From positions 372,001-436,000 of the forward strand of contig OZ287082.1 in assembly GCA_965645245.1 (NCBI GenBank): a stretch of DNA of 64,000 bases. Reading direction: 5' to 3'. Positions 1-64,000 of this stretch are shown here, piece by piece. This stretch comes from Massalongia carnosa. Taxonomy: Eukaryota. The number at the start of each line of letters is the position of its first letter. Positions within the stretch are counted from its first letter, which is position 1. Both the position numbers and the translations under genes were made by a program. The notes under the pieces were generated by a model that did no database searches, had not been told where the DNA came from, and worked only from the letters and a program-made list of their open reading frames with translations.

Positions 1-436
1 ACCGGGCGTTATGACCCCGGTCTGCTCGTGCGGATGGCAGAAGCAGACAGCCAAACACATCATTCTACATTGCAGGCTAATCGACGGCAGATACGAAGTG
101 CTAAAACAAATAGGCACCAACGACTATCGAACGATCATGAGCTCGTCGAAAATGTTGAAAAAACTAACCACATGGATAATAAAAGCAAATTTGCTGACCC
201 AATTTTCACTAGCATCGCAACTGTTATACGAGTGATAACTATCATTTTGTCAAGGATTTCACAGAACATCGAGCGAAGAATGCAGTCCAGAAACGGAACA
301 CGTTTGGGATAATGGCGCAGTCTGCATGGTTTTTATCCCTTTAAAAGGTTTTCTCTGTAAGAATAAGTAGATAGCCCGCATGGGCCGGCCTTCGGCCGGT
401 GTCAGATCGGTACAAGAATCAATCATCATCATCATT
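1..436 (+). mobile_element. 3' end of family-B Tad1-like LINE (ORF2 C-terminal zinc finger, 3'UTR, short tandem-repeat tail)
   Basis: ORF 11..235 has CSCGWQKQTAKHIILHC, matching the ORF2 C-termini at 29284 and 51704. The conserved CCCGCATGGG/stem-loop 3' motif is at 375-404, and the tail aatcaatcatcatcatca at ~417-435. Confidence 0.88.
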
Positions 437-560
437 TAATCTTAATATTAAAGATACAATAATTAATTCGCAGATTAATTTCAATTTTATTATAATTAGT
501 AATTCGTATTATTTTACAGTAGATTCTGACGTTTGTTCGTACGAATCGTTATAAGATTAA

Positions 561-1009
561 TGCTGAAATAGGTATATGACTATGGCTATATAGCTATATA
601 ATAATAAAGGTATATATGACCGTGATGTTAAGGATGTGACGAAGCGAGATAGTGAATAGATTTCTACCATTGCGCCACCTGTCCTCCCGACCAAAAGGCA
701 CAATACTTATTCCGCAGACCAAGCTCTATTCTACTCTAACTAGGACTCCTGCTATGTTCGCTGTAGGTCCTGCCGTCCGCACCACGATTGGTCGAACCGT
801 TACAAAGGATAAAGAGTTGCTAGACAGCAATCTTTTCCTATTACTGGTCACACCCTTCTAAGCGAGGTGATCTTATCTTATATTGGGACTAAGCCTAATG
901 CGGCATCTACGGTTTCCGTAGATAATCTGTCTATCTAAGGCAGTCGTAGGTGCTATATTTATTGTACTGATAGGTGTTCATTATGCTAGTAGGAATTGAA
1001 TAATCAACA
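561..1009 (-). mobile_element. Solo LTR of the copia family seen at 23960 (interrupted by another solo LTR)
   Basis: Similar to the reverse complement of the 23960-24191 LTR. TG...CA ends; 5-bp TSD ATTAA at 556-560 and 1010-1014. Confidence 0.85.
635..804. mobile_element. 170-bp solo LTR nested in the 561-1009 LTR
   Basis: TGTGAC...GTTACA termini; TSD AAGGA at 630-634 and 805-809; inverted homolog at 23813-23959. Confidence 0.88.
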
Positions 1010-1149
1010 ATTAACTTATATAAACTTATCTAACATAAATAACATACATGACAAGATATCTCTTTTAAGTCTTATTTCTGTCGCGTAATGCAATTTTGAT
1101 AAACTCGAAATATTTTAGTTTATTTTAATAAATATATTATTTATATAAT

Positions 1150-1337
1150 TGCCGCCCCCACGACCTCTTATGTCAACTTTATGAACGTCTTATGAGGAAC
1201 ACAAACTCTCTCTTTATATTACTGTATAACGTCAGGAATGACTGAATAGGTACTATGCTACCCGTCTTAGCAGACCCAAACACTCAGGATTATAATATTA
1301 TCGGTATTCAAGAACCCTAACACAACCCCTTTACTTT
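1150..1337 (+). mobile_element. Heavily mutated family-B LINE fragment (ORF1/ORF2 junction and endonuclease N-terminus)
   Basis: Manual translation from ~1193, MRNTNSLFILLYNVRND*IGTMLPVLADPNTQDYNIIGIQEP*HNP, aligns to ISILQYNVRNDRVSTMIPLLADSNIQDYDIIAIQEPWRKP at 39394. Confidence 0.75.
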
Positions 1338-2080
1338 TAGTAATTCGGCTCGCGCGAAAGGTAATGCCGGGACCGAGTGGAGGCAGGCCGCGGATAGCCG
1401 ACGAAGGCCGAAGGTCGGATGTCCAAATAGTTGGACGTGAAGGGGAGAAAAAAGCATAAATAGGTGGCCTTTTGGCACTCTTCTCCTCATTATTACCATT
1501 GGTTCGGAGTTCAGCACCCAAATGTCTTTTGAAAGTCTTTCCCGAATTAAATACATCTATCAATTACTCACCCCCAATCCCATCATTCCAAATCACCTCC
1601 ACCTCTCACTCTATATTACCCTCCACACTGAGCCTATCATGCTTTTCCATCGCCCTCAAAGAATCATCAAGCCCTTCGTCTACTTCGAAAACACCTCCGG
1701 GATCGGTCAACGTTTCACTCGTTCCACCTGATCCCCTAAAAGAGGGGTCATAATTTCAGAAACACAGCCTCCTTCGAACACTCAAGGTTGGGAGGGAACA
1801 CTTCGGGACGATGTGATAGACGTTCATCGAACATTGGAATCAATCTCGGATCTGCTGTTGGATCTCAGGGCTCAGCAGGAGGCCACAAGGAGACCCGTCA
1901 CCTTCAAAAATCAAATCGCCGACAACTTGGCGGCCATTCAGCGCATAAGGGAGGGAAACACAGTCCCCGACGGAGACATCAAGGGACTACCCCACCTGAT
2001 TCGCTTCCTTGGGGTGCATTGGCAGGTCTTGCTTCATTTGGCATCATCCGGAATAAAAGAGAGTCTTTGTAGGGCCTTTC

Positions 2081-5000
2081 TGTTGGATGTTAGATGATGA
2101 GGCCACCATCATCATGGGCATCCATCATGAGCCTCGGGAGGTGCCTTGCGAAGTGCCTAAACAAGCAGAGATGGGAGACAAGGTCTGACCGTCCGGGGGA
2201 CAAGGTCTGACCGTCCGGGGGACAAGGTCTGACCGTCCGGGGGACAAGGTCTGACCTCCTAGATGTGACTGTTTTGTGACTGCTATATAAAGCAGACAAA
2301 TAGCCCACATAGATAATCACCTTCAATGACAATCATGCTATTATACCTACAAAGTGAATTTATATTTCATAGGTTATGAGCCCGGCTCACTTCTACTACG
2401 TTTGAATAAGCCCCTACATTGATTGTCAAACAAACTCACCTCCACCTCTTCCACCTATCTCATTCTATATATTATATATATTCCTTTTCATATCCCACTT
2501 CAAAATCCAAGCAACCAAAGGGACCCTCTTTTTTTTTTTCACCCCCCGCTCAGTAACCCCCCCTACTCCTAAGCACGATGGCCAAAGGGGAGAGTCTATA
2601 CACATTCCCAAAGCTAATGGGGAGTGGAAACTATAAGAAATGGTCCAGAGACATGGCCTTCGCCCTGCAGGAGGCGGAACTTTGGAACTACGTAACTGGT
2701 GCTCGGAAAATGCCTCGAGAAATTCCCCCTCCACCTCAAAAAGCTGATGAGACACCCCCGGAGGAAACAGAGGAACAGCTAGAAAAGCGGAACAAACGGG
2801 ACCTTGAACGCTTAGAGTTCTCGGAGAAACAAAGGAGAGTAGTTGGTAAAATAGGCAAGATGTGCACGGATGACGTGCAACAGGAATTCTTGTCGATGAG
2901 AGACCTAGCCAATGGGGGCATCTGGGACCCGAAGGACCTTTGGGAACACCTGACAACCCGATACACCCTCAGAAATTGGAGTGCGAAATGGAGCACATTC
3001 AACCGGCTGGAGGAGATAAACTATGAAAAATGCAAGACCATCGAAGAGTATGGTAGCCTAGTCAGGGATATTAAGGCCGAAATCACCGACATGGCCCTGA
3101 CCGTTGAGCACATTGTAGTACTCAAACTCCTCAATGGACTCGGCAGTTCATTCAATACCTACCTGACCATCCTGAACGAACAAGCTCGGCGGGAAGACAA
3201 ATTCCCGGCGTTGGATGACTTACTAAAAAACCTGGAGGACGAGGAGGCTCGTATGCGCCAGGACCCTGTCGCCGTAGCTAACATGCTGAAGGCAAAGGGG
3301 AAGAAGAACCCCACCGAACAGAGTAAGACCAAATGCAAATGCTGTGGTTATAATCACTCCGGAAAATGTAGGCATAGCAACGCTACATGTAGGAAGTGTA
3401 GTAAGATTGGCCATCTGGAACGCGTTTGTGAAAGCAAAGAAGGTAATGAAACCTCAAAACCCCAAATAGTTCGTACAATAAGGGAATGTTCCGGGAAAAG
3501 AACCCAGGAAACACCGCTTATTTGTATGGCAAATCTGTACCGAGGCCCCAAGAATGCCCACGATCTATTGATCGACTCCGGTGCCACCGCGCACATTATA
3601 TGCAATAAAGATCTCTTTCAAGAAGGGACCTTTCGGAGCGAAAATAGCTGTTTAGAAACAGGTTCCGGAGAGGTGTTATCGACAGAAGGGAAAGGCTCTC
3701 TACTCGTATCACTGGACAATGGAAATGGAGGTGTAACGGACCTCATTTTGACTAACGTCCTTTTCGTCCCCGACCTAAAATTCAACCTCATCAGCACAAT
3801 ACAACTCGGCAAAAAGGGCATATCAACGTACCTGATGGCGGATGACAAGCCCGCTCAACTGGTGCATAAAGGAAAGGTGGTTGGACTGGCCAAAACAATA
3901 AATAATCAGTATGTTTTGCAGACAACCACTATTAGCCCTACCGGAGCTCAGGCCCTCACCACCACAAACGGTACAAAGGCCCCTATCCAAACATGGCACG
4001 AACGACTCGGCCATCTCAGCTACCCAAACCTCCTAAAATTAAATCATTTAGCCAATGGAGTCACCATCGAAGGACCCATACCAGAAGAAGTATGCGGCTC
4101 ATGCATGATGGGAAGACAACAACGGAAAATAAATCGCACTCCACGAACCCGAGCAACAGAATTTCTCGGAATAGTGCATAGCGACTTAGGGGGACCATTT
4201 CCACTGACAAGGTTCGGTGAACGTTTTTATGCTACGATGAAAGACGACTTCTCCGGGGTAGTGTGGATCTACCTGCTGAAAACAAAGGGTCAAACCTTCG
4301 AATGTTTTAAGCAGTTCAAGACATGGATAGAAAATCAATCGGGAAAGAAAAAAATAAAGAGACTCCGAGCTCCGAGCTGATGGAGGAGGGAGTACACCAG
4401 TGGTGACTTCCAGAAATTCCTAAAGAGTGAAGGCATCCAGTGGGAGGCCCGGGCACCAAATGTGCCAGAACAGAATGGGAAGGCCGAAAGGCAAAATTAT
4501 ACCCTCATGGTCCCCACTCGGTCCATGATGAAGGCTAAAAAGCTCCCAAAGTCCCTTTGGGGGGAGGTCCTGAAGACGGCCGGGTACATCAAGAATAGAA
4601 GTCCCGGGGTTGATGAGGTCACTCCATATGAACGCATGAATAATGCGAAACCCTTCCTTGGCCACATGAGAACGGTCGGGGCTAGGACGTGGGTACATAT
4701 CCCAAAAGAGAAGCGCAAGAAGCTGGACGATAGGTCCTGGAAGGGGATATTTGTTGGGTATGAAGGAAACAATCAGTATCGAATTTACGATCCTCTCACT
4801 GGAAAAGTCCATGTTTGTCGCGATATCACCGTCGACGAAGGTAATATATATGATTCCAAGGATAAAAAGGCCTGGGACCTAGCCGACATTCCATGGGAGG
4901 GAGACGATGATGCTTTGTTTGATGACCCAGATGATTTTGTTGATGAAAACAAAAGTCATAATCCGCCATCTTCGTTGTCTCCGAAAACTCCGAGCTCTGA

Positions 5001-6396
5001 AATATCGAGAAGTTCGGAAGTTCAAAATGAAACGGCCCCACCAGCACCACGGATAGTGCTACATCCAATGGGAGTAAATGCTTCGGGGGGAGGCCGAGAA
5101 GAGGAGAATGGGGGGGAGAGTGACTCCGATGAAGTGGAGGACATTCCTCGCCAGCCCATCGAACCTCGAAGATCTGGACGAATAAGGGTCCCCAGTCAAA
5201 GAGCACTGGAGAACATTCGTCCCAGCATCAACACCGTATTCAGTTCAAACCAGGTCCCGAAATCCCATGAGCACATGGTGCGGGTGCTAGCAACCCTGGC
5301 AGGAGGCGAGGACAATGAGGGCCTCGATGATCCTTTGACACTGAAAGAGGCTATGTCCTCACCCCACTGGGATCAATGGAGAAAGGCCATGGAGTCCGAG
5401 TATCAATCGCTAGTGGAGAATGAAACTTGGACACTAGAAAGGGCACCAACTGATCGAAAGGTGATCACCGGTCGCTGGGTGTTCAAAATAAAGAAAGACA
5501 AAGATGGGAAAGTACTGAAGTACAATGCGAGATGGGTAGTTCATGGCTATAAACAAAAGGAAGGCCTGGACTACCTCGACACCTTTGCCACAGTGGTAAA
5601 ACCAGTCTCTTATAAGGCATTGATGGGAATCAGTGTAAAGAAGGGACTGTCCATTCATCACATGGATGTGGTGACTGCTTTCCTGTATGGCTTCCTAGAT
5701 GAAGCCATATATGTCATACAACCCACCTTGTTCGAAAAAGGGGAGAACAAGGTCTGCTTACTACGAAAGGCCCTATATGGCCTAAAACAATCCCCTCGTG
5801 TATGGTACCAGACCCTGCAGGATTTTCTGCAAAAGATGGGGTTTAAACGAACATATTCGGATCATGGAGTCTTTGTATCGGACGATATCTTTATAGCGAT
5901 TTACGTTGACGACCTTCTCATCTTCGGAAAAGACACCTCAAAATTGCAGCAATTGCAACACGAATTGAAATCCCGTTTCCGCATGACGGACTTGGGAGAA
6001 GTCTCCCATTATCTGGGAATCGAAGTCGATGTCAACATCGAAAAATCGGTTATAACTCTTCGACAAACAACTTACCTGAAGAAGGTGCTGCAGCGATTTA
6101 ATATGGTCGACTGCAGGCCCATTTCCACCCCCATGGACCCCGGTGCCGGAAACACACTCATGCCGTCGGATGACTAGGCCGACAAGGAAACAATTACCTG
6201 GTACCAGTCGGTGGTGGGCTCGCTGATGTGGCCAGCCATGCATACACGCCCCGACATCGCTTATGCAGTGGGAGTACTGAGTCGATATTGTTCGAACCCA
6301 GGCCCATTACACTGCAAATATCTTCAGCGCATTATGCGCTATATATCCAGTACCCTGAATACAGGCCTCGTGTTTAGAAAAGACACCGAGGACCAT
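2081..6396 (+). mobile_element. Ty1/copia LTR retrotransposon, 3'-truncated (copia-1)
   Basis: Putative 5' LTR ~2081-2371 (left edge uncertain) with a TATA box, then PBS GGTTATGAGCCC at 2372-2383. The gag-pol follows in copia order PR-IN-RT. Confidence 0.92.
2173..2256 (+). repeat. 22-bp tandem repeat (~3.7 copies) inside the copia-1 LTR
   Basis: GACAAGGTCTGACCGTCCGGGG units start at 2177, 2199, 2221 and 2243 (partial). Confidence 0.95.
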
Positions 6397-6399
6397 TGA
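2578..6399 (+). pseudogene. Copia gag-pol polyprotein, disrupted
   Basis: Zinc knuckle CRKCSKIGHLERVC, protease LIDSGAT, integrase WHERLGH..CGSC..HSD, RT YGLKQS and IYVDDLL. A 7-bp duplication (CTCCGAG) near 4364-4377 gives a stop at 4378-4380, there is a TAG at 6175-6177, and the frame is cut off before RNase H. Confidence 0.93.
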
Positions 6400-7053
6400 T
6401 GGGCATGACGATTTATTCATCGATGCAGCGAGGCTCTGTTGATTCGGTCATTTGTCTAGTTCGGCTATGCTGAGAGCTAGTGCGTCGTTAATCGAGACAG
6501 CTCCCCCTTTGATTTCGGCACCGCATGGATCTCTCGGACGGCATAGATGTCTCAGCACCATAAGGATGTCTCAGCACGGCATAGAGATCTTAGCACCGCA
6601 TCGATCCTTCGGACGACAGTTAGGTTTCGGATTTGTGTATGCCTTGCTATGGGCCGCGTTGATGGGGCATACTGGGATGGTAGAGTAGGACAAGGAGAAT
6701 AGGAAGAAGATATATAAAGAGGAGGTCCCAGACGGTATCCCTCATCATCTCACATCTCAAGACAATCAAAAAGCATAGCATTTTGATAGCACTGTTTGCA
6801 ACGTTTTCTTTCCCACCCACCCACTCCAGTTCTTCTGTCGCTTAGATAGAGGGAGTCTGTTCACAGCCCAAGGCCTGCGAGAGGGTCTTACATTAGTAGA
6901 CAGCAAGGCCCTTATCGAGTCCCCCTCTCGAGGCCGGGGGCTGTGAGCAATAGCCCAAACATACTTAGTAGCAATATAACGAGATTGACACGAACTAGTT
7001 GTTTGTTTCATCCTTCTATCGTTCGCCACCACCCAGTTTATCCCTTCACAACA
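6397..7053 (+). mobile_element. Probable LTR or LTR-like insertion that truncates copia-1
   Basis: Starts TGATGGG and ends CACAACA. Imperfect ~21-bp subrepeats at 6517-6615 and TATATAAA near 6711. No matching TSD found. Confidence 0.45.
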
Positions 7054-7123
7054 TGAGAGACTAGACAATCGTTCAGCATTATCGACCTTGTATACGTATC
7101 GGAGAATTTAACCGAAAGATTAG

Positions 7124-7193
7124 TGTTAGAATGTACAAATCAGGCTACTTCATTTCAGCCGCACTCACCTTCTACCGCACGAGTATGGTGCAC
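7124..7193 (+). mobile_element. 70-bp 5' fragment of the copia-3 family LTR
   Basis: TGTTAGAATGTACAAATCAGGCTACTTCATTTCAGCCGCACTC... is nearly identical to the reverse complement of 59133-59202. Confidence 0.9.
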
Positions 7194-10100
7194 TCTAGAA
7201 GAAGCATAGTGTAACAGGTTTTCTCTCTTTGCATCAGTCATTGCAGGGTCAAAGCCTAGACTGAGGAGATACTGAAAATCTTTGAAATGCCCGCCTCTGG
7301 CGGCAAGCTGAAGTGGCGTTCCATCGTGTAGATCAAGCAGAAGTGGAGTTTCATAGTATTGCTCGTAGATTAAGCGCAATAAATCCGTATGACCTTGAAG
7401 GGCAAGGAGATGCATGAAGGAATCATAGTCACAATCAAGAGATTTGAGATCAGAACCGGCTTCTAGAACTAGCTTGACGACTTCGACACGGTCACTTTCA
7501 CCGGAAACCATAAGTGCCTTACAAATGTCCTTCGGCATATTGACGTCGGCGCCGCGCCGTTATCGAGCAGCAGCCTCACAATCTGCTCGTCGCCTCTATT
7601 AGAAGCTACTATAAGTGCGTTATCACCGTCTAGATCCTGAGCATTGACGTCGGCGCCGTTATCGAGCAGCAGCCTCACAATCTGCTCGTGGCCTTTTTCA
7701 AAAGCTAATATAAGTGCGTTATCATCGTATCGACCCTGAGCATTGACGTTGACGCCATTATTGAGTAGCAGCCTCACAATTTGCTCGTCGCCTCTTTTAG
7801 AAGTTACTATAAGTGCGTTATGACCGTCTCGATCCTGAGCATTGACGTCGGCGCCGTTATCGAGCAGCAGCCTCACAATCTGCTCTTTGCCTCTATTAGA
7901 AGCTAATATAAGTGCGTTATCACCGTATCGATCCTGAGCATTGACGTCGGCGCCGTTATCGAGCAGCAGCCTCACAATCTGCTCTTTGCCTCTATTAGAA
8001 GCTACTATAAGTGCGTTATCACCGTATCGACCCTGAGCATTGACGTCGGCGCCGTTATCGAGCAGCAGCCTCACAATTTGCTCGTGGCCTTGATATGAAG
8101 CTGCTCTAAGTGCGTATTCAAAATGTCCACCTTGCGCATTGACGTCAGCGTCATTATTGAGTAGCAGCCTTACGATTTGCTCGAAGCCTTTCTCGGAAGC
8201 TGCCGTTAGTGCGTAATCAAAATATCCACCTTGTGCATTGACATCAGCCCCTTTTTCAAGTAGCAACTTTACAATCTGCTCATGACCTTGTTCAGAAGCA
8301 CTCTGAAGTGCGTTGCTGTTCCAGCCTTCTCCATCCTGCGCGTTAACGTCGGCGCCTTTTTCAATTAACAGCCTTACGATTTGCTCGTAGCCTTTGTCGG
8401 AAGCTGCCGTAAGTGCGTAACCAAAATTTCCACCTTGCGCATTGACATCAGCCCCTTTTTCAAGTAGCAGCTTCGCCATCTCAAAATGCCCATCTTGTGC
8501 CGCAAGGTATAGGGGAGTCTGGTCAAAGCTGTCTTTGTTGGTAACTGCGATCTCTACCTCGTGAACTTGGCATGGCAATATTTTCTCTGACATAAGACAC
8601 AACCCAAATCGTGCAGTCAAATGCAAACCTGTTGTTTCCTTAGGATACTGTTGACTGTAGCCCTCAAATTTATAAGCTGGAGCTAATAACACCTGTGCAG
8701 CACATGAAATTAAACCTTTATGAAGAAGAAATGAACAAACTTGCTCACACGCCTCGCCTTGAACTGTTATTGCATGCTCTCCCCAGTGCTTGGCAGCATA
8801 GTCTAGGAATTTGCTTTGCCGAAGCCTTTTCTCAAACTCTTCATCAGTGGCACTACTACCATACTTGAAAGCATCAAAGCAGAGGTAGGTAAGACATGTT
8901 GACGTGATTTGCAGCAGAGCACTAGGTATCCACTGTTCCCTAATGCGCTCAAAGTATTCCTGTGCAGTGTAGTGTACAAGTCGGATTATGTCGCTCTCCG
9001 GGTCGACCACGACAAGACCGGCGCATACTGATATCAAGTCTTCAATTTCAGGTATGTTCTCTGGGTCAAGCTCCATCTCCTCTGGCTCTACTGCCAAAGC
9101 ACAGCATATCTCAGCCGTGTTCATCGGCCTTATCGCGTACGTGATCCAGTAGAGGACCTTCTTTGCTCGTTTCAAATCCTCACTTAGTTGGCATTCTATT
9201 CTTTGAATAGCGCCTCTATATGCGTCATCGAGTGCGGTGAAGCCTTTGGAGAGTCTGATTAAAGTTGATTTAACCTCTTTCGAGGTCCTCTTATCTAGGA
9301 GCGAATCTATATACAGGCGAGCGAGAAGGAACTTAGGAACCAGTAAGCCTATTCTAATCCTAACAAGCCGAGAGTAAAGCTTACATGCCGCTTGCCGCCT
9401 CTATTATTTTGTCTTGCATCAAATTCTGTAGAGCAGCGTCACGCTGAATGCATCTCGGCAGCCGGTGAACCTGACCAGCTACAAACCGCTTCACGTCCTC
9501 GTCGCTTGCCCGTACCTCTAGTCTTAGCGCTGCTTTGAATTCATTAATGATATCTGGAATGTTGCGCGAGGTGACCATTATGCGTAAGTCTGTCTTGGCT
9601 TGGAGATCATGAAGTTTGGCTAGAAAGAGACGGCGAGTGCCATCGCTGTCTCGACACTCATCTACAGCATCGATTACGACGTGTACGGCAGATAACTTTG
9701 CAAGCACGTATAGCAGAGCCGCAAAGATCTCATCAACTGACGGTCTCGTCTTCTGTTTGTCATGCTCCACGTATAATCGTTCCACAGGCTCCATAAGTGA
9801 TGATCGGGTCTGTACTAGCTGCTTGAGAATAGCGGCCAGCAGATTGCTAGTACTCTGCTCTTCCTGAGCCTTGTAGTTACAGTATACATAAGCGACTCCG
9901 ATGGAGCTGCTCTGTACTGTCTTCAATAAGTGGTCAACGGCGATGGCTGCTATCATAGTCTTGCCGGACCCAGGAATGCCAGGACAGAAAAGCGTCCCTT
10001 TCGGCTCTCTGAGCCACTGCGCGACCTCGAAGGCGTTGAGAAACCACTGGCCAGTCCCTTGCTGTCTGCGGCCAATGATATCAGATTGTTGTGCAGGAAA

Positions 10101-10706
10101 GTCCGTGGGTGATATCCATTCCATGAGCTTGCCATGTTGCGCATGTTCGGCTTCATGCCGTATGAAGTTAGTATCGTTCCTTATAAGTTCCACGTTACTG
10201 CGGGTTGCATCTCCACTCTCTTTCATCGCTTGAGATAGTTTACTTGATACGTTAGCGACCTCATTAAAATGTAGCTAACTACTGATATGAATTGACAAGT
10301 GATCCATCTGCAATGCAACCTCTACGAGTGTCTTTAGGCGTTCCATCCCGCCTAATATACTGGCAATATCCTCTTTCTTAAACATTCATACTAACGCCTT
10401 GCCCGCCTTCCTTATCTTGCCCCCGCCGGTTATCTTTTTCTGTAGCTGCTCTAGCGCTTGCTTGAACTGATCAAGCGGACCATTCTCAGTTGCAAGGACC
10501 CGGACCGCAGTGTAACACGGAGTATTAGAGTCTCCTTCCTCGAGGCGGAACCTGAGGGCTGTGAGAAGACTGTGAAGGTTGGCTGCCTCAACCGCGCAGT
10601 TTGCGCGTTCTTTCGAGGCATCTTCAACATCGATCAGGTATCCAAGAACCTTACTCGAAAGCTGGAGAATAGCAATAATGCTTGCTGTTGTACTGATTGG
10701 GTCCAT
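7194..10706 (-). pseudogene. Fungal NLR-like gene (HeLo-like N-terminus, NACHT NTPase, ankyrin repeats), pseudogenised
   Basis: N-terminus MDPISTTASIIAILQL; NACHT Walker A GIPGSGKT and Walker B VVIDAVDEC, plus RLVHYTAQEYF; more than 10 ANK repeats. Introns at 10243-10296 (GT..GCTAAC..AG) and 9333-9384. Lesions: TGA at 10386-10388 (W expected), the intron-2 acceptor reads AA instead of AG at 9333, a 5-bp GCGCC duplication near 7549-7558, and a 3' end replaced by an LTR fragment. Confidence 0.9.
7540..8480 (-). repeat. 99-bp ankyrin-coding tandem array with high internal conservation
   Basis: The unit GCATTGACGTCGGCGCCGTTATCGAGCAGCAGCCTCACAAT recurs about every 99 bp; protein unit EQIVRLLLDNGADVNAQ. 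Confidence 0.95.
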
Positions 10707-10981
10707 GTGGAAGGTGAGCGAAGTTTGCGGAGACGTAAGGGAGGATGATTGAGGAGTTCAACACACGATAAAAGACGGAAGGCTTAGGGGCGGACGAGCT
10801 GAAAAGAAAGGACAGGTGCGGCTGCAGCAAGGCTGAAGAGCTTTGTGCACGCGGTTCACTTCGTGCTGTAGAATGCATTATCGATAGAATCAGGTTTACT
10901 CGTCTTAAAATGTTATTATACTGCATGCTGAATTTGTTTAAGAAAAATAGTAAGAGTGACTATTTGTCGACGATAAAGAAT

Positions 10982-11056
10982 TAATCGTGCTAAACCACTT
11001 TCGGAAAGGAAGGGCATCCCTTACCCTTTCATTCCGAAAGTGGTTTAGCACGATTA
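10982..11056. mobile_element. Miniature inverted-repeat element (~71 bp, TA-flanked)
   Basis: TA-ATCGTGCTAAACCACTTTCGGAA...TTCCGAAAGTGGTTTAGCACGAT-TA: a perfect 25-bp inverted repeat including the TA. Confidence 0.75.
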
Positions 11057-11438
11057 GTATAACTTTAGCGTTCGCAGAGGAGCTAGTGAAAAGAGAACAA
11101 AGAGTAAGCGGCAGCGCGTAAACGGACACGTAGCCGCCTATGAACGCTATAGAAGCCTGCTTCGAGGCGTCACACTGTAAAATACAATCAGATCCTGTTT
11201 CGTTACGTTGTAATTAAACTCACGTCAAGACGCGAGGCTTTCGCTATTTTTCTTCTTTTCAGTAGAATTTTCAAACGTATATTCCTGAAGCTTGAGTGCA
11301 CAGATTTCTATTCGAATTCTTTCGTGATGAATCTCTTATATCATGATTTCACAATTTCAAGATATTTAGCTTGTCGTGTCGAAACAGTTGAAGACATTAA
11401 AGCGACTCTCGATGTCATCAATGAAGAAATCGAGAATT

Positions 11439-12460
11439 TGTAATGGGCTACGAGACCAGTAAGCTAATCACGAGCGACACTGATCTCGAAAGGGGAAATG
11501 CTCAGCGTGAGAGGTGGAAGATAGCTACTACGTGCTGGTCTCCGAGAGTATATGTCCAAAGAACTAATGGATGTGGAAGTGCTCAGACCAAGAGATCTCG
11601 TCCGAGACCCAAACGTAGGTTGTTCATAGAATAAAGACTAATTGCTAACGAATACTACAGGATTCGTTCTGGTATTTATCCTACTCACCCCAAGCCTATA
11701 GCCTTGGGAGCCTTGGAACCTTAGGAGCCTTGCAACCCACTTCTGACCTTATCGCCTTACATCCAACCATCCCTCAGGATCCATCTACGAACTCGGCGTT
11801 CGCTGGATCATCTAGTCAGCCTCGAGCAGCCTTCTAGATCTTCCCTTGCAAGGTAGAACACTTCTACCTCCGGCTAGATCCCTCACTACATTGCTAGCCT
11901 CTAAACATAAAGTCTAGACGCCGAGGCTGTGTAGCTTCATTTCGCCGTCACCACTACCAACGTAGCGATGGAAGGTTACCTCCGACTAAATCTCTATCTA
12001 CACTGCGGACCTGCCTCTAGACACAAGGTCTAGACCACAAGGTCATGTAGGTTCATTCAGCCGACATCACTACCAGCGTAGCAATAAAGGTGGAAGCTGA
12101 AGTTTACACCGGGGAGGCCGAGCTCAAGCTGCGTCCATCTAGCCGTGCCTCCTGCTACAACTCTTGATCCATCAAGAGATCGAGTAGCTCCGAGTAGGCC
12201 AGTAGATTCCATATAGAGTTCACGGCTAGTCTCCACAGGAGTTCGCCTTACTCCATGGCAATCTACCACCACGGCCTCGACAGGTGTTTGATCTGTAAGC
12301 AGTCTAGAACGTAGTAACAACTAATTCGGAGTTGTGTGGCAAGGTGGCGTCGTGTCAACCTCGACGGCTATGCGACTAAGTACTACGGCCTGGCTCATGC
12401 TAGTTAATCCCGCAACCGCCATAGGCGATCATGTATCCCTCTAGCGCTATCAGCATTACA
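11439..12460. mobile_element. 1022-bp solo LTR
   Basis: TGTAAT...ATTACA termini; TSD GAATT at 11434-11438 and 12461-12465; inverted copy at 13712-14729. Confidence 0.92.
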
Positions 12461-13297
12461 GAATTAGTAAAAATTATGCATAAATTCTCAGCATTACTGT
12501 AAAGTCGAGACAACAAGATCCTTGAACATCGAAATGCAGAAAAGTTTGAAACGAAAGAATGAAATCTAGAAAATCTTTGCGATCATTTTAAGAAATCGAC
12601 TTTGTATCTCGATAGCATAAATGTATGTGATAAGTTTGAATATCTTATTAGTACTGAAATCGAGACTGTAGTCAGCGCACAATTCATTAATTTTGAATGA
12701 AAGTGTCATATTGATCAATTCCCTCAGAAAAAAGAATTGAAAGATATCTCATCATTGACTTCGTTGTCGACTTCTACATTGATTTCTCTCTTTCAGCTAA
12801 CTATACTTTCATTTACAAGCGCAACACAAGAGACACTGTAAGTAGATAAACTGGGTTGTGTGCGTGGTCCACTATAGCTAGAGGTGTAAAGGAACAGAAC
12901 AAACAAAAGATAGAACAAAAAGTCTGATATGGTTGATAAATAGAATGATGGCTGTATGCCTCGTGCCTCACGATTTCAGTTGCTTTATATGAGCTTCATT
13001 TGAAGCTATGCTACTGTGTATAGATGTTGATATATGGAAAAGATTACTCCTCTATGTATGAAATAACTCCGTCACCTGACTCCTTAACCGAGGCCCTCGC
13101 CGAGGTTATTTCGGATAAACATTCTCCCGATCCTTGCTGGCAGTCTAGATTTTTGATTGGTAACCCTATCCGTGCCGCGTAGCTGGCACTCAGTCTACAG
13201 GACTGAGTGCCGAACACCCATATAACCGTTTCACCCATATAACCGAAAATTTAAATATTTTGACCAACAACCTTGATAAATTATTATCAAAATCATC

Positions 13298-15964
13298 ATA
13301 TCTTCCACTTATCAGGAAGTTGAGGCTCGAATTCAACTAGCTATTGATCATCTACTGAAAAATTCTACAGCTAAAAGAGCTAAAATTGCGCGTCAATTCG
13401 ACGTGCCTTCGCAGCGACTTCGTTTTCGACTTCAAGGTCATCCCCCCGCATCTGACGTACGAGGACTGCATGGACGTCGATTATCATCTGATTAAGACTT
13501 GGCCTTAGTCTTATATATTCAACGAATTATCGCGTTAGGCCTTCATCCTCGTCTTCGAATAATAGAAGCAGCTGCCAATAAGTTACTAATACATGGCTGG
13601 ACTGATTCGACCCCACCACAACCATTGAGTCATTCATGGGCCACGCGATGGATGAGTCGTCATTCTGAATTTCAGAAGATTAAACGCAAGCCTATTGCAG
13701 CCGTACGAATGTGTAATACGGATGGCGCTAGAAGGATACGTGATCGCCTACGGCGGTTGCGGGATTAACAAGCATGAGCCAGACCGTAGTACTTAGTCGC
13801 ATAGCCGTCGAGGTTGACACGACGCCACCTTGCCACACAACTCCGAATCCTACGTTCTAGACTGCTTACAGATCAAACACCTGTCGAGACGTTGGTGGTA
13901 GATTGCCATGGAGTAAGGCGAACTCCTGTGGAGAAGCCGTGAACTCTATATGGGATCTACTGGCCTACTCGGAGCTACTCGATCTCTTGATGGATCAAGA
14001 GTTGTAGCAGGAGGCACGGCTAGCTGGACGCAGCTTGAGCTCGGCCTCCCCGGTGTAAACTTCAGCTTCCACCTTTATTGCTAAGTTGGTAGTGATGTCG
14101 ACTGAGTGAACCTACATGACCTTTTGGTCTAGACCTTGTGTCTAGGGGCAGGTCCACAGTATAGATAGAGATTTAGTCGGAGGTAACCTTCCATCGCTGC
14201 GTCGGTAGTGGTGACGGCGAAATGAAGCTACATAGCCTCGGCGTCTAGACTTTATGTTTAGAGGCAGGCTAGCAATGTAGTGAGGGATCTAGCCGGAGGT
14301 AGAAGTGTTCTACCTTGCAAGGGAAGGTCTAGAAGGCTGCTCGAGGCTGACTAGATAATCCAGCGAACGCCGAGTTCGTAGATGGATCCTGAGGGATGGT
14401 TAGATGTAAGGCGATATGGTCAGAAGTGGGTTGCAAGGCTCCTAAGGTTCCAAGGCTCCCAAGGCTATAGGCTTGGGGTGAGTAGGATAAATACCAGAAC
14501 GAATCCTGTAGTATTCGTTAGCAATTAGTCTTTGTTCTATGAACAACCTACGTTTGGGTCTCGGACGAGATCTCTTGGTCCAAGCACTTCCACATCCATT
14601 AGTTCTTGGATCACATATACTCTCGGAGACTAGCACGTAGTAGCTATCTTCCTCCTCTCACGCTGAGCATTTCCCCTTTCGAGATCAGTGTCCCTCGTGA
14701 TTAGCTTACTGGTCTCGTAGCCCATTACAGAAAGAATGCGGAGGACCCGGTCGTTTTACGAGCTCATTTTAATCAGTACAGTCAGATAATGCAGGAGCAT
14801 GGCATATGTGATGAGGACAAATGGAATTTTTATGAGACGGGCTTTCGATTGCGCATCGCACGATCAGATTGGGTCATTACTTTAGCAGATGACAAGCAGA
14901 AAAAGGTGTTTTCTAAAGATCCAGACAATCGTGGAAGTTTGACGGCCATCGAATGTATAAGTGGCGCTGGGGGCAGCATTCCTTCATTTCTCATACTCAG
15001 TGGATTGATGATTCAAGGTTCATGTGCCGAAAATGATTGGAATAATGGAGTCATGCTTTCGACAGCCGAGACTGGTTATTCAAATGACTGGTTATCTATA
15101 GAATGGCTGAAGCATTTCGATAAGCACTCCTCAAAGAGTCAAAAAGGGGCGTATCGACTGCTAATGATAGATAGTTATGGGTCGCATCATACTATTGAAT
15201 TTATTGAGTACTGTAATGAGGCCACAATTATCCCCTTCGGCCTGCCACCTCATACGACTCATATGTTGCAACTATTTGACGTCGTCGTTTTTCAGCCCCT
15301 GAAACATTGGCATGCTGATGCGGTTAAGGATGCAATGGCTCATGGGGACGAGACGTTTAATCAGGTAGAATTTTTGAATGCTTTCAACTCGTTTCGAAAT
15401 AAAGCATTCAAAGTTACGACTATAAAATCAGCATGGAAGGCCGTGGGCATCATTCCTTTCGATCCTTCCATTGTCTTCGATAAATTGGGATCAGGGGCCT
15501 CGTACATTGAGGCCGATCCTTTTGCTGATATTTATGATCAAACACCTGATTATTCGGATAATGATCTTTCGGACGCGCAAACTCCGAAGAATTTGATTGC
15601 TTTGCTTCAAGCTTCGTATGAAATTGAGGCTCAATATCCGAAATTCGTCAAAGGCGCTTTAGCATGTGCTCGAGAAAGCGAGCTGTTATGGGATCAATTA
15701 GCACTGACTAAAGCAGCCGAAAACGCTCGAAAGGTGAGGGCCAATCAGAGCAAGCATTACGTTCAAAAAGGAGGAGTTATTCAGGTGGATCAATGCAGAA
15801 GAATGACTTTCGAGCGAAAGGAGGAAGAGAAGCAATTGGAGTCGGATCGTCAGAAGAAGGCTGATCGTCAACAACGAAAACGATGGGGGCCGATATTTAG
15901 GGAGTTGAAACGGAAGATACCATATTATATAGTGAATGACTCGTATGGTTTATCAAAACGTTGA
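13298..15964 (+). pseudogene. pogo/Fot1 transposase pseudogene
   Basis: The probable start codon reads ATA (13298), there is a TAA at ~13493, and a solo LTR splits the gene at 13712-14729. Catalytic motifs are degraded (WNFYETG, DSYGSH, LQLFDV). Confidence 0.88.
13712..14729. mobile_element. 1018-bp solo LTR inserted in the transposase, inverted relative to 11439-12460
   Basis: TGTAAT...ATTACA termini; TSD GAATG/GAAAG with one mismatch. Removing it restores AVRKNAEDP in the transposase. Confidence 0.9.
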
Positions 15965-16393
15965 TAACCTGATGTTTTTGGGCCTGTAGGTGAAATAGTG
16001 AAATTTTTGGTTATATGGGTGAAACGGTTATATGGGTGTTCGGCACTCAGTCCTGCGGACTGAGTGCCAGCTACGCGGCACGGATAGACCTAGCTTTCTA
16101 AATAGTAACTCTTGTATATATCCCTATCTGGACCTTGTCCGTGACATTACGTCCGACCTACATTTAAGTGTTTCATTGTTTTCTCTTTCCCCTATAACGA
16201 TTGTTAATCATGTCTTTTCAAGAAGAATCCGCAAATCTGCCTCAGGAACCTGAAGTAGCCCAAAAAGGAGCGAGAACATGTCAGCAATAACCCGGACGAG
16301 TTCATCGCCGCCTATCGAGACCTGGAACGACAATTAGCTGAGATTCGAAACGCGGTTCCTCCAGCCATTAATCAAACATCTTCCAACCCATTA

Positions 16394-17425
16394 TTGGCAA
16401 CCCCGTCATCAACTCCTTCTCCTTCCGTTCCGAGCTCCCAGCTGGCCGCCATTATAGAACAGTTAATGAAACGACCAGCGTTTCCGCCCAGGTCCGAGAA
16501 ACTTCCTGACATACCGGAGTATGACGGTGACGAGGACAAACTCGATACTTGGGAACAGAATCTAATTCAAAAAATGCACATTAACCATGACCGATACTTT
16601 TCCGATGAGGCCACGGTAGCTTATGCGGAGAGCAGACTCACCATCAGCAAGCGAGCCCATCTGCTCATGACTCCCTACCGGATAGATGGCTTATGCCGCC
16701 TAACCTCTTTTTCGGACTGGAGAGCGAAACTTCGTCTGGCCTGTGGTAACCCCTTCGAGCAAGAGGATGCCCGTAAATATTTGCGAGACACCCTGAAATA
16801 GGGTAACTTAACCTTTGAGGAATATTACAACCTTTTCTTTCAGAAGAAGGAACGATCTAAAATGGAAGACGCCTCCCTCATCGATGCGATGAAGGCCAAC
16901 ATCAACTATTCCACCTAAACAGCAGCCATCCATTATCGAGTCCCCGGAACCAATCAGGAGCCCGTCACCTTCGACGAACATGTTGCAATGTGGGCCCAAA
17001 CGGATCGAAAAATTCGTCAAATCAGGCATATCTCGCCACGCCAAGCCTCTGGAGCCTCAATTAGCAACTCCTCAACTAAAAAGGGGGCATCCGTCGCCAC
17101 CACCACTGCCGTTGTCAGGAGTCCTGCCCCCCGCTCCTCTACCATCGTCGTCGCTCCAGCCGTCACCCCTGCTGCGGTTCCTTCTCTTCCCGTAGGGGAT
17201 CCGATGGACCTCAGCTTCGCCATGGCCGCTGTGAAAGGCCAAAGCCTGAAAGTCCCCGGAGTCAAGGAAATCTGCGAGCAATGGAGACTATGCTTCTACT
17301 GTAAGCAATCGCACCCTGGGAAGACCGCAATCGACTGTCCCAACACGAAGGCCCCGTCTACTATTCGGTCTCTTGTCCTTTACAATGACTCCGACGCCTC
17401 TGAGGATGCAGCGGGAAAAGCCTGA
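16394..17425 (+). pseudogene. Gypsy gag with in-frame stops
   Basis: RSEKLPDIPEYDG and CFYCKQSHPGKTAIDC knuckle; stops at 16799-16801 and ~16916. The true start probably lies further upstream. Confidence 0.8.
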
Positions 17426-17466
17426 GCCCCGTATTCAGTCGCATACGAGGGCTTCAAAAGTCTGAT

Positions 17467-20400
17467 TTGTTGATTTCTGCATGTCTCCTTTCTGCATCAT
17501 TTTCACCCCCCCTAATGTCCAACGCTCGTTTTTCTGCAGCGTCCGCTTTGACCTTGTTTGAAAACGATGAAACTTTCAATGATAGCCATATGGTTGTCTC
17601 ATGTATATTACGTCGTCTGCAAGCAAGGATAAGAGCTTTAATTCTCGTGGACTGTGGTACATCAGGTTACTCATTTATCGATAAAGAATTCGCGCACCTT
17701 TATCAATTCCCCCTTCACCCCCTTAAATACCCTCGTCGACTCCTAGGTTTCGATGGTCAGCCTGCTCTGACCGGAAACATCACCCATGTGGCAGAAGTAA
17801 CCATGGATCTCAATGGACACATAGAGAAACTGTTCCTATATGTGACCGAATTAAGACATTACCCTATCGTCCTAGGACACCCATAGCTGCGTCGACATGG
17901 CGCTATCACTAACTTCGCCAATAATACCCTGTCATTATCCTCCCCATTTTGCCTAGCACATTGCTGTCCCGGCCCCGTAATGGTTCATTCAACAACCGCC
18001 GAGGAAGAACAGTTCCTTATGCCTGCCGAAAGTCAGAAGGTATGGGAGACTAAAGATCAAGAAACCATTCTGCAATCTATTCAAACAGAACCATCGAAAT
18101 TTGACTTTCAGGCTGAAGACGGTCCCAGTCAAATCCTAACCGCCATGCAAAAAGGCGTCTCCCCTAGGATCCGATACCGGTCCGGGAGCTACGTTCGTTT
18201 AGCACCTCGCCTACATACCTCAAACCCCCTGCACAGTAAACTAACCGCGGTTGAATCCGCACCAACCTACCCAGCCTAGCTTCGAGTCAGTGAGGTGAGC
18301 GCCGGCACATTCGACCACCTCGCAAGACAGAAGAACCACGAGATATTTAGTATCTCCCTCCAAGAAATAGACCGGTTCTTAGGTATAGAATCGCCTTTAA
18401 AACCCCCTAGCCCTAGCTCCAGGTCATCTATTAAGTTAATAGCAACCCATGTTTTCCCCCCATTTAACACTAAGGCCTGTCCAAGTGATAAGGACATGCA
18501 CCTAGCCATTTGCAGAATGCACAATGAACTCACCCTAGAAGCCTCCGTCACTCAAGAAGAACTTGAGCACGTTCGGCAGCAAAAGAACGTTGACCCGGCA
18601 CCTCTGCTTCCAAAGCAATACCACGACTACCTAGATGTCTTTTCAAGAAAGGAGTCCGATAAACTACCGGAACACCGCTCCTATGATCACGCCATTGTCT
18701 TAAAAGAAGGTTTTCAACCACCTAATCAAGCTCTTTACGGGATGAGTCGTGATGAGATCTAGGAACTTCGTCGTTATCTAGATGAGAATCTAACAAAAGG
18801 ATTCATTTGATCTAGCCGCTCACATGCAGCCTCCCCGGATATGTTTGTTAAGAAGCCCGGCGGAGGACTTCGATTCTGCGTCGACTACCGAGGACTAAAC
18901 GCTGTCACCATAAAAAATCGTTATCCAATACCTCTAATCACCGAGACCCTCAACCGTTTGTGGAAAGCCAAGATATTTACCAAGTTGGATATTATATCAG
19001 CATTCAATCGCCTAAGAATCAAAGAGGGAGACGAAGAACTTACTGCTTTCCGGACTCGTTTCGGTCTCTACGAATATCTTGTCATGCCTTTCGGTCTGTG
19101 CAACGGACCTGCCTCGTTTCAACATTATATCAATGACACCCTGAGGGAATACTTAGATAGATTCTGCACCGCGTATCTAGATGACATCCTCATCTATAGT
19201 GATGACGAAATCGAACATGACCTACATGTAAAACAAGTCCTTGTCAAACTCAGAGAGGCCGGACTCCAAGCGGACATCACCAAGTGCGCCTTCGGAGTCA
19301 CCGAGGTCCCCTATTTGGGTCTCATCGTTACTACTAAGGGAGTCAAGATGGATCCTGCCAAGATCGATACCGTCATCAATTGGCCTGCGCCCGTTAACGT
19401 TAGGGATGTTCAAAGCTTTCTAGGATTCGCCAATTTCTACAGGCGTTTCGTATTAGGGTTCAGTAAAATAGCCTCGCCGTTGACGAACCTAACCAAGGAG
19501 GGAACGAAATTCTCCTGGACTAGCGATTGTCAACAAGCCTTCAATACGATGAAAAAAGCATTTACCTCCGATCTTATTCTCATGCACTTTGATTCAGACA
19601 AGTAAATCGTGGTCGAAACGGACGCCTCCGACTTTGTATTGGCGGGTATCCTATCGCAATATGATGAAAAAGATATCTTGCGTCCCGTCGCATACTTCTC
19701 GAAAAAGCATAACCCTGCCGAGTGTAACTATGAGATCTATGACAAAGAACTTATGGCCATAGTTCGAGCTTTCGAGGAATGGAGACGTGAACTAGAAGGC
19801 TCCGCCCAACCCATCGATGTTATTTCAGACCATAAAAACCTGGAATATTTCACCTCTACCAAGCTTTTAAGTCGGCGCCAGGCCCGATGGAGTGAGTTTC
19901 TATCTCGATTCGACTATAAGATAGTCTACCGACCTGGGAAAGCCGGCGGTAAACCGGATGCCTTAACTCGACGGTCAGGAGATCTCCCTGAAGAAGGGGA
20001 TGAAACCGATAAGCGGAACTCATTTCAGCATCAGACGATACTGAAAACGCATAACTTAGACGACGGAGTAGCCGAGAGCTTCAATTCAACAGTGGTTAGA
20101 ACCTCCCCAGACCCCATAGTGCTCGCTCCTGCTATTCTTGATCAAGAACAAGATCTTGACGAGGATGATGACACAGAGACGGATCATGAAGAACCCCAAC
20201 TAGATTTAGTTACTGATCAGCTAAGCCCCGAAGATGACCCAATAGACGTGGCTACTCAGGACCTTTGGAACCGAGCCCTGGATAGGGATAAGTTTTCACC
20301 CCGTGTTCTAGAAATGCTTCGAAACGGATCGAGATATTATAGTGGCATACAACTAGCAGAGTGCGAAGACAGAAATAGGATTTTATACTTCAGAAATCGA

Positions 20401-21724
20401 CAATACGTACCCAAATCAGATAGCCTTCGCCTAAGAATCCTACAACTCGCTCACAATAGTGTCGCAGGTGGACACCCAGGCCGTGCCAAATGTTTTGAAC
20501 TCATCAGTCTCTCTTATTGGTGGCCTAGCATGCACAAAACGGTGCAACGATTCGTCAGAAACTGCCATATCTGCAAAAGAGCCAAACCCTCCCGTGAACG
20601 TTATCAGGGGTGGCTTAGGCCCTTACCTCCACCTGAGCGTCGCTGGCGCGATGTTGCTATAGATTATGTCGGACCCCTCTCGGCCAGCACCTTCATGGGA
20701 ATCACCTATCTGTACATTCTAGTTTTCATAGATCGCCTAACCAAGATGCGCCATCTGGCTCCAGTCACATCCATGGAAGTCGAAGAAGCCGTAGATGCCT
20801 TCTATCGAAATGTATGGAAGCATCATGGCCTACCTGATGTTCTCGTATCAGATCGAGGTTCGCAGTTCGTATCGGAACTATGGGAATTGCTGTGTAAGCG
20901 GCTAAAAATCGACGCACGGTTGTCCACCGAATACCACCCGGAAACCGATGGCCAGACAGAACGAGCCAACGCCTCCATGGAGCATTACCTTAGAGCCTAT
21001 GTTAAATATATGCAGGATGATTGGGCCAAGTGGCTACCAGGCGCTGAATTCGCGGCTAATAATACGGATTCTTCCACAACTGGACATTACCGCTCAAAGT
21101 CGAAATAATCTGATCGCAGCTAATAAGTTCGCGGACTGGATGAGAGACTTAGAAACTCATCTTCATGATGAAATGTTAATCGCTCAAGCCATCTATGAAT
21201 CCACTGCCAATGCAAACCGCCGACCATGCCCCCGCTATAAAGTGGGTTATATGGTATGGTTAAATACAAAGAATCTTCAAACAGCGAGACCCACCGTCAA
21301 GTTAGACGATCGAAACATCGGACCCTATGCGGTCAGTCGAGTTTTCTCAAACCCTCTAGTGATACAATTGGAGCTTCTTCCTGGTGTCAAGATCCACCTA
21401 GTTTTCCATGCGAACCTTCTGCAGCATGAAGCAGATGACCCCCTTCCTGGCCAGCATCCCGCCCCTCGTGAACCTGTCGAAGCAGAAGACGAACAGCGAG
21501 AATGGTATGTAAACAGCATATTGAACTCCAAATACGACCGACGATTTCAACCTCCACTCCTTCAATATTTCGTTAATTTGGAAGGTCACAATCCTTTATG
21601 GGAACCTTTTAATTTCCTAACCAACTGTCAGCAAGCTCTAAACGAATATCATCAGGCTTACCCAACAGCTGCCGGACCACATCACACCCCTTGCAATCTA
21701 CCCCGTTGCCGCTGCCAGGAATAG
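17467..21724 (+). pseudogene. Gypsy pol (PR, RT, RNase H, integrase, chromodomain) with multiple stops and an internal deletion
   Basis: [67 protein letters not shown]. Stops at 17884, 18277, 18760, 18808 and 19603; frameshift near 21080. Confidence 0.93.
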
Positions 21725-22560
21725 TAGCATCGCAGGAGCTCCGCCTTGAAGAGGGACCTACTGTCATGGAATTACCTCGCACCCTCCCACGTTTCCTGAT
21801 CGGGTTAGAATTTAACAGGCTCTCTTGCCGTGAAACCTGCCCTGCATGTTGAATGGAACCGTGGCCCGTTATTCCGAACTATCCTAAAACCTCGCCCCAT
21901 GTGTTCAGACGTTCTTCCGCTGCCTTCAGTGCACTCCCAAACTCCTATATCCCGAATCCAATCTCAACGTCTCCACTATCCAAGCCCACGACTGGGATTG
22001 CCCAGCAGAGAGAGATTGCTTCGGCATGGAGAAAGGCGGAAAAGGTCAAAGCGATCATGGTTAGGAAATTAGAACAGGAACAGAGATGAGGGCAAGTCAA
22101 GAATAGGGGAGTTGGAAGCCATGGCTATAAAACATATGTGGTTTCTCAGGTGTTTAGAGCTCTTCGTCGGACGTCTTGTATACTATCCCTAGACCTAGCT
22201 TTCTAAATAGTAACTCTTGTATATCTCCCTCTCTGGACCTTGTCCGTGATATTCAGCAACGTCGAAGTCGTGTGAAACGTTATTCGACACGCAAAAAACG
22301 TCTTTTGAAAAGCTGTCGTCGAATGTCGATCTTAATCTGAAGAATATGAATGACTTCGACAAGTCGATAAAGAAAGACGACGTATTCACGATGCGAGACA
22401 AGTATCTTAAGCAGCTTAAAGTTCAGAGGAAGTGATTCAACTTGAATTCAAAACAGACTGAAGATTACTACAAGGTTGCTTTCAGGTTTCACGATACGAG
22501 ATTAGATAGGAATTCAGGTAATGTAAACGTAGTACTTGATTGTCTAATTTAAAAAACATA

Positions 22561-22706
22561 CGCCGCGCAACGGATTGGGTTTTCGCCACAAAATTGCTTT
22601 TTCGCCACCGGGTTTCTATCTGAAAACTCAACTCGGACACAAAAATCATAGGGTTCGCCACAAACGGGATGGGTTTCAATAGAGAAACCCGACCCATTGC
22701 GCGGCG
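22561..22706. mobile_element. 146-bp MITE, TA-flanked
   Basis: TA-CGCCGCGCAACGGATTGGGTTT...AAACCCGACCCATTGCGCGGCG-TA: an imperfect 22-bp TIR. Confidence 0.75.
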
Positions 22707-22946
22707 TAAATAAACAAGACGTTTGACAAGGATAAAAGAAACAGAAAATCAAACGTGGACGAGTATAAGATTTTGATAAACGGAACTAGTTTTAATTCAG
22801 CTGTTGATTCAATTTCTCTGAAGTTTCTAACATGACACAATCGTCCTGACATTATTGACAGTCGAAACACTTCTCTTTATTTTAACTGATTCGAATTATA
22901 ATTCATTTATTTCGAGTAGAATAATCAATTAATGTTTGATTTAAAC

Positions 22947-23430
22947 TGAAATGGGGATACCTTCTCCCAGCAAGTATTCACTACTGAAAGACGGGATACA
23001 CAGGGGCTACATAACGTGACTGTTATAACAGAGGTACAAATATGTACGGTCGGGTCAAAGGGTAGACTAAATGTTACCCTTTTGAAATGATTGATCATTG
23101 ATCTATATAAGATCGGACAATCAACAACCTAAGCTCTTTTTCTATACCTTGTCTATACTACCTGATATTTTCAGTCATCGAAATACATCGGTCACCGAAA
23201 AACTAAGGTAGATTAGACTAGGCATGCGAGCTAGGGGAGGTGAGGCGAGGCTAGGGGATAATGCGTGTACTACGAAAACACTTCTACAATATTTTAAGTC
23301 CCCACACTATGCCTAACTGGGTTAAGCGGGACCTTATTGTCTTGGTAGTTGTTTTAGCTGTACGTATCCCACATAGCCACAAAGGCTAGTCTTACATTCA
23401 ACGAACGCATACAAGGCCTACCCTATTACA
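22947..23430. mobile_element. 484-bp solo LTR
   Basis: Imperfect terminal inverted repeat TGAAATGGGG...CCCTATTACA; TSD TAAAC/CAAAC with one mismatch; internal TATATAA. Confidence 0.65.
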
Positions 23431-23812
23431 CAAACAGTTAAAATTATTCCGAATTTTTAAAGGAATTAAATAAATGATTCGATGAATTTATTGTCAAATG
23501 TTTAATCATTTCATGATATCAATTCTTCTTCTAAATTCGAGTTTTAAAAGAATTATCAAACTTGATAAATCTCAATCGATGAATATCTTTCAATAAATCG
23601 AAAGAGTAAATTACAATTTTAATTTCGATTCAACCGAGTCCGTTCAATCAATTTATTTGATTAAATACTGTAATCGTTTTCGAAAGAAACGATAGTTTAA
23701 AATTTTTCGATTTATAATTTTTTTTTTCATTTTCAACTTCAACAAAAATAAAAAAACGAATATGTGATCGACGTAAAAAGTTGAAAGATAGATTTTTAAA
23801 ATAAAAACATAT

Positions 23813-23959
23813 TGTGACGGTTCGACCAAGCGTGGTGCGGACGGCAGGAACTACAGCGAGCATAGCAGGAGTCCCAGTTATAGTAGAATAGAGCTTGGTC
23901 TGCGGACTAAATATTGTGCCTTTTAGTCGGGAAGGACAGGTAGCGCAATAGTAGAAATC
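23813..23959. mobile_element. Partial LTR of the 635-804 family, interrupted by copia-2
   Basis: Matches the reverse complement of 659-804; the last ~24 bp are missing at the copia-2 insertion point. Confidence 0.85.
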
Positions 23960-26900
23960 TGTTGAATATCCAACTCCTATCAGTACAATGAACATAGCAT
24001 CTAGGAAACCGTAGAAGCCGCATTAGGCCTAAGTTAGTCCCAAGATAAGATAAAGATTACCTTACTTAACAGAAGGTTACCAGTAATAGGATAAAGACTG
24101 CTGAACAGCACTCTTCATCATTAACATTACAGTTAAACATACACATATTATTACATAGTCATATAGCCATAGTCATATACCTATTTTAACAGGTTATGAG
24201 CCCGGAAGGGCGCTCTTGATTCTACACGAATCGAAAACCTTTCATCCGCAGGACTACAGTACTAAATAAGCTAAGCAATCTTATCTGTTTAAATTCTTAT
24301 AGACAAGAAGCTGAATCGTCTGTGTCTTTAGAAATAATCTCAACCCCTTGACTATTTATTATTAGGAGAATGGTACTAACTACAACGATTATTCTTGATT
24401 CATAAAAGCAAGAGATATTATCTTATCAAGTACAAGACTTGTTTAGAAGAAAGAGCTTGATTAAGAAGATATAATATTTAAAAAATCTTTGAGTACTATT
24501 ATGAAACTAGTAGATCTCTTGAATATCGAGCGAATCTATTTAAGATAGATTCTTCGAAGATCAGAGACAAAACTATAATCAGAACGCTCAAAGCAAGAAG
24601 AGATACACATCTCAAAGACGAGAACCTGTCAAGAAACATGATAAATTCATGTTATTCGAGTTCCGCTCTCTCTTTGATGTCTAATCACTTCTTTCAAAAA
24701 ATTATCAAAGCCATTTCCGGAATATGAGATTATCTCTTCTGGATGCGAAAGCTTTTTAAAGCCGCTATCGGAATATGAGACTTCTCTTCCGAATGCGAGA
24801 ACTATTTAAGCCGCTTCCGGAATATTAGATTTTCTCTTCTGATTGCGAAAGCTTTTTAGGCCGCTATCGGAAATTGAGATTTTCTTCCGAATGCAGGCAT
24901 AGAGACAGATACTACGGGAAATAAAGAAATAAAAAATGATTAAAGGAAGGGATCACTGTCTAGTTTTTTCTTCATAGGAAATTACTTTTCATGTCCTATA
25001 TCCATCATCTAGACTTTTCTTTTGTCATAAGAACTCGTTAGATATCAATCTTATTTGTCTATTTTACATTATCAACCCGCGATGAAGAATTCTCTTCAGG
25101 ATAAAGTCCTGTTATTAGAGAAAGCTGAAGACTATCCATAATGGATAACCCACACGGAAGCAATTTTAAAGCAAAAAGACTGTATCTTTGCTATTCAAGA
25201 CAATATACCACCAATCTCATATCAAACAATCAAGCTTAAATACTTGGGAATAGGATTCACTGATGCACATATCAAGGATGAACAGATCTTTACCAAAGTC
25301 GGAGCTGATATTGAAAAACAGAATTATCTTAGGTTCAAGGCCGAAGGGATCATCAAAATGAGAGTCGCTCAACAGCATCATACTCTTCTTGCAAACAAAT
25401 CGGCCGGTGAAATGCTGAGAACATTGAGAACAAATTTCAAGATATTGTACCCATGAGCATCACCGACATTTTTTACAACATGAGTATTAAAAGAATGACG
25501 GACTATGAAAGCGCTGTTAAATATTGCGCCGAATATGAAAATGCATTAAACTCCATAAAGGGCATGATAGAAGAGAACTCGGAATTGAGCGATATGGGTG
25601 TAGAACAAGTTCTTCAAGCATATTTGTTACACAACGTTTCTGATTTCTATCTACCTCTTATAGCTCAACTTCGTCGCGACTGGCTCACTGGCGAATCAAA
25701 TCTCACTGTTGCGTGCAGAGCAATTACCTCTTATTCTGTCAATATGTTTAACAAGAAGGCATTTCATACCAACGTTTCAAGTAGAAACGATAAGACACCG
25801 CCAGGAACTTGCACTTTTTCGCAATTTGTGAGTAAAGGAACAACCGCTCATGCACCAGTAAGATGCTGGCAAAAGTATCCTGAGAAGCGACCTAAATTTC
25901 TATTGAAGTCTATGAAAACAAGAGGGACAAAAGCCTCTGTTTCGAAATCGGAAACACTATCAATGTCTCTCACAATAACAAATGTGCCAACTGTGAACAG
26001 TTGACTCACATTAGTCATGACCACTAGGCTGCAGAAGGTTATGACCATGACGAGTCTCAGCAGACACTCCTGGCTTTTGGATAGTGCCGCAGACATGCAC
26101 GTTTGTAACAAAAGATCTTCTTTCGCTGACTACATAGTCTATCCTACAGACCTGGCATGCTCTACTTCTAATAGTACTTCACCAGGAAGGGGAATGATTC
26201 GTATAACGTTAGCATCAGAAGATGGCATCAGAAGATGACACACCTTCGTCAATACTCGTCCTTAATCACTTTCTTTACATTCCACAATGTCCAGTAAATC
26301 TTGTCAGTCTTGGATTACTCAATCAACATAAGGTCTACTTTGACAATCTGAACTGGAATCTGTTTCTTCTTTAATCCAGAGATATCATAGGCTATGCACC
26401 AAGAGTCAATACCAACTTCGTGCTAAAGACCTTGCACACCACAGACCTGGCTATTCATCTTACAAGAATAGTAGCCGATATCTTTCAATAGCCTGAGACG
26501 GCGATTTATCACACGTCTAGCAAGGTGAAATTGACAACATGGCACGCCCGTCTCGGTCACCTTAACATCTCAAGCTGTCGGAAATATCTAAAAGGTTAAG
26601 ACGTATCGTTTCTGGATAACATTAAGGATGATTGGTACTGTTCCTCCTGTGAACTAGGAAAGGCAACAAAGCAATATAATCGGTCAACTCAGAAGAAGAC
26701 AGAGGAATTATTCCAGAAGGTTCGCGCTGATCTTGTTGGACCCATCAAGCCCCTATGACTTCTGAATGAACTCTACTTCTTTACCTTCACCTGTGATGCT
26801 AGTCGATACACTCATGTCTACACAGGTCTCAAAAAAAGCGAATGGTTTACTCATCTATTGACTTATTATAGTCTGGCAAAAAACAAGTCTGGAAAAATCA

Positions 26901-28447
26901 AACAAATCAGCATTTTTCGCACCGACTTTGGTACAGAACTTCGAAGTCGAAAAACAGATGAATTGTTCCTCAAAGAAGTGATAACGTTTGAACCCTCCGC
27001 TGCGCATTCTCAGGAACAGAACGGAGTGTCTGAACGAGCAGGCAGAACCATCATGGACACGACCAGGTGCACTATTAGCAAGGGAGGCATTCCAGACTAT
27101 CTATGGACAGAGATAGTGCTAGCAATGGTTCATGTCAAGAATATTAGACCCACCAATGCTCTATCAGGCAAAAGCCCATACGAATTCTATGAATCAAAAT
27201 CACCATCTCTGAACCATCTAAGAGTTTTGGGATCCACTGTCTATATTCTTATTCATAAAGAAGAACGGAAAGGCATCAATAGCAAATCGGCTAAATTTTC
27301 ACCTCGAGCTCAACTTGGTATTCTGTGCGGCTACGATGGATATACTATTTATCGGGTATTTCTTGAATAGGATTACAGGGTTATCAGGGTCAAAGATTTA
27401 CGCATTCATGAAGACGCCATCTCTAAAGACCAGACCAAAGTTTATACATATAATGCAATCATGGCCCCCGATATAATCATTCCGTCAGAATCAGTCACCG
27501 CAATACTTCCCATTCCGTCTTCTAAACGTAGACGAGGCAGGCCCAGAAAGCACGTTCATATAGCTCATATATTATCTCTTCTATCAAATAAAGCATTAAC
27601 TGAGCCAAATCACGTCTATACTTCCCATGACAGAGATAAAGTAGATCCACTAGTCCTTCTGGCCAGAAAATTAGAAAAGGAAGAATCATCAGGCCTGGAA
27701 AACTATGATGCACTGTCTCAACTCGACGTTGCCGAACCACAAACATATTATCAGGCCATGAATTCTGCATATTCAGAAGAATGGAGTCGATCAATCAATG
27801 ACGAACATAACAGTCTCTTGGAAAATAATACCTGGGACCTAGTATCATCTGATTCAATAGAGCCTGGCCATATTGTACTTAGAGGAAGAGAGGTGTACAA
27901 ACTGAAACGAGACATAGATGGAAAGATCACACGATTCAAATCCAGAAGGGTGGTGAAAGGCTATCTCCAATAGTATGGAGTAGATTTCGAACAGACCTAT
28001 GCTTCCGTCGTGAAACCGATGGCTTTTCGATTACTATTTGCCATAACTGCATTTTATGACCTAGACATCCAACAGCTTGATGTCGTGACAGCGTTCCTTT
28101 ATGGAATAATTGATCAATTGATCTACGTCCAGACTCACAAAGGATATGAAACGCCAGGCATGATTTGCAAACTTAATAAGGCACTATATGGTTTGAAACA
28201 GTCTCCACGTCTCTGGTAAAAACGTCTATCAGAACTCTTACTGAGCAAATTAGGACTGTTCAATTATCAGGCAGATCATAGTATCTTTTCCACTTCCGCT
28301 GGCATTTAAGGGCCCATTGTCACCTCATTTGTCGACGATCTGATCACAATCGGCCCGAAAGGCTCTCCAATGATTACAGAGGTCAAAAAGTAACTCAATA
28401 TCGCATTTAAAATGGTAGATATTGGTCCTATCAGTCATTATCTGGGT
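23960..28447 (+). mobile_element. Ty1/copia retrotransposon (copia-2), degenerate and 3'-truncated
   Basis: LTR 23960-24191 (TGTTGAA...TTAACA) and PBS GGTTATGAGCCC at 24192-24203. Broken gag-pol from ~25082: WLLDSAA, WHARLGH, RTDFGTE, QEQNGVSER, YGLKQSPR, FVDDL; ends at GPISHYLG. Confidence 0.9.
24708..24895 (+). repeat. ~50-bp tandem repeat x4 in the copia-2 leader
   Basis: Units begin AAGCCATTTCCGG / AAGCCGCTATCGG / AAGCCGCTTCCGG / AGGCCGCTATCGG. Confidence 0.85.
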
Positions 28448-29093
28448 CGAAAACACCAGTTCAATTCAAGGAAAACACTAGTTCAATTCAAGAACCCTGG
28501 CGTAATGGAAGGACACCTATCGAAACACAAGTACCGCAACTTTTGATACTCTATAACTTTAACAGTCAATTGAGCCTCTATTTCTCAGTCATTTGAGCTC
28601 CTCCAGAGCAAAAACGCTCTCAGATTGAGTGTAGGAGAGCTCTAGCAATACTCCAGCAGAGTTTTTCTGCTGGTCGCACGCGACCGACGTGATAAAGCGC
28701 GCTCTAGAAGTCGGAAAAAACAACAAATACTAACAACATCACCAAAAATCGCTCTTTTTTCTTGTTTTCTTCTGTTCTGTTGTCGCATGACCTTCAATTA
28801 TTACTATCAAAATTATCTACAAAAAATATCTACTCTCGCGGGACTGTACAACAACTGTCGCGACGTCAAAGTCTTCTAAAGTTCATTCCTCATTTAAGGT
28901 TACGGGAACTTCCGCAAGCACAAATTTTCACAGCATATTTCACGTATAATTTTTGCAAATTCCATTTTCGGCTTTATCGATCTTTGTTGAACGGCCGGTC
29001 AACAGATTACTGAAAAGAAGGGGAAAAACGTCTGGAATAGGATTATACCAAAGGTCCTGTTTCAGACTAATCAGAATAGGAAGTCTCGTATTG

Positions 29094-31115
29094 ATTTGAT
29101 TTGATTATTCTTACGCCGTTGTGTCACCGGCCGAAGGCCTGCCCATGCGGGAGATGCTATATAAGCTATGTAATAAGTAGAAAACCCAAAGGTGAAAAAT
29201 TACTCCTGCGTATCCGCTTCATCGGGGGTTCGCCGCTCCCGCGGATTGATTCGTGTATCTCGAAAATCTGCGATACCTGTTTTTCAAACTGAAGTGAGAC
29301 TGCCCGGCTGCTGTTCAAGCAGTTGCGTGGCAATGGAATACTGTGTTAAAATACCTGTGCGCATGAGCCACGCGGTTACTACTTTGAGAGCTTTGGGTTC
29401 GGTGATTAGCTTGCGGTAGTCTGACGAGCCTGCCGTTCGTAGCATGTGCGTTCTGTGTTCGTGCAGTCTGCAGAACATGATTACATGTTTGGCTGTATGT
29501 AAGAGGCTTCCGCAGGGACATGCCGCCGAGTTCACACCTGGGACCTTGCGCCGATATAGAAAGTTGGCCAGTCCGATTTTTTCCGTTCTTATCTGTGTTG
29601 CTAGTGAGCTTTGCGCTTTGTCTAGTAACTTGTGTACGTTAAGCCTTTTCCTGTGTATAGGCGCCTGTTGTGCGATCGTGGGATATAACGTGTGTTTTGC
29701 TTGATATGCTTTCCACTTGTAGATCCACTGATTCTCAAAGTACTTCTTTATTATCCCGTCTTGTTGGTTCTGCGTCGTTACTTGCGCTGTGCGTTGTCTC
29801 TTCTGTGCCTCGTCGATCGTTGTCCAGGGAGGGGGAGAGGGTTGATCCAGTTTTACTGTTTTCGGTGCGTCTTTCGTCATCTTTGTTACCCATTCTCGTT
29901 TACGAGTTCCCGGTGTTTTTTCTGCGACTCGCGATTGACCTCTTTTGCCTCTGAGTTTCACTTGGATTCTATTGCACGCCTGCTTTATAATTTTTTCCTG
30001 TTCGCTGTTCGAGATTCTGGATCTCGTTTTTGTTTGTAAGCGGTCTAGATGTTGCGTTAAGGGAGGGATGTGGGTTTCTGCCTGTAATATTTCAATTGGG
30101 GTAGCCTTGTACGCTCCGGCTATGACTCGTAAACACTTGTTTTGTATGACTTCGAGTTTGCTTCTTGATTCGACTTTGGCTTTCTTTCTTGCTTCGGCTG
30201 GCATGTGCCATGCTATCGAGCCGTGCGACATGGCGGGGCGTATCACTGCTGTGTATACGTGGCGGGCTCGTAGAAGGGTCGCCCCCCAGGTTGAGGCTGC
30301 GATTTTGGTCAGTGCCATTGTTTGTCTCGTCATTTTCTTCTGAATTTCCTTGTAATGCGCTGCCCAATCGAGTCTAGTGTCAATGTATACTCCCAGGACT
30401 CTTATCGAAGTCTTGGTCTTCAGGATCAAGCCTCTTACCGCGAAGGATGAGTCCAGGTTGAATTTCTTTGGATTCTTTGCCAGGTGTATCAGCTCGTATT
30501 TGTGTGGCGCGAATACGGAGCCGTGGCGAGCGGCCCATCGTTCGCAGTCGTTGTGTATTTTTTCCAGCGTTTTGCAATTCTCTTCGGTAGACTTTCCGTA
30601 CGCCAGTATATTGACGTCGTCTACGAAACCCATGCCCGCTGCGTTGGTACCTGGTCTATTGCAAATATTGAGTAAGTCTGCATTATAAAAGAGATATAGA
30701 ATGGGAGACAAAGGAGATCCTTGCGGAATTCCTATATTCAGCTGGAATGCGTTGGTTGTTCGTTGATTGATAGTGAGAGTGGTTTCTCTTTCCTTGAGGA
30801 AGCTTTCTGTCCATTTCGTGATCCATTCCGGAATTTTTCTCTTTCTCAGATTATGAATGAGCCTACGATGTGAAACCGTATCGAAGGCGCCTGAGACGTC
30901 GATACTAAGAAGCGATGCTACTTTGTCTTTCCCTTGATTCCAGACCGTGTGTACCTGCTCCGTGAGTAGTTCGAGCGCTGTGTCCGTTGCGCGGCCTGGT
31001 CTTGCTCCCATTTGCGTGTCTGGAATTAATCTGAGTTTTTCCGTTAAATAGCTTATTTTCCTTGCTATAATGGATTCTAGCATTTTTCCAACCGTGTTTA
31101 GGAGCGCAATAGGCT
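29094..31115 (-). mobile_element. 5'-truncated family-B LINE (RT C-half, zinc finger, 3'UTR, TCAAA-type tail)
   Basis: ORF 29284..31083 has GIPQGSPLSP, GFVDD and CPCGSLLHTAKHVIMFC. Tail ATTTGATTTGATT on + near 29094; 3' stem-loop at 29122-29151. Confidence 0.93.
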
Positions 31116-33096
31116 AAGAATGATAAAATAGAGTTGACATCTCCTTCTTGAAGTCTCCATCCCAGTTTTCGTTCATCTCACTGGTGCGTTTTACGGCCCA
31201 AGACTATTGATGAATTCTACGATTGGGGTGAACGACGTCCCTTTCGCCCAGGTCAAACCCAGTTTACTCCTTAAGCATATATCAAGGGCGAGTCTAGCCG
31301 TAGCCCATGCGCCGGCGAACCGACGGGGTATCGTTACGAGCGAGATAGACATTCCCTGCTCTATATATACCGACATGCGCATACTGTCCTCTCGGGCTAT
31401 GCAGACGGTCTCCGTACGGTGGCCGCCATTGTATACCACGCCTCACGGGTTTTTTACGCCCACTTCGCGTTATTCATAAAGGTCTCCCGTTTATGAACCG
31501 ACCATGTCTCGCAGGGATTTCGACAGCTATGCTCCTTACCAGGCAGTATAGTATCGATTTTCCGTCCCTACTAACCAAAACAAGTCGAGGACAACTCGGA
31601 GGGGTGCTCGTTTGAAATTCGTCTATTAGCTCAGGGCCTAGACTGTTATCAATTAACGGGTTCCTCGTATATTGCCCTCTTCTTGTCCCAAGGGTGTCCT
31701 ATTTGATGACTAGGTTGCCTCCACCATCCCCGGTACGACTCCGGTTCGGGCCGTGTTGCTCACGGTAGCCATCAATCGGATGGTTTTCATAACCCGAATC
31801 CCTTGTATCATGTAGGGTGTGACCCTACATTATGTGTCTATATATTTTATTTCTTTCAGCCGGAGGGCTCCGTGCTGTAGACGAAGGAGATCCGTGTGAT
31901 AGACATAGCTGACCCGTGTCGTACGTCTATAGCTCTCAGCCGATGACTACATGAAAGGACTTGAACCTTTAAGAGTATGACCGAACGTTGTTAACGAGGT
32001 CTATGAAAATCTTATTAACAAGGTCTTCGAGAACAATATTAACGAAGTTTCGCTGAACTCTTTTCATTCGTTTTGTGATCCATCGAGGTCTACCAGTGTC
32101 AATTCCACACCATGCCCGTGTCAAAATACATTATTTTCAGCTGACGACTGTTAGAAAGGACTTGAACCTCTAAAAATATGTACTCCGATATTAACGGGGT
32201 GCAGATCTGTCTTAACGAGCCTCCGCAGAACCCCCTTCACAGGGACGTGTTATTGATTTATGACTGTGTTTCTTGTGACTGTATGTTTTGTGACTGTGTG
32301 TTTGTGACTGTATGTTTGTGACTGTGTACTTTGTGACTGTGTGCTTTGTACAACGTGTGATTGATGACTATGTGTTTTGTGACTCTGTTTTCCTCGATTT
32401 TATTTAACAGGCCGGGCCTATTAAATGGGATATTGTTATTCTGCTCCGAGATAGAGTTTTCTTGAGGTGACAGCATTCGCCCCGGTGCCTTTACGCGTTC
32501 TGTTGATCCCAGCTGATGACTGCCTGGGGAGACGTGAACTCTCAGGAGCTAGAACACGTGTCGACTGTGCCCGGGTGGGGGATGATGCGACTCCTTTGGT
32601 CCACATCTTATTCCAGCTGATGACTGCATGAAGGGACTTGAACCCTTAGAAGAATAGTGCAGGGACGCGCGCATTCTACCCCCCGGCGGTTGGCCTTCGT
32701 ATGCTCTTCCATACGTACGTCTGCGACGCGTGTGAACGCGTTAAATTAGCATTGTTTTGATGCGAAGAGATAGGAGCAAATCTATGTTTGACGGTCGCCC
32801 CACGGTGAGGCCTTTGGCGTCTCCGTGGTGAGGACCGATGGTGTAGAAGGAGGAGGACCGATGGTGTAGGCTCGTCCGTCTCGAGTCTTATCTGTATCGA
32901 GTTCTGATATTCAGCGGTGAAAAGAGCTCAGAATATCAGGAGCACCGTTTAGGAAATGAAATGTAACTGCATTGCTCTCGAGTGCAAGATCGTTTACTAT
33001 TAAGCTTTTCCATTGTATCATAAGAGTGGAGAAGGTGGCATGCTGATCGTTGGATCTCGTAGACCTGAAGCCTGCTCAATCACGAGGGAAGGAACC
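31116..33096 (-). other. Unidentified ~2-kb non-LINE segment inside the same TSD as the 29094-31115 LINE
   Basis: 15-bp TSD GGAAGTCTCGTATTG at 29079-29093 and 33097-33111. No similarity seen to LINE ORF1/ORF2 elsewhere in the window; contains repeated motifs. Confidence 0.75.
32260..32386. repeat. Minisatellite of 14-15 bp units (TGTGACTGTGTGTT-like)
   Basis: At least 6 TGACTGT-cored units in tandem, with degenerate copies following. Confidence 0.9.
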
Positions 33097-34543
33097 GGAA
33101 GTCTCGTATTGTCTTACATTGCATTAAAATTTATCTTTATTGAAAAAGCAAAAAAAAAACTTTCATTATATTCACCAAATTGTAGTGTCTGGTAAAGGGT
33201 TAAATCAGATTTACTGCCTTAGCGAGGAACGGTCTATATTAACCCGATTAGTATTTATTTGACGCGTTATAGTCAAATAAATAGGGATAGGAAAGAAAGA
33301 GTCATTTGACCAGTAAACAGGTGTAAATTATATTCTGACTAGTACGTCCGGGGAAAGTCAGAATAAATTATTTGGTGGCGATAAAAGGAATATTGCAAAG
33401 GCAAAAACACTATTCTCAATCGAAGGTTTAACCCGATAGGTCAGAGAACAAATCGATTGATATCAACAACTCCTCCCCCAGGCCCCCCTCCACAGCATCT
33501 ATGGGTCCCCCCGAGTACACCCCCGGGCCCCCCCCGAATCGACTCCCCCACGCCATCTTCGGTAGCGATAATTGGGAGCACCCCCTAACCGTAGAGTTCA
33601 CGGAAGCCATGGACCTAACGCGAGAATTTTCGTCCGCACCGTCCACACCCACCCCAAAAGCGAAATCTTTTGTCGCGCCATCTGGTGAATTCAGTACTAA
33701 TCTGCCCATGCCATCATTAAATTCTGATATTCGACTGAGTCCACCAATTAAACGCAACAAAAGACGAACATTTAACGAACATTCGATTGAAAGTCAAGAA
33801 GTCATCAATCGACCAAAATCGATTCAACTATTGAATACGGCAAAAAATGCATTATTGGAGGCATTCGTATTAGATCAAAACCCCGAAACGGCTATGGTCA
33901 TCTATCACGGCAATTCTCTACTGACAAAAAAACCGATCAAGCAAAAAGATACGTTAGAATTAATTGATTGGAAATTGAATAGGGTGCTAGAAAAAACTAG
34001 CCAAATTCCACAAACAAAGTGACAATCGGTGCGACCTATACAGACAAATTTGAAGGGAAATTCAAATGGAAATTCGAATTTGACTAAAAACGTCAACCCA
34101 GCAATTCGGAGCGAAACAGCCGGAGTCCCAGGGCCGCAGGTCAACGATACAGCTAGAACATGGAGCCAAATGCTCGGAAAAGCGACTGTCAATTCCGAAA
34201 ATTGGAATACCGTTCCTCGATCCAAAAAAACAAAATAACAACAAAAACAACAATTCGAATGCGAACAAATTCGATAATTCTGACGATTTCAAGGCGATCA
34301 AATCTCGACGGTTGATAATCATACCGAAAACTCAAATCGGCGATATCGATTCACTGTTGCTTCGAAACCAAATCAATTCGGTTTTTAAAGACGCGAAATT
34401 GACTATCGTTATTAACACGGTCGAAAAGTCCAAAACAGGTCAAAACATCATTCTGAATACTAGTCCTGATAACACTGCTGATGATTTATTGAACAATAAA
34501 TCAATATGGGAGCATTTATTCGACCCACGAATAGTTCGAAAGG

Positions 34544-35094
34544 CGGACACGGCTATTTTCGATCATATTTACATCGATTGAATGATTATAATTCGTCAAA
34601 ATGCACAAATCGATGCAATCAACGACAGACGCAAGAACACTTGATATTGAATTGCATTCACTATTTCGATGAAATTCAAAACATGAAACAAAGGATCGAT
34701 ACTACGATCAACTTGAATATGTTGTTTAATACAAAAATCGGAAATGACATTTTGATAAAATTCATTGTCAATAACAAAATCGCGACTAGAAAATGGATAC
34801 TAGGTCAGCTTGATGATGATATTTCAAAACTAGAGGTTGGGGAGAGATCGAACAGTAAAATCAGAAACGATTTATGCTGAAACATTTACGAACTTACAAA
34901 GACAAATTGTAAAATCGATATTTTTCGATTACTAAAGGTTGTTACTAACACGTAGTAAAAATGGGGAAAAATTGACGATACATAGATAGGTTATAAAGGG
35001 TTGATTTATTTGTAATATAGAAACATATCTTAAAATAGTTTAGTATCATAACCTTAGGTTGAATACACTTAATGAATAAATAAAAAAAATAAAA
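34544..35094 (+). mobile_element. 5'-truncated family-A LINE 3' end inserted into family-A ORF1
   Basis: GHGYFRSYLHRL...C-terminus, 3'UTR and A-rich tail; TSD AATAGTTCGAAAGG at 34530-34543 and 35095-35108. Confidence 0.93.
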
Positions 35095-36954
35095 AATAGT
35101 TCGAAAGGACGAATCGTGGTTCAAAGTCGTCGCACACGGTGTAAATATTGCAACATTTGATGAAAATATGCAATATTTGCAAGACGAAATTCAAAAGTTC
35201 AATTCGAACATGCAATTATGCGATGTTCCCAGATGGCTAGCACGTGATCGTCATAACTAGATCAAATCATCCGTTGTTTTGACATTCAATGATCGAAATA
35301 TGGCCTTGAACGCGTTAAAAGGAGTCAATATCGCGGGCCGAAATTGTGACACGGAAGTATTTACCTCCGTTCGTCCAAACACACAATGCATTAATTGTCA
35401 AAAATTTGGACACAAGCATTATCAATGCAAAAGTCAAGCGAAATGCAGCATATGTGCGCAAAACCATGAAACACGCAATCATGAATGCACATCATGCAAA
35501 TCAAAAATTGCGGGTGCATCCATCGTTGTCAAATGCGCGAATTGCAACAAGAATCATCAATTTAATTATGAAAATTGTGAAATGGTTATATTGTTAAATG
35601 TTCGAAAATCGACTGTCGAATTAGCCGCTTTGTAATGGCAGGACAGCATTCGTTGACAAATATCGAAAATAAACAAAATGTTAAATTTATTCAACATAAT
35701 TGTGCAAAGTCAACGAATGCAATGATATTGTGTTTGGAATATGCTTTATCAAATCAAATTGATATTGTTTTGTTTCAGGAACCATGGACACGAGATCAAA
35801 AAACAATATCACATCCGTCATTTACATGTATTATGCCAAAAATAGCGACTTATCGCTCGAGAGTAGCTATATTTGTCACAAAAGGCAATCCCAAACTGCA
35901 ATGCACGCCTCGAACGGATCTTATTGACGATTACGATATGCAAATTATTGAAATTACAATTGATGAAGTTCGAAAAGTGCAGATTTTCAATATTTATAAC
36001 GAAAAAAGTCAAAGTGATCGAGAAACATACACGATCGATCGACTTTTAATCCAATTACAACCTAAATCAACTGATCAATTCGTCATCTGTGGAGATTTCA
36101 ATGCACATCATATCTGGTGGAATTCGAAAATTCAACAAGCAATTCGATCAGAAAATCTAGTCAAATGGTTGAAATTAAACAGGTGTAGTTTGATAAACAC
36201 ACCTTACTTAGGTACATACAAGGACCATTCCGGAAGTTCTTCATCTGTTATTGATTTAACATTTGAAAATTCTAAAATCGAAAATGCAATTACAAATTGG
36301 TCAACCGATGACACGCAGTCACAGGTTCAGATCATGAAATCATCCGATTTGAACTAATCGCATGTTTCAAAATTTTGACGTCACATGCAACCGCATTATC
36401 GAATAAATACAATTGCAATAAAGCCGATTGGAATAAATTCGCGAAGTATCTAGCCGAAAATTCAACCATCTTCGAATCACAAGTTTAAATTTTATTGAAT
36501 AATCACCAATTCGACGAATCAGCAATTTATTTGCAAAACATTATGAAAAACGCGGCTGAAATGTTTATTCCGAAAACGAAAATTTGTGCAAAATCGAAAA
36601 ATTGGTGGTCGCAAGATTTAACCGAGCTTCGGAAAACCATGTGCAGACATCGTCGAGAATGGAAGAATTTTTCAACCGATTTTAGTCATCGGACGTTTAA
36701 AGATAGTCGAATCGAGTATTTTCATGCAATTCGAAAAGCAAAACAACAAACCTGGTTGACTTTTCTAGAAAATGCAACAAATAAAGATGTATTTACCGCG
36801 TATAAATACACTAAACCGCGCATATTCGAAAAAATACCGCCGATTCTACATGAAAATAAGCTAAATGTTCAGTTTGATGACAAATGCGATGCGTTTGTGT
36901 CAGCAATGTACACAAAAAACCCATTTATAGACGATAATGTCGAAGATTTATCAA

Positions 36955-37267
36955 ATCATCAAGCTATCCTAGTATCCATTTTCTAGTCGCGATTTTGTTA
37001 TTGACAATGAATTTAATCAAAATGTCATTTCCGATTTTTGTATTAAACAACATATTCAAGTTGATAGTAGTATCGACAGTTTGTTTCATGAGTTGAATTT
37101 CATCGAAATAGTGAATGCAATTCAATAACAAGTGTTCTGGTGTTTGTCGTTGATTGCATCGATTTGTGCATTTTGAGGAGTTATAATCTTTAAATCGATG
37201 TAAATATGATCGAAAATAGCCATGTCCGAATTTTAATTGCATAATAGTAGCTAATATCAATTTGGAA
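36955..37267 (-). mobile_element. Inverted fragment of family-A ORF2 C-terminus
   Basis: The minus strand reads SKLILATIMQLKFGHGYFRSYLHRF...KIATRKWILG. Confidence 0.88.
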
Positions 37268-40200
37268 CGGAAGGAAAATTCTACTAACGGAAGGGGCGAC
37301 CATGAACGAAAATCTCGTACCAAGAAGTGCACAGTGCGAAAGTGAGCATAGAAAGGTGAATGAGTCTCTGGTAATTAAAATCAAAGAGTATCTTGACCGT
37401 GTGGGTAACGTAGGAGACCCGATAGCGTTGCAAATTTTGCAGGAATCGAGAATTGTGCTGGAGGCACAAAATCAATTAGACAAAAAATCGCACGACACCA
37501 CACATGTGGTATCTGCTCTAAATGATATCAAAAGCACTTTACAGAGAAGTGAAAGCAGAATAGAGATCCCAACAGTAAGGAACTATGCCGCCGTCGCCGC
37601 GGCGGGACACCTCAATGAGGGCGGATCTGTGCCGGTTCGAAGCACTCTAAACAACGTAAAGACGCAGAAAGCGAAGGAACAAACACCAAGTATGATCAAA
37701 AGTGCAAGGGAACTCACCATACGAGTGACGAAGAGCGAGGATCGAGAAAGAAAAAAGCAAACGTCCACAAAGGACTTGGTAGAGGCGCTACAGAAGAGAA
37801 ATGCAGGAATAATAGGAGTATCGCGTCTCAACAGTGGAGACATTAGGATACATACCGAAACGGCAGCGATTAAGAAGTCTCTGTATGACAATACGGGCTG
37901 GGTGCGTGAAGTAGCCGCATCGGCAGCGGTGCAAAGGCGTACCTTTGCCATACAGGTACGTGGCGTCAGGATGCAACACATCGACGTCACCAATCAGACG
38001 AGAGCCATTGAGTACCTACATGCCGTTAATGCACGACTGCATGCGGGACTGAAGATCGTAAAGGTCGCTTGGTCCAACAAGGCCATCAGAGAAGGAAAAG
38101 TGCACTCTACGCTGCACATGGAAGTTGAAACTGCACCGATGGCCAACCGGCTCATCAACGAAGGTCTGCTCGTAGACTACGAGATCAAGCACTGTGAAAG
38201 ATTTCACAAAAATAACATACTAGTGCAATGCTTCAACTGCTATAAGTATGGGCATATCAGCAAATGGTGTAAACACCCCACGGCCTGTAGGCGTTGTGCC
38301 GGCGGATATCCTACGCACGAGTGCAATCCCGAGACGACCGGAGCCCACCCCATGTGTGCCACGTGCGAGAAGCCTGGTCACCTAGCGTGGTCCCCTGTGT
38401 GTGTGGTTCGAACGAAGGAGAAGAAGAAAGTAAACGACGCAAGGAAAAGAAAAGCGCATCTATACGAAGCTGAAGGGCTGGCGCTGGCGCCAGCATTCAA
38501 TTTCGGAGCCAGCAACCCCCCAGCAGAGGCAAGGACTACAACGGTAGACCTAGACTTACGGACGGAAGACTTACCTACCACGTGGAGTCTTATCAATGGG
38601 AAAAAAAAGGAAAATATCGCGCACAATAACCCAATCCGCCACACAGGCGAATGAGCCGAGGCTAAACATGAAACAAAATATCGATACCACAATTACTTTA
38701 AAAATGTTGTTTAATACTAGGATCGGAAATAATATTTTGATTAAATTTATTGTTGATAACAAAATCGCGACTAGAAAATGGATGCTAGGTCAGCTCGATG
38801 ACGAAAATATCGAAACCGGAGGTTGGGGAGAGATCGAACAGTAAAATTAGAAATGATTTATGCTGGAATATTTACGAGCTTTACAAAAACAAATTGTAAA
38901 ATCGATATTTCGATTACTAAAGGTTGTTACTAACACGGAGTAAAAACGGGGCAATATTGACGATAGATAGTTGGGTTATAAAGGGTTGATTTATTTGTAA
39001 AATAAAACCATATCTTAAAATAGTTTAGTGTCATAACCTTAGGTTGAATACACTTAATGAATAAATAAAAAAAAAAAAGAATGAGCCGAGGAGTCTATCA
39101 GGTGCCGAGACCGGAATCACATGGAAGGACATCGAGATCATGAACCCGGCAAACAGAATAAGGGCGATGGCGAAGCCCACTCTGGGTAGACCCCCCAACG
39201 CTGTCAATAGTGCCCCCTGCCCCCCTACTACCCTATCTCCTCCCATCCCTCTCCCATCTAAACCAGCAGTCACCCTAACCGCTCCGCCCCCCACCAACCA
39301 TCCCACCGCGACCGCTCCGCAAGGGGCCCACTTGGAAGTACAAATCCCTACCCAATCGAAAACGACTCCCTCGAGAGACATGGATGAAGCTTTATGAAGG
39401 ACAAAAAATTAATTAGCATCCTACAGTACAATGTCAGAAATGATCGCGTAAGTACTATGATACCATTGCTAGCGGATTCAAATATACAGGACTACGACAT
39501 CATAGCAATCCAGGAGCCGTGGCGCAAACCCCACGCTGCGACCACGCTCAGCCCGCATCAAAGCGGCTTTCATCTACTCTATCGGCCAGGAGGTGACACG
39601 AGAGTGTGCTTCTACATCAACGATAAAATAGATCCGGAAAGCGGGAAAGTGGAATTTCCAACCGCTGACATATGCATATTGATATTGCACCCCCGCGAGA
39701 ATGACGGAAGCCACAAGGAAATACATATTCACATCGTCTATAATGCATCACCCACCTTATATTCTTCAAGAGACAGCCCCTCCACCCTCCCAGATGCTCA
39801 ACGCCAGCTCTCCGCCGACGCTCATCACATCTTACTCGGGGATTTTAATCTACACCATCCTTTCTGGAATGGAGCCACCAGACCCACGCAACACGCAGCC
39901 GCGGATCAGCTGCTAGATATAGTCAATGAAGCCAATCTGTCGCTAACCCTGCCAAATGGAACCGTCACATGGGAAGCCCGAAACTCATTCAGCACCATCG
40001 ATTTGGTTTTCATGTCAGAATTCCTAACAGAGAGGCTAATTCACTGCATGTCAAGACCAGAACTCAATCAGTCATCCGATCACATTCCGATATCCTCCCG
40101 TATCTCTTTGGAATGTAAGACACTAATACAGACAAAACGCAGAGCCTGGAAGCTGCTGAACATGGAAAAGTTGAGAACAGCAGAATGCAACGCTCCCCCA

Positions 40201-41823
40201 ATAACACTTCCTTGCACAGTAGAGGAGATTGATCGACAGACGGATAAAATACAAAAGTTCTTACATGAAATAATATCTGCGGCCGTTCCATGGGCAAGGT
40301 CTAGTGCTTATGCAAAACTATTCTGGAACGAGGACTGCAACAACGCCATGAGAGAAACACGCAGAATTCGAAAAATTTGGACAGCCTCTCGAAATATCAA
40401 TGACTGGAAAACGTACATGAAATCGAATGACAAAAAGCAAAAGATAATCAAGAAAGCTAAAACATTGTCATTCCGAAACGAGATCAGTAAAGCGTCTGAA
40501 TCATCTCAGGGCATATGGCGGCTGGCGAAATGGGCAAAGGACAAGAGTCACAAGGCGCGCGAAACACCATAAATGCCAAAACTGAATTTCAACAATCACA
40601 GCGCGAACACCTTTGAAGAGAAGGCTGAAATGCTGAAAGGCATCTTCATTCCTGCTCCGCCTCCGGCGGGTCTACAGGACATACCCGGGTCGGTCTATCC
40701 GGTAGCCTCGGAGTGCCCAACAGTCATAATGAAGAAAGAGGTGCTCACGAACATTCTACGCCTCAAACCTGACACGGCTCCTGGACCGGATGGCATACCC
40801 AACAGAGTTCACAAAGCGTGCTCTGAGACGCTGACAGAGTTGTTAACTCCTCTATTTCAGGCGTGCGTAAATCTGGGATATCACCCGCGAGCATTCAGAA
40901 CAGCGCACACGATAACGCTGAAAAAGGCGGGCAAAGACAATTACGAAACGCCGAAGGCCTATCGCCCGATAGCACTGCTGAATACGCTAGGCAAGGTGAT
41001 GGAAGCCATCATGGCAAGCAAGATCACTCACATGGCCGAAAAGCACGAGTTACTACCAGGCACCCAGATGGGAGCCAGACGGGAAAGGTCTACCGAGTCA
41101 GCACTAGAGCTGTTAACCGAACAGATTCACAAAGTGTGGGGTCAAGGTAATGATAATGTTGCCACGCTGCTCAGCATGGACGTGGCCGGCGCGTACGACA
41201 CGGTTTCACATCAAAGACTGATCCACAATCTTCGAAGAAGAAAAATTCCACAGTGGGTCACCAACTGGATATAATGCTTTTTGAAAAACAGAAGGATCAC
41301 TCTTACGATCAACCGACGAACCACCGACGAGTTTGATGCCAGAACCGGAATTCCACAAGGTTTACCCATCTCTCCCATTCTGTATTTGTTCTACAATGCG
41401 GATTTACTAGACATATGTAACAGGCCCGGCACGAAAACGAGCGGACTCGGATTCGTCGATGACATCAATATACTAGCAAATGGGAAAAGCACGCAAGAAA
41501 ATTGCAGAACGCTAGAAATAATTCACAGAGAATGTGAAAGATGGGCTCTACGGCACGGATCCTTATTTGCTCCGACTAAGTACGAGCTTATTCATTTATC
41601 TAGAAATCCAAAGAAATTTGATTTGACGGCTACTATTAATATAGAAAACAGCCTAATCAAACCAAAAACGGATATAAGAATACTCGGTCTTCAAAATAGA
41701 TACTAAACTTAAGTGGGGTGCTCACATACGGAAAACGCAGGAGAAGATGGTCAAGCAGAGCATGGCCTTAACAAAAATCTCCACGTCTACATGGGGAGCT
41801 TCGTTCGCTAGGGCAAGGCAAGG
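37268..41823 (+). mobile_element. Family-B Tad1-like LINE, 3'-truncated (ORF1 with CCHC knuckles; ORF2 EN-RT with stops)
   Basis: ORF1 from 37302 (QCFNCYKYGHISKWC), resuming after an insertion to 39397. ORF2 from 39394 (QYNVR, IQEPW, GDFNLHH, SDH, FVDD). Stops at 40570 and 41272; frameshift ~41700. Confidence 0.92.
38662..39078 (+). mobile_element. 5'-truncated family-A LINE 3' end inserted into family-B ORF1
   Basis: TSD GAATGAGCCGAGG at 38649-38661 and 39079-39091; poly-A tail; near-identical to the reverse complement of 48361-48775. Confidence 0.93.
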
Positions 41824-42750
41824 AAGCTGACCTAGTATCCATTTTCTTGGAAAGACCACCTATCGAAACACAAGTACCGCAACTTTGATACTCTAAAAAC
41901 TTTCACAGTCAATTGAACATCTCTTTCTCAGTCATTTGAGCTCCTCCAGAGCAAAAACGGACTCAGATTGAGTGTAGGAGAGCTCTAGCAAAGCTCCAGA
42001 AGAGATTTTCTGCTGGTGGCACGCGACAGACGTGATAAAGCGCGCTCAAGAAGTTATAAAAAACAACAAATACCAACAATATCACCAAAAATCGCTCTTT
42101 TTTCTCACTTTCTTCTGTTCTGTTGTCGCATTACCCTCAATTATTACAACAAGAATTATCTACAAAAAATATCTACTGTCGCGGTACTGTACAACAACTG
42201 TCGCGACGACCAACTTTTTTGAAGTTCATTTCTCATTTAAGGTTACGGGAACTTCCGCAAGCTCAAATATTCACAGTATATTTCACGTATAATTTCTGCA
42301 TATACCATTTTAGGCTTTATCGATCTCCATTGAACGGCCGGTCAACAGATCACTGAAAAGAAGGGGAAAAACGTCTGGAATAGGATTATACCAAAGATCC
42401 TATTTCAGATTAATCAGAATAGGAAGTCTCTTATTATCTTACCTTGCCTTAGATCTATTTTTATCGCAAAAAAGCAAAAAAAACCCTTTCATTATTTTCA
42501 ACTATTGTAGTGTCTGGTAAAGGGTTAAATAAGATTTACTGCCTAAGCGAGGAACGGTCTATTTTAACCCGATTAGGATTTATTTGACGAGTTATTGTCA
42601 TATAAATAGGGATAGGAAAGCAAGAGTCGTTAGACCTGTAAATTGGTGTAAATTTCTATTCTGATTAGTACGTCCGGGGAACATCAGAATAAATTATTTG
42701 GTGGTGATAAAAGGGATATTGAAAAGGCATATCGATTTATTTATTAAATC

Positions 42751-44325
42751 ATGTTCAATCCGGTACTCCCTAGGACTCGACGAATTATATCGAGAGCCTC
42801 CCCGGGAACACCCCTGAGCACTCCTCAAAACCCTCCCCAAATGGAATCTCCGGGGCTCTCGTCAGTAGGACTTATAGAAAAATCGCCTGTACTTGACGAG
42901 CCTATGGATCAATCACATGAATATTCGTCCGCCCCGACTACGCCGACCCCAAAAGCAACCAAATTCCCATCTGGACAATTTACTACCAATCTACCCATGC
43001 CATCGTTAAATTCTAATATAGAATTAAGCCCGCCCATCAAACGTAACAAACGAAAAACATTCGACGAACGAGTAGAGGAAAGCCAAGAAGCAATCAATCG
43101 AGCACAATCGATTGGATTACTCAAAACGGCTAAAACCGCGTTATTGAAGTCATTTGTCTTAGATCAAAATCCAGAAACAGCAATAGTCATTGATAATGTC
43201 AATTCCTTATTGACAAAAAAATCAATTAATATCAAAACAACACTAGACATGTTGAATTGGAAATTGGACAAGGTAATTGATCAGACTAGTAATCGAACCT
43301 CAGAAACAACGCGAAAATCGACTCGGGTTCAACAAGTCAATATGACTGAAAATCCAAATAAAGTCGTCAACACGAACGCACGAAAGGAAACCGCCGGGGT
43401 TACGAGTACAAAGGTCAATAACACGCCTCTATCCTGGAGTCAAATGCTTGGAAAAGCAACTGCGAATTCCGAAAACTGGACCACTGTTTCCAGATTGAAA
43501 AATTCGAGTCAAACCTTGAACAAACTCGACAAAACCGACGAATTAAATGCAATCAAACTCAGACGACTGATAATTACACCAAAAATTCAAATCGGCGATA
43601 TCGACTCATTGAAACTTCGAGATCAAATCAACGCGCAATTCAGCAACGCGAAGTTAGATATCGTAATCAACACGGTCGAAAAATCGAAAACCGGTCAGAA
43701 TATCGTTCTCACTACTAGTTCGAAAAACACTGCTGCAGAATTGTTGGAAAACAAATCTATATGGGAACATATGTTCGATGCACAAAGAATTCGAAAAGAC
43801 GAATCCTGGTTTAAAGTGATCGCACATGGAGTAAATATTGCAACGTTTGATCAAAATATGCAATTTTTGCAAAATGAAATCCAGAAATTCAACCTTAACA
43901 TGGAATTGTGCGATTTACCCAGATGGCTAGCGCGAGATCGCGAAAATAAAGTCAATTCTTCGGTCGTTTTGACTTTTAACGATCGAAATCAGGCCTTAAA
44001 CGCGTTAAAAGGCGTAAATATCGCGGGAAAACACTGTGACACGGAAATATTTACTTCCGTTCGTCCGAATACACAATGTATTAATTGTCAAAAATTCGGA
44101 CACAAGCATTATCAGTGTCGAATCAAATCAAAATGCAATATTTGTGCACAAAATCATGAAACACGTAATCATGAATGCATAACATGCAAATCGAAAACTG
44201 CGTGTGCACACGTTGTTGTGAAATGTGCAAACTGCAATAAAAATCATCAATCAAATGATGAACATTGCGAAATGTTTACTGCATTAAATCCACGAAAATC
44301 GGCTGACGAATTATCCGCCTTATAA
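42751..44325 (+). CDS. LINE ORF1 gag-like nucleic-acid-binding protein, 524 aa
   Basis: Open frame; CINCQKFGHKHYQC, CNICAQNHETRNHEC and CANCNKNH knuckles; TAATG overlap with ORF2. Confidence 0.9.
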   Translation: MFNPVLPRTRRIISRASPGTPLSTPQNPPQMESPGLSSVGLIEKSPVLDEPMDQSHEYSSAPTTPTPKATKFPSGQFTTNLPMPSLNSNIELSPPIKRNKRKTFDERVEESQEAINRAQSIGLLKTAKTALLKSFVLDQNPETAIVIDNVNSLLTKKSINIKTTLDMLNWKLDKVIDQTSNRTSETTRKSTRVQQVNMTENPNKVVNTNARKETAGVTSTKVNNTPLSWSQMLGKATANSENWTTVSRLKNSSQTLNKLDKTDELNAIKLRRLIITPKIQIGDIDSLKLRDQINAQFSNAKLDIVINTVEKSKTGQNIVLTTSSKNTAAELLENKSIWEHMFDAQRIRKDESWFKVIAHGVNIATFDQNMQFLQNEIQKFNLNMELCDLPRWLARDRENKVNSSVVLTFNDRNQALNALKGVNIAGKHCDTEIFTSVRPNTQCINCQKFGHKHYQCRIKSKCNICAQNHETRNHECITCKSKTACAHVVVKCANCNKNHQSNDEHCEMFTALNPRKSADELSAL

Positions 44326-47300
44326 TGGCAGGACAGCATTCGTTGGCAAATATAGAAAATACTCACAATGTCAAATTTATTCAACACAACTGTGGAAGGT
44401 CAACGAATGCAATGATTTCGTGTTTGGAATATACTTTATCAAATCAAATTGATATTGTTTTGTTTCAGGAACCATGGACACGAGATCAAAAAACAATATC
44501 ACATCCGTCATTTACATGCATTATGCCGAAAATAGCAACTTATCGCTCGAGAGTAGCTATATTTGTCACAAAATGCAATCCCAAACTGCAATGCACGCCT
44601 AGAACGGATCTTATTGACGATTCCGATATGCAAATTATTGAAATTACAATTGATGAAGTTCGAAAAGTGCAGATTTTCAATATTTATAACGAAAAAATTC
44701 AAAATGATCGAGAAACATACACGATCGATCGACTTTTAATCAAATATCAACCTACATCAACTAATCAATTCATCATATGTGGAGATTTCAATGCACATCA
44801 TAACTGGTGGAATTCGAAAATTCAACATGCAATTCGATCAGAAAATTTAGTCAAATGGTTGAAAATAAACAAATGTAGTTTGATAAACACACCTGATTTA
44901 TGCACATTCTACGCCCATTCTGGAAGTTCATCATCTGTGATTGATTTAACATTTGCAAATTCCAAAATCGAAAATGCAATTACAAACTGGGCAATCGATG
45001 AAAACGCAGTCACAGGTTCAGATCATGAAGTCATCCGATTTGAACTAATCGCATCTTTCAAGAATTTGACGTCACATGCAACCGCATTATCGAATAAATA
45101 CAATTGTAATAAAGCCGATTGGAATAAATTCGCGAAGTTTCTAGACGAAAATTCAATCGACTACGGATCAAAAGTTCAAAGTTTATTGAATAATCATCAG
45201 TTCGACGAATCAGCGATACATTTGAAAAAAATTATCAAAAACGCGGCTGAAATGTTTATTCCGAAAACAAAAATATGTGCAAAATCGAAAAATTGGTGGT
45301 CGCAAGATTTAACCGAACTTCGAAAAATCATGTGCAGGCATCTTCGAGAATGGAAGAATTATCCGTCCGATTTTAGTCATCGGACGTTTAAACATAGTCG
45401 AATTGAGTATTTTCATGCAATTCGAAAAGCAAAACAACAAAACTGGTTGACTTTTCTAGAAAATGCAGCGAATAAAGACGTGTTTACCGCGTATAAATAT
45501 ACTAAACCGCACATATTCGAAAAAATACCGCCTATTCTACATGAAAATAAGCTTAATATTCAGTTGATGACAAATGCGATGCGTTTGTGTCAGCAATGTA
45601 CACAAAAAACCCATTTATAGACGATAATGTCGAAGATTTACCAAATCAAGACAGCGAAAATGATGATAATTGGCCAGATTTGACCGAAAACGAGCTGCAA
45701 AATGCGATTAATTTATTTAATCCGAAGAAAGCATGTGGACCTGATGCAATCAATTTTACAATTGTTCAAAAATCGTTTCAATCGTTGAAAAACGTGTTTT
45801 TCATGATTTATTCGAAATTCATTCGAATCGGTTATCACCCGTTATGCTGGCGGACAGGACTCGGTGCAGTTCTGAAAAAACCTAATAAATCAGACTATTC
45901 GCTACCAAAATCATATCGAATTATCACATTACTAAATTGTCTTGGTAAAATTGCTGAGAAAATCGTTGCAAATCGACTAGCCTACTTCGGCGAAAATTCG
46001 AATTTACTAGATATCGAACAGATGGGCGGACGCAAAAATCATTCTGCAATTGACGCAGTAATGAACGTCGTTCATGATATCGAAATTGCGAATCGAAATA
46101 AAAGCGTTTTATCCTGTTTATTACTCGATGTCAAAGGCGCATTTGACTTTGTCTCGATTAATCAACTGCTAAATGTCATGAAAAAGCTGAAATTATCTCG
46201 CATAATAATTCAATGGGTCAAGCATTTCATGACAAAACGATCGATCAATTTGATATTCGATGAAAACAAAAGCAAAACATATTATGTCGAATCAGGAATT
46301 CCACAAGGTTCACCAATCTCGCCTATTCTATTTCTGATTTACATTCGTCACTTGTTTCCGAAAATACGAATGAAATTTAATGCACATTCTCCCAGTTTTA
46401 TTGACGATGTTGCAATATATGTCGAAAATAAAACTGCAAAACAAAATTGCAAAGAAATCGAAATCATAGTCAAAACAGCTTTTGATTGGGCCGCATCGAA
46501 TAATGTCAAATTTGATGACGATAAATCCGAGCTGATTCACTTCGAAAAGACAAGAAATGTATCGAAAGACACATTGGAATTACCAAACGGGACAGTACTA
46601 GAACCGAAAAATGTAGTCAAATGGTTGGGCGTCTGGTTAGACCGGAAACTGAATTTCAAAAAACACGTCGAAACGCGAATCTCTTCTGCGAATCGATCGT
46701 TTTTTGCAATTTAGAATTTGATGAAATCCGAATGGGGTCTGAAACCGACCGCATGCAGACAGCTCTATTTGTCATGCATTATTCCTATTTCGGACTATGG
46801 CTCAGAAATTTGGTATAATGGTCAAAAGAAATATGAAAAACTATTTCAGAACCTACAAAATCGAATGATTCGAAAGATTTTAGGAACTTTCAAAACCACA
46901 CCTATTCAGGCGATGGAAATTGAATCACATGTTTTACCAGTTAAACTTCGATTATTAAAGAAAAATCAAAAATACGCAATTCGATTATTGAAGATTGCCG
47001 AAAATAACCCTATTTGTCAAAGAATTCCAAATACATATTCGATAAAATTCGAAAACATCGGTTTTAACACTAGTTTATGGAACAACAAATATGCCGAATG
47101 GAACGAAGACGAAAAACAAACAAATAAACGACATCCTAGTCAGCTCATTCGCGTTCTTCATTCCGTTTCCGACATAGTTCACAAAACTGATGAGTTTGAA
47201 CAATCAAATCATTTTATTAAACCTTGGAAATCGCCGTGCAAAATCGAATTTCAAATCGAAAATACAAAGGAATCTGCTAAATGAAGTTATTATTCGACCT

Positions 47301-48337
47301 TATCCAAATTCCAATCAATGAACTCCGATAAATCCCGAGTTTTACTTTATACGGATGGATCAAAAATCGAATTTGCAACGTCTGCAGTCACATTTGCGCC
47401 AATTATGAGGAATTGGAGTAGTATTATCAATAATTTTGATCGATTTATCGAAAAAGATTGTCTGATCAAGTATCATACGATTTCGAAAAGCTGGAAATTA
47501 AGCAAACAGTCAAGCATTAAAAATGCTGAACTGCATGCAATTTTACAAGCAATGAAATGGGTCTATAAATTGTCTAATACTAATATTTTATCGAACTTGG
47601 AAAAAACGATTTGGATTTTTTCTGATAGTATAAACGCGATAAACGAAATTCAGAACTTGAAAAATCATATTTTCGCAAGACAAATTCGAAAGCTCGCAAA
47701 ACGCTTATTTGAAAGCAATTATCAGGTGATTTTGCAATGGGTTCCGAGTCATTCGAATATTACCGAAAACGAAATTGCAGACAAAATAGCAAAGACAGGC
47801 CATAATCAAATCCTAGTCGAGTCCTCGGCTATAACATTTGATTATGTAAAAGATCAAATAAATCAAAATATGCTAACCACATGGACGAATCAATGGCAAC
47901 AATGCAAATCAAAAGGCAAATACTACGAGAAATTCGAAATGAAACCTGGCATATCGAGATTTTATTATTTATCAAACAACTGTTCCAAATTGATATTTGC
48001 TACTATTATGCAATTAAAATTCGGACACGGCTATTTTCGATCATATTTACATCGATTGAAAGATTATAATTCGTCAAAATGCTCAAATCGATGCAATCAA
48101 CGACAAACGCCAGAACACTTGTTATTGAATTGCATTCACTATTTCGATAAAATTCAAAACATGAAACAAAATATCGATACTACGATCAACTTGAATATGT
48201 TGTTTAATACAAAAATCGGAAATGACATTTTGATTAAATTCATTGTCAATAACAAAATCGCGACTAGAAAATGGATACTAGGTCAGCTTGATGACGATAT
48301 TTTCGAAACTGGAGGTTGGGGAGAGATCGAACAGTAA
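44325..48337 (+). pseudogene. LINE ORF2 (APE endonuclease, RT, RNase H, zinc finger), disrupted
   Basis: QEPW, GDFNAH, GSDH, PQGSPISP, FIDD, YTDGSK, FSDS, WVPSH. 1-nt deletion near 45565; stops at 46712 and 47282. Confidence 0.93.
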
Positions 48338-48591
48338 AATCAGAAACGATTTATGCTGAATTTTTTTTTATTTATTCATTAAGTGTATTCAACCTAAGGT
48401 TATGACACTAAACTATTTTAAGATATGGTTTTATTTTACAAATAAATCAACCCTTTATAACCCAACTATCTATCGTCAATATTGCCCCGTTTTTACTCCG
48501 TGTTAGTAACAACCTTTAGTAATCGAAATATCGATTTTAAAATTTGTTTTTGTAAAGCTCGTAAATATTCCAGCATAAATCATTTCTAATT

Positions 48592-51437
48592 TTACTGTTC
48601 GATCTCTCCCCAACCTCCCGTTTCGATATTTTCGTCATCGAGCTGACCTAGCATCCATTTTCTAGTCGCGATTTTGTTATCAACAATAAATTTAATCAAA
48701 ATATTATTTCCGATCCTAGTATTAAACAACATTTTTAAAGTAATTGTGGTATCGATATTTTGTTCATGTTTAGGATTTCATTTGAATAATGTATGCAATT
48801 CATCAATAAGTGTTCTGGCGTTTGACGTTCGTTGCAGCGCCCTGTGCATTTTGACGAATTATAATCTTTCAATCGGTGCAGATATGATCGAAAATAACCG
48901 TGTCCGAATTTCATTTGCATAATAGTCGCAAATATTAATTTCGAACAATTATTCGACAGATAATAAAAACTCGATTTGCCCGGCTGCATTTCGAATTTCT
49001 CATAGTATTTGCCTTTTGATTTGCATTGTTGCCATTGATTCTCCCATGTGGCTAACATATTTCGATTTATTTGACCCTTTACATAATCAAATGTTATTAT
49101 CGAAGACTCGACTAGGATTCGACTATGTCCAGCTTTTGCTGCTTTATCTGCAATTTCATTTTCGACGATTTTCGAATGACTAGGAATCCATTGTAGAACC
49201 ACCTGATAATTGTTTCCGAATAAGCATTTCGAGAATTTTCGAATTTGTTTTGCGTAAGTATGATTTGTCAAGTTCTGAATTTCGTTTATCGCGTTTATGC
49301 TATCGGAAAAAATCCAAATCGTTTTTTCCAAATTGAAGAGAATATTCGCAATTGTCAATTTGTATGCCCATTTTATTGCTTGTAGTATCGCATACAGTTC
49401 AGCGTTTTTAACGCTTGACTGTTTGTTTAATTTCCAGCTTTTCGAAATCGTATGATGTTTGAGGAGACAATCTTTTTCGATAAAACGATTGAAGTTATCG
49501 GTGAAATTGTTCCAATTTCGCATAATTGGTGCAAATGTGACAGCGGAAGTTGAAAACTCGGTTTTTGATCCATCGGTATAGAGTAACATTCGCGATTTAT
49601 CGGCGTTTATTGATTGGATTTTTGATAAAGTTGAATAATAACTTGACTTTGCTGTTTCTTTGGATCTTTCGATTTGGAACTTGATTTTACAAGACGGCTT
49701 CCATGGTTTGATGAAATTATTTACTGATTCGAATTCATCAGTTTTGTGAACTATATCCGAAACGGAATGAAGAATACGGATAAGCTGACTAGGATGAGGT
49801 TTACTCGATTTTTTCTCGTCTTCGTTCCATTCAGCATATCTGTTGTTCCATAAACTAGTGTCAAAACCGATGTTTTCGAATTTCACAGAATAGGTACTGG
49901 GAATTCTTTGATAAATAGGATTATTTTCGGCAATCTTCAATAATCGAATTGCGTATTTTTGATTTTTCATCAACAATCGTAGCTTGGCTGGTAAAATATG
50001 CGATTCAATTTCCATCGCCTGAACAGGCGTGGTTTTGAATGTGCCTAAAATCTTTCGAATCATTCGATTTTGCAGATTCTGAAATAGCTTTTCATATTTC
50101 TTTTGACCGTTATACCAGATTTCTGAGCCATAGTCCGAAATAGGAATAATACATGACAGATAGAGCTGTCTGCATGCAGTTGGCTTTAGTCCCCATTCAG
50201 ACTTCATCAAATTTTGAATTGCGAAAAACGATCGATTTGCAGAAGCAATTCGCGTTTCGACGTGTTTTTTGTAATTTAGTTTTCGGTCTAACCAGACTCC
50301 TAACCATTTGACAGAATTTTTCGGTTCTAGTATTGTCCCGTTTGGTAATTGCACTTTGTCTTTTGATGCATTTCTTGACTTTTCGAAGTGAATCAACTCA
50401 GATTTGTCGTCATCAAATTTGACATTATTCGTTGCGGCCCAATCAAAAGCTATTTTGACGATAATTTCGATTTCTTTGCAATTCTGTGTGGCAGTTTTAT
50501 TTTCGACATATATTGCAACATCGTCTATAAAGCTAGGTGAATGAGCATTGAATTTCATTCGTATTTTCGGAAATAAGTAACGAATATAAATCAGAAATAG
50601 AATTGGCGAAATTGGTGAACCTTGTGGAATTCCAGATTCGATATAGTACGTTTTGCTTTTGTGTTCATCGAATATCAAATTGATCGATCGTTTTGTCATA
50701 AAATGCTTGACCCATTGAATAACTATGCGAGATAAATGCAGCTTTTTCATGACATTTAGCAATTGATTAATCGAAACAAAGTCAAATGCTCCTTTGACAT
50801 CGAGTAATAGACATGATAAAACGTTTTTGTTTCGGTTTGCGATTTCGATATCATGAACGACGTTCATTACCGCATCGATTGCAGAATGATTTTTCCGTCC
50901 GCCCATTTGTTCGGTATCTAACAAGCTCGAATTTTCGCCGAGGTAGGCTAGTCGATTAGCAACTATTTTCTCCGCAATTTTACAAAGACAATTCAGTAAT
51001 GTAATAATTCGATATGATTTTTTTTGGCAGCGAGTAGTCTGGTTTATTAGGTTTTTTTAAAACAGCACCGAGTCCTGTTCGCCAACATAACGGGTGAAAA
51101 CCGATTTGTATAAACTTAGAATAAATAGTAAAAAACACGTTTTTCAATGGTTGAAACGATTTTTGAATTATTGTGAAATTGATTGCATCAGGTCCACATG
51201 ATTTCTTTGGATTAAACAAACTAATCGCATTTTGCAATTCATTTTCGGTTAAATTCGGCCAATTGTTGTCATTTTCGCTGTCTTGATTCGTTAAATCTTC
51301 AATATTATCATCCGTGAACGGGTTTTTTGTGTACATTGCTGACACAAACGCGTCGCATTTGTGATCGAATTGAACATTTAACTTATTTTCATATTGAATA
51401 GGTGGTATTTTTTCGAACATGCGCGGTTTAGTGTATT
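48592..51437 (-). pseudogene. Displaced RT-RNase H part of family-A ORF2
   Basis: Resumes YTKPRMFEK after the insertion; frameshifts near 51020 (A-run) and near 48765. Confidence 0.9.
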
Positions 51438-54400
51438 GATTGATTGATTGATTTTTCTTACGCCGATATGACACCAGCTGAAGCTGGCCCATGCGGGAGA
51501 TACTACATAGGCTATATAAAGGCAGAAAACCCGAACGGGTAAAAAACTGCTCCTGCGTACCAGGTTTGTAGAGGACTCGCTCTTTCCCCGGGTTGATCTC
51601 TACGGTTTGGGAAACCCGCTATACCCGTTATGCGCCTGAGTAAGTGCAAGAATAAAAGAGAAGAAAAGAAAATAAGTAGAAGAAAAAACCAATTCTCCTC
51701 TCATTATTGCTCCGTCATTTGCGCGGCAATGGTGTACTGTGTTAGTATGCCCGTACGCATAAGCCATGCAGTGATTATTTTGATCGCTTTGGGGTCTGTT
51801 ATCAGTTTTTGATAATCCAGCGAGCCAGCTGCACGCAACATATCGATTCTATTATGCAATCCGCAGAACATTATCACATGTTTCGCCGTTTGAAAGCGGC
51901 TTCCGCACAGGCAGGCCGCGGACTCAATGTCTGGCACCTTGCGTTTGAATAGAAAACTCGCTAACCCGATTTTCTCTGTTCTAATTTGAATTGCGAGGGA
52001 GCTTTGCGCCTTATTCAGCAGCTTGTGCGTGTTCAACCTGTTTTTGTGCAATGGACCCGACTGTGCTATTGTTGGATCAAGCGTATGTATTGATTGATAC
52101 GCTATCCATTTGTCCTTCCATTTTTCTTTAAATCGTTTCGCTATGATTCCGTCTCTTTCTCTTTGAAGTGCGGCATATTCTGCTCGTTTTTCCTCTTGTG
52201 CATTCTCCGCTTTTTCCCATGGTGGTGTGCGTTTGGGCTTTCTCTTTGTTGATACTTCAGCTGTCAGCTTGGCCACCCATCTCTGTCTACGAGCTCCCGG
52301 TGTTTCTCCAATAATCCGTTGTCGCCCTCTTTTCCCTTTCAATCTCGTTCTGATTTTCTCGCATGCCTGTTCTATGACTTTTGCCTGACCGTTGTGTTGT
52401 AGCCTCGATCTACCTTTGGCCTGCAGATGATCCAAATGTTGCGTCAATGGACAGATGAATGTTTCCGCCTGTAACACCTCGATGGGTGTGGCCCTGTACG
52501 CTCCGGCTACTACTCGTAAACATTTGTTTTGTACGATCTCGAGTTTGCTTTTCCTCGTGACTTTGACGTGCTTTTGTGTTTCCTCCGGCGTGTGCCATAC
52601 CAGAGAACCATGGGTCATTGCCGGGCGTACCACCGCCGTGTACACGTGACGGGCTTGTAGGAGGGTCGCACCCCAAGTGGCTGCGGCGATTCTAGTCAGC
52701 GCTCTCGTTTGTCTCGTCATTTTCTTCTGTATCTCTTTGTAGTGCGCCGACCAATTGAGCCTCGTGTCTATGTACACCCCCAGCACTCGTACAGATTTCG
52801 TGACGTTGAGTAGTTTGCCGTTTACTGTGAAGGAAGCTTCGAGATTGAATTTCTTGGGATTTTTTGCTAGATGTATGAGCTCGTATTTATGCGGCGCGAA
52901 CACGGAGCCGTGGCGTTTCGCCCATCGTTCGCAATTCTCGTGTATTTCTTTCAATGTTTTGCAATTTTCTTCCGTGGATTTGCCATATGTCAGGATGTTC
53001 ACGTCGTCTACGAATCCTATGCCTGCCGCGTTTGTGCTGGGTCTATTGCAAATGTCTAAGAGGTCCGCATTGTAAAAGAGATATAGAATGGGAGATAGAG
53101 GAGATCCCTGAGGGATTCCTATGCTCAGCGGAAATGCGTTAGTGGTGCGTTGATTAATCGTGAGCGTGGTTTCTCTTTCTTTCAAGAAACTATCCGTCCA
53201 TTTGGCTATCCACTCTGGGATCTTTCGTTTTCTCATGTTGTGAATGAGCCTACGATGAGAGACGGTGTCAAAGGCTCCCGATACGTCTATGCTCAATAGA
53301 GATGCCACTTTATCGTTACCCTGATTCCATACGGTGTGCACTTGTTCAGTGAGCAGCTCCAGTGCTGTTTCCGTTCCGCGGCCCGGCCTTGCACCCATTT
53401 GAGTATCCGGGATCAGTTTAAATTCTTCCGTCAGATGGCTAATTTTCCTTGCTATAATGGATTCCAATGCTTTGCCCAACGTGTTCAACAACGCTATGGG
53501 TCTCCATGCCTTGGGATCCGTATAGTTTCCTTTTCCTGGCTTCTTTAGCGTGATAGTGTTGGCGATTTTAAAGACTTTCGGATGATATCCTTCATTCACA
53601 CATGCTTGAAAAAGTGGTGTCAGCAATTTGATTAGGTTTTCTGAACAGGCTTTGAGAATTCTATTTGTGATTCCATCCGGTCCTGGGGCTTTGTCTGGCT
53701 TTGGCTTTCGCAGCGCCGCCGCCACTTCTTCTTCCGTTATCAGTGCTGGACATTCTGGTGTTGGAGGGTACGAATATCCTACGAGATCCCCGAGATCCGC
53801 GTTAGGAGGAGGGGGAAAGAAGGACTTCTTCAGCATATTTACTCTCTTCTCGAACGTGTCTGCTATCGTATTGGGATTTTGTGCTGTTGCTAACGGGGGC
53901 ATTTTTGGAATTTCTCTTGGTGCGTCGCTTCTGTCTTTGCCCCATTTTGCGAGTCGGAAGAGTCCTGTTCTTGATGCTGCAACTTCGGCCATTTGTTCTC
54001 TGAAATGAAGATTTCTTGCCTTACCGATGATTTTCTGTTTTTTGTCGTTCAATCTGATGTAGTTTTTCCAGTCTGACAGATTTCTTTCCGCCGTCCAGAT
54101 CCTACGAATCCTGCGGGTCTCCTTCGTTGCCTCCTCGCACTCTCTATTCCAGAAGGACTTCGCCTGGGGACTAGGTTTAGACCATGGTACCGCCTCCTGA
54201 ACGATTCTTTTGAGGTAGTCTTGAATATCTGCAGTGTATGCATCAATTTCGTTGGCGCCTCGTACGACGCGTGGTGTGGGGGCATTTCTCTCAACTTCTC
54301 TCAGTTTATTCATGTCCAGGAGTTTCCAGGCTCTTCGGCGGGGAGGCGTAAGGGGTTCACAGGTGAGGCGGAGCCTCGTCGATATTGGTACGTGATCTGA

Positions 54401-54653
54401 GTCTTGATTCAGCTCCGGGACTGTGATACAGTGTTCCAATCTTTCTACGAGATCTTCCGTCATGAACACCAGATCGATGGTGCTGAATGAGTTTCTTGCC
54501 TCCCATGTCACTGTTCCTCTTGGCAGGGTGAGCGAAAGATTTTTACTTTCAATGATGTCTAGTAGCTGTTCGGACGCCTCGTGTTGACCTCGCACTCTCG
54601 CACCTCCCCAATGTGGATGATGAAGGTTGAAATCCCCTAGCAAGATGTGTTCT
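51438..54653 (-). mobile_element. 5'-truncated family-B LINE inserted into family-A ORF2 in the same orientation
   Basis: 13-bp TSD GGTTTAGTGTATT at 51425-51437 and 54654-54666; (TCAA)n tail; 3' stem-loop at 51469-51497. Confidence 0.95.
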
Positions 54654-55837
54654 GGTTTAGTGTATTTATAAGCTGTAAATACGTCTTTATTCGCTGCGTT
54701 TTCGAGGAAAGCCAACCAAGTTTGCTGTTTCGCTTTTCGAATTGCATGAAAGTACTCGATTCGACTATGTCTAAATGTTTGATGACTAAAATAGGACGGA
54801 TTATTCTTCCATTCTCGACGATGTCTACACATGATTTTTCGAAGTCCGGATAAATCTTGCGACCACCAATTTTTCGATTTTGCGCATATTTTTGTCTTCG
54901 GAATAAACATTTCAGCCGCGTTTTTGATAACGTTTTGCAAATATAACGCTGATTCATCAAATTGATAATTGTTCAATAGACTTTGTATTTGGGACTCGTA
55001 GTTTACTGCATTTTCGTCTAGAAACTTCGCGAATTTATCCCAATCGGCTTTATTGCAGTTGTATTTATTCGATAATGCGGTTGCGTGTGACGTCAAGTTC
55101 TTGAAAGACGCGATAAGTTCAAATCGAATAACTTCATGATCTGATCCCGTGACTGCGTTTTCATCGATTGACCAATTTGTAATTGCGTTTTCGATTTTAG
55201 AATTTGCAAATGTTAAATCAATAATAGATGAAGAGTTTCCTGAATGAGCAAAAAATGTATATAGATCAGGCGTATTTATCAAACTACATTTGTTTAATTT
55301 TAACCATTTGACTAGATTTTCTGATCGAATTGCATTTTGAATCTTCGAATTCCACCAGCTATGATGTGCATTGAAATCTCCACATATGACAAATTGATCA
55401 GTTGATATAGGTTGATATTTAACTAAAAGTCGATCGATTGTATATGTTTCTCGATCGTTTAGACTTTTTTCATTGTAAAGGTTAAAGATCTGCACTTTTC
55501 GAACTTCATCAATTGTAATTTCGATAATTTGCAGATCAGTATCGTTTATAAGATCCGTTCTAGGCGTGCATTGTAATTTTGGATTGCATTTTGTAACGAA
55601 TATAGCTACTCTCGGCCGATAAGTCGCTATTTTCGGCATAATACATGTGAATGACGGATGGGAAATTGTTTTTTGATCTCCCGTCCATGGTTCCTGAAAT
55701 AAAACAATATCAACACGATTTAATACTGCATATTCCAGACACGAAATCATTGCATTCGTTGACTTTGCACAATTATGTTGAATAAATTTGACATTTTGTG
55801 TATTTTCGATATTTGTCAACGAATGTTGTCCCGCCAT
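51704..55837 (-). CDS. Chimeric 1377-aa LINE ORF2 (family-A endonuclease fused in frame to family-B partial EN, RT and zinc finger)
   Basis: Uninterrupted ORF; junction ...AYKYTKP|EHILLGDFNLHH...; two GDFN/SDH sets; FVDD; CLCGSRFQTAKHVIMFC. Confidence 0.88.
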   Translation of the reverse strand: MAGQHSLTNIENTQNVKFIQHNCAKSTNAMISCLEYAVLNRVDIVLFQEPWTGDQKTISHPSFTCIMPKIATYRPRVAIFVTKCNPKLQCTPRTDLINDTDLQIIEITIDEVRKVQIFNLYNEKSLNDRETYTIDRLLVKYQPISTDQFVICGDFNAHHSWWNSKIQNAIRSENLVKWLKLNKCSLINTPDLYTFFAHSGNSSSIIDLTFANSKIENAITNWSIDENAVTGSDHEVIRFELIASFKNLTSHATALSNKYNCNKADWDKFAKFLDENAVNYESQIQSLLNNYQFDESALYLQNVIKNAAEMFIPKTKICAKSKNWWSQDLSGLRKIMCRHRREWKNNPSYFSHQTFRHSRIEYFHAIRKAKQQTWLAFLENAANKDVFTAYKYTKPEHILLGDFNLHHPHWGGARVRGQHEASEQLLDIIESKNLSLTLPRGTVTWEARNSFSTIDLVFMTEDLVERLEHCITVPELNQDSDHVPISTRLRLTCEPLTPPRRRAWKLLDMNKLREVERNAPTPRVVRGANEIDAYTADIQDYLKRIVQEAVPWSKPSPQAKSFWNRECEEATKETRRIRRIWTAERNLSDWKNYIRLNDKKQKIIGKARNLHFREQMAEVAASRTGLFRLAKWGKDRSDAPREIPKMPPLATAQNPNTIADTFEKRVNMLKKSFFPPPPNADLGDLVGYSYPPTPECPALITEEEVAAALRKPKPDKAPGPDGITNRILKACSENLIKLLTPLFQACVNEGYHPKVFKIANTITLKKPGKGNYTDPKAWRPIALLNTLGKALESIIARKISHLTEEFKLIPDTQMGARPGRGTETALELLTEQVHTVWNQGNDKVASLLSIDVSGAFDTVSHRRLIHNMRKRKIPEWIAKWTDSFLKERETTLTINQRTTNAFPLSIGIPQGSPLSPILYLFYNADLLDICNRPSTNAAGIGFVDDVNILTYGKSTEENCKTLKEIHENCERWAKRHGSVFAPHKYELIHLAKNPKKFNLEASFTVNGKLLNVTKSVRVLGVYIDTRLNWSAHYKEIQKKMTRQTRALTRIAAATWGATLLQARHVYTAVVRPAMTHGSLVWHTPEETQKHVKVTRKSKLEIVQNKCLRVVAGAYRATPIEVLQAETFICPLTQHLDHLQAKGRSRLQHNGQAKVIEQACEKIRTRLKGKRGRQRIIGETPGARRQRWVAKLTAEVSTKRKPKRTPPWEKAENAQEEKRAEYAALQRERDGIIAKRFKEKWKDKWIAYQSIHTLDPTIAQSGPLHKNRLNTHKLLNKAQSSLAIQIRTEKIGLASFLFKRKVPDIESAACLCGSRFQTAKHVIMFCGLHNRIDMLRAAGSLDYQKLITDPKAIKIITAWLMRTGILTQYTIAAQMTEQ

Positions 55838-57420
55838 TAACCAAGCATTAATTCATCATTCGATTTTCTAGGATTTAGCGAGATAAACATTTCGCAACCT
55901 ATATCGTTCGATTGATGATTTTTGTTGCAATTGACGCATTTCAGAATTGCATGTGCGCATGCGATTTTAGACTTGCATGTTGTGCATTCATGATTATGCG
56001 TTTCATGACTTTGTGCGCATATACTGCATTTTGCCGGACTTTTGCATTGATAATGCTTATGTCCAAATTTCTGACAATTAATACATTGCGTGTTTGGACG
56101 AACGGAAGCAAATATTTCCGTGTCACAATGTCTACCCGCGATATTCAGGCCTCTTAACGCGTTTGACGCTTGATTTTGATTATTGAAAGTCAAAACTACC
56201 GACGACGTGACTTTGTTTTGACGATCCCGAGCAAGCCATCTTGGTAAATCGCATAGTTGCATATTCGAATTGTATTTTTCGATTTCGGTTTGCAAATATT
56301 GCATGTTATTATCGAATAACGAGATATTTACTCCGTGTGCTATGACTTTAAACCAGGATTCGTCTTTTCGAATTCTTTGTGATTCGAAAATGTGTTCCCA
56401 TGAAGATTTATTTTTCAACAATTCTTCGGCATTGTTGTCAGGGCTAGTGGTGAGAACGATATTCTGACCGGTTTTGGACTTTTCAACAGTATTGACGATG
56501 ATGTTTAAATTTGCGTTTTTTAATAGCGCGTTAATTTGATCACGCAACTTCATAGAGTCGATTTGAGCGTCAGGATTTTTCGGTGAAATCACGAGTCGTC
56601 TGGCCTTGATTGCATCAAATCGATCGACTTTGTTCGAATTATGATTCGAACTTTTCCTTTGAATAGTAGTCCAATTTTCGGAGTTTTCGGTTGCTTTTCC
56701 AAGCATTTGACTCCATGTACCGGTTGTGCTAACATTGTTACCAGAGACCCCGGTAGCTCCTTTGCGAATGGTCTGATTTTCGATAATTGAATTTTCGTTC
56801 AATTTAACAACAGGTTTTTGGATTTTTGGACCATTCTGTAGTGGAGTCGTTTGTTGTTGTGACGTTTTTGAGGAAAGATGACTAGTTTGATCAAGTACTA
56901 TGCCCATTTTATAGTTAATCATATCTAAGGATGTTTGTAAATTGATTGATTTTTTCGAAATCAACGAATTAACGTTGTCAATTACGATAGCCGTTTGTGG
57001 ATTTTGGTCCAGTACAAATGATTGCAATAATGGCTTTTTGGCCGACTTTAGAAGCTCAATTGAATTTGCCCGATTGATCGCTTCTTGGCTATCTCTCGAA
57101 TGTTCGTCAAATGTGCGTCTTTTATTTCGTTTGATTGGTGGGCTTGATCCAATGTTTAAGTTCAATGAAGGCATCGGCAAGATAGTGGAAAATGGACCCG
57201 ATGGGAATTTCGTTGCCTTTGGTGTCGGTGTTGACGGGGCTGATGCATATTCGCGAGTTTGATCCATAGGTTCAAGACGGGGTGAGCTCCCTATCAACGC
57301 CACCGGAGATGGTCCCGGGGAGTGTCGGGGGGGGGCCGGGTAAGGGGTCGATAGGGGGGCGGGACCGGCTGGGGGTGGTGTCCTTGGTATATTCCGGCGG
57401 TTCATTACCGCGTTAAACAT
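55837..57420 (-). CDS. LINE ORF1, 527 aa, intact
   Basis: Homologous to 42751..44325; three Cys/His knuckles; TAATG overlap. Confidence 0.9.
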   Translation of the reverse strand: MFNAVMNRRNIPRTPPPAGPAPLSTPYPAPPRHSPGPSPVALIGSSPRLEPMDQTREYASAPSTPTPKATKFPSGPFSTILPMPSLNLNIGSSPPIKRNKRRTFDEHSRDSQEAINRANSIELLKSAKKPLLQSFVLDQNPQTAIVIDNVNSLISKKSINLQTSLDMINYKMGIVLDQTSHLSSKTSQQQTTPLQNGPKIQKPVVKLNENSIIENQTIRKGATGVSGNNVSTTGTWSQMLGKATENSENWTTIQRKSSNHNSNKVDRFDAIKARRLVISPKNPDAQIDSMKLRDQINALLKNANLNIIVNTVEKSKTGQNIVLTTSPDNNAEELLKNKSSWEHIFESQRIRKDESWFKVIAHGVNISLFDNNMQYLQTEIEKYNSNMQLCDLPRWLARDRQNKVTSSVVLTFNNQNQASNALRGLNIAGRHCDTEIFASVRPNTQCINCQKFGHKHYQCKSPAKCSICAQSHETHNHECTTCKSKIACAHAILKCVNCNKNHQSNDIGCEMFISLNPRKSNDELMLG

Positions 57421-58330
57421 GGATTTATAAATAATCGATGTTGCCTTTGCTATATCCCCTTTATCGCCACCAAATAATTTATTCTGACGTTCCCCGGACG
57501 TAATAGTCAGAATAGAGAGTTTTTACACCGATTTACTGGTCTAAAGACTCTTGCTTTCCAAACCCTATTTATTTGACAATAACAAGTCAAATAAATCCTA
57601 GTCGAGTTAAAATAGACCGTTCCTCGCTTAGGCAATAGATCTTATTTAACTCTTTACCTTGACACTACGATATATGGAATATAATAAGAATTTTACGATC
57701 GAACAGAAAAATTTTTATTTTTTTTTTAAAAAATGTTCTTGATCCAGAAATAAAAATCAAGTACAATGAGAGAGAGGAGACTTCCTATTCTGGTTAGCCT
57801 GAAACAGGGCCTTTGGTTTAACCCTATTTCAGACGTTTTTCCCCTTCGTTTCAGCAGATTGTTGGTCGGCAGTTCAACGAAAATCGAAAAAACCCAAAAT
57901 GGAATAGTGTATACGGTACCGGTAACCTTAAATTTCAAATGAAAACCAAGAAGTTTTGTTGTCTCGAGAACAGGTTGTACAGTTACGCGACAGTGATGAT
58001 ATTTTGTAGATAATTTTTGTGATAATAGATGAGATCTATGCGACAATTAAACCGAAGAAATATCGAAAATCGAGCGATTTTTGACGTTGTTGTTGGTGTT
58101 TTTGTGTTTTGTAGATTTTTTGGACGCGCTTTTTGGTTAAGGGGCGGACAGACCGCGAGGAAAACTCTGCAGGAGCAGTGGAAGAGCTCTCCTGTACCCA
58201 ATTCTGATGGGTTTAAGCTTCTGGTAGGCTCAAATGAATGAGAAGAATGAGGAGAATAAGTTGGGAAAGTTTCAGTATATCAAAATATAGGGTACCGATG
58301 TTTTGGGGGTTGGCTTATTGCTGATGAGTG

Positions 58331-59005
58331 ATTAAACCTTGGAAATCGTTTTGCAAAATAGAATTTTAAATCGAAAATACAAATGAAGCTACAAAATCAA
58401 GTTATTATTAGAACTTATCCAAAATTCAATCAATGAACTCCGATAAATGCCCATTCTTACTTTATACGGATGTATCAAAAATCGAATTTGCAACGTCTGC
58501 AGTCACAATTGCCCCAATTATGCGGAATTGGAGTCATATTACCAATATTTTTGAACGATTTATCGAAAAAGATTCTTTAATCAAGTATCATACAATTTCT
58601 AAAAGCTGGAAATTAAGCAAACAGTCAAGCATTAAAAATGCTGAACTGCTTGCGATTTTACAAGCAATGAAATGGGTGTATAAATTGTCGAATACTAATA
58701 TTTTATCGAACTTAGAAAAAACGATTTTTATTTCTTTTGATAGTATAAACGCGATAAACTAAATTCAGAACTTGACAAATCATATTTTTGCAAAACAAAT
58801 TCGAAAGATCGCATAACGCTTATTTGAAAGTAATTATTAGGTTATTTTGCAATGGGTTCCGAGTCATTCAAAAATTACCGGAAACGAAATTGCAGACAAA
58901 ACAGCAAAGATGGGCCATAATCGAATCCTAGTGGAGTCCTCGGCTATATCATTTGATAATTTGAAAGGTCAAATAAATCAAATATGCTAACCGCATGGAC
59001 AAATC
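58331..59005 (+). mobile_element. Degenerate family-A ORF2 fragment (RNase H region)
   Basis: Aligns with 47216-47891; several stops. Confidence 0.88.
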
Positions 59006-62000
59006 TATCAAAAGGTAGTATAGTAGATAGAGGATAGAACGCTTTCTTTTGTTCTATATAGTGGGATTAGCTATATTTATAGACAATGTACGGTATCCTA
59101 GTATTAGACTAGCGATACGTCTAGCCATTAGCGTGCGTCATACTCGTGCGGTAGAAGGCGAGTGCGGCTGAAATGAAGTAGCCTGATTTGTACATTCTAA
59201 CACTCCCACTCGGGCACTGAAATAGCACTCCCACATGATAAAGAGAAATTCAATAACTCCCACATACTCCAGTAAAATGTCATGCTTCCCAGTGGATCAC
59301 CTGCAGGTGAGTCAGTGTACTCCGCAGGCTAATGCTGCTGGCGATGTACGAAAACACCCCCACAGGCTCAGCTGTGGGTGATACTTTTTTATTTTTGGGT
59401 TAAGGTCGGATTTTTTACGACAAAAGGCTTCTGGTTTACTCTAAGCCCAAAGCCTTTCGAAAGACAACAAATTTGTCCTTTGGTAGGGCCTTGGTTAGGC
59501 CGTCAGCTACCTGCTCTTCGGTAGGAACATAGCGAAATTCCACTGATTTGTCTTCGATCTTCTCTCTTTGGTAGTGCCATTGGATGTCAATATGCTTACT
59601 CCGCGCGTGTGCCTGGGGATTTTTTGGCCAAAGCCATTGCTCCTTGATTGTCGCAGTGAATGATGATAGCATTTAGGGCGAAAGATGTAGGCAAGCAGGC
59701 AAGGGCTACAGAGGTGCTCTGGGTTTGGAGAGAGTGATTCCCAGGGACTTGAGGTGCTGAAAGTTGGTCGAGAAGACTAGACAGCCAGACGGCTTCCTTG
59801 GTGGCTTGAGTCTGACCCATGTACTCGGCTTCGCATGAAGATAGGGCTACGGTCGGTTGTCGTTTGGAAGACCAGCTAATAGCGCCACTACCCACATTAA
59901 ACACGAAGCCAGAGGTAGACCTTCGGGTATGATGATCTCCGGCCCAATCCGCGTCGGTGTAACCGTTCAAGGGTTGTAATTGACCTTTGTATGTTAACTG
60001 CAACGGAAGAGTGCCCTTGATGTATCGAAAGATGCGTTTGACTGCCTTCCAGTGCGTGTCGGTCGGGTTCGAGGCATAGCGGCTGACCACCGATACGGCG
60101 TAGGCTAAGTCAGGCCTGGTGCCTAGCATAGCATACATGAGAGAGCCCACCGCTGATTGGTAGCGGAGGCGGGAGTCATCTGTGGCCTGATGGCCCTCTG
60201 GTGCAGCCTCCAGTCGCCCATCCATCGGGGTAGCTACGGGGTTAGTGTCCCACATGCCATGGTCGCGTAGTACTTTTTCCAGATAGGCCTGCTGACCAAG
60301 GCGAAGAATCCTATAGCCCGATCCCGAGTTATCGTCATGCCTAGGTAATAATTGATAGGGCCTAAATCAACCATCGAGAACTCGTCGCTCAACAATTTCT
60401 TGACACGTTGTTTCTCGGAAGAATAAGAGCCAGTGATGATTAAATCATCGACGTAAATAGCTACGATAACCCCTTCTTTAACGAAAACGCTAAGGTCGGC
60501 GTTGACTGGAACGAATTCATGAGACTTGAAAAAAGTAGTGATCGTTTCATACCAGATTCTAGACGACTGTTTCAGGCCATAAAGAGCTTTCTTCAACTTG
60601 CAAACTCTCGTTGACCCGTCATCCAGACCGGTTAGTTGCTCCACGTAGATTTCCTCGTCCACCCTTCCGTACAAGAAGGCTGTTTTTACGTCCATTTGGT
60701 GAATTTCCCAATCATTGGCTGCAGCGATAGCGAAGATGGCTTTATAGCTCATTGGCTTCACTACTGAAGCAAAAGTCTCATTGTAGTCAATGCCTTCACG
60801 TTGCTCAAAGCCTCTGACTACCCATCGAGCCTTGTAACGAAGAATCTCGCCAGCCGGGCCTCGTTTGATTTTATAAACCCATTTGGCTCGCAGAGCTTTG
60901 CGGTCCGGGGGCAGCGAGGTGAGGATCCAGGTATCATTTTCGTTGATAGAGTCAATTTCTTCCTGCATTGCCCTTCGCCAATCCTTTTCCTCCCGACTAT
61001 CTACGGCCTGTTTATAGGTTTTAGGCTCGTATGGCTCCGGGTCATTGGCTCGAGCAAGAAGAGCCAAAAGAGCTAGCGGGTCAGGCGAGGGGGCACGAAG
61101 TTTTGGATGCTTAGAGAGAATATCTGCCTGGGACCAAGGCTCAATGGGTAGTTGGTTTGCCAATGCCTCTTGTCCAGCGTTTGATGGGAGAGGTCCAGTG
61201 GGAATTGATTCTATGGATTCATGAGCGTCGACTAAGTCCGTATGAGGGGAGTCCGTATGATGGGTAATTTTTTGCTTTCTTGTGGGCGGTCCTGACTTTC
61301 CAACATGTAGGGCTCTTTTAGTTTGAGAGAATGATAAGGCAGGAGGAGTTGGGGTGTTGTTATCTATCCACTGAACATTGGAATAACGCATGACAGCGCC
61401 CCGTGGATTTATCATTCGATAGATGTGATCGCCTTCGTATCCTACTAAAGTACATTTGGTGGCTCGTTCCTGAAATTTCTTCCATCCGGTGGAGGGCTTA
61501 CGATTTTGCGCATAGCCAGTCTGTCCTATTATCCTTAGATGTCCTAGTTCTGGTGGGCTGCCGGTGTGAGACTCGTAGGGGGTGATGGAGCGTCCCGCAG
61601 TTGGTTGTCGATTTCTTAGGTAGTTGGCAGTGAGAACCATTTCAGCCCAATATTTGATGTCGAGTTTAGCGCCTTCTCGCATGGTGCTGGCTAACTTGTG
61701 AAGCGTTTGACCTAGGCGCTCGGCTGCCCCGTTCATGGGAGGATTTCCCGGTACGGTAGGTTCCCACTGAATGCCATGCTCGTTTCTGAAATTCTCGAAG
61801 TCTTTGGAGTCACACTCACCCCCACAGTCCGATCGCAAGCGTTTAATTCGTTTGTCCCCATATTCATTTTGCTTCTTGTAGTTTTTAAAGGATTGAAGGA
61901 CTCCGTTTTTGACGCGCAGTAAGGTGACGTGGGACCGTTTATCGAAATCGCAAAGAAAGGTCCCTATATATTTGGCACCATTCAAGGCTTCTGGGAAAGG

Positions 62001-64000
62001 TCCTTAGACATCGCTGTGAATTAAGTCCAGCGGGTGCTTGCCTGGTTGGATGGGGGCCCGGTGTGGTTCTACTTGGGACTGAGCGATAGCGCACGGAGGA
62101 CAGGCGTCTTGGGGCGGGGGCTTGGTGAGGTCCATTCCTTTTGACATTTCAGCGAGCTTGAGAATGTTTTGATTTCCAAGATGGCCTAAACGAGCGTGCC
62201 ACATTTTTATCGCCTCGCTATTAATTGCAGCGAGAGCGAGAGCGGCTTCAGAGACGTTCCACATATTCAAGATATACAGATTGTTGTCCTGGCGGCGAGC
62301 GATGATACCATAGTTCCCGATTTCAATTCCCTCTGGTACAATCTTCAGGGGACATCCATCTCGTTGTAATTGTCCTTGGGAGATGAGATTTAGGCCTCCG
62401 TCCGGAACGTATAACACATCGAAAAGAGGGAACTCCCGAAGACCCTCGTTAACGGCACACCACAACATGACGTTACCTATTCCTTTGGGAATTAATACTC
62501 CTCCAATACCTTGAATTGGAGGGCAATCGGATGTCTTGAATAAGGTGAAGATGGAGCGATCGTGGGTAATATGTTGGCTAGTTCCAGAGTCACAGATCCA
62601 GAGCTTAGATATTTTGGTTATATCCGCGGTGGCCATGTAGGCGCAGAAGGCTCCTTTGGTTGAGTCATTGTTTCCGGTTGGCTTTTGGCTTTGACCTTGA
62701 CTTTTGGAATTCCTACGACGCTTATTAAACTTACGCTGTGAGTCTTGGTTAACGAGGTGTGGATATTTTTCACGACACTCGTTCTCTACGTGATATTCTT
62801 TTCGGCAGTGGTTGCAGAACTTGATGGTCTTGGTGATGATTCGAGAATGGGCTGTTCCGGGTTGAGCTCCTGCTTGGGTTTGAGCGTTTGAAACAGCTGC
62901 CATTGCGATTACGGCCTTATCGCTGGACTTGCTTGGGTTGGTCACCGTGTTTTGGAAATGCTGCATAGCCTGACTTAACGTGTGCTTGGGTTCACCCATT
63001 TCATTGAAAGGATCATGATCCTGAGCGTATCGTTCGAAATAGCTGTTGTATTCGAAGCCTAAATTGGTATGGAAGCGATAGATAAGCCAGTTTTCGTCCA
63101 GGCTTAGCTTGCTTGAGAAGGTGCGAAGCTTATTGACCGTGGCGCGAAATTGGATAACGTAGTCTGCAGGGCTGCTGCAATTCGATAGGATAAGGTGTCA
63201 TTGAGGAATCCCGAACCGCGAGGCTTATAGTTTGACTCAAGCAGGTCCCAGGCGACGGAAGCAGTAGTATGGTCTTCTATATCGGTGTAGGCATTTCCTT
63301 CACAAGCTAATCGAAGAGCAGTGCAGGCCTTATCTTGGCCCTTTTTCCATTTGTTGAAGCCATCATTGGGAGCGTTTGGGCGTGGTGCAGCTTCGGTGTT
63401 ATCACAATAGATCCAAAGATCTATCATTTTGAGGCAATCTCGCATAGCTCGCTTCCATGCTGGATAACCCTCGTGGTCCACTAGCTTAGGGATCCTATCA
63501 ATAGCGCTATAGGACCCCGATCCAGAGATTTTTTCACTCATGATGGAAAGGGTTTATTGGAAGAGCTTGATAGATTGTCCTTGTTAACGGACTGGCTTGA
63601 ACTGGTGTTTGGTTTTACCGGATTCCGACGGAGTGCTATTATAAGTGCTTGGTGACTTGGTTCTGGCTCTTAGATCGAAAGGATCACAGTCGCTGGGCGG
63701 TTCTAGGTCCGATTTTGATGTGGACTGACCGGGAGTGACTGGAGGCTCAGGGATGATGGTACAAAGCAATCCAATTTTGATTGATCTGAGTTATCCTCTA
63801 AGAGAAAAGCAACGATTTCCGCACTAGCCGCCTGTAATGTATGTTGTGAATCCCGTTCAAGCCTTGTTGCCGGCCTATTATTTGGTTGAGGCTTTGAGAG
63901 TCATTGGATCTCGGCAAGAGTGCCACGTAGGAATGGGGCAGTAATTGATATAATAGATCTAAATGCAGAAGCAGATGCAGGTGCAAAGATAGATTTGAGG
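59006..64000 (-). mobile_element. Ty1/copia retrotransposon (copia-3); 5' end lies beyond the window
   Basis: 3' LTR 59006-59202 with PPT GAGTGGGAG next to it; gag-pol 63541 to 59436. Confidence 0.93.
59436..63541 (-). pseudogene. Copia gag-pol with frameshifts
   Basis: CNHCRKEYHVENEC, ICDSGTS, WHARLGH, RSDCGGE, YGLKQS, YVDDL, YTDADWAG, KHIDIQWH, ADGLTK. Frame breaks near 63190, 62000, 60300 and 59620. Confidence 0.93.

Follow-up and report, generated by a model that had tools for sequence, protein, structure and literature searches.

The window, i.e., the whole 64,000-nt stretch of Massalongia carnosa DNA analyzed here, is a dense nest of transposons. A 4,003-bp insert lies within the 5'UTR of a family-A LINE and is bracketed by an exact 15-bp target-site duplication (TSD). 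Read on the minus strand, it is arranged as 5'-[1,985-bp non-coding C, 33096->31112]-[1 nt]-[B-LINE, ORF2 aa 527 to tail, 31110->29094]-3'. The features of the insert and of its target site are the following.

29079..29093, no strand: left TSD copy GGAAGTCTCGTATTG, an exact match, on which the alignment of the left flank with the intact family-A copy ends
29094..29106, minus strand: 3' tail of the B-family LINE, a 5-nt repeat detected by TRF, (TTGAT)n on the plus strand and ..AATCAAATCAAAT-3' in the LINE sense
29094..31110, minus strand: 5'-truncated B-family LINE, 2,017 nt, with ORF2 aa 527-1135, the 3'UTR, and the tail (from the ORF, the RVT_1 and P0130 matches, and contig ends)
31111..31111, minus strand: single nucleotide at the junction (sense T), assigned to neither part, as B alignments stop at 31110 and cargo alignments start at 31112
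31112..33096, minus strand: complete member of the non-coding RNA family C, 1,985 nt, the 5' end at 33096 and the 3' end ..TTAGCC at 31112 (from contig ends and conserved termini)
33097..33111, no strand: right TSD copy (exact match; alignment against the intact family-A copy)
42422..42436, plus strand: uninterrupted paralogous target site GGAAGTCTCTTATTA in another family-A copy (15-mer search and alignment)

The two TSD copies are identical in 15/15 nt, and with up to two mismatches allowed the only third match to GGAAGTCTCGTATTG in the whole window is the site at 42422-42436 in the intact family-A copy; three matches were obtained in 0 of 100 shuffles. When the flanks are aligned to the intact copy (42180-42740), the left one ends and the right one begins on the same 15-mer, and thus removal of the block restores the family-A sequence. 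Both a single 15-bp TSD and restoration of the family-A 5'UTR had been claimed in the original prediction, and both are borne out. The architecture, the TSD, and the empty site are thereby observed directly. No TSD was found at the inner B/C junction, and the sole TSD surrounds the C+B pair.

The LINE part carries an open minus-strand ORF (29284-31113, 609 aa) that begins with PIALLNTVGK and is identical in 595 of 609 positions (98%) to aa 527-1135 of the 1135-aa full-length B ORF2 (P0130). Its match to RVT_1 (E=7.5e-28) starts from profile position 11 of 205; the break lies at the start of the RT domain and not in its middle, as originally stated. At the tail, TRF reports a period of 5 with 3.2 copies (29091-29106), and among the contig pieces listed, other B copies have a longer (TTGAT)n or (GAT)n, with loose ends at 29105 and 29107.

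In the public-contig alignment, 26 of 7,668 contig pieces were listed; runs X1, X4, X5, and X6 are among the 13 runs. Among the pieces listed, two B contigs (X4 rec 13 and X5 rec 18) end their alignment at 31110, and two cargo contigs (X4 rec 14 and X6 rec 25) begin exactly at 31112 and have differing continuations. These ends of the B-type and cargo-type contigs move the junction from the originally proposed 31115 to 31110|31112. At the position equivalent to the junction, a B-like copy within the window has AGA CCC ATA, so that a CC microhomology at the window's B/C junction is possible.

The cargo was described originally as some 1980 bp unlike the LINEs of the window, in agreement with the searches: for 31112-33096, the best blastn matches elsewhere in the window are 13-23 nt long (E>=1.3), and tblastx yielded none at 1e-2. 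The longest stop-to-stop frame in C is 113 aa. The copy is full-length as judged by its ends at 31112 (X4, X6) and ~33092-33096 (X5) and by terminal motifs common to sister families; among the contig pieces listed, X5 rec 23 spans the cargo up to 33092. Run X1 contains 18-39 distinct public contigs at each variant site of the cargo, and the multi-copy assignment is based on these counts of distinct contigs, summed contig depth not being taken as copy number. Moreover, window-type C has three differing partners (in the window, X4, and X6) among the contig pieces listed. Thus, C is a multi-copy family with its own fixed ends and not a one-off capture. Originally, the choice had been drawn between the capture of an RNA and a composite family; LINE-mediated insertion of a foreign RNA stands, and the dichotomy gives way to a third outcome, a multi-copy RNA family with many junctions.

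The ends of C read GGCTAAG.. and ..GGAACC. No TIR was found in the cargo, and in the window and sister copies C has no TIR, LTR ends, tail, or TSD of its own; in 10 complete sister copies no repeat of at least 8 nt lies directly around C, the longest common string being 7 nt. A DNA transposon, LTR, or Helitron identity was rejected, as there are no TIR, TG..CA ends, or own TSD. The ends and the TSD pattern likewise speak against an LTR or DNA element inserted later, which the original prediction had named as an alternative. The internal parts of C are the following.

31129..31571, minus strand: conserved structured 3' domain, ~440 nt, 15 helices and 82 predicted pairs (RNAalifold)
31931..31980, minus strand: T-arm-like module 1, with a 7-bp outer stem, a 5-bp stem, the loop UUCAAGU, and conserved GCAGUCAUCAGCUG (motif and comparative analysis, as for modules 2-4)
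32132..32181, minus strand: T-arm-like module 2
32257..32388, minus strand: tandem 14-15-nt repeats, (TTTGTGACTGTGTG)n on the plus strand (TRF, 8.9 copies)
32504..32553, minus strand: T-arm-like module 3, the most diverged
32608..32657, minus strand: T-arm-like module 4
32830..32869, minus strand: 23-nt direct duplication, GAGGACCGATGGTGTAG x2 (repeat family D4)

Repeated motifs in the cargo had been predicted, and four 44-nt copies are indeed present. Among the contig pieces listed, the tandem-repeat stretch varies between C copies (joints 32303->32389 and 32301->32257), as does the copy number of GAGGACCGATGGTGTAG (joints that go back 40 in X1, X4, and X5).

In an RNAalifold analysis of 13 diverse C copies, compensatory changes were observed in 46 of the 82 predicted pairs. 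For the 3' domain, 95.7% of cells are paired, vs. 85.5% in shuffled alignments (0/500) and 32-49% in slid ones. Covariation with many G.U pairs is confined to the minus strand, and U.G is found in 44 of 45 modules, which points to the LINE sense as the RNA sense of C. Single-sequence folds of the four motifs do not outperform shuffles (z between -0.49 and +1.37), and the structure of C is apparent from comparative data only. Rfam searches gave nothing relevant for the block at E<=10, no matches at the gathering score for 20 C loci, and none at E<=1 for seven loci. With a covarying ~440-nt domain and no Rfam family, the undescribed structured RNA element that had been called plausible is now backed by alignment data. 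Several other identities were considered and rejected: a tRNA or tRNA-derived SINE head (ARAGORN found 0 genes in the window), a hammerhead suggested by a CUGAUGA string on the plus strand (no Rfam match, and the fold is on the opposite strand), an rDNA spacer (rRNA is absent from the 20 C loci), and a telomerase RNA (C contains no telomere-template string).

A metagenome scan revealed 50 loci carrying C-like sequence, and the C blocks and termini are conserved in ~40 of them. Blastn aligned the cargo blocks 31245-31579 and 31687-31837 plus the motifs in conserved order at 66-77% identity; outside the conserved blocks, identity between the sister families and the window C is only 66-77%. One sister family is ~1.95 kb long with matching termini. 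Two C patterns had 0 matches in viral contigs, which leaves the originally suggested viral or viroid source without support, and one pattern had 0 matches in prokaryote genomes.

Altogether, 23 distinct junctions were collected, the one in the window and 22 more from related fungal contigs, and there is no free-standing C copy among them. At 19 of the 22 non-window junctions, the C 3' end (..TTRGC) directly abuts LINE ORF2 in a constant orientation, and ORF2 lies on the C strand in 20/20 loci rows with ORF2 matches; the window join has at most one extra nucleotide. The joined ORF2 starts at aa 1, 5, 6, 6, 273, 310, 403, 479, 630, 688, 716, 720, 791, 846, 981, 990, 1016, 1016, and 1025 at the 19 loci and at aa 527 in the window. 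Nested truncations of one LINE were found in three sets (L006/L048/L037, L019/L009/L022, and L041/L034), and within one LINE family C is joined at points 596 and 1,801 nt apart. The LINE partners of C have mutual ORF2 identity as low as 33-50%. These recurrent one-orientation fusions are direct observations. Clear LINE ORF2 homology is missing at three of the 23 junctions (L001/L043, L013, and L024/L039). The L001/L043 partner has a weak Pfam match to RVT_3 (E=0.0014, below the cut-off), the L013 partner has no match, and blastx of the L001, L013, L024, and L039 partners gave nothing at E<=0.01. By eye only, the L024/L039 partner resembles CCHC knuckles.

These junctions bear on the reading that C is a native LINE 5'UTR and the window element an internally deleted LINE with its own 5' end. 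C is always 5' of the LINE in the sense orientation, in L012/L029 the distance from C to ORF2 aa 1 is only 345 nt, and 5'UTR replacement is known in LINEs (bioRxiv 10.1101/2022.11.04.512097). Nonetheless, the junctions range from ORF1-proximal positions to ORF2 aa 1025, the deletions would have to begin at the identical C nucleotide every time, and the LINEs fused to C are only 33-50% identical to one another in ORF2, which makes this explanation highly improbable. The unfixed position of C on the LINE equally disposes of the normal 5' region of a B subfamily, an alternative raised originally.

TSDs surround the whole C+LINE unit at other loci as well: 14 nt in L037, 11 nt in L034 (after a poly(A) tail), and 13 nt in L002/L044. 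A 10-nt candidate TSD in L022 was discarded as fortuitous, since homology to LINE ORF2 continues past it, and in L005 no TSD was found, the LINE part being apparently interrupted near 1327. Two separate events or a DNA rearrangement, i.e., successive insertions of C and of truncated B, or twin priming on two RNAs, might be expected in such a dense transposon nest. However, a single exact TSD encloses the pair with none at the inner junction, C and LINE are found together again at 22 further junctions, with TSDs enclosing both parts, and C lacks mobile-element ends of its own. Twin priming further predicts opposite segment orientations (bioRxiv 10.1101/2025.02.02.635956), whereas covariation puts the C RNA on the LINE strand. 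Explanations of this kind are barely credible.

L037 and L002/L044 have a common junction and LINE length and differ in flanks and TSDs, the second copy being 5'-truncated within C; at least one composite was thus re-copied as a unit. Accordingly, the window copy could descend from a non-autonomous composite family that was already established, in which C is followed by the terminal 2,017 nt of B. Such a family would be transcribed from C and mobilized in trans by way of the B 3' end, comparable to SVA or LINE-tailed SINEs. The window copy is young, with an exact TSD, an open 609-aa frame, and 98% identity to B, as this scenario would have it. Against it, no second 31110|31112 junction is present among the contig pieces listed (26 of 7,668; a weak test), the exact 599-aa product is recorded on one contig only, and the two other window-type C copies (X4 and X6) have different partners among the pieces listed. 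We regard such a descent as rather unlikely.

Eight junctions have an uninterrupted LINE reference, and in all eight the 1-3 template nucleotides directly ahead of the switch point match the 3' end of C; these junction identities are read directly from the alignments. The template has GC before the switch point in six of the eight. Immediately upstream of the joined LINE base there is AG in six junctions and AGG in the other two, i.e., G in 8/8, and in five of the AG cases the A is unexplained by identity to a ..TTGG C end. The nucleotide C follows ..TTRG in 18 of the 23 junctions.

AG before the joined base would also fit a 3' splice-site-like signal, and this is one point in favor of joining the C and LINE RNAs before reverse transcription, either by ligation of C to a fragment of the LINE RNA, a route also proposed for U6/L1, or by trans- or cis-splicing of C, acting as the 5' exon, to cryptic AG acceptors in the LINE RNA, the chimera being then retrotransposed via the LINE 3' end. 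Such joining predicts the same architecture and orientation as template switching, the large conserved 3' domain could define a processed 3' end, and RNA ligation and template switching are both listed as candidate chimera mechanisms in bioRxiv 10.1101/2025.02.02.635956. On the other hand, the two AGG junctions are unexplained by any single donor/acceptor register, and a splice-only model with one donor register was discarded for its failure at 2/8 junctions. GT after the C end was observed in 0 of 23 junctions, so that no unspliced precursor is seen, and the prevalence of ..TTRG+C and of GC in the templates fits base-pairing with a ..TTRGC acceptor. Joining at the RNA level is the main rival of template switching, and we consider it unlikely.

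RT template switching onto the 3' end of the C RNA remains the most likely mechanism, and the block is probably a chimeric retroelement of the MINE type, a two-part cDNA inserted by a LINE in a single event. A B-family LINE ribonucleoprotein would have nicked the family-A 5'UTR and primed on the B RNA tail; the RT would then copy 2,017 nt of the B RNA, as far as the Ile codon that follows Pro-527 in ORF2, move onto the C RNA, a distinct non-coding molecule of ~2 kb, at its 3' end (..TTAGCC), and copy it to the C 5' end. Integration of the two-part cDNA would yield the 15-bp TSD, and composites may later be re-copied as units via the LINE 3' end; given this, the switch could have occurred in the present insertion or in a parent copy. 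We infer both the switch itself and the existence and expression of a free C RNA from sequence comparison. Criteria i-v for chimeric retrogenes were taken from Gogvadze et al. (2007; PMC2104539), and the corresponding features were all found: a full-length 5' RNA, a 5'-truncated LINE with a tail, differing truncation points, the same orientation, and flanking repeats. In many fungal contigs C is seen solely as a 5' module, attached to LINEs that are 5'-truncated to varying extents, and hence it would spread by being carried along in LINE cDNA synthesis.

Chimeric LINE retrocopies are usually viewed as accidents with abundant host RNAs. The MINE chimeras of Magnaporthe grisea/oryzae were reportedly described by Fudal and colleagues in 2005. 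To our knowledge, MINE/WEIRD is the sole and isolated fungal case, and we know of no relatives or function of the WEIRD RNA. According to PMC2104539, M. grisea MINE combines full-length WEIRD RNA with 5'-truncated MGL, with 10-20-bp repeats, 28 junction sites, a template motif GCC*A/U, and no solo WEIRD, and template switching was proposed. The C composites share with it a full-length 5' ncRNA, a variably 5'-truncated 3' LINE in the same orientation, direct repeats, many junctions, and the absence of a solo RNA copy; the template motif at MINE junctions ends in GCC, and the window C ends in ..GCC. The differences are in length (C ~2.0 kb, WEIRD 1.1 kb), host, and LINE partner. That paper reports no homologues of WEIRD and interprets it as a housekeeping RNA of the host; C, on the other hand, has diverse members across many fungal contigs, and its fold is supported by covariation. 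Microhomology is not reported in PMC2104539, in contrast to the 1-3 nt at all eight referenced C junctions. In the accessible open-access literature, the Magnaporthe work is the only described equivalent (10.64898/2026.02.14.705750 included). In 230 kb of DNA carrying C, three WEIRD primers (PMC3978060) found no counterpart with up to five mismatches allowed, a result that says little at such evolutionary distance. C is likened to WEIRD by architecture and description.

A further-reaching reading, which we put forward only tentatively, is that C is a dedicated ancient hyper-parasite of fungal LINEs, a ~2-kb capped ncRNA with no machinery or LINE-like 3' end of its own, multiplied only by appending to LINE cDNAs. 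The 15-helix domain might be the enabling device: it could define the exact 3' terminus of C, ..TTRGC(C), perhaps through self-cleavage or directed processing, and also dock on the LINE RNP, prompting the RT to jump onto C. Each chimera would provide a new C promoter copy, and a free master gene would thus be unneeded. Magnaporthe WEIRD would then be a member of the same system, and the GCC*A/U junction motif a consequence of it.

U6 is 107 nt long and a bona fide cellular gene with free copies, whereas C is ~2 kb, multi-copy, and seen only in chimeras. Nevertheless, U6/L1 and other small-RNA/L1 chimeras of mammals likewise have a full-length 5' RNA, a 5'-truncated 3' LINE, sense-sense orientation, and TSDs, and the mechanisms debated for them (bioRxiv 10.1101/2025.02.02.635956) are again template switching or RNA ligation. 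The architecture of the C composites is already known from MINE and U6/L1; the novelty lies in an RNA family that is conserved and structured and hitchhikes on LINEs. Its presence on several LINE lineages, at many positions and never alone, points to non-autonomous retrotransposition by template switching and not by LINE 3'-end mimicry. C is also a large new structured RNA open to modeling and testing, and the junction rule, by which the template matches the last nucleotides of the acceptor, is a testable prediction.

SVA and Mg-SINE, the latter with an MGL-like 3' end, similarly rely on a LINE 3' end and machinery, as would the re-copied C composite; those families have one fixed structure, whereas the C-LINE junction changes from copy to copy. 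In mammalian L1, 5'UTR switching is known. SolRTE of Nicotiana (bioRxiv 10.1101/2022.11.04.512097) also has an unrelated 5' module before the LINE body, but there the new 5' end serves intact LINEs, whereas C mostly precedes truncated bodies that are not coding-competent, and the conserved partner is C itself. In genome annotation, the ~2-kb C units would otherwise be filed as unknown repeats or LINE 5'UTRs.

The 4,003-bp insert in the 5′UTR of a family-A LINE is a MINE-type chimeric retroelement, comparable to the Magnaporthe fusions of WEIRD RNA with MGL LINEs, and its 5′ half belongs to a highly structured, hitherto uncatalogued RNA family living on LINEs. The original prediction, a foreign RNA joined to a truncated LINE in one insertion, is upheld and sharpened by a single target-site duplication (TSD), fixed ends of the cargo (C) and recurrent C-LINE junctions. 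The chimeric architecture is secure, and template switching is the best-supported mechanism that we infer for it. On the minus strand the insert reads 5′-C, 1 nt, B-LINE-3′:

29079-29093 and 33097-33111: TSD copies, exact GGAAGTCTCGTATTG
29284-31113, minus strand: open 609-aa frame of the B-LINE with an RVT_1 match, starting PIALLNTVGK
31112-33096, minus strand: C, 1,985 nt, non-coding

Nested fungal-type repeats make up the window, including copia and gypsy pol genes, several LINE ORFs, a DDE_1 transposase and a NACHT-ankyrin gene. Besides the two exact TSD copies, GGAAGTCTCGTATTG has a single near match in it (42422-42436, 2 mismatches), located within another family-A LINE copy, and three matches were reached in 0 of 100 shuffles. 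When the flanks are aligned with that intact A copy, the same 15 nt close the left flank and open the right one, so that excision of 29094-33111 gives back family A. The exact repeats and the flank alignment thus bear out the predicted single 15-bp TSD and the restoration of family A on removal.

The sequence of the B-LINE fragment recurs in protein searches as a 599-aa record, whose 90% cluster (36 members) includes complete ORF2s (1135 and 1174 aa) from chromosome-scale contigs. Since 595 of 609 residues are identical to aa 527-1135 of one full-length ORF2, B is a young family, and the truncation of the window copy falls right at the beginning of the RT domain. The predicted break inside ORF2 therefore stands, but its placement in mid-RT does not, as the RVT_1 match already sets in at position 11 of the 205-position profile. 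At its 3′ terminus B has a short tail of 5-nt repeats adjoining the left TSD.

The cargo resembles no other part of the window, in agreement with the expectation of ~2 kb unlike any LINE part there. In 31112-33096 the longest ORF does not exceed 113 aa, no tRNA was found, and Rfam returned nothing relevant at E ≤ 10. Within C, a 44-nt motif occurs four times and a 14-15-nt unit forms one tandem array. Its plus-strand start (31112-31135, GGCTAAGAATGATAAAAT) is similar to the sense 3′ end of B (29094-29117, GGCGTAAGAATAATCAAAT), and the 3′ ends of the two RNAs are therefore roughly complementary (in a hand alignment, ~16 pairs within 19 nt of B, interrupted by a bulge and two mismatches; both ends are A/U-rich). 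Such ends could help to bring C RNA and B RNA together.

Parts of the window were found in seven public sequencing runs from five studies, the best containing 0.57 of the window's words; one run is labelled as a lichen metagenome, none is recorded as RNA, and four were compared contig by contig. The cargo is multi-copy, since in run X1 between 18 and 39 distinct contigs cover each of its variant sites. Among the contigs listed, two of B type (X4 record 13, X5 record 18) cease aligning at exactly 31110, two of cargo type (X4 record 14, X6 record 25) start exactly at 31112, beyond which they run into sequences unlike each other and unlike B, and several from X1 are family-A copies without the insert. 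These separate ends, together with an X5 contig spanning 32830-33092 of the cargo, show C to be a repeat in its own right, with fixed ends; they also place the junction at 31110/31112 rather than at the predicted 31115, while confirming a LINE/cargo break at this place. In X6 record 25, a contig of another organism, a B-like LINE tail fragment of 517 nt lies 517 nt upstream of a C copy (31112-32842, 42 differences) that runs on into a different partner, which shows that C and B-like elements cluster in a relative too.

Searching metagenome contigs for a degenerate version of the 44-nt motif yielded 50 loci, of which approximately 40 have the cargo blocks 31245-31579 and 31687-31837 and the motifs in conserved order at 66-77% identity. 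Genes in the locus flanks are fungal (GH20, a Zn2Cys6 factor and ankyrin proteins among them), and no rRNA was found near C at 20 loci. One sister family (~1.95 kb, copies 92-95% identical) has precise ends, and its termini are like those of the window copy (NCCAAGGATAG.. vs. GGCTAAGAATG.. and ..CCGCGAGG vs. ..CACGAGGGAAGGAACC). A viral or viroid source of the cargo, one of the origins first proposed, gained no support, as two C patterns had 0 matches in viral contigs; one pattern likewise gave 0 matches in prokaryote genomes.

At complete C copies in the sister loci, no TSD was seen around C alone. One side of C is always an AT-rich flank, and the other is GC-normal LINE sequence. With the B ORF2 as query, tblastn places ORF2 sequence immediately 3′ of C at 19 distinct junctions, in each case on the strand of C (starting at aa 1, 5, 6, 6, 273, 310, 403, 479, 630, 688, 716, 720, 791, 846, 981, 990, 1016, 1016, and 1025), and the partners of C that belong to a single LINE family are mutually nested truncations. 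Three of the 23 distinct junctions, window included, lack clear ORF2 homology: one has a weak RNase-H-like match, one has no match, and one resembles ORF1 zinc knuckles by eye. TSDs embrace the C+LINE pair, not C by itself, at L037 (14 nt), L034 (11 nt, after an A10TA10 tail) and L002/L044 (13 nt). A 10-nt candidate at another locus, L022, was dropped, as ORF2 homology extends beyond the repeat. L002/L044, where C is 5′-truncated by ~147 nt, and L037 share one junction and the same 651-nt LINE part, and their flanks and TSDs differ; one junction at two sites means that composites are also re-copied as units. Judging from sequence, C is the 5′ module of a truncated LINE wherever the partner is clear (20 of 23 junctions, window included).

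The last ~490 nt of C, aligned for thirteen diverse copies, fold in RNAalifold into 15 helices with 82 consensus pairs, 46 of them with compensatory double changes. In this 3′ domain 95.7% of cells pair, compared with 85.5% in shuffles (observed value reached in 0/500) and 32-49% with partners slid. The 44-nt motif lies in a T-arm-like 50-nt module, whose 45 distinct instances stack a 7-bp outer stem on a 5-bp one (loop UUCAAGU) and include a conserved 16-nt strand; pairing holds in 84.3% of cells, double changes occur in 115 cells vs. 40 expected (0/500), and a U·G pair is present in 44 of 45 modules. No Rfam family matched seven diverse C loci at E ≤ 1, and with the covariation this substantiates the suggestion of an undescribed structured RNA element. 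A free C RNA, its expression and a role for its fold remain putative.

The G·U pairs of the fold are present only on the window minus strand, which is the LINE sense strand; C and the LINE therefore share orientation, as in a chimeric retrogene. Twin priming is excluded on this ground, since it yields opposite orientations (accessible text of bioRxiv 10.1101/2025.02.02.635956).

The 3′ end of C is ..TTRGC at 18 of 23 junctions (..TTAGCC in the window type). At eight distinct junctions the template upstream of the switch point can be read from a longer copy of the LINE concerned, and all eight have 1-3 nt common to template and C end (GC in six, G only in two), which fits nascent cDNA annealing to the acceptor 3′ end. 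All eight templates also carry AG or AGG at the switch point, leaving room for a splice-like or cleavage-linked joining of C and LINE RNA beside template switching. At the window junction, a single T separates C ..TTAGCC from ATTGCG of B; the equivalent place in a B-like copy has AGA CCC ATA, making a CC overlap plausible but unproven.

The closest analogue is found in Magnaporthe grisea, for which the accessible part of Gogvadze et al. (2007; PMC2104539) describes 33 chimeras bordered by 10-20-bp repeats, in which full-length 1.1-kb non-coding WEIRD RNA is joined to MGL LINEs with 28 different truncation sites; neither a solo copy nor homologues of WEIRD were found. WEIRD/MINE is deposited, according to that paper, under GenBank EF585235-EF585237. 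The window element shows all five structural features listed in that part, but differs in RNA size, host and LINE, and above all in that C is a diverse, structurally conserved family. Three WEIRD primers (PMC3978060), which were compared in place of the full WEIRD sequence, had no match at ≤5 mismatches in 230 kb of C-bearing DNA, a result of little weight at this evolutionary distance. The accessible text proposes template switching with the junction template consensus GCC*A/U and does not report microhomology. The template motif ..GCC before the switch (Table 3 there) equals the last three bases of the window C RNA (..TTAGCC, in 31112-31118); if WEIRD has these three bases at its end too, the "hot-spot motif" would amount to microhomology with the acceptor end. 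U6/L1 chimeras, with a competing ligation model (bioRxiv 10.1101/2025.02.02.635956), and LINE 5′UTR switching (bioRxiv 10.1101/2022.11.04.512097) are, as far as their accessible texts go, more distant analogues.

Four other features were observed in the window:

51707-55852, minus strand: 1,382-aa open frame, an in-frame mosaic of family-A ORF2 aa 6-404 (86.5% identity) and B-like ORF2 aa 143-1127 (75%)
38672-39075 and 48361-48764: 404-nt inverted repeat, 100% complementary
11439-12460 and 13712-14729: ~1-kb inverted-repeat arms, 94-97% complementary in four collinear pieces
7455-8496, in ORFs 7472-10274, minus strand: 99-nt tandem repeats, mutually 67-90% identical

The mosaic, with two endonuclease domains and family-A ORF1 and 5′UTR upstream, has the look of a recombinant between two LINEs, which may be another template switch. 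The 404-nt repeat, located amid LINE copies otherwise 80-95% alike, could be a very recent duplication, gene conversion or an assembly effect. The ~1-kb arms adjoin a DDE_1 transposase ORF (14705-15961), which suggests a long-TIR or foldback DNA transposon. The 99-nt repeats correspond to the ankyrin units of a NACHT/NPHP3_N-ankyrin (fungal NLR-like) gene.

Follow-up and report, generated by a model that had tools for sequence, protein, structure and literature searches.

The stretch of DNA analysed here (the window) comprises 64,000 nucleotides of the Massalongia carnosa contig OZ287082.1 and contains a 4.0-kb chimeric unit inside another LINE. The unit joins a long non-coding sequence, here called X, to a 5'-truncated LINE, and is made up as follows (window positions, strand in brackets where assigned):

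28506..29093 (+), with its right half at 33097-33403: 3' part of the older LINE holding the chimera, recognised by matches to an uninterrupted LINE
29079..29093: left target-site duplication (GGAAGTCTCGTATTG; repeat family D12), both junctions aligned with the uninterrupted LINE at 42390-42475
29094..31112 (-): 5'-truncated LINE of the chimera, with a reverse transcriptase (RT) ORF at 29284-31113 (RVT_1, E 7.5e-28, from residue 1) and a 3' tail of AATCA-type repeats
31113..33096 (-): X copy, the WEIRD-like 5' component of the chimera (5' end 33096, 3' end 31113), recognised by its homologues at most of the metagenome loci
31247..31840 (-): 3' domain of X, structured and conserved, in two blocks (31247-31579, 31687-31840) with 68-77% identity to more than 25 loci
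31919..31989 (-): module 1 (core 31933-31975), comprising closing stem, U, T-loop hairpin, linker and mini-hairpin (covariance model R1, 58.6 bits, E 9.8e-18; a row of alignment A1)
32120..32190 (-): module 2 (core 32132-32178; R1, 58.7 bits)
32257..32395: internal 14-15-nt tandem repeats (TTGTGACTGTRTGTT) between modules 2 and 3 (repeat families D2 and D3)
32492..32562 (-): module 3 (core 32507-32547; R1, 52.8 bits)
32596..32666 (-): module 4 (core 32611-32651; R1, 61.6 bits)
32830..32869 (-): tandem repeat units (GAGGACCGATGGTGTAG) of variable copy number at the usual X 5' end (repeat family D16)
32870..33096 (-): extra 5' piece found in a minority of copies, either a third component or a longer X isoform, marked by a drop in depth and enclosed by the target-site duplication
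33097..33111: right target-site duplication, both junctions aligned with the uninterrupted LINE

The two halves of the older LINE match the uninterrupted copy at 90% (28506-29092 to 41848-42435) and 88% (33097-33403 to 42422-42729), and these matches overlap by 14 nt in the reference, indicative of a duplicated target. The 15-bp duplication occurs once in the uninterrupted LINE, at ~42425 (a comparison made within the window), and a single duplication surrounds X and the truncated LINE together, which bears out the proposal of an earlier sequence-only reading that the motifs described below belong to an RNA mobilised with a LINE. In tblastn, alignment of the chimeric LINE with the RT ORF of a fuller copy begins no earlier than residue 132, other copies running on into the endonuclease; its homology to two full copies begins at CCTATTGCG, and the window junction lies between 31113 and 31112. 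No second X was found beside the full LINE copies within the window.

Members of the module and X family occur in the window, at 42 metagenome loci that form 30 non-redundant groups, and in sequencing runs labelled as four organisms and as lichen metagenome. None of the 13 runs listed is recorded as RNA, which speaks neither for nor against expression. A LINE ORF starts within ~200 nt of X in 17 of the 20 loci with a findable X 3' anchor motif, LINE homology being absent in the other three (L004/L032, L008 and L018, the last with a flank of only 123 nt); about seven more loci (L011, L012, L013, L019, L028, L037, L041) carry modules and no recognisable X 3' domain. Truncation of the LINE falls in ORF1 (L015, L031), at the start (L007) or end (L010) of the endonuclease, at the RT N-terminus (L016 and the window) or at RT residues 102-490 (L040, L027, L042, L009, L017, L002, L026, L024, L001/L029/L033). 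The X end at the junction is constant, reading ...CTTGG(C) or ...CTTAGC in the window and 13 other loci, and the LINE has the same sense as X in every chimera. X-LINE junctions have thus arisen recurrently and independently.

By its architecture the whole unit is a chimeric retroelement of the MINE (WEIRD plus MGL LINE) type, a kind of Magnaporthe element with which Fudal 2005 reportedly also deals. MINE is a WEIRD non-coding RNA fused to a 5'-truncated MGL LINE (Gogvadze et al., 2007; PMC2104539). MINE and X-LINE have in common a 5' component consisting of a non-coding RNA in its full length (about 1.1-2 kb), and a 3' LINE component truncated at variable points with many independent junctions, explained by RT template switching (PMC2104539). 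Target-site duplications around the whole unit measure 10-20 bp in MINE and 15 bp in the window, and the junction in the window, L001, L002 and L031 reads GCC followed by T or A, loosely resembling the MINE consensus GCC*A/U (PMC2104539). For WEIRD, the 2007 paper found neither relatives in other genomes nor a solo gene nor a function, and it described no RNA structure (PMC2104539). Unlike WEIRD as described there, the X family has conserved covarying modules, a structured 3' domain and a wider spread (PMC2104539). Two published WEIRD primers gave no match at up to 5 mismatches in any of the loci, a result of little weight at such evolutionary distance.

X could instead be the 5' UTR of a LINE lineage, with the variable junctions reflecting internal deletions. 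This would fit the position of X, always 5' of LINE sequence and in the same sense, and the presence after X of nearly the whole ORF2 in L007 and of part of ORF1 in L015 and L031. However, the junction occupies many LINE positions while the last nucleotides of X are the same throughout, and LINEs of the same family occur in the window without X, for example at 51704-57522 (ORF1 and ORF2) and 37251-42729. Magnaporthe WEIRD is also treated as an RNA distinct from MGL (PMC2104539). We regard the 5' UTR explanation as very unlikely.

X is a non-coding, heavily base-paired RNA of 1.2-2 kb, and the motifs lie in its 5' half. The window copy (31113..33096) contains no ORF of at least 120 aa; its final ...CTTAGC lines up with the constant ...CTTGG(C) at which other copies finish, and its 5' limit is placed at 33096 because the target-site duplication sets it. 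For the 3' domain, RNAalifold predicts 79 pairs from 13 sequences, including 37 with changes in both partners, and an energy of -64.8 in the minus-strand sense versus -36.7 in the opposite sense and 169 G-U versus 27 A-C combinations. We also considered the conserved X block as a LINE ORF1 or an LTR and ruled this out, as it contains no ORF, folds in the manner of an RNA, and is partially duplicated in L040 without standing at both ends of other copies. The repeats at 32257..32395 differ in copy number among copies (aligned contigs go back 45 or skip 85). Most other copies depart from the window sequence at 32842-32869, and summed depth beyond ~32870-32911 falls from 2-7e5 to 1-2e4 in X1 and from 100-1700 to 29-52 in X6. 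Other X families finish in analogous ~28-nt repeats. An Rfam E-value search of 32800-33150, which covers the extra 5' piece, returned no match above chance level.

Four copies of a short motif had been reported at 31933-31975, 32132-32178, 32507-32547 and 32611-32651, and the window sequence contains them at these places. The pattern CAGCYGAYGACT-N10-ACKTGAA, allowing up to 2 mismatches, has four matches in the 64 kb, all on the plus strand, and a mean of 0.00 matches in 100 dinucleotide-preserving shuffles of the window. Core spacing is constant, and the flanks vary and still pair (CTCT/AGAG, TATTTT/AAAATA, TCC/GGA, TTC/GAA), as originally noted. It had further been suggested that minus-strand G-U pairs rescue two variants: this is the case for the mini-hairpin of module 1 and the T stem of module 2, but not for module 3, which has an A-C mismatch (32528/32542). 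Comparison with contigs of other copies over the region traces the deviant letters of the window to mutations private to this decayed copy, and the letters that most other copies have at these places bring back the consensus (31949 A>G, 32145 C>T, 32524 C>A, 32534 G>T). The CTGACGA and TTAG variants of module 2 are private in this way (other copies have T at 32145 and C at 32151), as are the ACGTGAA loop and CCTG linker of module 3 (majority T at 32534 and A at 32524). Module 4 is nearest to the consensus of the four and shares 97% identity over 37 nt with modules in L031 and L042. Each X carries one to four modules, 183-nt tandem duplications included.

In its full extent the module is an RNA of ~70-90 nt, encoded on the minus strand, in which a long closing helix opens into a three-way junction. 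The helix retains 4-6 bp in the decayed window copy and reaches 11-14 bp in better ones. The first arm, a hairpin, carries a canonical tRNA T-loop of sequence UUCAAGU on a G-C closing pair, and the second is the mini-hairpin CAG(U)-CAUCA-(G)CUG, which hardly varies. The proposed junction of closing stem, 5-bp/7-nt T-loop hairpin and CAG-UCAUCAG-CUG mini-hairpin holds on the 37 distinct modules of alignment A1, which was drawn from the window and the 42 metagenome loci with a selecting pattern that left the stems out. In A1, 80.7% of 703 cells are paired, compared with 68.1% in shuffled controls (none of 500 shuffles reaches 80.7%) and 43-53% in slid ones; since the copies are related, the shuffle controls overstate significance. 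Both sides have changed in 16 of the 19 pairs, the T hairpin is 94.1% paired, and the mini-hairpin shows one swap of CAG/CUG for GAG/CUC. Left unaided, RNAalifold arrives at the same junction with 13 pairs, 9 of them compensatory, so that the covariation expected from the four motifs persists in the larger alignment. Single-sequence folding stability of the motifs is ordinary (z -0.86 to +0.45 against shuffles, both strands), and support for the structure therefore comes from covariation and not from energy.

Three lines of evidence agree with the earlier assignment of RNA sense to the minus strand, that of the adjoining LINE: LINE orientation, the folding energy of the 3' domain and wobble asymmetry. 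In the T hairpin and inner closing stem, 39 wobbles are found in the T-loop sense versus 9 in the opposite sense (binomial p 1.5e-5, with copies that are not independent). The outer closing stem, 58% paired in the ungapped alignment, has 21 versus 26 wobbles and no asymmetry. A pairing of the module with the CATCAGCT stretch in X block 2 was tried and dropped, as it is not conserved in the family of the window. Read from the plus strand, the motifs would be C-box (UGAUGA) k-turn RNAs, a C/D snoRNA cluster or a hammerhead-like CUGAUGA core, and CUGAUGA is indeed present on that strand together with a weak snoR69Y-like match at 31971-32064 (18.8 bits, E 2.4). We find this barely credible. The snoR69Y score, the best for a C/D box snoRNA, is far under the gathering score of 45 and belongs to the strand opposite the RNA sense, and a D box beside a terminal stem is lacking; CUGAUGA sits in a hairpin loop with neither helix II nor GAAA following, and no hammerhead model matches at E <=10. 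Wobble asymmetry and LINE sense likewise indicate the opposite strand.

Within the junction, the G and U after UUCAA in the loop, the U before the T stem and the 13 nt of the mini-hairpin are nearly or fully invariant in A1, which implies a constraint exceeding that on a promoter box. This bears on the view that the element acts as DNA, the T-loop hairpins being TFIIIC-binding B-boxes that equip each inserted copy with a chromatin barrier or with a Pol III promoter of its own inside the element. In the transcript sense GGTTCAAGTCC fits what we take to be the B-box consensus, and an element spread by retro-copying has to carry its promoter or insulator signals within itself. Runs of at least four T in the RNA sense are also rarer than A runs in X (0-3 versus 2-6, in 8 of 10 copies), with none in 4 of 10. 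Yet a DNA-level role leaves unexplained the compensatory changes in T stem, closing stem and mini-hairpin and the strand asymmetry of wobbles. Inspection of A1 by eye reveals no A-box-like motif at the proper spacing, as the sequence-only reading had also found, and X, at 1.2-2 kb, is far above the usual length of Pol III transcripts, with its first module hundreds of nucleotides from the 5' end. We consider such a role quite unlikely.

The perfect T arm and B-box-like sequence would also be expected of decayed tRNA genes or an array of tRNA-derived SINE heads. ARAGORN reports no tRNA in 31000-33200, Rfam gives no tRNA match, and D arm and anticodon arm are absent, in accordance with the initial view that the motifs are not tRNAs; nor did a check for a known SINE head or a decayed tRNA array produce a match. 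The T arm of a tRNA comes before the 3' acceptor strand; that of the module comes after the 5' strand of the closing stem, mirrored with respect to any tRNA, and the mini-hairpin and linker length are conserved as well as the T arm across the 37 copies. A tRNA or SINE-head origin is accordingly highly improbable. The module resembles the T arm of tRNA and mascRNA in its 5-bp stem closed by G-C and its UUCAAGU loop, and differs from both in having its elements in mirrored order without the cloverleaf of acceptor, D and anticodon arms, and from tRNA in an invariant 13-nt mini-hairpin where tRNA has nothing. At the level of sequence, the features of the T-loop motif are present (U-U-C-R-A plus two following nucleotides, in a hairpin), with UUCAAGU invariant or nearly so and the closing pair G-C in 35 of 37 copies.

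As had been anticipated, the module corresponds to no Rfam family, with no match at gathering thresholds over the whole window. E-value searches of 31700-32900, of six better-preserved loci and of a two-module stretch returned chance-level matches only, and the sole similarity of the module is to the T arm of mascRNA (RF01684; 15 nt, 13.4 bits against a gathering score of 42.5). The SRP models gave no match in these searches, for which a 50-nt piece is perhaps too short to score. The module pattern in its exact form has no match in 185,579 prokaryote genomes or in viral contigs, which is weak evidence for absence. In the open literature we found no description of the module under tRNA-like, T-loop, fungal SINE/non-LTR or chimeric-retroelement themes, and 13-mers of the mini-hairpin, on either strand, yielded only unrelated primer-type matches among the full-text matches listed. 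The repeated T-loop module is thus undescribed in the literature found, while the architecture of the MINE chimera is already known.

A processing or stability element that would define or protect the ends of X may also be envisaged. It could be a tRNA mimic, cut by RNase P or RNase Z or tailed by the CCA-adding enzyme, a knot that resists exonucleases, or a small ribozyme that cleaves itself. The canonical T-loop hairpin, the mascRNA T arm as the only Rfam similarity, and a compact three-way junction with invariant unpaired nucleotides all suit such a role. X also requires a defined 3' end, and WEIRD is described as highly expressed (PMC2104539). The modules, however, lie at least 700 nt from the constant X 3' end and 200-600 nt from the 5' end, and so cannot define either end. 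Cutting at up to four internal modules would split X, yet the full X gets copied, and depth is roughly even across 31400-32870. No ribozyme family matches at E <=10, and the mirrored topology means that tRNA enzymes measuring acceptor-T stacking may not accept the module. We judge a processing or stability function unlikely.

We conclude that the motifs are very probably a structured RNA module in a MINE-type chimera, formed when a LINE RT copied LINE RNA part-way, jumped to the 3' end of X RNA and continued through to its 5' end, the product integrating as one unit with a target-site duplication. As to function, our preferred though tentative suggestion, which we would put at somewhat below even chances, is by analogy with the tRNA elbow: the module may be a recognition handle on an RNA that hitchhikes with LINEs. 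Taken as one reading, the structured module together with this mechanism has our slight favour. The module would act as an independently folding, multi-copy handle mimicking the tRNA elbow, on which the mini-hairpin loop might dock on the T-loop in the fashion of a D-loop; this docking is conjecture, and because both loops are invariant covariation cannot test it. Bound by putative partners such as host tRNA-binding or LINE proteins, X RNA would be kept stable and near the LINE ribonucleoprotein (RNP), making it a preferred acceptor for the template jump.

Several known RNAs invite comparison with X and its module. The Alu domain of SRP RNA, shared by Alu/B1 SINEs, has a closing helix around two small hairpins whose loops could touch, in a fold bound by SRP9/14, and the tRNA-like heads of SINEs are a further analogy for a recognition handle. 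The module has the same topology as the SRP Alu domain and, by analogy, might serve the same role of a protein-binding fold tying a LINE-dependent RNA to the LINE machinery, although it matches no SRP model. Unlike Alu and other SINEs, X rides at the 5' end through template switching and not at the 3' end through priming mimicry. In mammals, U6-L1 and other snRNA-L1 chimeric pseudogenes arise when the LINE RT leaves LINE RNA and jumps to an abundant nuclear RNA at its 3' end. The 5' partner in U6-L1 is a known small RNA, whereas X is a long structured RNA found apparently mostly, perhaps only, in chimeras. A broader possibility, which we regard as doubtful, is that X represents a new family of large structured RNAs in many ascomycetes, specialised for pick-up by LINE RTs, with the modules as RT- or RNP-binding handles. 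These might act as mimics of the tRNA elbow or in the way that a junction of telomerase RNA holds its reverse transcriptase.

MINE and WEIRD have hitherto been an oddity of one fungus, and the same architecture is now seen in a lichen-associated fungal window and many soil metagenome contigs. The 5' RNA of the chimera is conserved and heavily base-paired, with a discrete repeated module usable in binding experiments. Why a LINE RT repeatedly jumps to one RNA thereby becomes a testable question, as the module is open to mutation and probing and can serve as bait. For annotation, the covariance model can identify X-LINE chimeras that would otherwise stay among the unclassified repeats. Binding of the module to tRNA factors or to the LINE RNP, if it occurs, would make it a fungal convergent counterpart of the Alu/SRP9/14 strategy. 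If the broader possibility is true, X would deserve the name "5' hitchhiker": it would propagate through template switching and not through 3'-end mimicry, either as a class of LINE parasite or as a portable 5' end, and this would explain the 20-year-old puzzle of WEIRD.

The four motif copies proposed by the sequence-only reading are present in the window letter for letter, and the pattern CAGCYGAYGACT-N10-ACKTGAA (up to 2 mismatches) matches the window four times, all on the plus strand (at 31937, 32138, 32510 and 32614), with 0 matches in 100 dinucleotide-preserving shuffles of the window. Lone-copy folding energies of these four copies are ordinary on both strands (z -0.86 to +0.45), so the case for structure must rest on comparison between copies. 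A pattern fixing only the conserved loops and leaving all stems free yielded 37 distinct module sequences, on which the proposed three-way junction was scored with an 11-bp closing stem (703 cells). Pairing was found in 80.7% of the cells versus 68.1% after shuffling, with 0 of 500 shuffles reaching the observed value, and sliding the 3' partners by 1-3 columns lowered it to 43-53%. Both sides change in 16 of the 19 pairs; the T hairpin is 94.1% paired, U-A and C-G alternate in the inner four pairs of the closing stem, and the mini-hairpin shows a single swap, CAG/CUG to GAG/CUC. The junction proposed from the window was also recovered unaided by RNAalifold with an extra U-G pair, so that the mini-hairpin could have 4 bp and the loop CAUCA, and the closing stem reaches 11-14 bp in the better-preserved copies. 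Wobble cells in the T hairpin and inner closing stem number 39 in the T-loop sense (the minus strand of the window) versus 9 in the opposite sense (binomial p 1.5e-5, the copies being related), and the outer closing stem, which is ungapped and poorly aligned, has no asymmetry (21 versus 26). Both the fold and its sense are shown.

A search of public runs listed seven that carry the motif region: six of them go by four coded organism names, the seventh is labelled as a lichen metagenome, and none is recorded as RNA. Contigs from four of these (runs X1, X4, X6 and X7) were aligned to 31400-33050. Two of the runs, X1 (2,991 contigs, summed depth 2-7e5) and X6 (95 contigs), carry the part from 31400 to ~32865 as a high-copy repeat; X4 gave 1 contig and X7 gave 7, both at low depth. 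Almost all other copies have the consensus letter at five deviant window positions (31949 A>G, 32145 C>T, 32151 T>C, 32524 C>A and 32534 G>T); the window copy is a decayed one. Scanning the metagenome contigs with the consensus pattern gave 42 loci in 30 non-redundant groups, the window's own stretch counted as one; nearby genes encode Zn2Cys6 and fungal-specific transcription factor domains, ferric reductase and NACHT-type domains and look fungal. The same pattern had 0 matches in 185,579 prokaryote genomes and 0 in viral contigs. A covariance model built from the module alignment identified 76 modules in 185,601 bases (window plus loci), always on the same strand within any one locus, and in the window found the four known modules and no fifth. 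The modules have a multi-copy arrangement.

Sequence conservation extends beyond the modules: 31247-31579 and 31687-31840, upstream of them on the plus strand, are 68-77% identical to the matching part of more than 25 loci, and the aligned loci form one element family of 1.2-1.7 kb, here termed RNA X (window copy at 33096-31113, minus strand). Its parts in RNA sense are as follows:
5' end: short tandem repeats, varying in number
Modules: 1-4 per copy, each flanked by conserved boxes CTCGTTAA... and ...ACACGGGCC
3' domain: ~600 nt, conserved

No ORF was found in X, and six good copies matched no Rfam family. For the 3' domain, RNAalifold predicts 79 pairs in 13 sequences, with both partners altered in 37, and with an energy of -64.8 in RNA sense versus -36.7 on the opposite strand and 169 G-U versus 27 A-C cells; this domain is itself a structured RNA with the same sense as the modules. 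On the plus strand, boxes TTAACGAG / TTAACAAG lie 15-20 nt past every module (31640-32230 and all X copies) and occur also without a module, with a partner box GCCCGTGT upstream, an arrangement suggestive of a module inserted between the paired boxes. In one X family (L040 ~2650-3400; also L002, L015, L024, L026 and L034), the module and its surroundings form 183-nt tandem units in 2-3 copies, and a portion of the 3' domain is repeated once more past the modules.

Runs of at least four T in the RNA sense of X are rarer than A runs, and 4 of the 10 copies (10 loci) have none, a mild scarcity that would be compatible with Pol III transcription and is not decisive. It favours the second-ranked of five alternatives, that the modules are B-boxes for TFIIIC or Pol III, against which stand the covariation within the module and the wobble asymmetry between strands. 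Decayed tRNAs rank fourth. Last is a plus-strand snoRNA or hammerhead reading: a snoR69Y-like C/D snoRNA match between modules 1 and 2 (31971-32064, plus strand, opposite to the RNA sense) is weak, at 18.8 bits versus a gathering score of 45, and was judged to be chance.

In the window, X is joined to a LINE within a single insert. An older plus-strand LINE 3' part is split into 28506-29092 and 33097-33403, its reference stretches (41848-42435 and 42422-42729) sharing 14 nt, and comparison of both junctions with the uninterrupted copy gives a 15-bp target-site duplication, GGAAGTCTCGTATTG. The features are:
29079-29093 and 33097-33111: target-site duplication
29094-33096: insert of 4,003 bp, X plus truncated LINE
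33096 to 32870: 5' piece of the chimera, 227 nt, inside the duplication, present in no more than a few percent of the other copies
29284-31113, minus strand: LINE reverse transcriptase ORF, starting abruptly at the RT domain start

X and the truncated LINE inserted in one integration event. The 227-nt piece, which includes the hairpin CTGATATTC...GAATATCAG, could represent a third RNA, as in the tripartite chimeras described for Magnaporthe, or else a longer isoform of X. The sole clear host gene in the window is a fungal NLR-like gene (7469-10274, minus strand; NPHP3_N/NACHT-type NTPase then many ankyrin repeats), the rest being Copia, Gypsy, LINE and DDE-transposase remains.

Fuller LINE copies in the window extend into the endonuclease, and homology to them begins at CCTATTGCG, immediately past the last letters of X (...CTTAGC). 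LINE proteins from the window, L007 and L010 were compared with every locus by tblastn and the hits tallied per locus: in 17 of 20 loci with the X 3' anchor motif, LINE ORF homology begins within ~200 nt of the X end, always in the same sense. The X end at the junction is constant, ...CTTGG(C), and the LINE truncation point varies:
Within ORF1: L015, L031
Endonuclease start: L007
Endonuclease end: L010
RT N-terminus: L016, window
RT residues 102, 162, 190, 194, 265, 305, 455, 464 and 490: other copies

No LINE homology was found past X in the remaining three anchor loci (L004/L032, L008 and L018, the last with only 123 nt of flank), and about seven further loci have modules without a recognisable X 3' domain. 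The 3' flank of X in the L032 group (L004/L030/L032; L032 ~1885-3100) and in L008 exceeds 1 kb and shows no detectable LINE ORF homology; these may be solo X copies, or else an unrelated or decayed LINE follows X. That X is the LINE's 5' UTR ranks third among the alternatives, but LINE copies with ORF1 and ORF2 occur in the window, e.g. 51704-57522 (minus strand), and the window has no second X, so X is not simply the 5' UTR of this LINE. This apparently intact same-family LINE (endonuclease and RT domains in an ORF2 of 1,382 aa; 561-aa ORF1-like frame upstream) is a candidate source of the reverse transcriptase that made the chimera. The modules travel in an RNA copied by a LINE reverse transcriptase after a jump, and the sequence-only reading was right in its core: the module is a structured RNA, lies on the LINE strand and belongs to a mobilised RNA.

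The X-LINE chimera has the anatomy of MINE from Magnaporthe, as far as the accessible text on MINE describes it, the likeness being one of architecture. There, WEIRD, a 1.1-kb non-coding RNA, always occurs as a fusion with 5'-truncated MGL LINEs, the whole lying between 10-20-bp repeats, and the origin is explained by a template switch of reverse transcriptase; that text reports neither a solo copy nor a function of WEIRD, and no relatives of it in any other genome, and does not mention RNA structure (PMC2104539). WEIRD primers printed in PMC3978060 have no match in any locus at up to 5 mismatches, and no account of the module turned up in searches of openly accessible literature with motif strings and related terms. 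New here are how far the module really extends, how widely it occurs, the structured RNA X around it and the placement in a MINE/WEIRD-type chimera with target-site duplication.

No B-box or ordinary tRNA is known to need as much as the T-loop of the module conserves, since the two loop letters after UUCAA (G and U) also belong to the invariant loop. Invariance, complete or nearly so, extends to the U preceding the T stem and to 13 nt of the mini-hairpin, and every stem varies freely; a long helix insulates the module, which in some families is tandemly duplicated (as in the L040 units). Such conservation, insulation and duplication fit the profile of a self-contained recognition module. The foremost alternative, an element for processing or stability or else a ribozyme, has against it that the modules are far from both X ends and that X gets copied whole. 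We tentatively favour a protein handle, a reading we hold at somewhat less than even confidence: tRNA-binding factors or the LINE RNP would bind the module, the bound module would keep X stable and close to the reverse transcriptase, and X would so become the preferred acceptor for the jump.

Follow-up and report, generated by a model that had tools for sequence, protein, structure and literature searches.

The exchange of modules between LINEs, which involves promoters, ORF1, endonuclease, RNase H, and 3' ends, is mostly deduced from phylogenies, long after the event. The 64,000-nt stretch of Massalongia carnosa DNA considered here (the window; contig OZ287082.1, positions 372,001 to 436,000) contains a copy of one LINE family, A, into whose ORF2 a copy of another family, B, is inserted in frame, and it raises the question of whether the resulting chimera is the founder of a mosaic LINE family or the product of a chance nested insertion. 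A fresh open chimera of two distant families would represent a convenient natural substrate for asking if a foreign endonuclease and ORF1 can drive the RT and the 3' end of another family, and it is also suited to asking if a leftover half domain is tolerated.

Organization of the hybrid unit

The unit joins the 5'UTR, ORF1, and endonuclease of an A copy (A1) to the RT, zinc finger, and 3' end of B (Table 1), in agreement with the layout proposed in the preliminary description; the succession of A 5'UTR, 527-aa ORF1, TAATG (the overlap between the ORF1 stop and the ORF2 start), and stop-free 1377-aa ORF2 is entirely seen on the minus strand. The junction between A and B at 54653/54654 reads ...AATACACTAAACC followed by AGAACACATCTTG. 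The A-family 5' end is located at about 58316–58320, where the match to contigs of the sequencing runs X5 and X6 stops, at 58316 and 58320, and the contigs continue with unlike sequence; further A copies within the window align starting at unit position 72. At the opposite end, the (AATC)n tail of B was placed at 51435–51453 by TRF.

Table 1. Features of the hybrid unit and of the displaced part of the A copy.
Feature	Positions	Strand	Description
A1 5'UTR	57421..58315	-	895 nt; ORF1 ATG (start 57420) directly downstream
A1 ORF1	55837..57420	-	527 aa, open; exact sequence = P0063
Hybrid ORF2	51704..55837	-	1377 aa, stop-free; A residues 1-395 + B residues 143-1124; exact sequence = P0049
A-derived ORF2 part	54654..55837	-	aa 1-395; complete APE-type endonuclease (Pfam stretch to aa 237) + ~155 aa linker
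TSD upstream copy	54654..54666	-	13 bp, AATACACTAAACC
B insert	51438..54653	-	3216 bp; half endonuclease, linker, RT, C-terminal CCHC, 3'UTR, tail
B 3'UTR	51438..51703	-	short GC-rich hairpin near end + (AATC)n tail
TSD downstream copy	51425..51437	-	13 bp, AATACACTAAACC, identical to upstream copy
Displaced A1 ORF2 remainder	48595..51424	-	RT, RNase H, C-terminal zinc finger; two frame changes

Pfam recognizes two endonuclease stretches in the hybrid ORF2, together with RVT_1 at aa 766–1022, and the translation, read by eye, shows the motifs QHN, QEPW, GDFNAH, IDLTF, SDH, and FVDD as well as the C-terminal CCHC, so that both sources agree with the motifs, half endonuclease, B RT, and zinc finger reported previously. 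ORF1 gives zero Pfam matches and shows, by eye in its translation, three CCHC-like knuckles close to the C-terminus. In the displaced A ORF, Pfam finds RVT_1 and RNase_H (PF00075, aa 445–599), and the two frameshifts described earlier lie near 51021 and near 48757. Apart from the hybrid ORF2, the window has two ORFs of at least 600 aa, a piece of copia gag (600 aa) and the displaced A piece (729 aa), which bears out the view that no other LINE in it is ORF-complete. Copia, gypsy, DDE-transposon, and LINE fragments are nested around the unit.

The insertion and the age of its two partners

The locus is a real, very recent nested target-primed insertion of a 5'-truncated B element in the ORF2 of A. 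The features of target-primed reverse transcription are present, namely 5' truncation to varying lengths, a tail at the 3' end, and a TSD. The 13-mer AATACACTAAACC is also found at the homologous site of uninterrupted A copies (36805–36817 and, with one mismatch, 45496–45508), with four matches vs. 0.09 expected by chance. Two uninterrupted A copies lie in the window, and elsewhere P0058, P0078, P0079, and P0080 stay A past residue 395. The B insert begins inside the endonuclease, at codon 143 of a 1124-codon ORF2, and contigs of runs X1 and X4 extend past 54653 with extra letters that translate to residues 133–142 of P0001, the full-length B ORF2 (1124 aa). The signature of APE-type LINEs, endonuclease followed by RT in one ORF (PF03372/PF14529 and PF00078), is found in the hybrid, in P0001, and in P0013 and other A-type proteins. 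The perfect duplication and the 54653/54654 junction bear out the earlier claim that B, with its 13-bp TSD, lies inside A-ORF2 in the same orientation and frame, for which the joint prior is 1 in 6.

Family B is young. From residue 143 of P0001 onwards, hybrid aa 396–1377 are identical to it at 979 of 982 positions, and the exact P0001 sequence is recorded on eight contigs in the protein collection. The listed members of the 90% cluster of the hybrid include ten B copies, 99.4–100% identical, of which two are full-length (1124 aa) and eight are shorter (963, 919, 673, 432, 359, 304, 257, and 204 aa); P0053 is a B-type fragment of 114 aa with 90% identity. Over the B ORF, contigs of X5 and X6 give zero cover. 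The private residues of the B part (S553, I577, and L596) are grouped in aa 553–596 of the B linker; all three changes relative to P0001 are nonsynonymous, a number too small for a selection test, and on this count the B part gives no sign of constraint. RNase H is absent from P0001 and from P0002, the closest relative tested, and present in P0008, a more distant B-like relative; the loss of RNase H, previously ascribed to the fusion, characterizes the B lineage itself. A and B share 24% identity over the endonuclease region and 30% over the RT.

Behind ORF2, the 3' stem-loop and tail of B described before are both present, the hairpin with a weak fold score and the tail as (AATC)n. The fold of the B 3'UTR is only weakly better than that of shuffled sequences (z-score −2.2, with 6 of 200 shuffles folding equally well), and a second B-like element (29090–29250) conserves its terminal 80 nt or so, which leaves two sequences for covariation. 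The stem-loop may be the structure recognized by the B RT.

Family A is somewhat older. The 90% cluster of P0063 has 67 members; the 14 others listed are 94.1–98.7% identical to A1 ORF1 (1.3–5.9% different), which bears three residues private with respect to them. Identity of the A-derived ORF2 part is 97% with P0058 and 98% with P0079. Four inserted bp cause the frameshift near 51020 in the displaced part; P0079 and P0080 continue across this site, and A-family contigs of X1 and X5 are without the four letters at 51018, so that by these comparisons the decay of A1 is ordinary. By simple arithmetic, the chance that none of three indels falls in the 2.8 kb of ORF1 and endonuclease is about 0.2, and the open 5' half of A vs. 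the two frameshifts of its displaced half is thus not a significant difference. The A1 5'UTR is also without one A behind 57432, 12 nt upstream of the ORF1 ATG, which is carried by the contigs of all four runs compared. Repeat-induced point mutation was considered as a cause of the A1/A2 divergence and rejected (transitions:transversions 379:305 and 254:118; TpA/ApT about 0.6; (CpA+TpG)/(ApC+GpT) 1.2–1.3).

No full-length ORF2 of the A family was found in the protein collection, in which the best near-length match is 51% identical and the longest A ORF2 fragment among the matches listed has 753 aa; for this reason, no long ORF2 other than that of the hybrid was seen downstream of an A ORF1. 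Among the relatives one alone is named, a basidiomycete hypothetical protein with 24% identity. By its domain content, element A is presumably a Tad1-like fungal LINE with RNase H: its RNase H is downstream of the RT and its ORF1 has CCHC knuckles. Like Tad1-like LINEs, A presents ORF1 and then APE endonuclease, RT, RNase H, and a C-terminal zinc finger, with relatives that share the Pfam set; in contrast, element B and its nearest relatives are without RNase H.

Copy number of the junction

The copies of the junction were counted in the protein collection, in the alignments of relatives, in metagenome_contigs, and in the contigs of X1, X4, X5, and X6, which were the runs compared among the 12 of 16 that carry some of the stretch. 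The exact hybrid protein, P0049, is recorded on one contig vs. eight for P0001; its 90% cluster comprises 26 proteins, and of the 16 listed it alone has the A-to-B join. Of 12 near-length relatives, none covers more than 53% of hybrid aa 250–560, none of 41 shorter database relatives crosses 395/396, and the 26-mer spanning the junction has no match in metagenome_contigs. Among the matches listed in the contigs of the four runs, none bridges 54653/54654 and none shows an empty site.

The private residues S553, I577, and L596 are shared by none of the five other B cluster members covering those sites, and at the corresponding positions 54181, 54109, and 54052 contigs of X1 and X4, which drop rare variants, carry only the family letter. 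Daughter copies truncated downstream of the junction would have the look of ordinary B and could be marked only by these three substitutions.

As far as these data reach, the chimera is probably present at a single locus without daughter copies, and the hybrid unit appears never to have been mobilized. The same breakpoint at several loci, which is the mark of a mosaic LINE family, was not found in the sequences examined. The preliminary description had presented the unit as one that may be, or may have been, mobile, and had suggested looking for its junction at other loci: a second copy was not found in the protein collection, in metagenome_contigs, or among relatives, and the junction was found once across all searches, with no sign of mobility. 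The data fit instead the reservation expressed in that description, according to which the junction might be unique and an in-frame fusion has a 1-in-3 chance anyway.

A probable chance insertion and competing explanations

A recent chance nested insertion, confined to one locus and not giving rise to a new mobile family, is probably the origin of the chimera. A copy of the active family B (endonuclease, RT, and zinc finger, without RNase H) was 5'-truncated during target-primed reverse transcription and landed by chance, in the same orientation and reading frame, in the ORF2 of the resident, somewhat older A1 (ORF1, endonuclease, RT, RNase H, and zinc finger). The fused ORF has stayed open since the B insert hardly differs from the main sequence of its family and the A1 copy is still young; as the youth of both parts accounts for the open frame, selection on the fusion need not be invoked. 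Such an origin needs only chance and a repeat-rich region with family B actively inserting.

Nested LINE-in-LINE insertions are ordinary in repeat-rich regions, and the locus shares with them a 5'-truncated insert with tail and TSD inside another element; in contrast to them, here the two partners happen to agree in orientation and frame and are still young enough for their ORFs to be open, with the result that the product looks autonomous. As it stands, the locus demonstrates only that in-frame fusions arise, and spread is not evidenced. A counterpoint to the reading by chance is that the unit retains 5'UTR, ORF1, complete endonuclease, and RT with its own 3' end, which is all that a LINE is thought to need.

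This completeness leads to an alternative, which is unlikely, in which the chimera is competent, or was so at birth, and is too young for copies or silenced. It accords with the open ORF1, endonuclease, and RT, with the very recent date of the insert (three aa differences over 982 residues and identical TSD copies), and with the failure to find a signature of repeat-induced point mutation, which would kill repeats. Against it are the three private changes, which all alter amino acids and are grouped in one part of the B linker, and the A missing upstream of the A1 ORF1 ATG and found in the contigs of all four runs; the insertion of a half endonuclease may also be harmful. It is improbable that a founder of a new LINE lineage has been caught at birth here, with A regaining autonomy through one in-frame nested insertion by taking RT, zinc finger, and 3' recognition end from the active, RNase-H-less B and with the vestigial half endonuclease tolerated in the linker. 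If this were true, with transcription from the A promoter and a working ORF2 protein, the locus would be direct natural evidence for cross-family domain shuffling of non-LTR elements by insertion into genomic copies.

A still bolder reading, in which the chimera is competent and has already made daughters, as founder of a mosaic family in which B supplies the RT and 3' end and A the promoter, ORF1, and endonuclease that drive them, is very unlikely. Every part is open with intact motifs, and the B RT retains its own 3'UTR and tail, whose terminal portion is the one conserved in the second B-like element; however, a second junction is found neither among near-length and shorter relatives nor in the metagenome, the hybrid stands alone in its cluster, its exact protein is on a single contig vs. 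eight for the B master, and its private substitutions are unshared. Moreover, the fusion is not a clean domain swap, with a half endonuclease and linker (approximately B residues 143–380) placed between the A linker and the B RT, where the extra half endonuclease could disturb folding, and the two families are distant in both domains.

Two known systems lend plausibility to a propagating chimera. For mosaic L1 families of mouse and rat (e.g., Tf and Gf), the published model has a young 3' part acquiring an older 5' terminus at the place where it inserts (PMC3600994). As in the present case, a younger RT and 3' end are joined to an older 5'UTR, ORF1, and ORF2 start by insertion at a genomic copy; in contrast, many copies share one breakpoint in those families, which are close subfamilies fused in register, whereas here the breakpoint was met once and distant families (24–30% identity) are fused out of register with about 240 residues duplicated. 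The duplicated residues correspond to the half endonuclease and linker. Human-mouse L1 chimeras engineered by exchanging ORF1, endonuclease, or RT retain activity (PMC3091869), and thus modules of diverged LINEs can cooperate, which is the premise of the idea first put forward for this locus. Those chimeras are precise swaps within the L1 clade followed in cell assays; the present one is a natural, imprecise fusion in another kind of LINE. A keyword literature search, not exhaustive, brought up no paper describing a LINE chimera that arose naturally, in frame, between families.

An assembly artefact, with two repeat families mis-joined, is extremely improbable: A and B are both multi-copy, no contig among the matches listed bridges the junction, and the three private B-part letters are not seen in run contigs, but a mis-join would not leave an insert that is flanked by two perfect 13-bp copies of the A target and ends exactly in the B tail, with A resuming in register; in addition, the 5' truncation is a clean break from full-length B, and the hybrid protein is recorded on a 2.02-Mb contig.

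P0080, which is 100% identical over aa 271–395 and lies on a contig of similar size, was also considered as the orthologous empty allele and rejected; since its downstream parts share no more than 96% and 92% identity with the displaced A part, it is a paralogue.

Anatomy of the nested insertion

The feature is a real, recent and apparently single-copy nested insertion that is in frame by chance, and the locus is best filed as a LINE-in-LINE insertion: a 5'-truncated copy of the young LINE family B lies within ORF2 of A1, a copy of the older LINE family A. The anatomy given in the preliminary description (A 5'UTR, intact ORF1, TAATG, stop-free ORF2 of 1377 aa, duplication and tail) is borne out in every detail, and all the motifs that it named are present in the hybrid translation; in TAATG, one A is common to the stop codon of ORF1 and the ATG that starts ORF2.

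Main features of the window
Feature	Position	Strand	Remark
A1, copy of LINE family A	58315 to ~48595	minus	
A1 5'UTR	5' part of A1	minus	895 nt
A1 ORF1	55837..57420	minus	527 aa
Hybrid ORF2	51704..55837	minus	1377 aa, no stop, in-frame fusion
B insert	51438..54653	minus	3216 bp, different LINE breaking A sequence at 54653/54654
(AATC)n tail closing B insert	51435-51453	minus	TRF
Target-site duplication AATACACTAAACC	54654-54666 and 51425-51437	minus	two perfect copies, either side of B insert
A2, near full-length A copy	41925-48365	plus	77-87% identical to A1
copia	2578-6177 and 59596-61985		
gypsy	19609-21108		
DDE_1 transposase	14789-15964		

The 13-mer of the duplication is also found at the homologous site of two uninterrupted A copies of the window (36805-36817 and, with one mismatch, 45496-45508), where A sequence continues past it, and A1 is back in register beyond the downstream duplication copy. 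This structure is the signature of target-primed insertion and does not fit mis-assembly or recombination. The truncation point, codon 143, is fixed by contigs of the sequencing runs X1 and X4, which match B as far as 54653; the letters beyond it encode residues 133-142 of P0001, the full-length B ORF2.

Pfam recognizes in the hybrid two endonuclease stretches (best aa 116-237) and RVT_1 (aa 766-1022), and in the displaced A part, the remainder of A1 ORF2 beyond the insert, RVT_1 and RNase_H; the two frameshifts previously assigned to this part correspond to frame changes near 51021 and near 48757. The hybrid is, as claimed, the sole LINE of the window with all ORFs open, in agreement with an ORF scan at >=600 aa, in which the remaining ORFs are only a 600-aa copia gag piece and a 729-aa displaced A piece. 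A 170-aa ORF on the minus strand (50980-51492) starts from an ATG in the B 3' hairpin region, crosses the tail and duplication copy in frame to enter the displaced A ORF2, and stops just beyond the first frameshift; this is probably a coincidence.

Uniqueness of the junction and absence of RNase H

The key test, already named in the preliminary description, is the search for further copies of the junction, which was sought in a protein collection, one DNA scan and sequencing-run contigs. The exact hybrid (P0049) occurs in 1 contig, and it alone carries the A-to-B join among the 16 members listed of the 26 in its cluster; two A-type ORF2 fragments, P0058 and P0078, reach the insertion site and continue as A sequence. 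Residues 250-560 gave 12 matches in the 757-2410 aa size range, with coverage of the region never above 53%, and residues 330-460 gave 41 among proteins of 30-756 aa, none of which crosses 395/396 in pairwise BLASTP (A-type matches end at or before residue 395 and B-type ones begin at 393-397 or later); these searches compare cluster representatives, which can hide their cluster members. The junction 26-mer has no match in metagenome_contigs. The private residues S553, I577 and L596 of the hybrid (nucleotides 54181, 54109 and 54052) are present in none of the five other cluster members covering them, and the X1 and X4 contigs, which drop rare variants, have only the family letter at these sites. 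Within the scope searched (16/26 cluster members, representatives and contigs), the junction thus appears unique.

The Pfam scan detects no RNase H in P0001 or its closest relative P0002, and the precomputed Pfam lists include none for P0001-P0007 (1032-1152 aa); the more distant B-like P0008-P0010 have it in these lists, as confirmed for P0008 by Pfam scan. The loss is thus older than the fusion and a trait of the B lineage. Of the earlier interpretation, therefore, the same-frame nested insertion yielding an ORF-complete hybrid stands, while a mobile hybrid with its junction at other loci, and RNase H loss as a product of the fusion, find no confirmation.

Age of the two families and the open frame

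The B part of the hybrid (aa 396-1377) is identical to P0001 (1124 aa) at 979/982 positions, from residue 143 of the latter, and the exact P0001 sequence occurs in 8 contigs. Among the members listed, its 90% cluster contains at least two further full-length copies and at least eight truncated ones (963, 919, 673, 432, 359, 304, 257 and 204 aa), each with an identity of 99.4-100%, besides one 114-aa fragment that is 90% identical. Family B is thus very young and in all likelihood active, and the insert is typical of its 5'-truncated copies. Its three amino-acid differences from the family (54052, 54109, 54181) sit inside 130 bp, are all protein-changing transversions and could have arisen by mutation after the insertion, by error during reverse transcription or as mistakes in the assembly consensus.

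Family A, though older than B, is not old: 14 other listed members of the 67 in the 90% cluster of A1 ORF1 are 94.1-98.7% identical to it, ORF2 fragments elsewhere are 97-98% identical to A1, and no signature of repeat-induced point mutation was found in A copies. Compared with its family, A1 has lost 1 nt in the 5'UTR behind 57432 (contigs of all four runs X1, X4, X5 and X6) and gained 4 nt at 51018 (contigs of X1 and X5), a gain that causes the first frameshift; the A-type fragments P0079 and P0080 are uninterrupted across that site. With the second frameshift near 48757 these make three indels, and by arithmetic from the coordinates the chance that none falls in the 2.8 kb of ORF1 and endonuclease is ~0.2, so that the contrast between the intact 5' half and the broken displaced half is not telling. 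For an insert in A ORF2, a match of both orientation and frame has a prior of 1 in 6, and a frame open over both parts is what their youth alone would predict.

No A-family ORF2 of >=757 aa was found in the protein collection (best near-length relative 51% identical), the longest fragment seen being P0079 (753 aa, cluster of 126 members); the hybrid is therefore the sole case seen of an A ORF1 followed by a long ORF2, and family A may no longer include any autonomous copy. A2 and A1 are arranged tail to tail, ~200 bp apart (48366-48562); in A2, ORF1 is open (524 aa, 42751..44325), and ORF2 starts by the same one-base overlap and is in pieces of 431, 375 and 339 aa.

Prospects of the chimera and neighbouring elements

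B inserted into A1 by target-primed reverse transcription, with truncation at codon 143. Transcription from the A promoter would yield an RNA that encodes both A ORF1 and the fused ORF2, with the B 3' end as its possible terminus. In the fused protein, the A endonuclease would come first, complete and with ~155 aa of its linker, followed by a redundant half endonuclease and linker (roughly B residues 143-380 by alignment register) and then by the RT and zinc finger of B. A second B-like element (29090-29250), whose tail is likewise a short repeat, shares the terminal ~80 nt of the B 3'UTR with their short GC-rich hairpin; the fold is only weakly better than shuffles, and two sequences are too few to show covariation. 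A and B are distant, with 24% identity across the endonuclease region and 30% across the RT. Their domains are imprecisely joined, so retrotransposition competence is possible but unlikely; a functional chimera would equip the A 5' half with a new engine, an outcome considered very improbable.

Mosaic L1 families of mouse join a younger 3' part to an older 5' part, and three mechanisms are considered for their origin, among them recombination at the insertion site (PMC3600994); engineered human-mouse L1 chimeras show that ORF1, endonuclease and RT are exchangeable (PMC3091869). The locus resembles the first step of the mouse model (PMC3600994); however, a mosaic family is defined by several copies sharing one breakpoint, and here the junction is seen once. 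In a non-exhaustive keyword search of the literature, no natural in-frame chimera between LINE families came up.

The B-like fragment at 29090-31098 (minus) is ~72-76% identical to B and has a 599-aa RT ORF; its short GC-rich hairpin departs from that of B in both arms, and its tail is (AAATC)-like. Contigs of X5, a run whose organism label differs, align to a portion of the bin 51422-51682, which takes in the B 3'UTR, the tail and 16 nt belonging to A, and diverge at 51676, with no cover of the B ORF; should the aligned portion lie in the 3'UTR, the source could be a non-autonomous element or a different LINE with the 3' end of B. A third LINE (37302-41700, plus), distantly B-like (67-74% identical in patches), has a 450-aa ORF lacking a Pfam match, which may be its ORF1; two endonuclease ORFs (39394..40572 and 40573..41274) come after it. 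Beside copia, gypsy, the DDE_1 transposase and LINEs, the window has only one gene noticed as not belonging to a transposon, a 568-aa ORF (7469-9175, minus) with a long array of ankyrin repeats and, at its N-terminus, a winged-helix match of the GPIID_WHD type.
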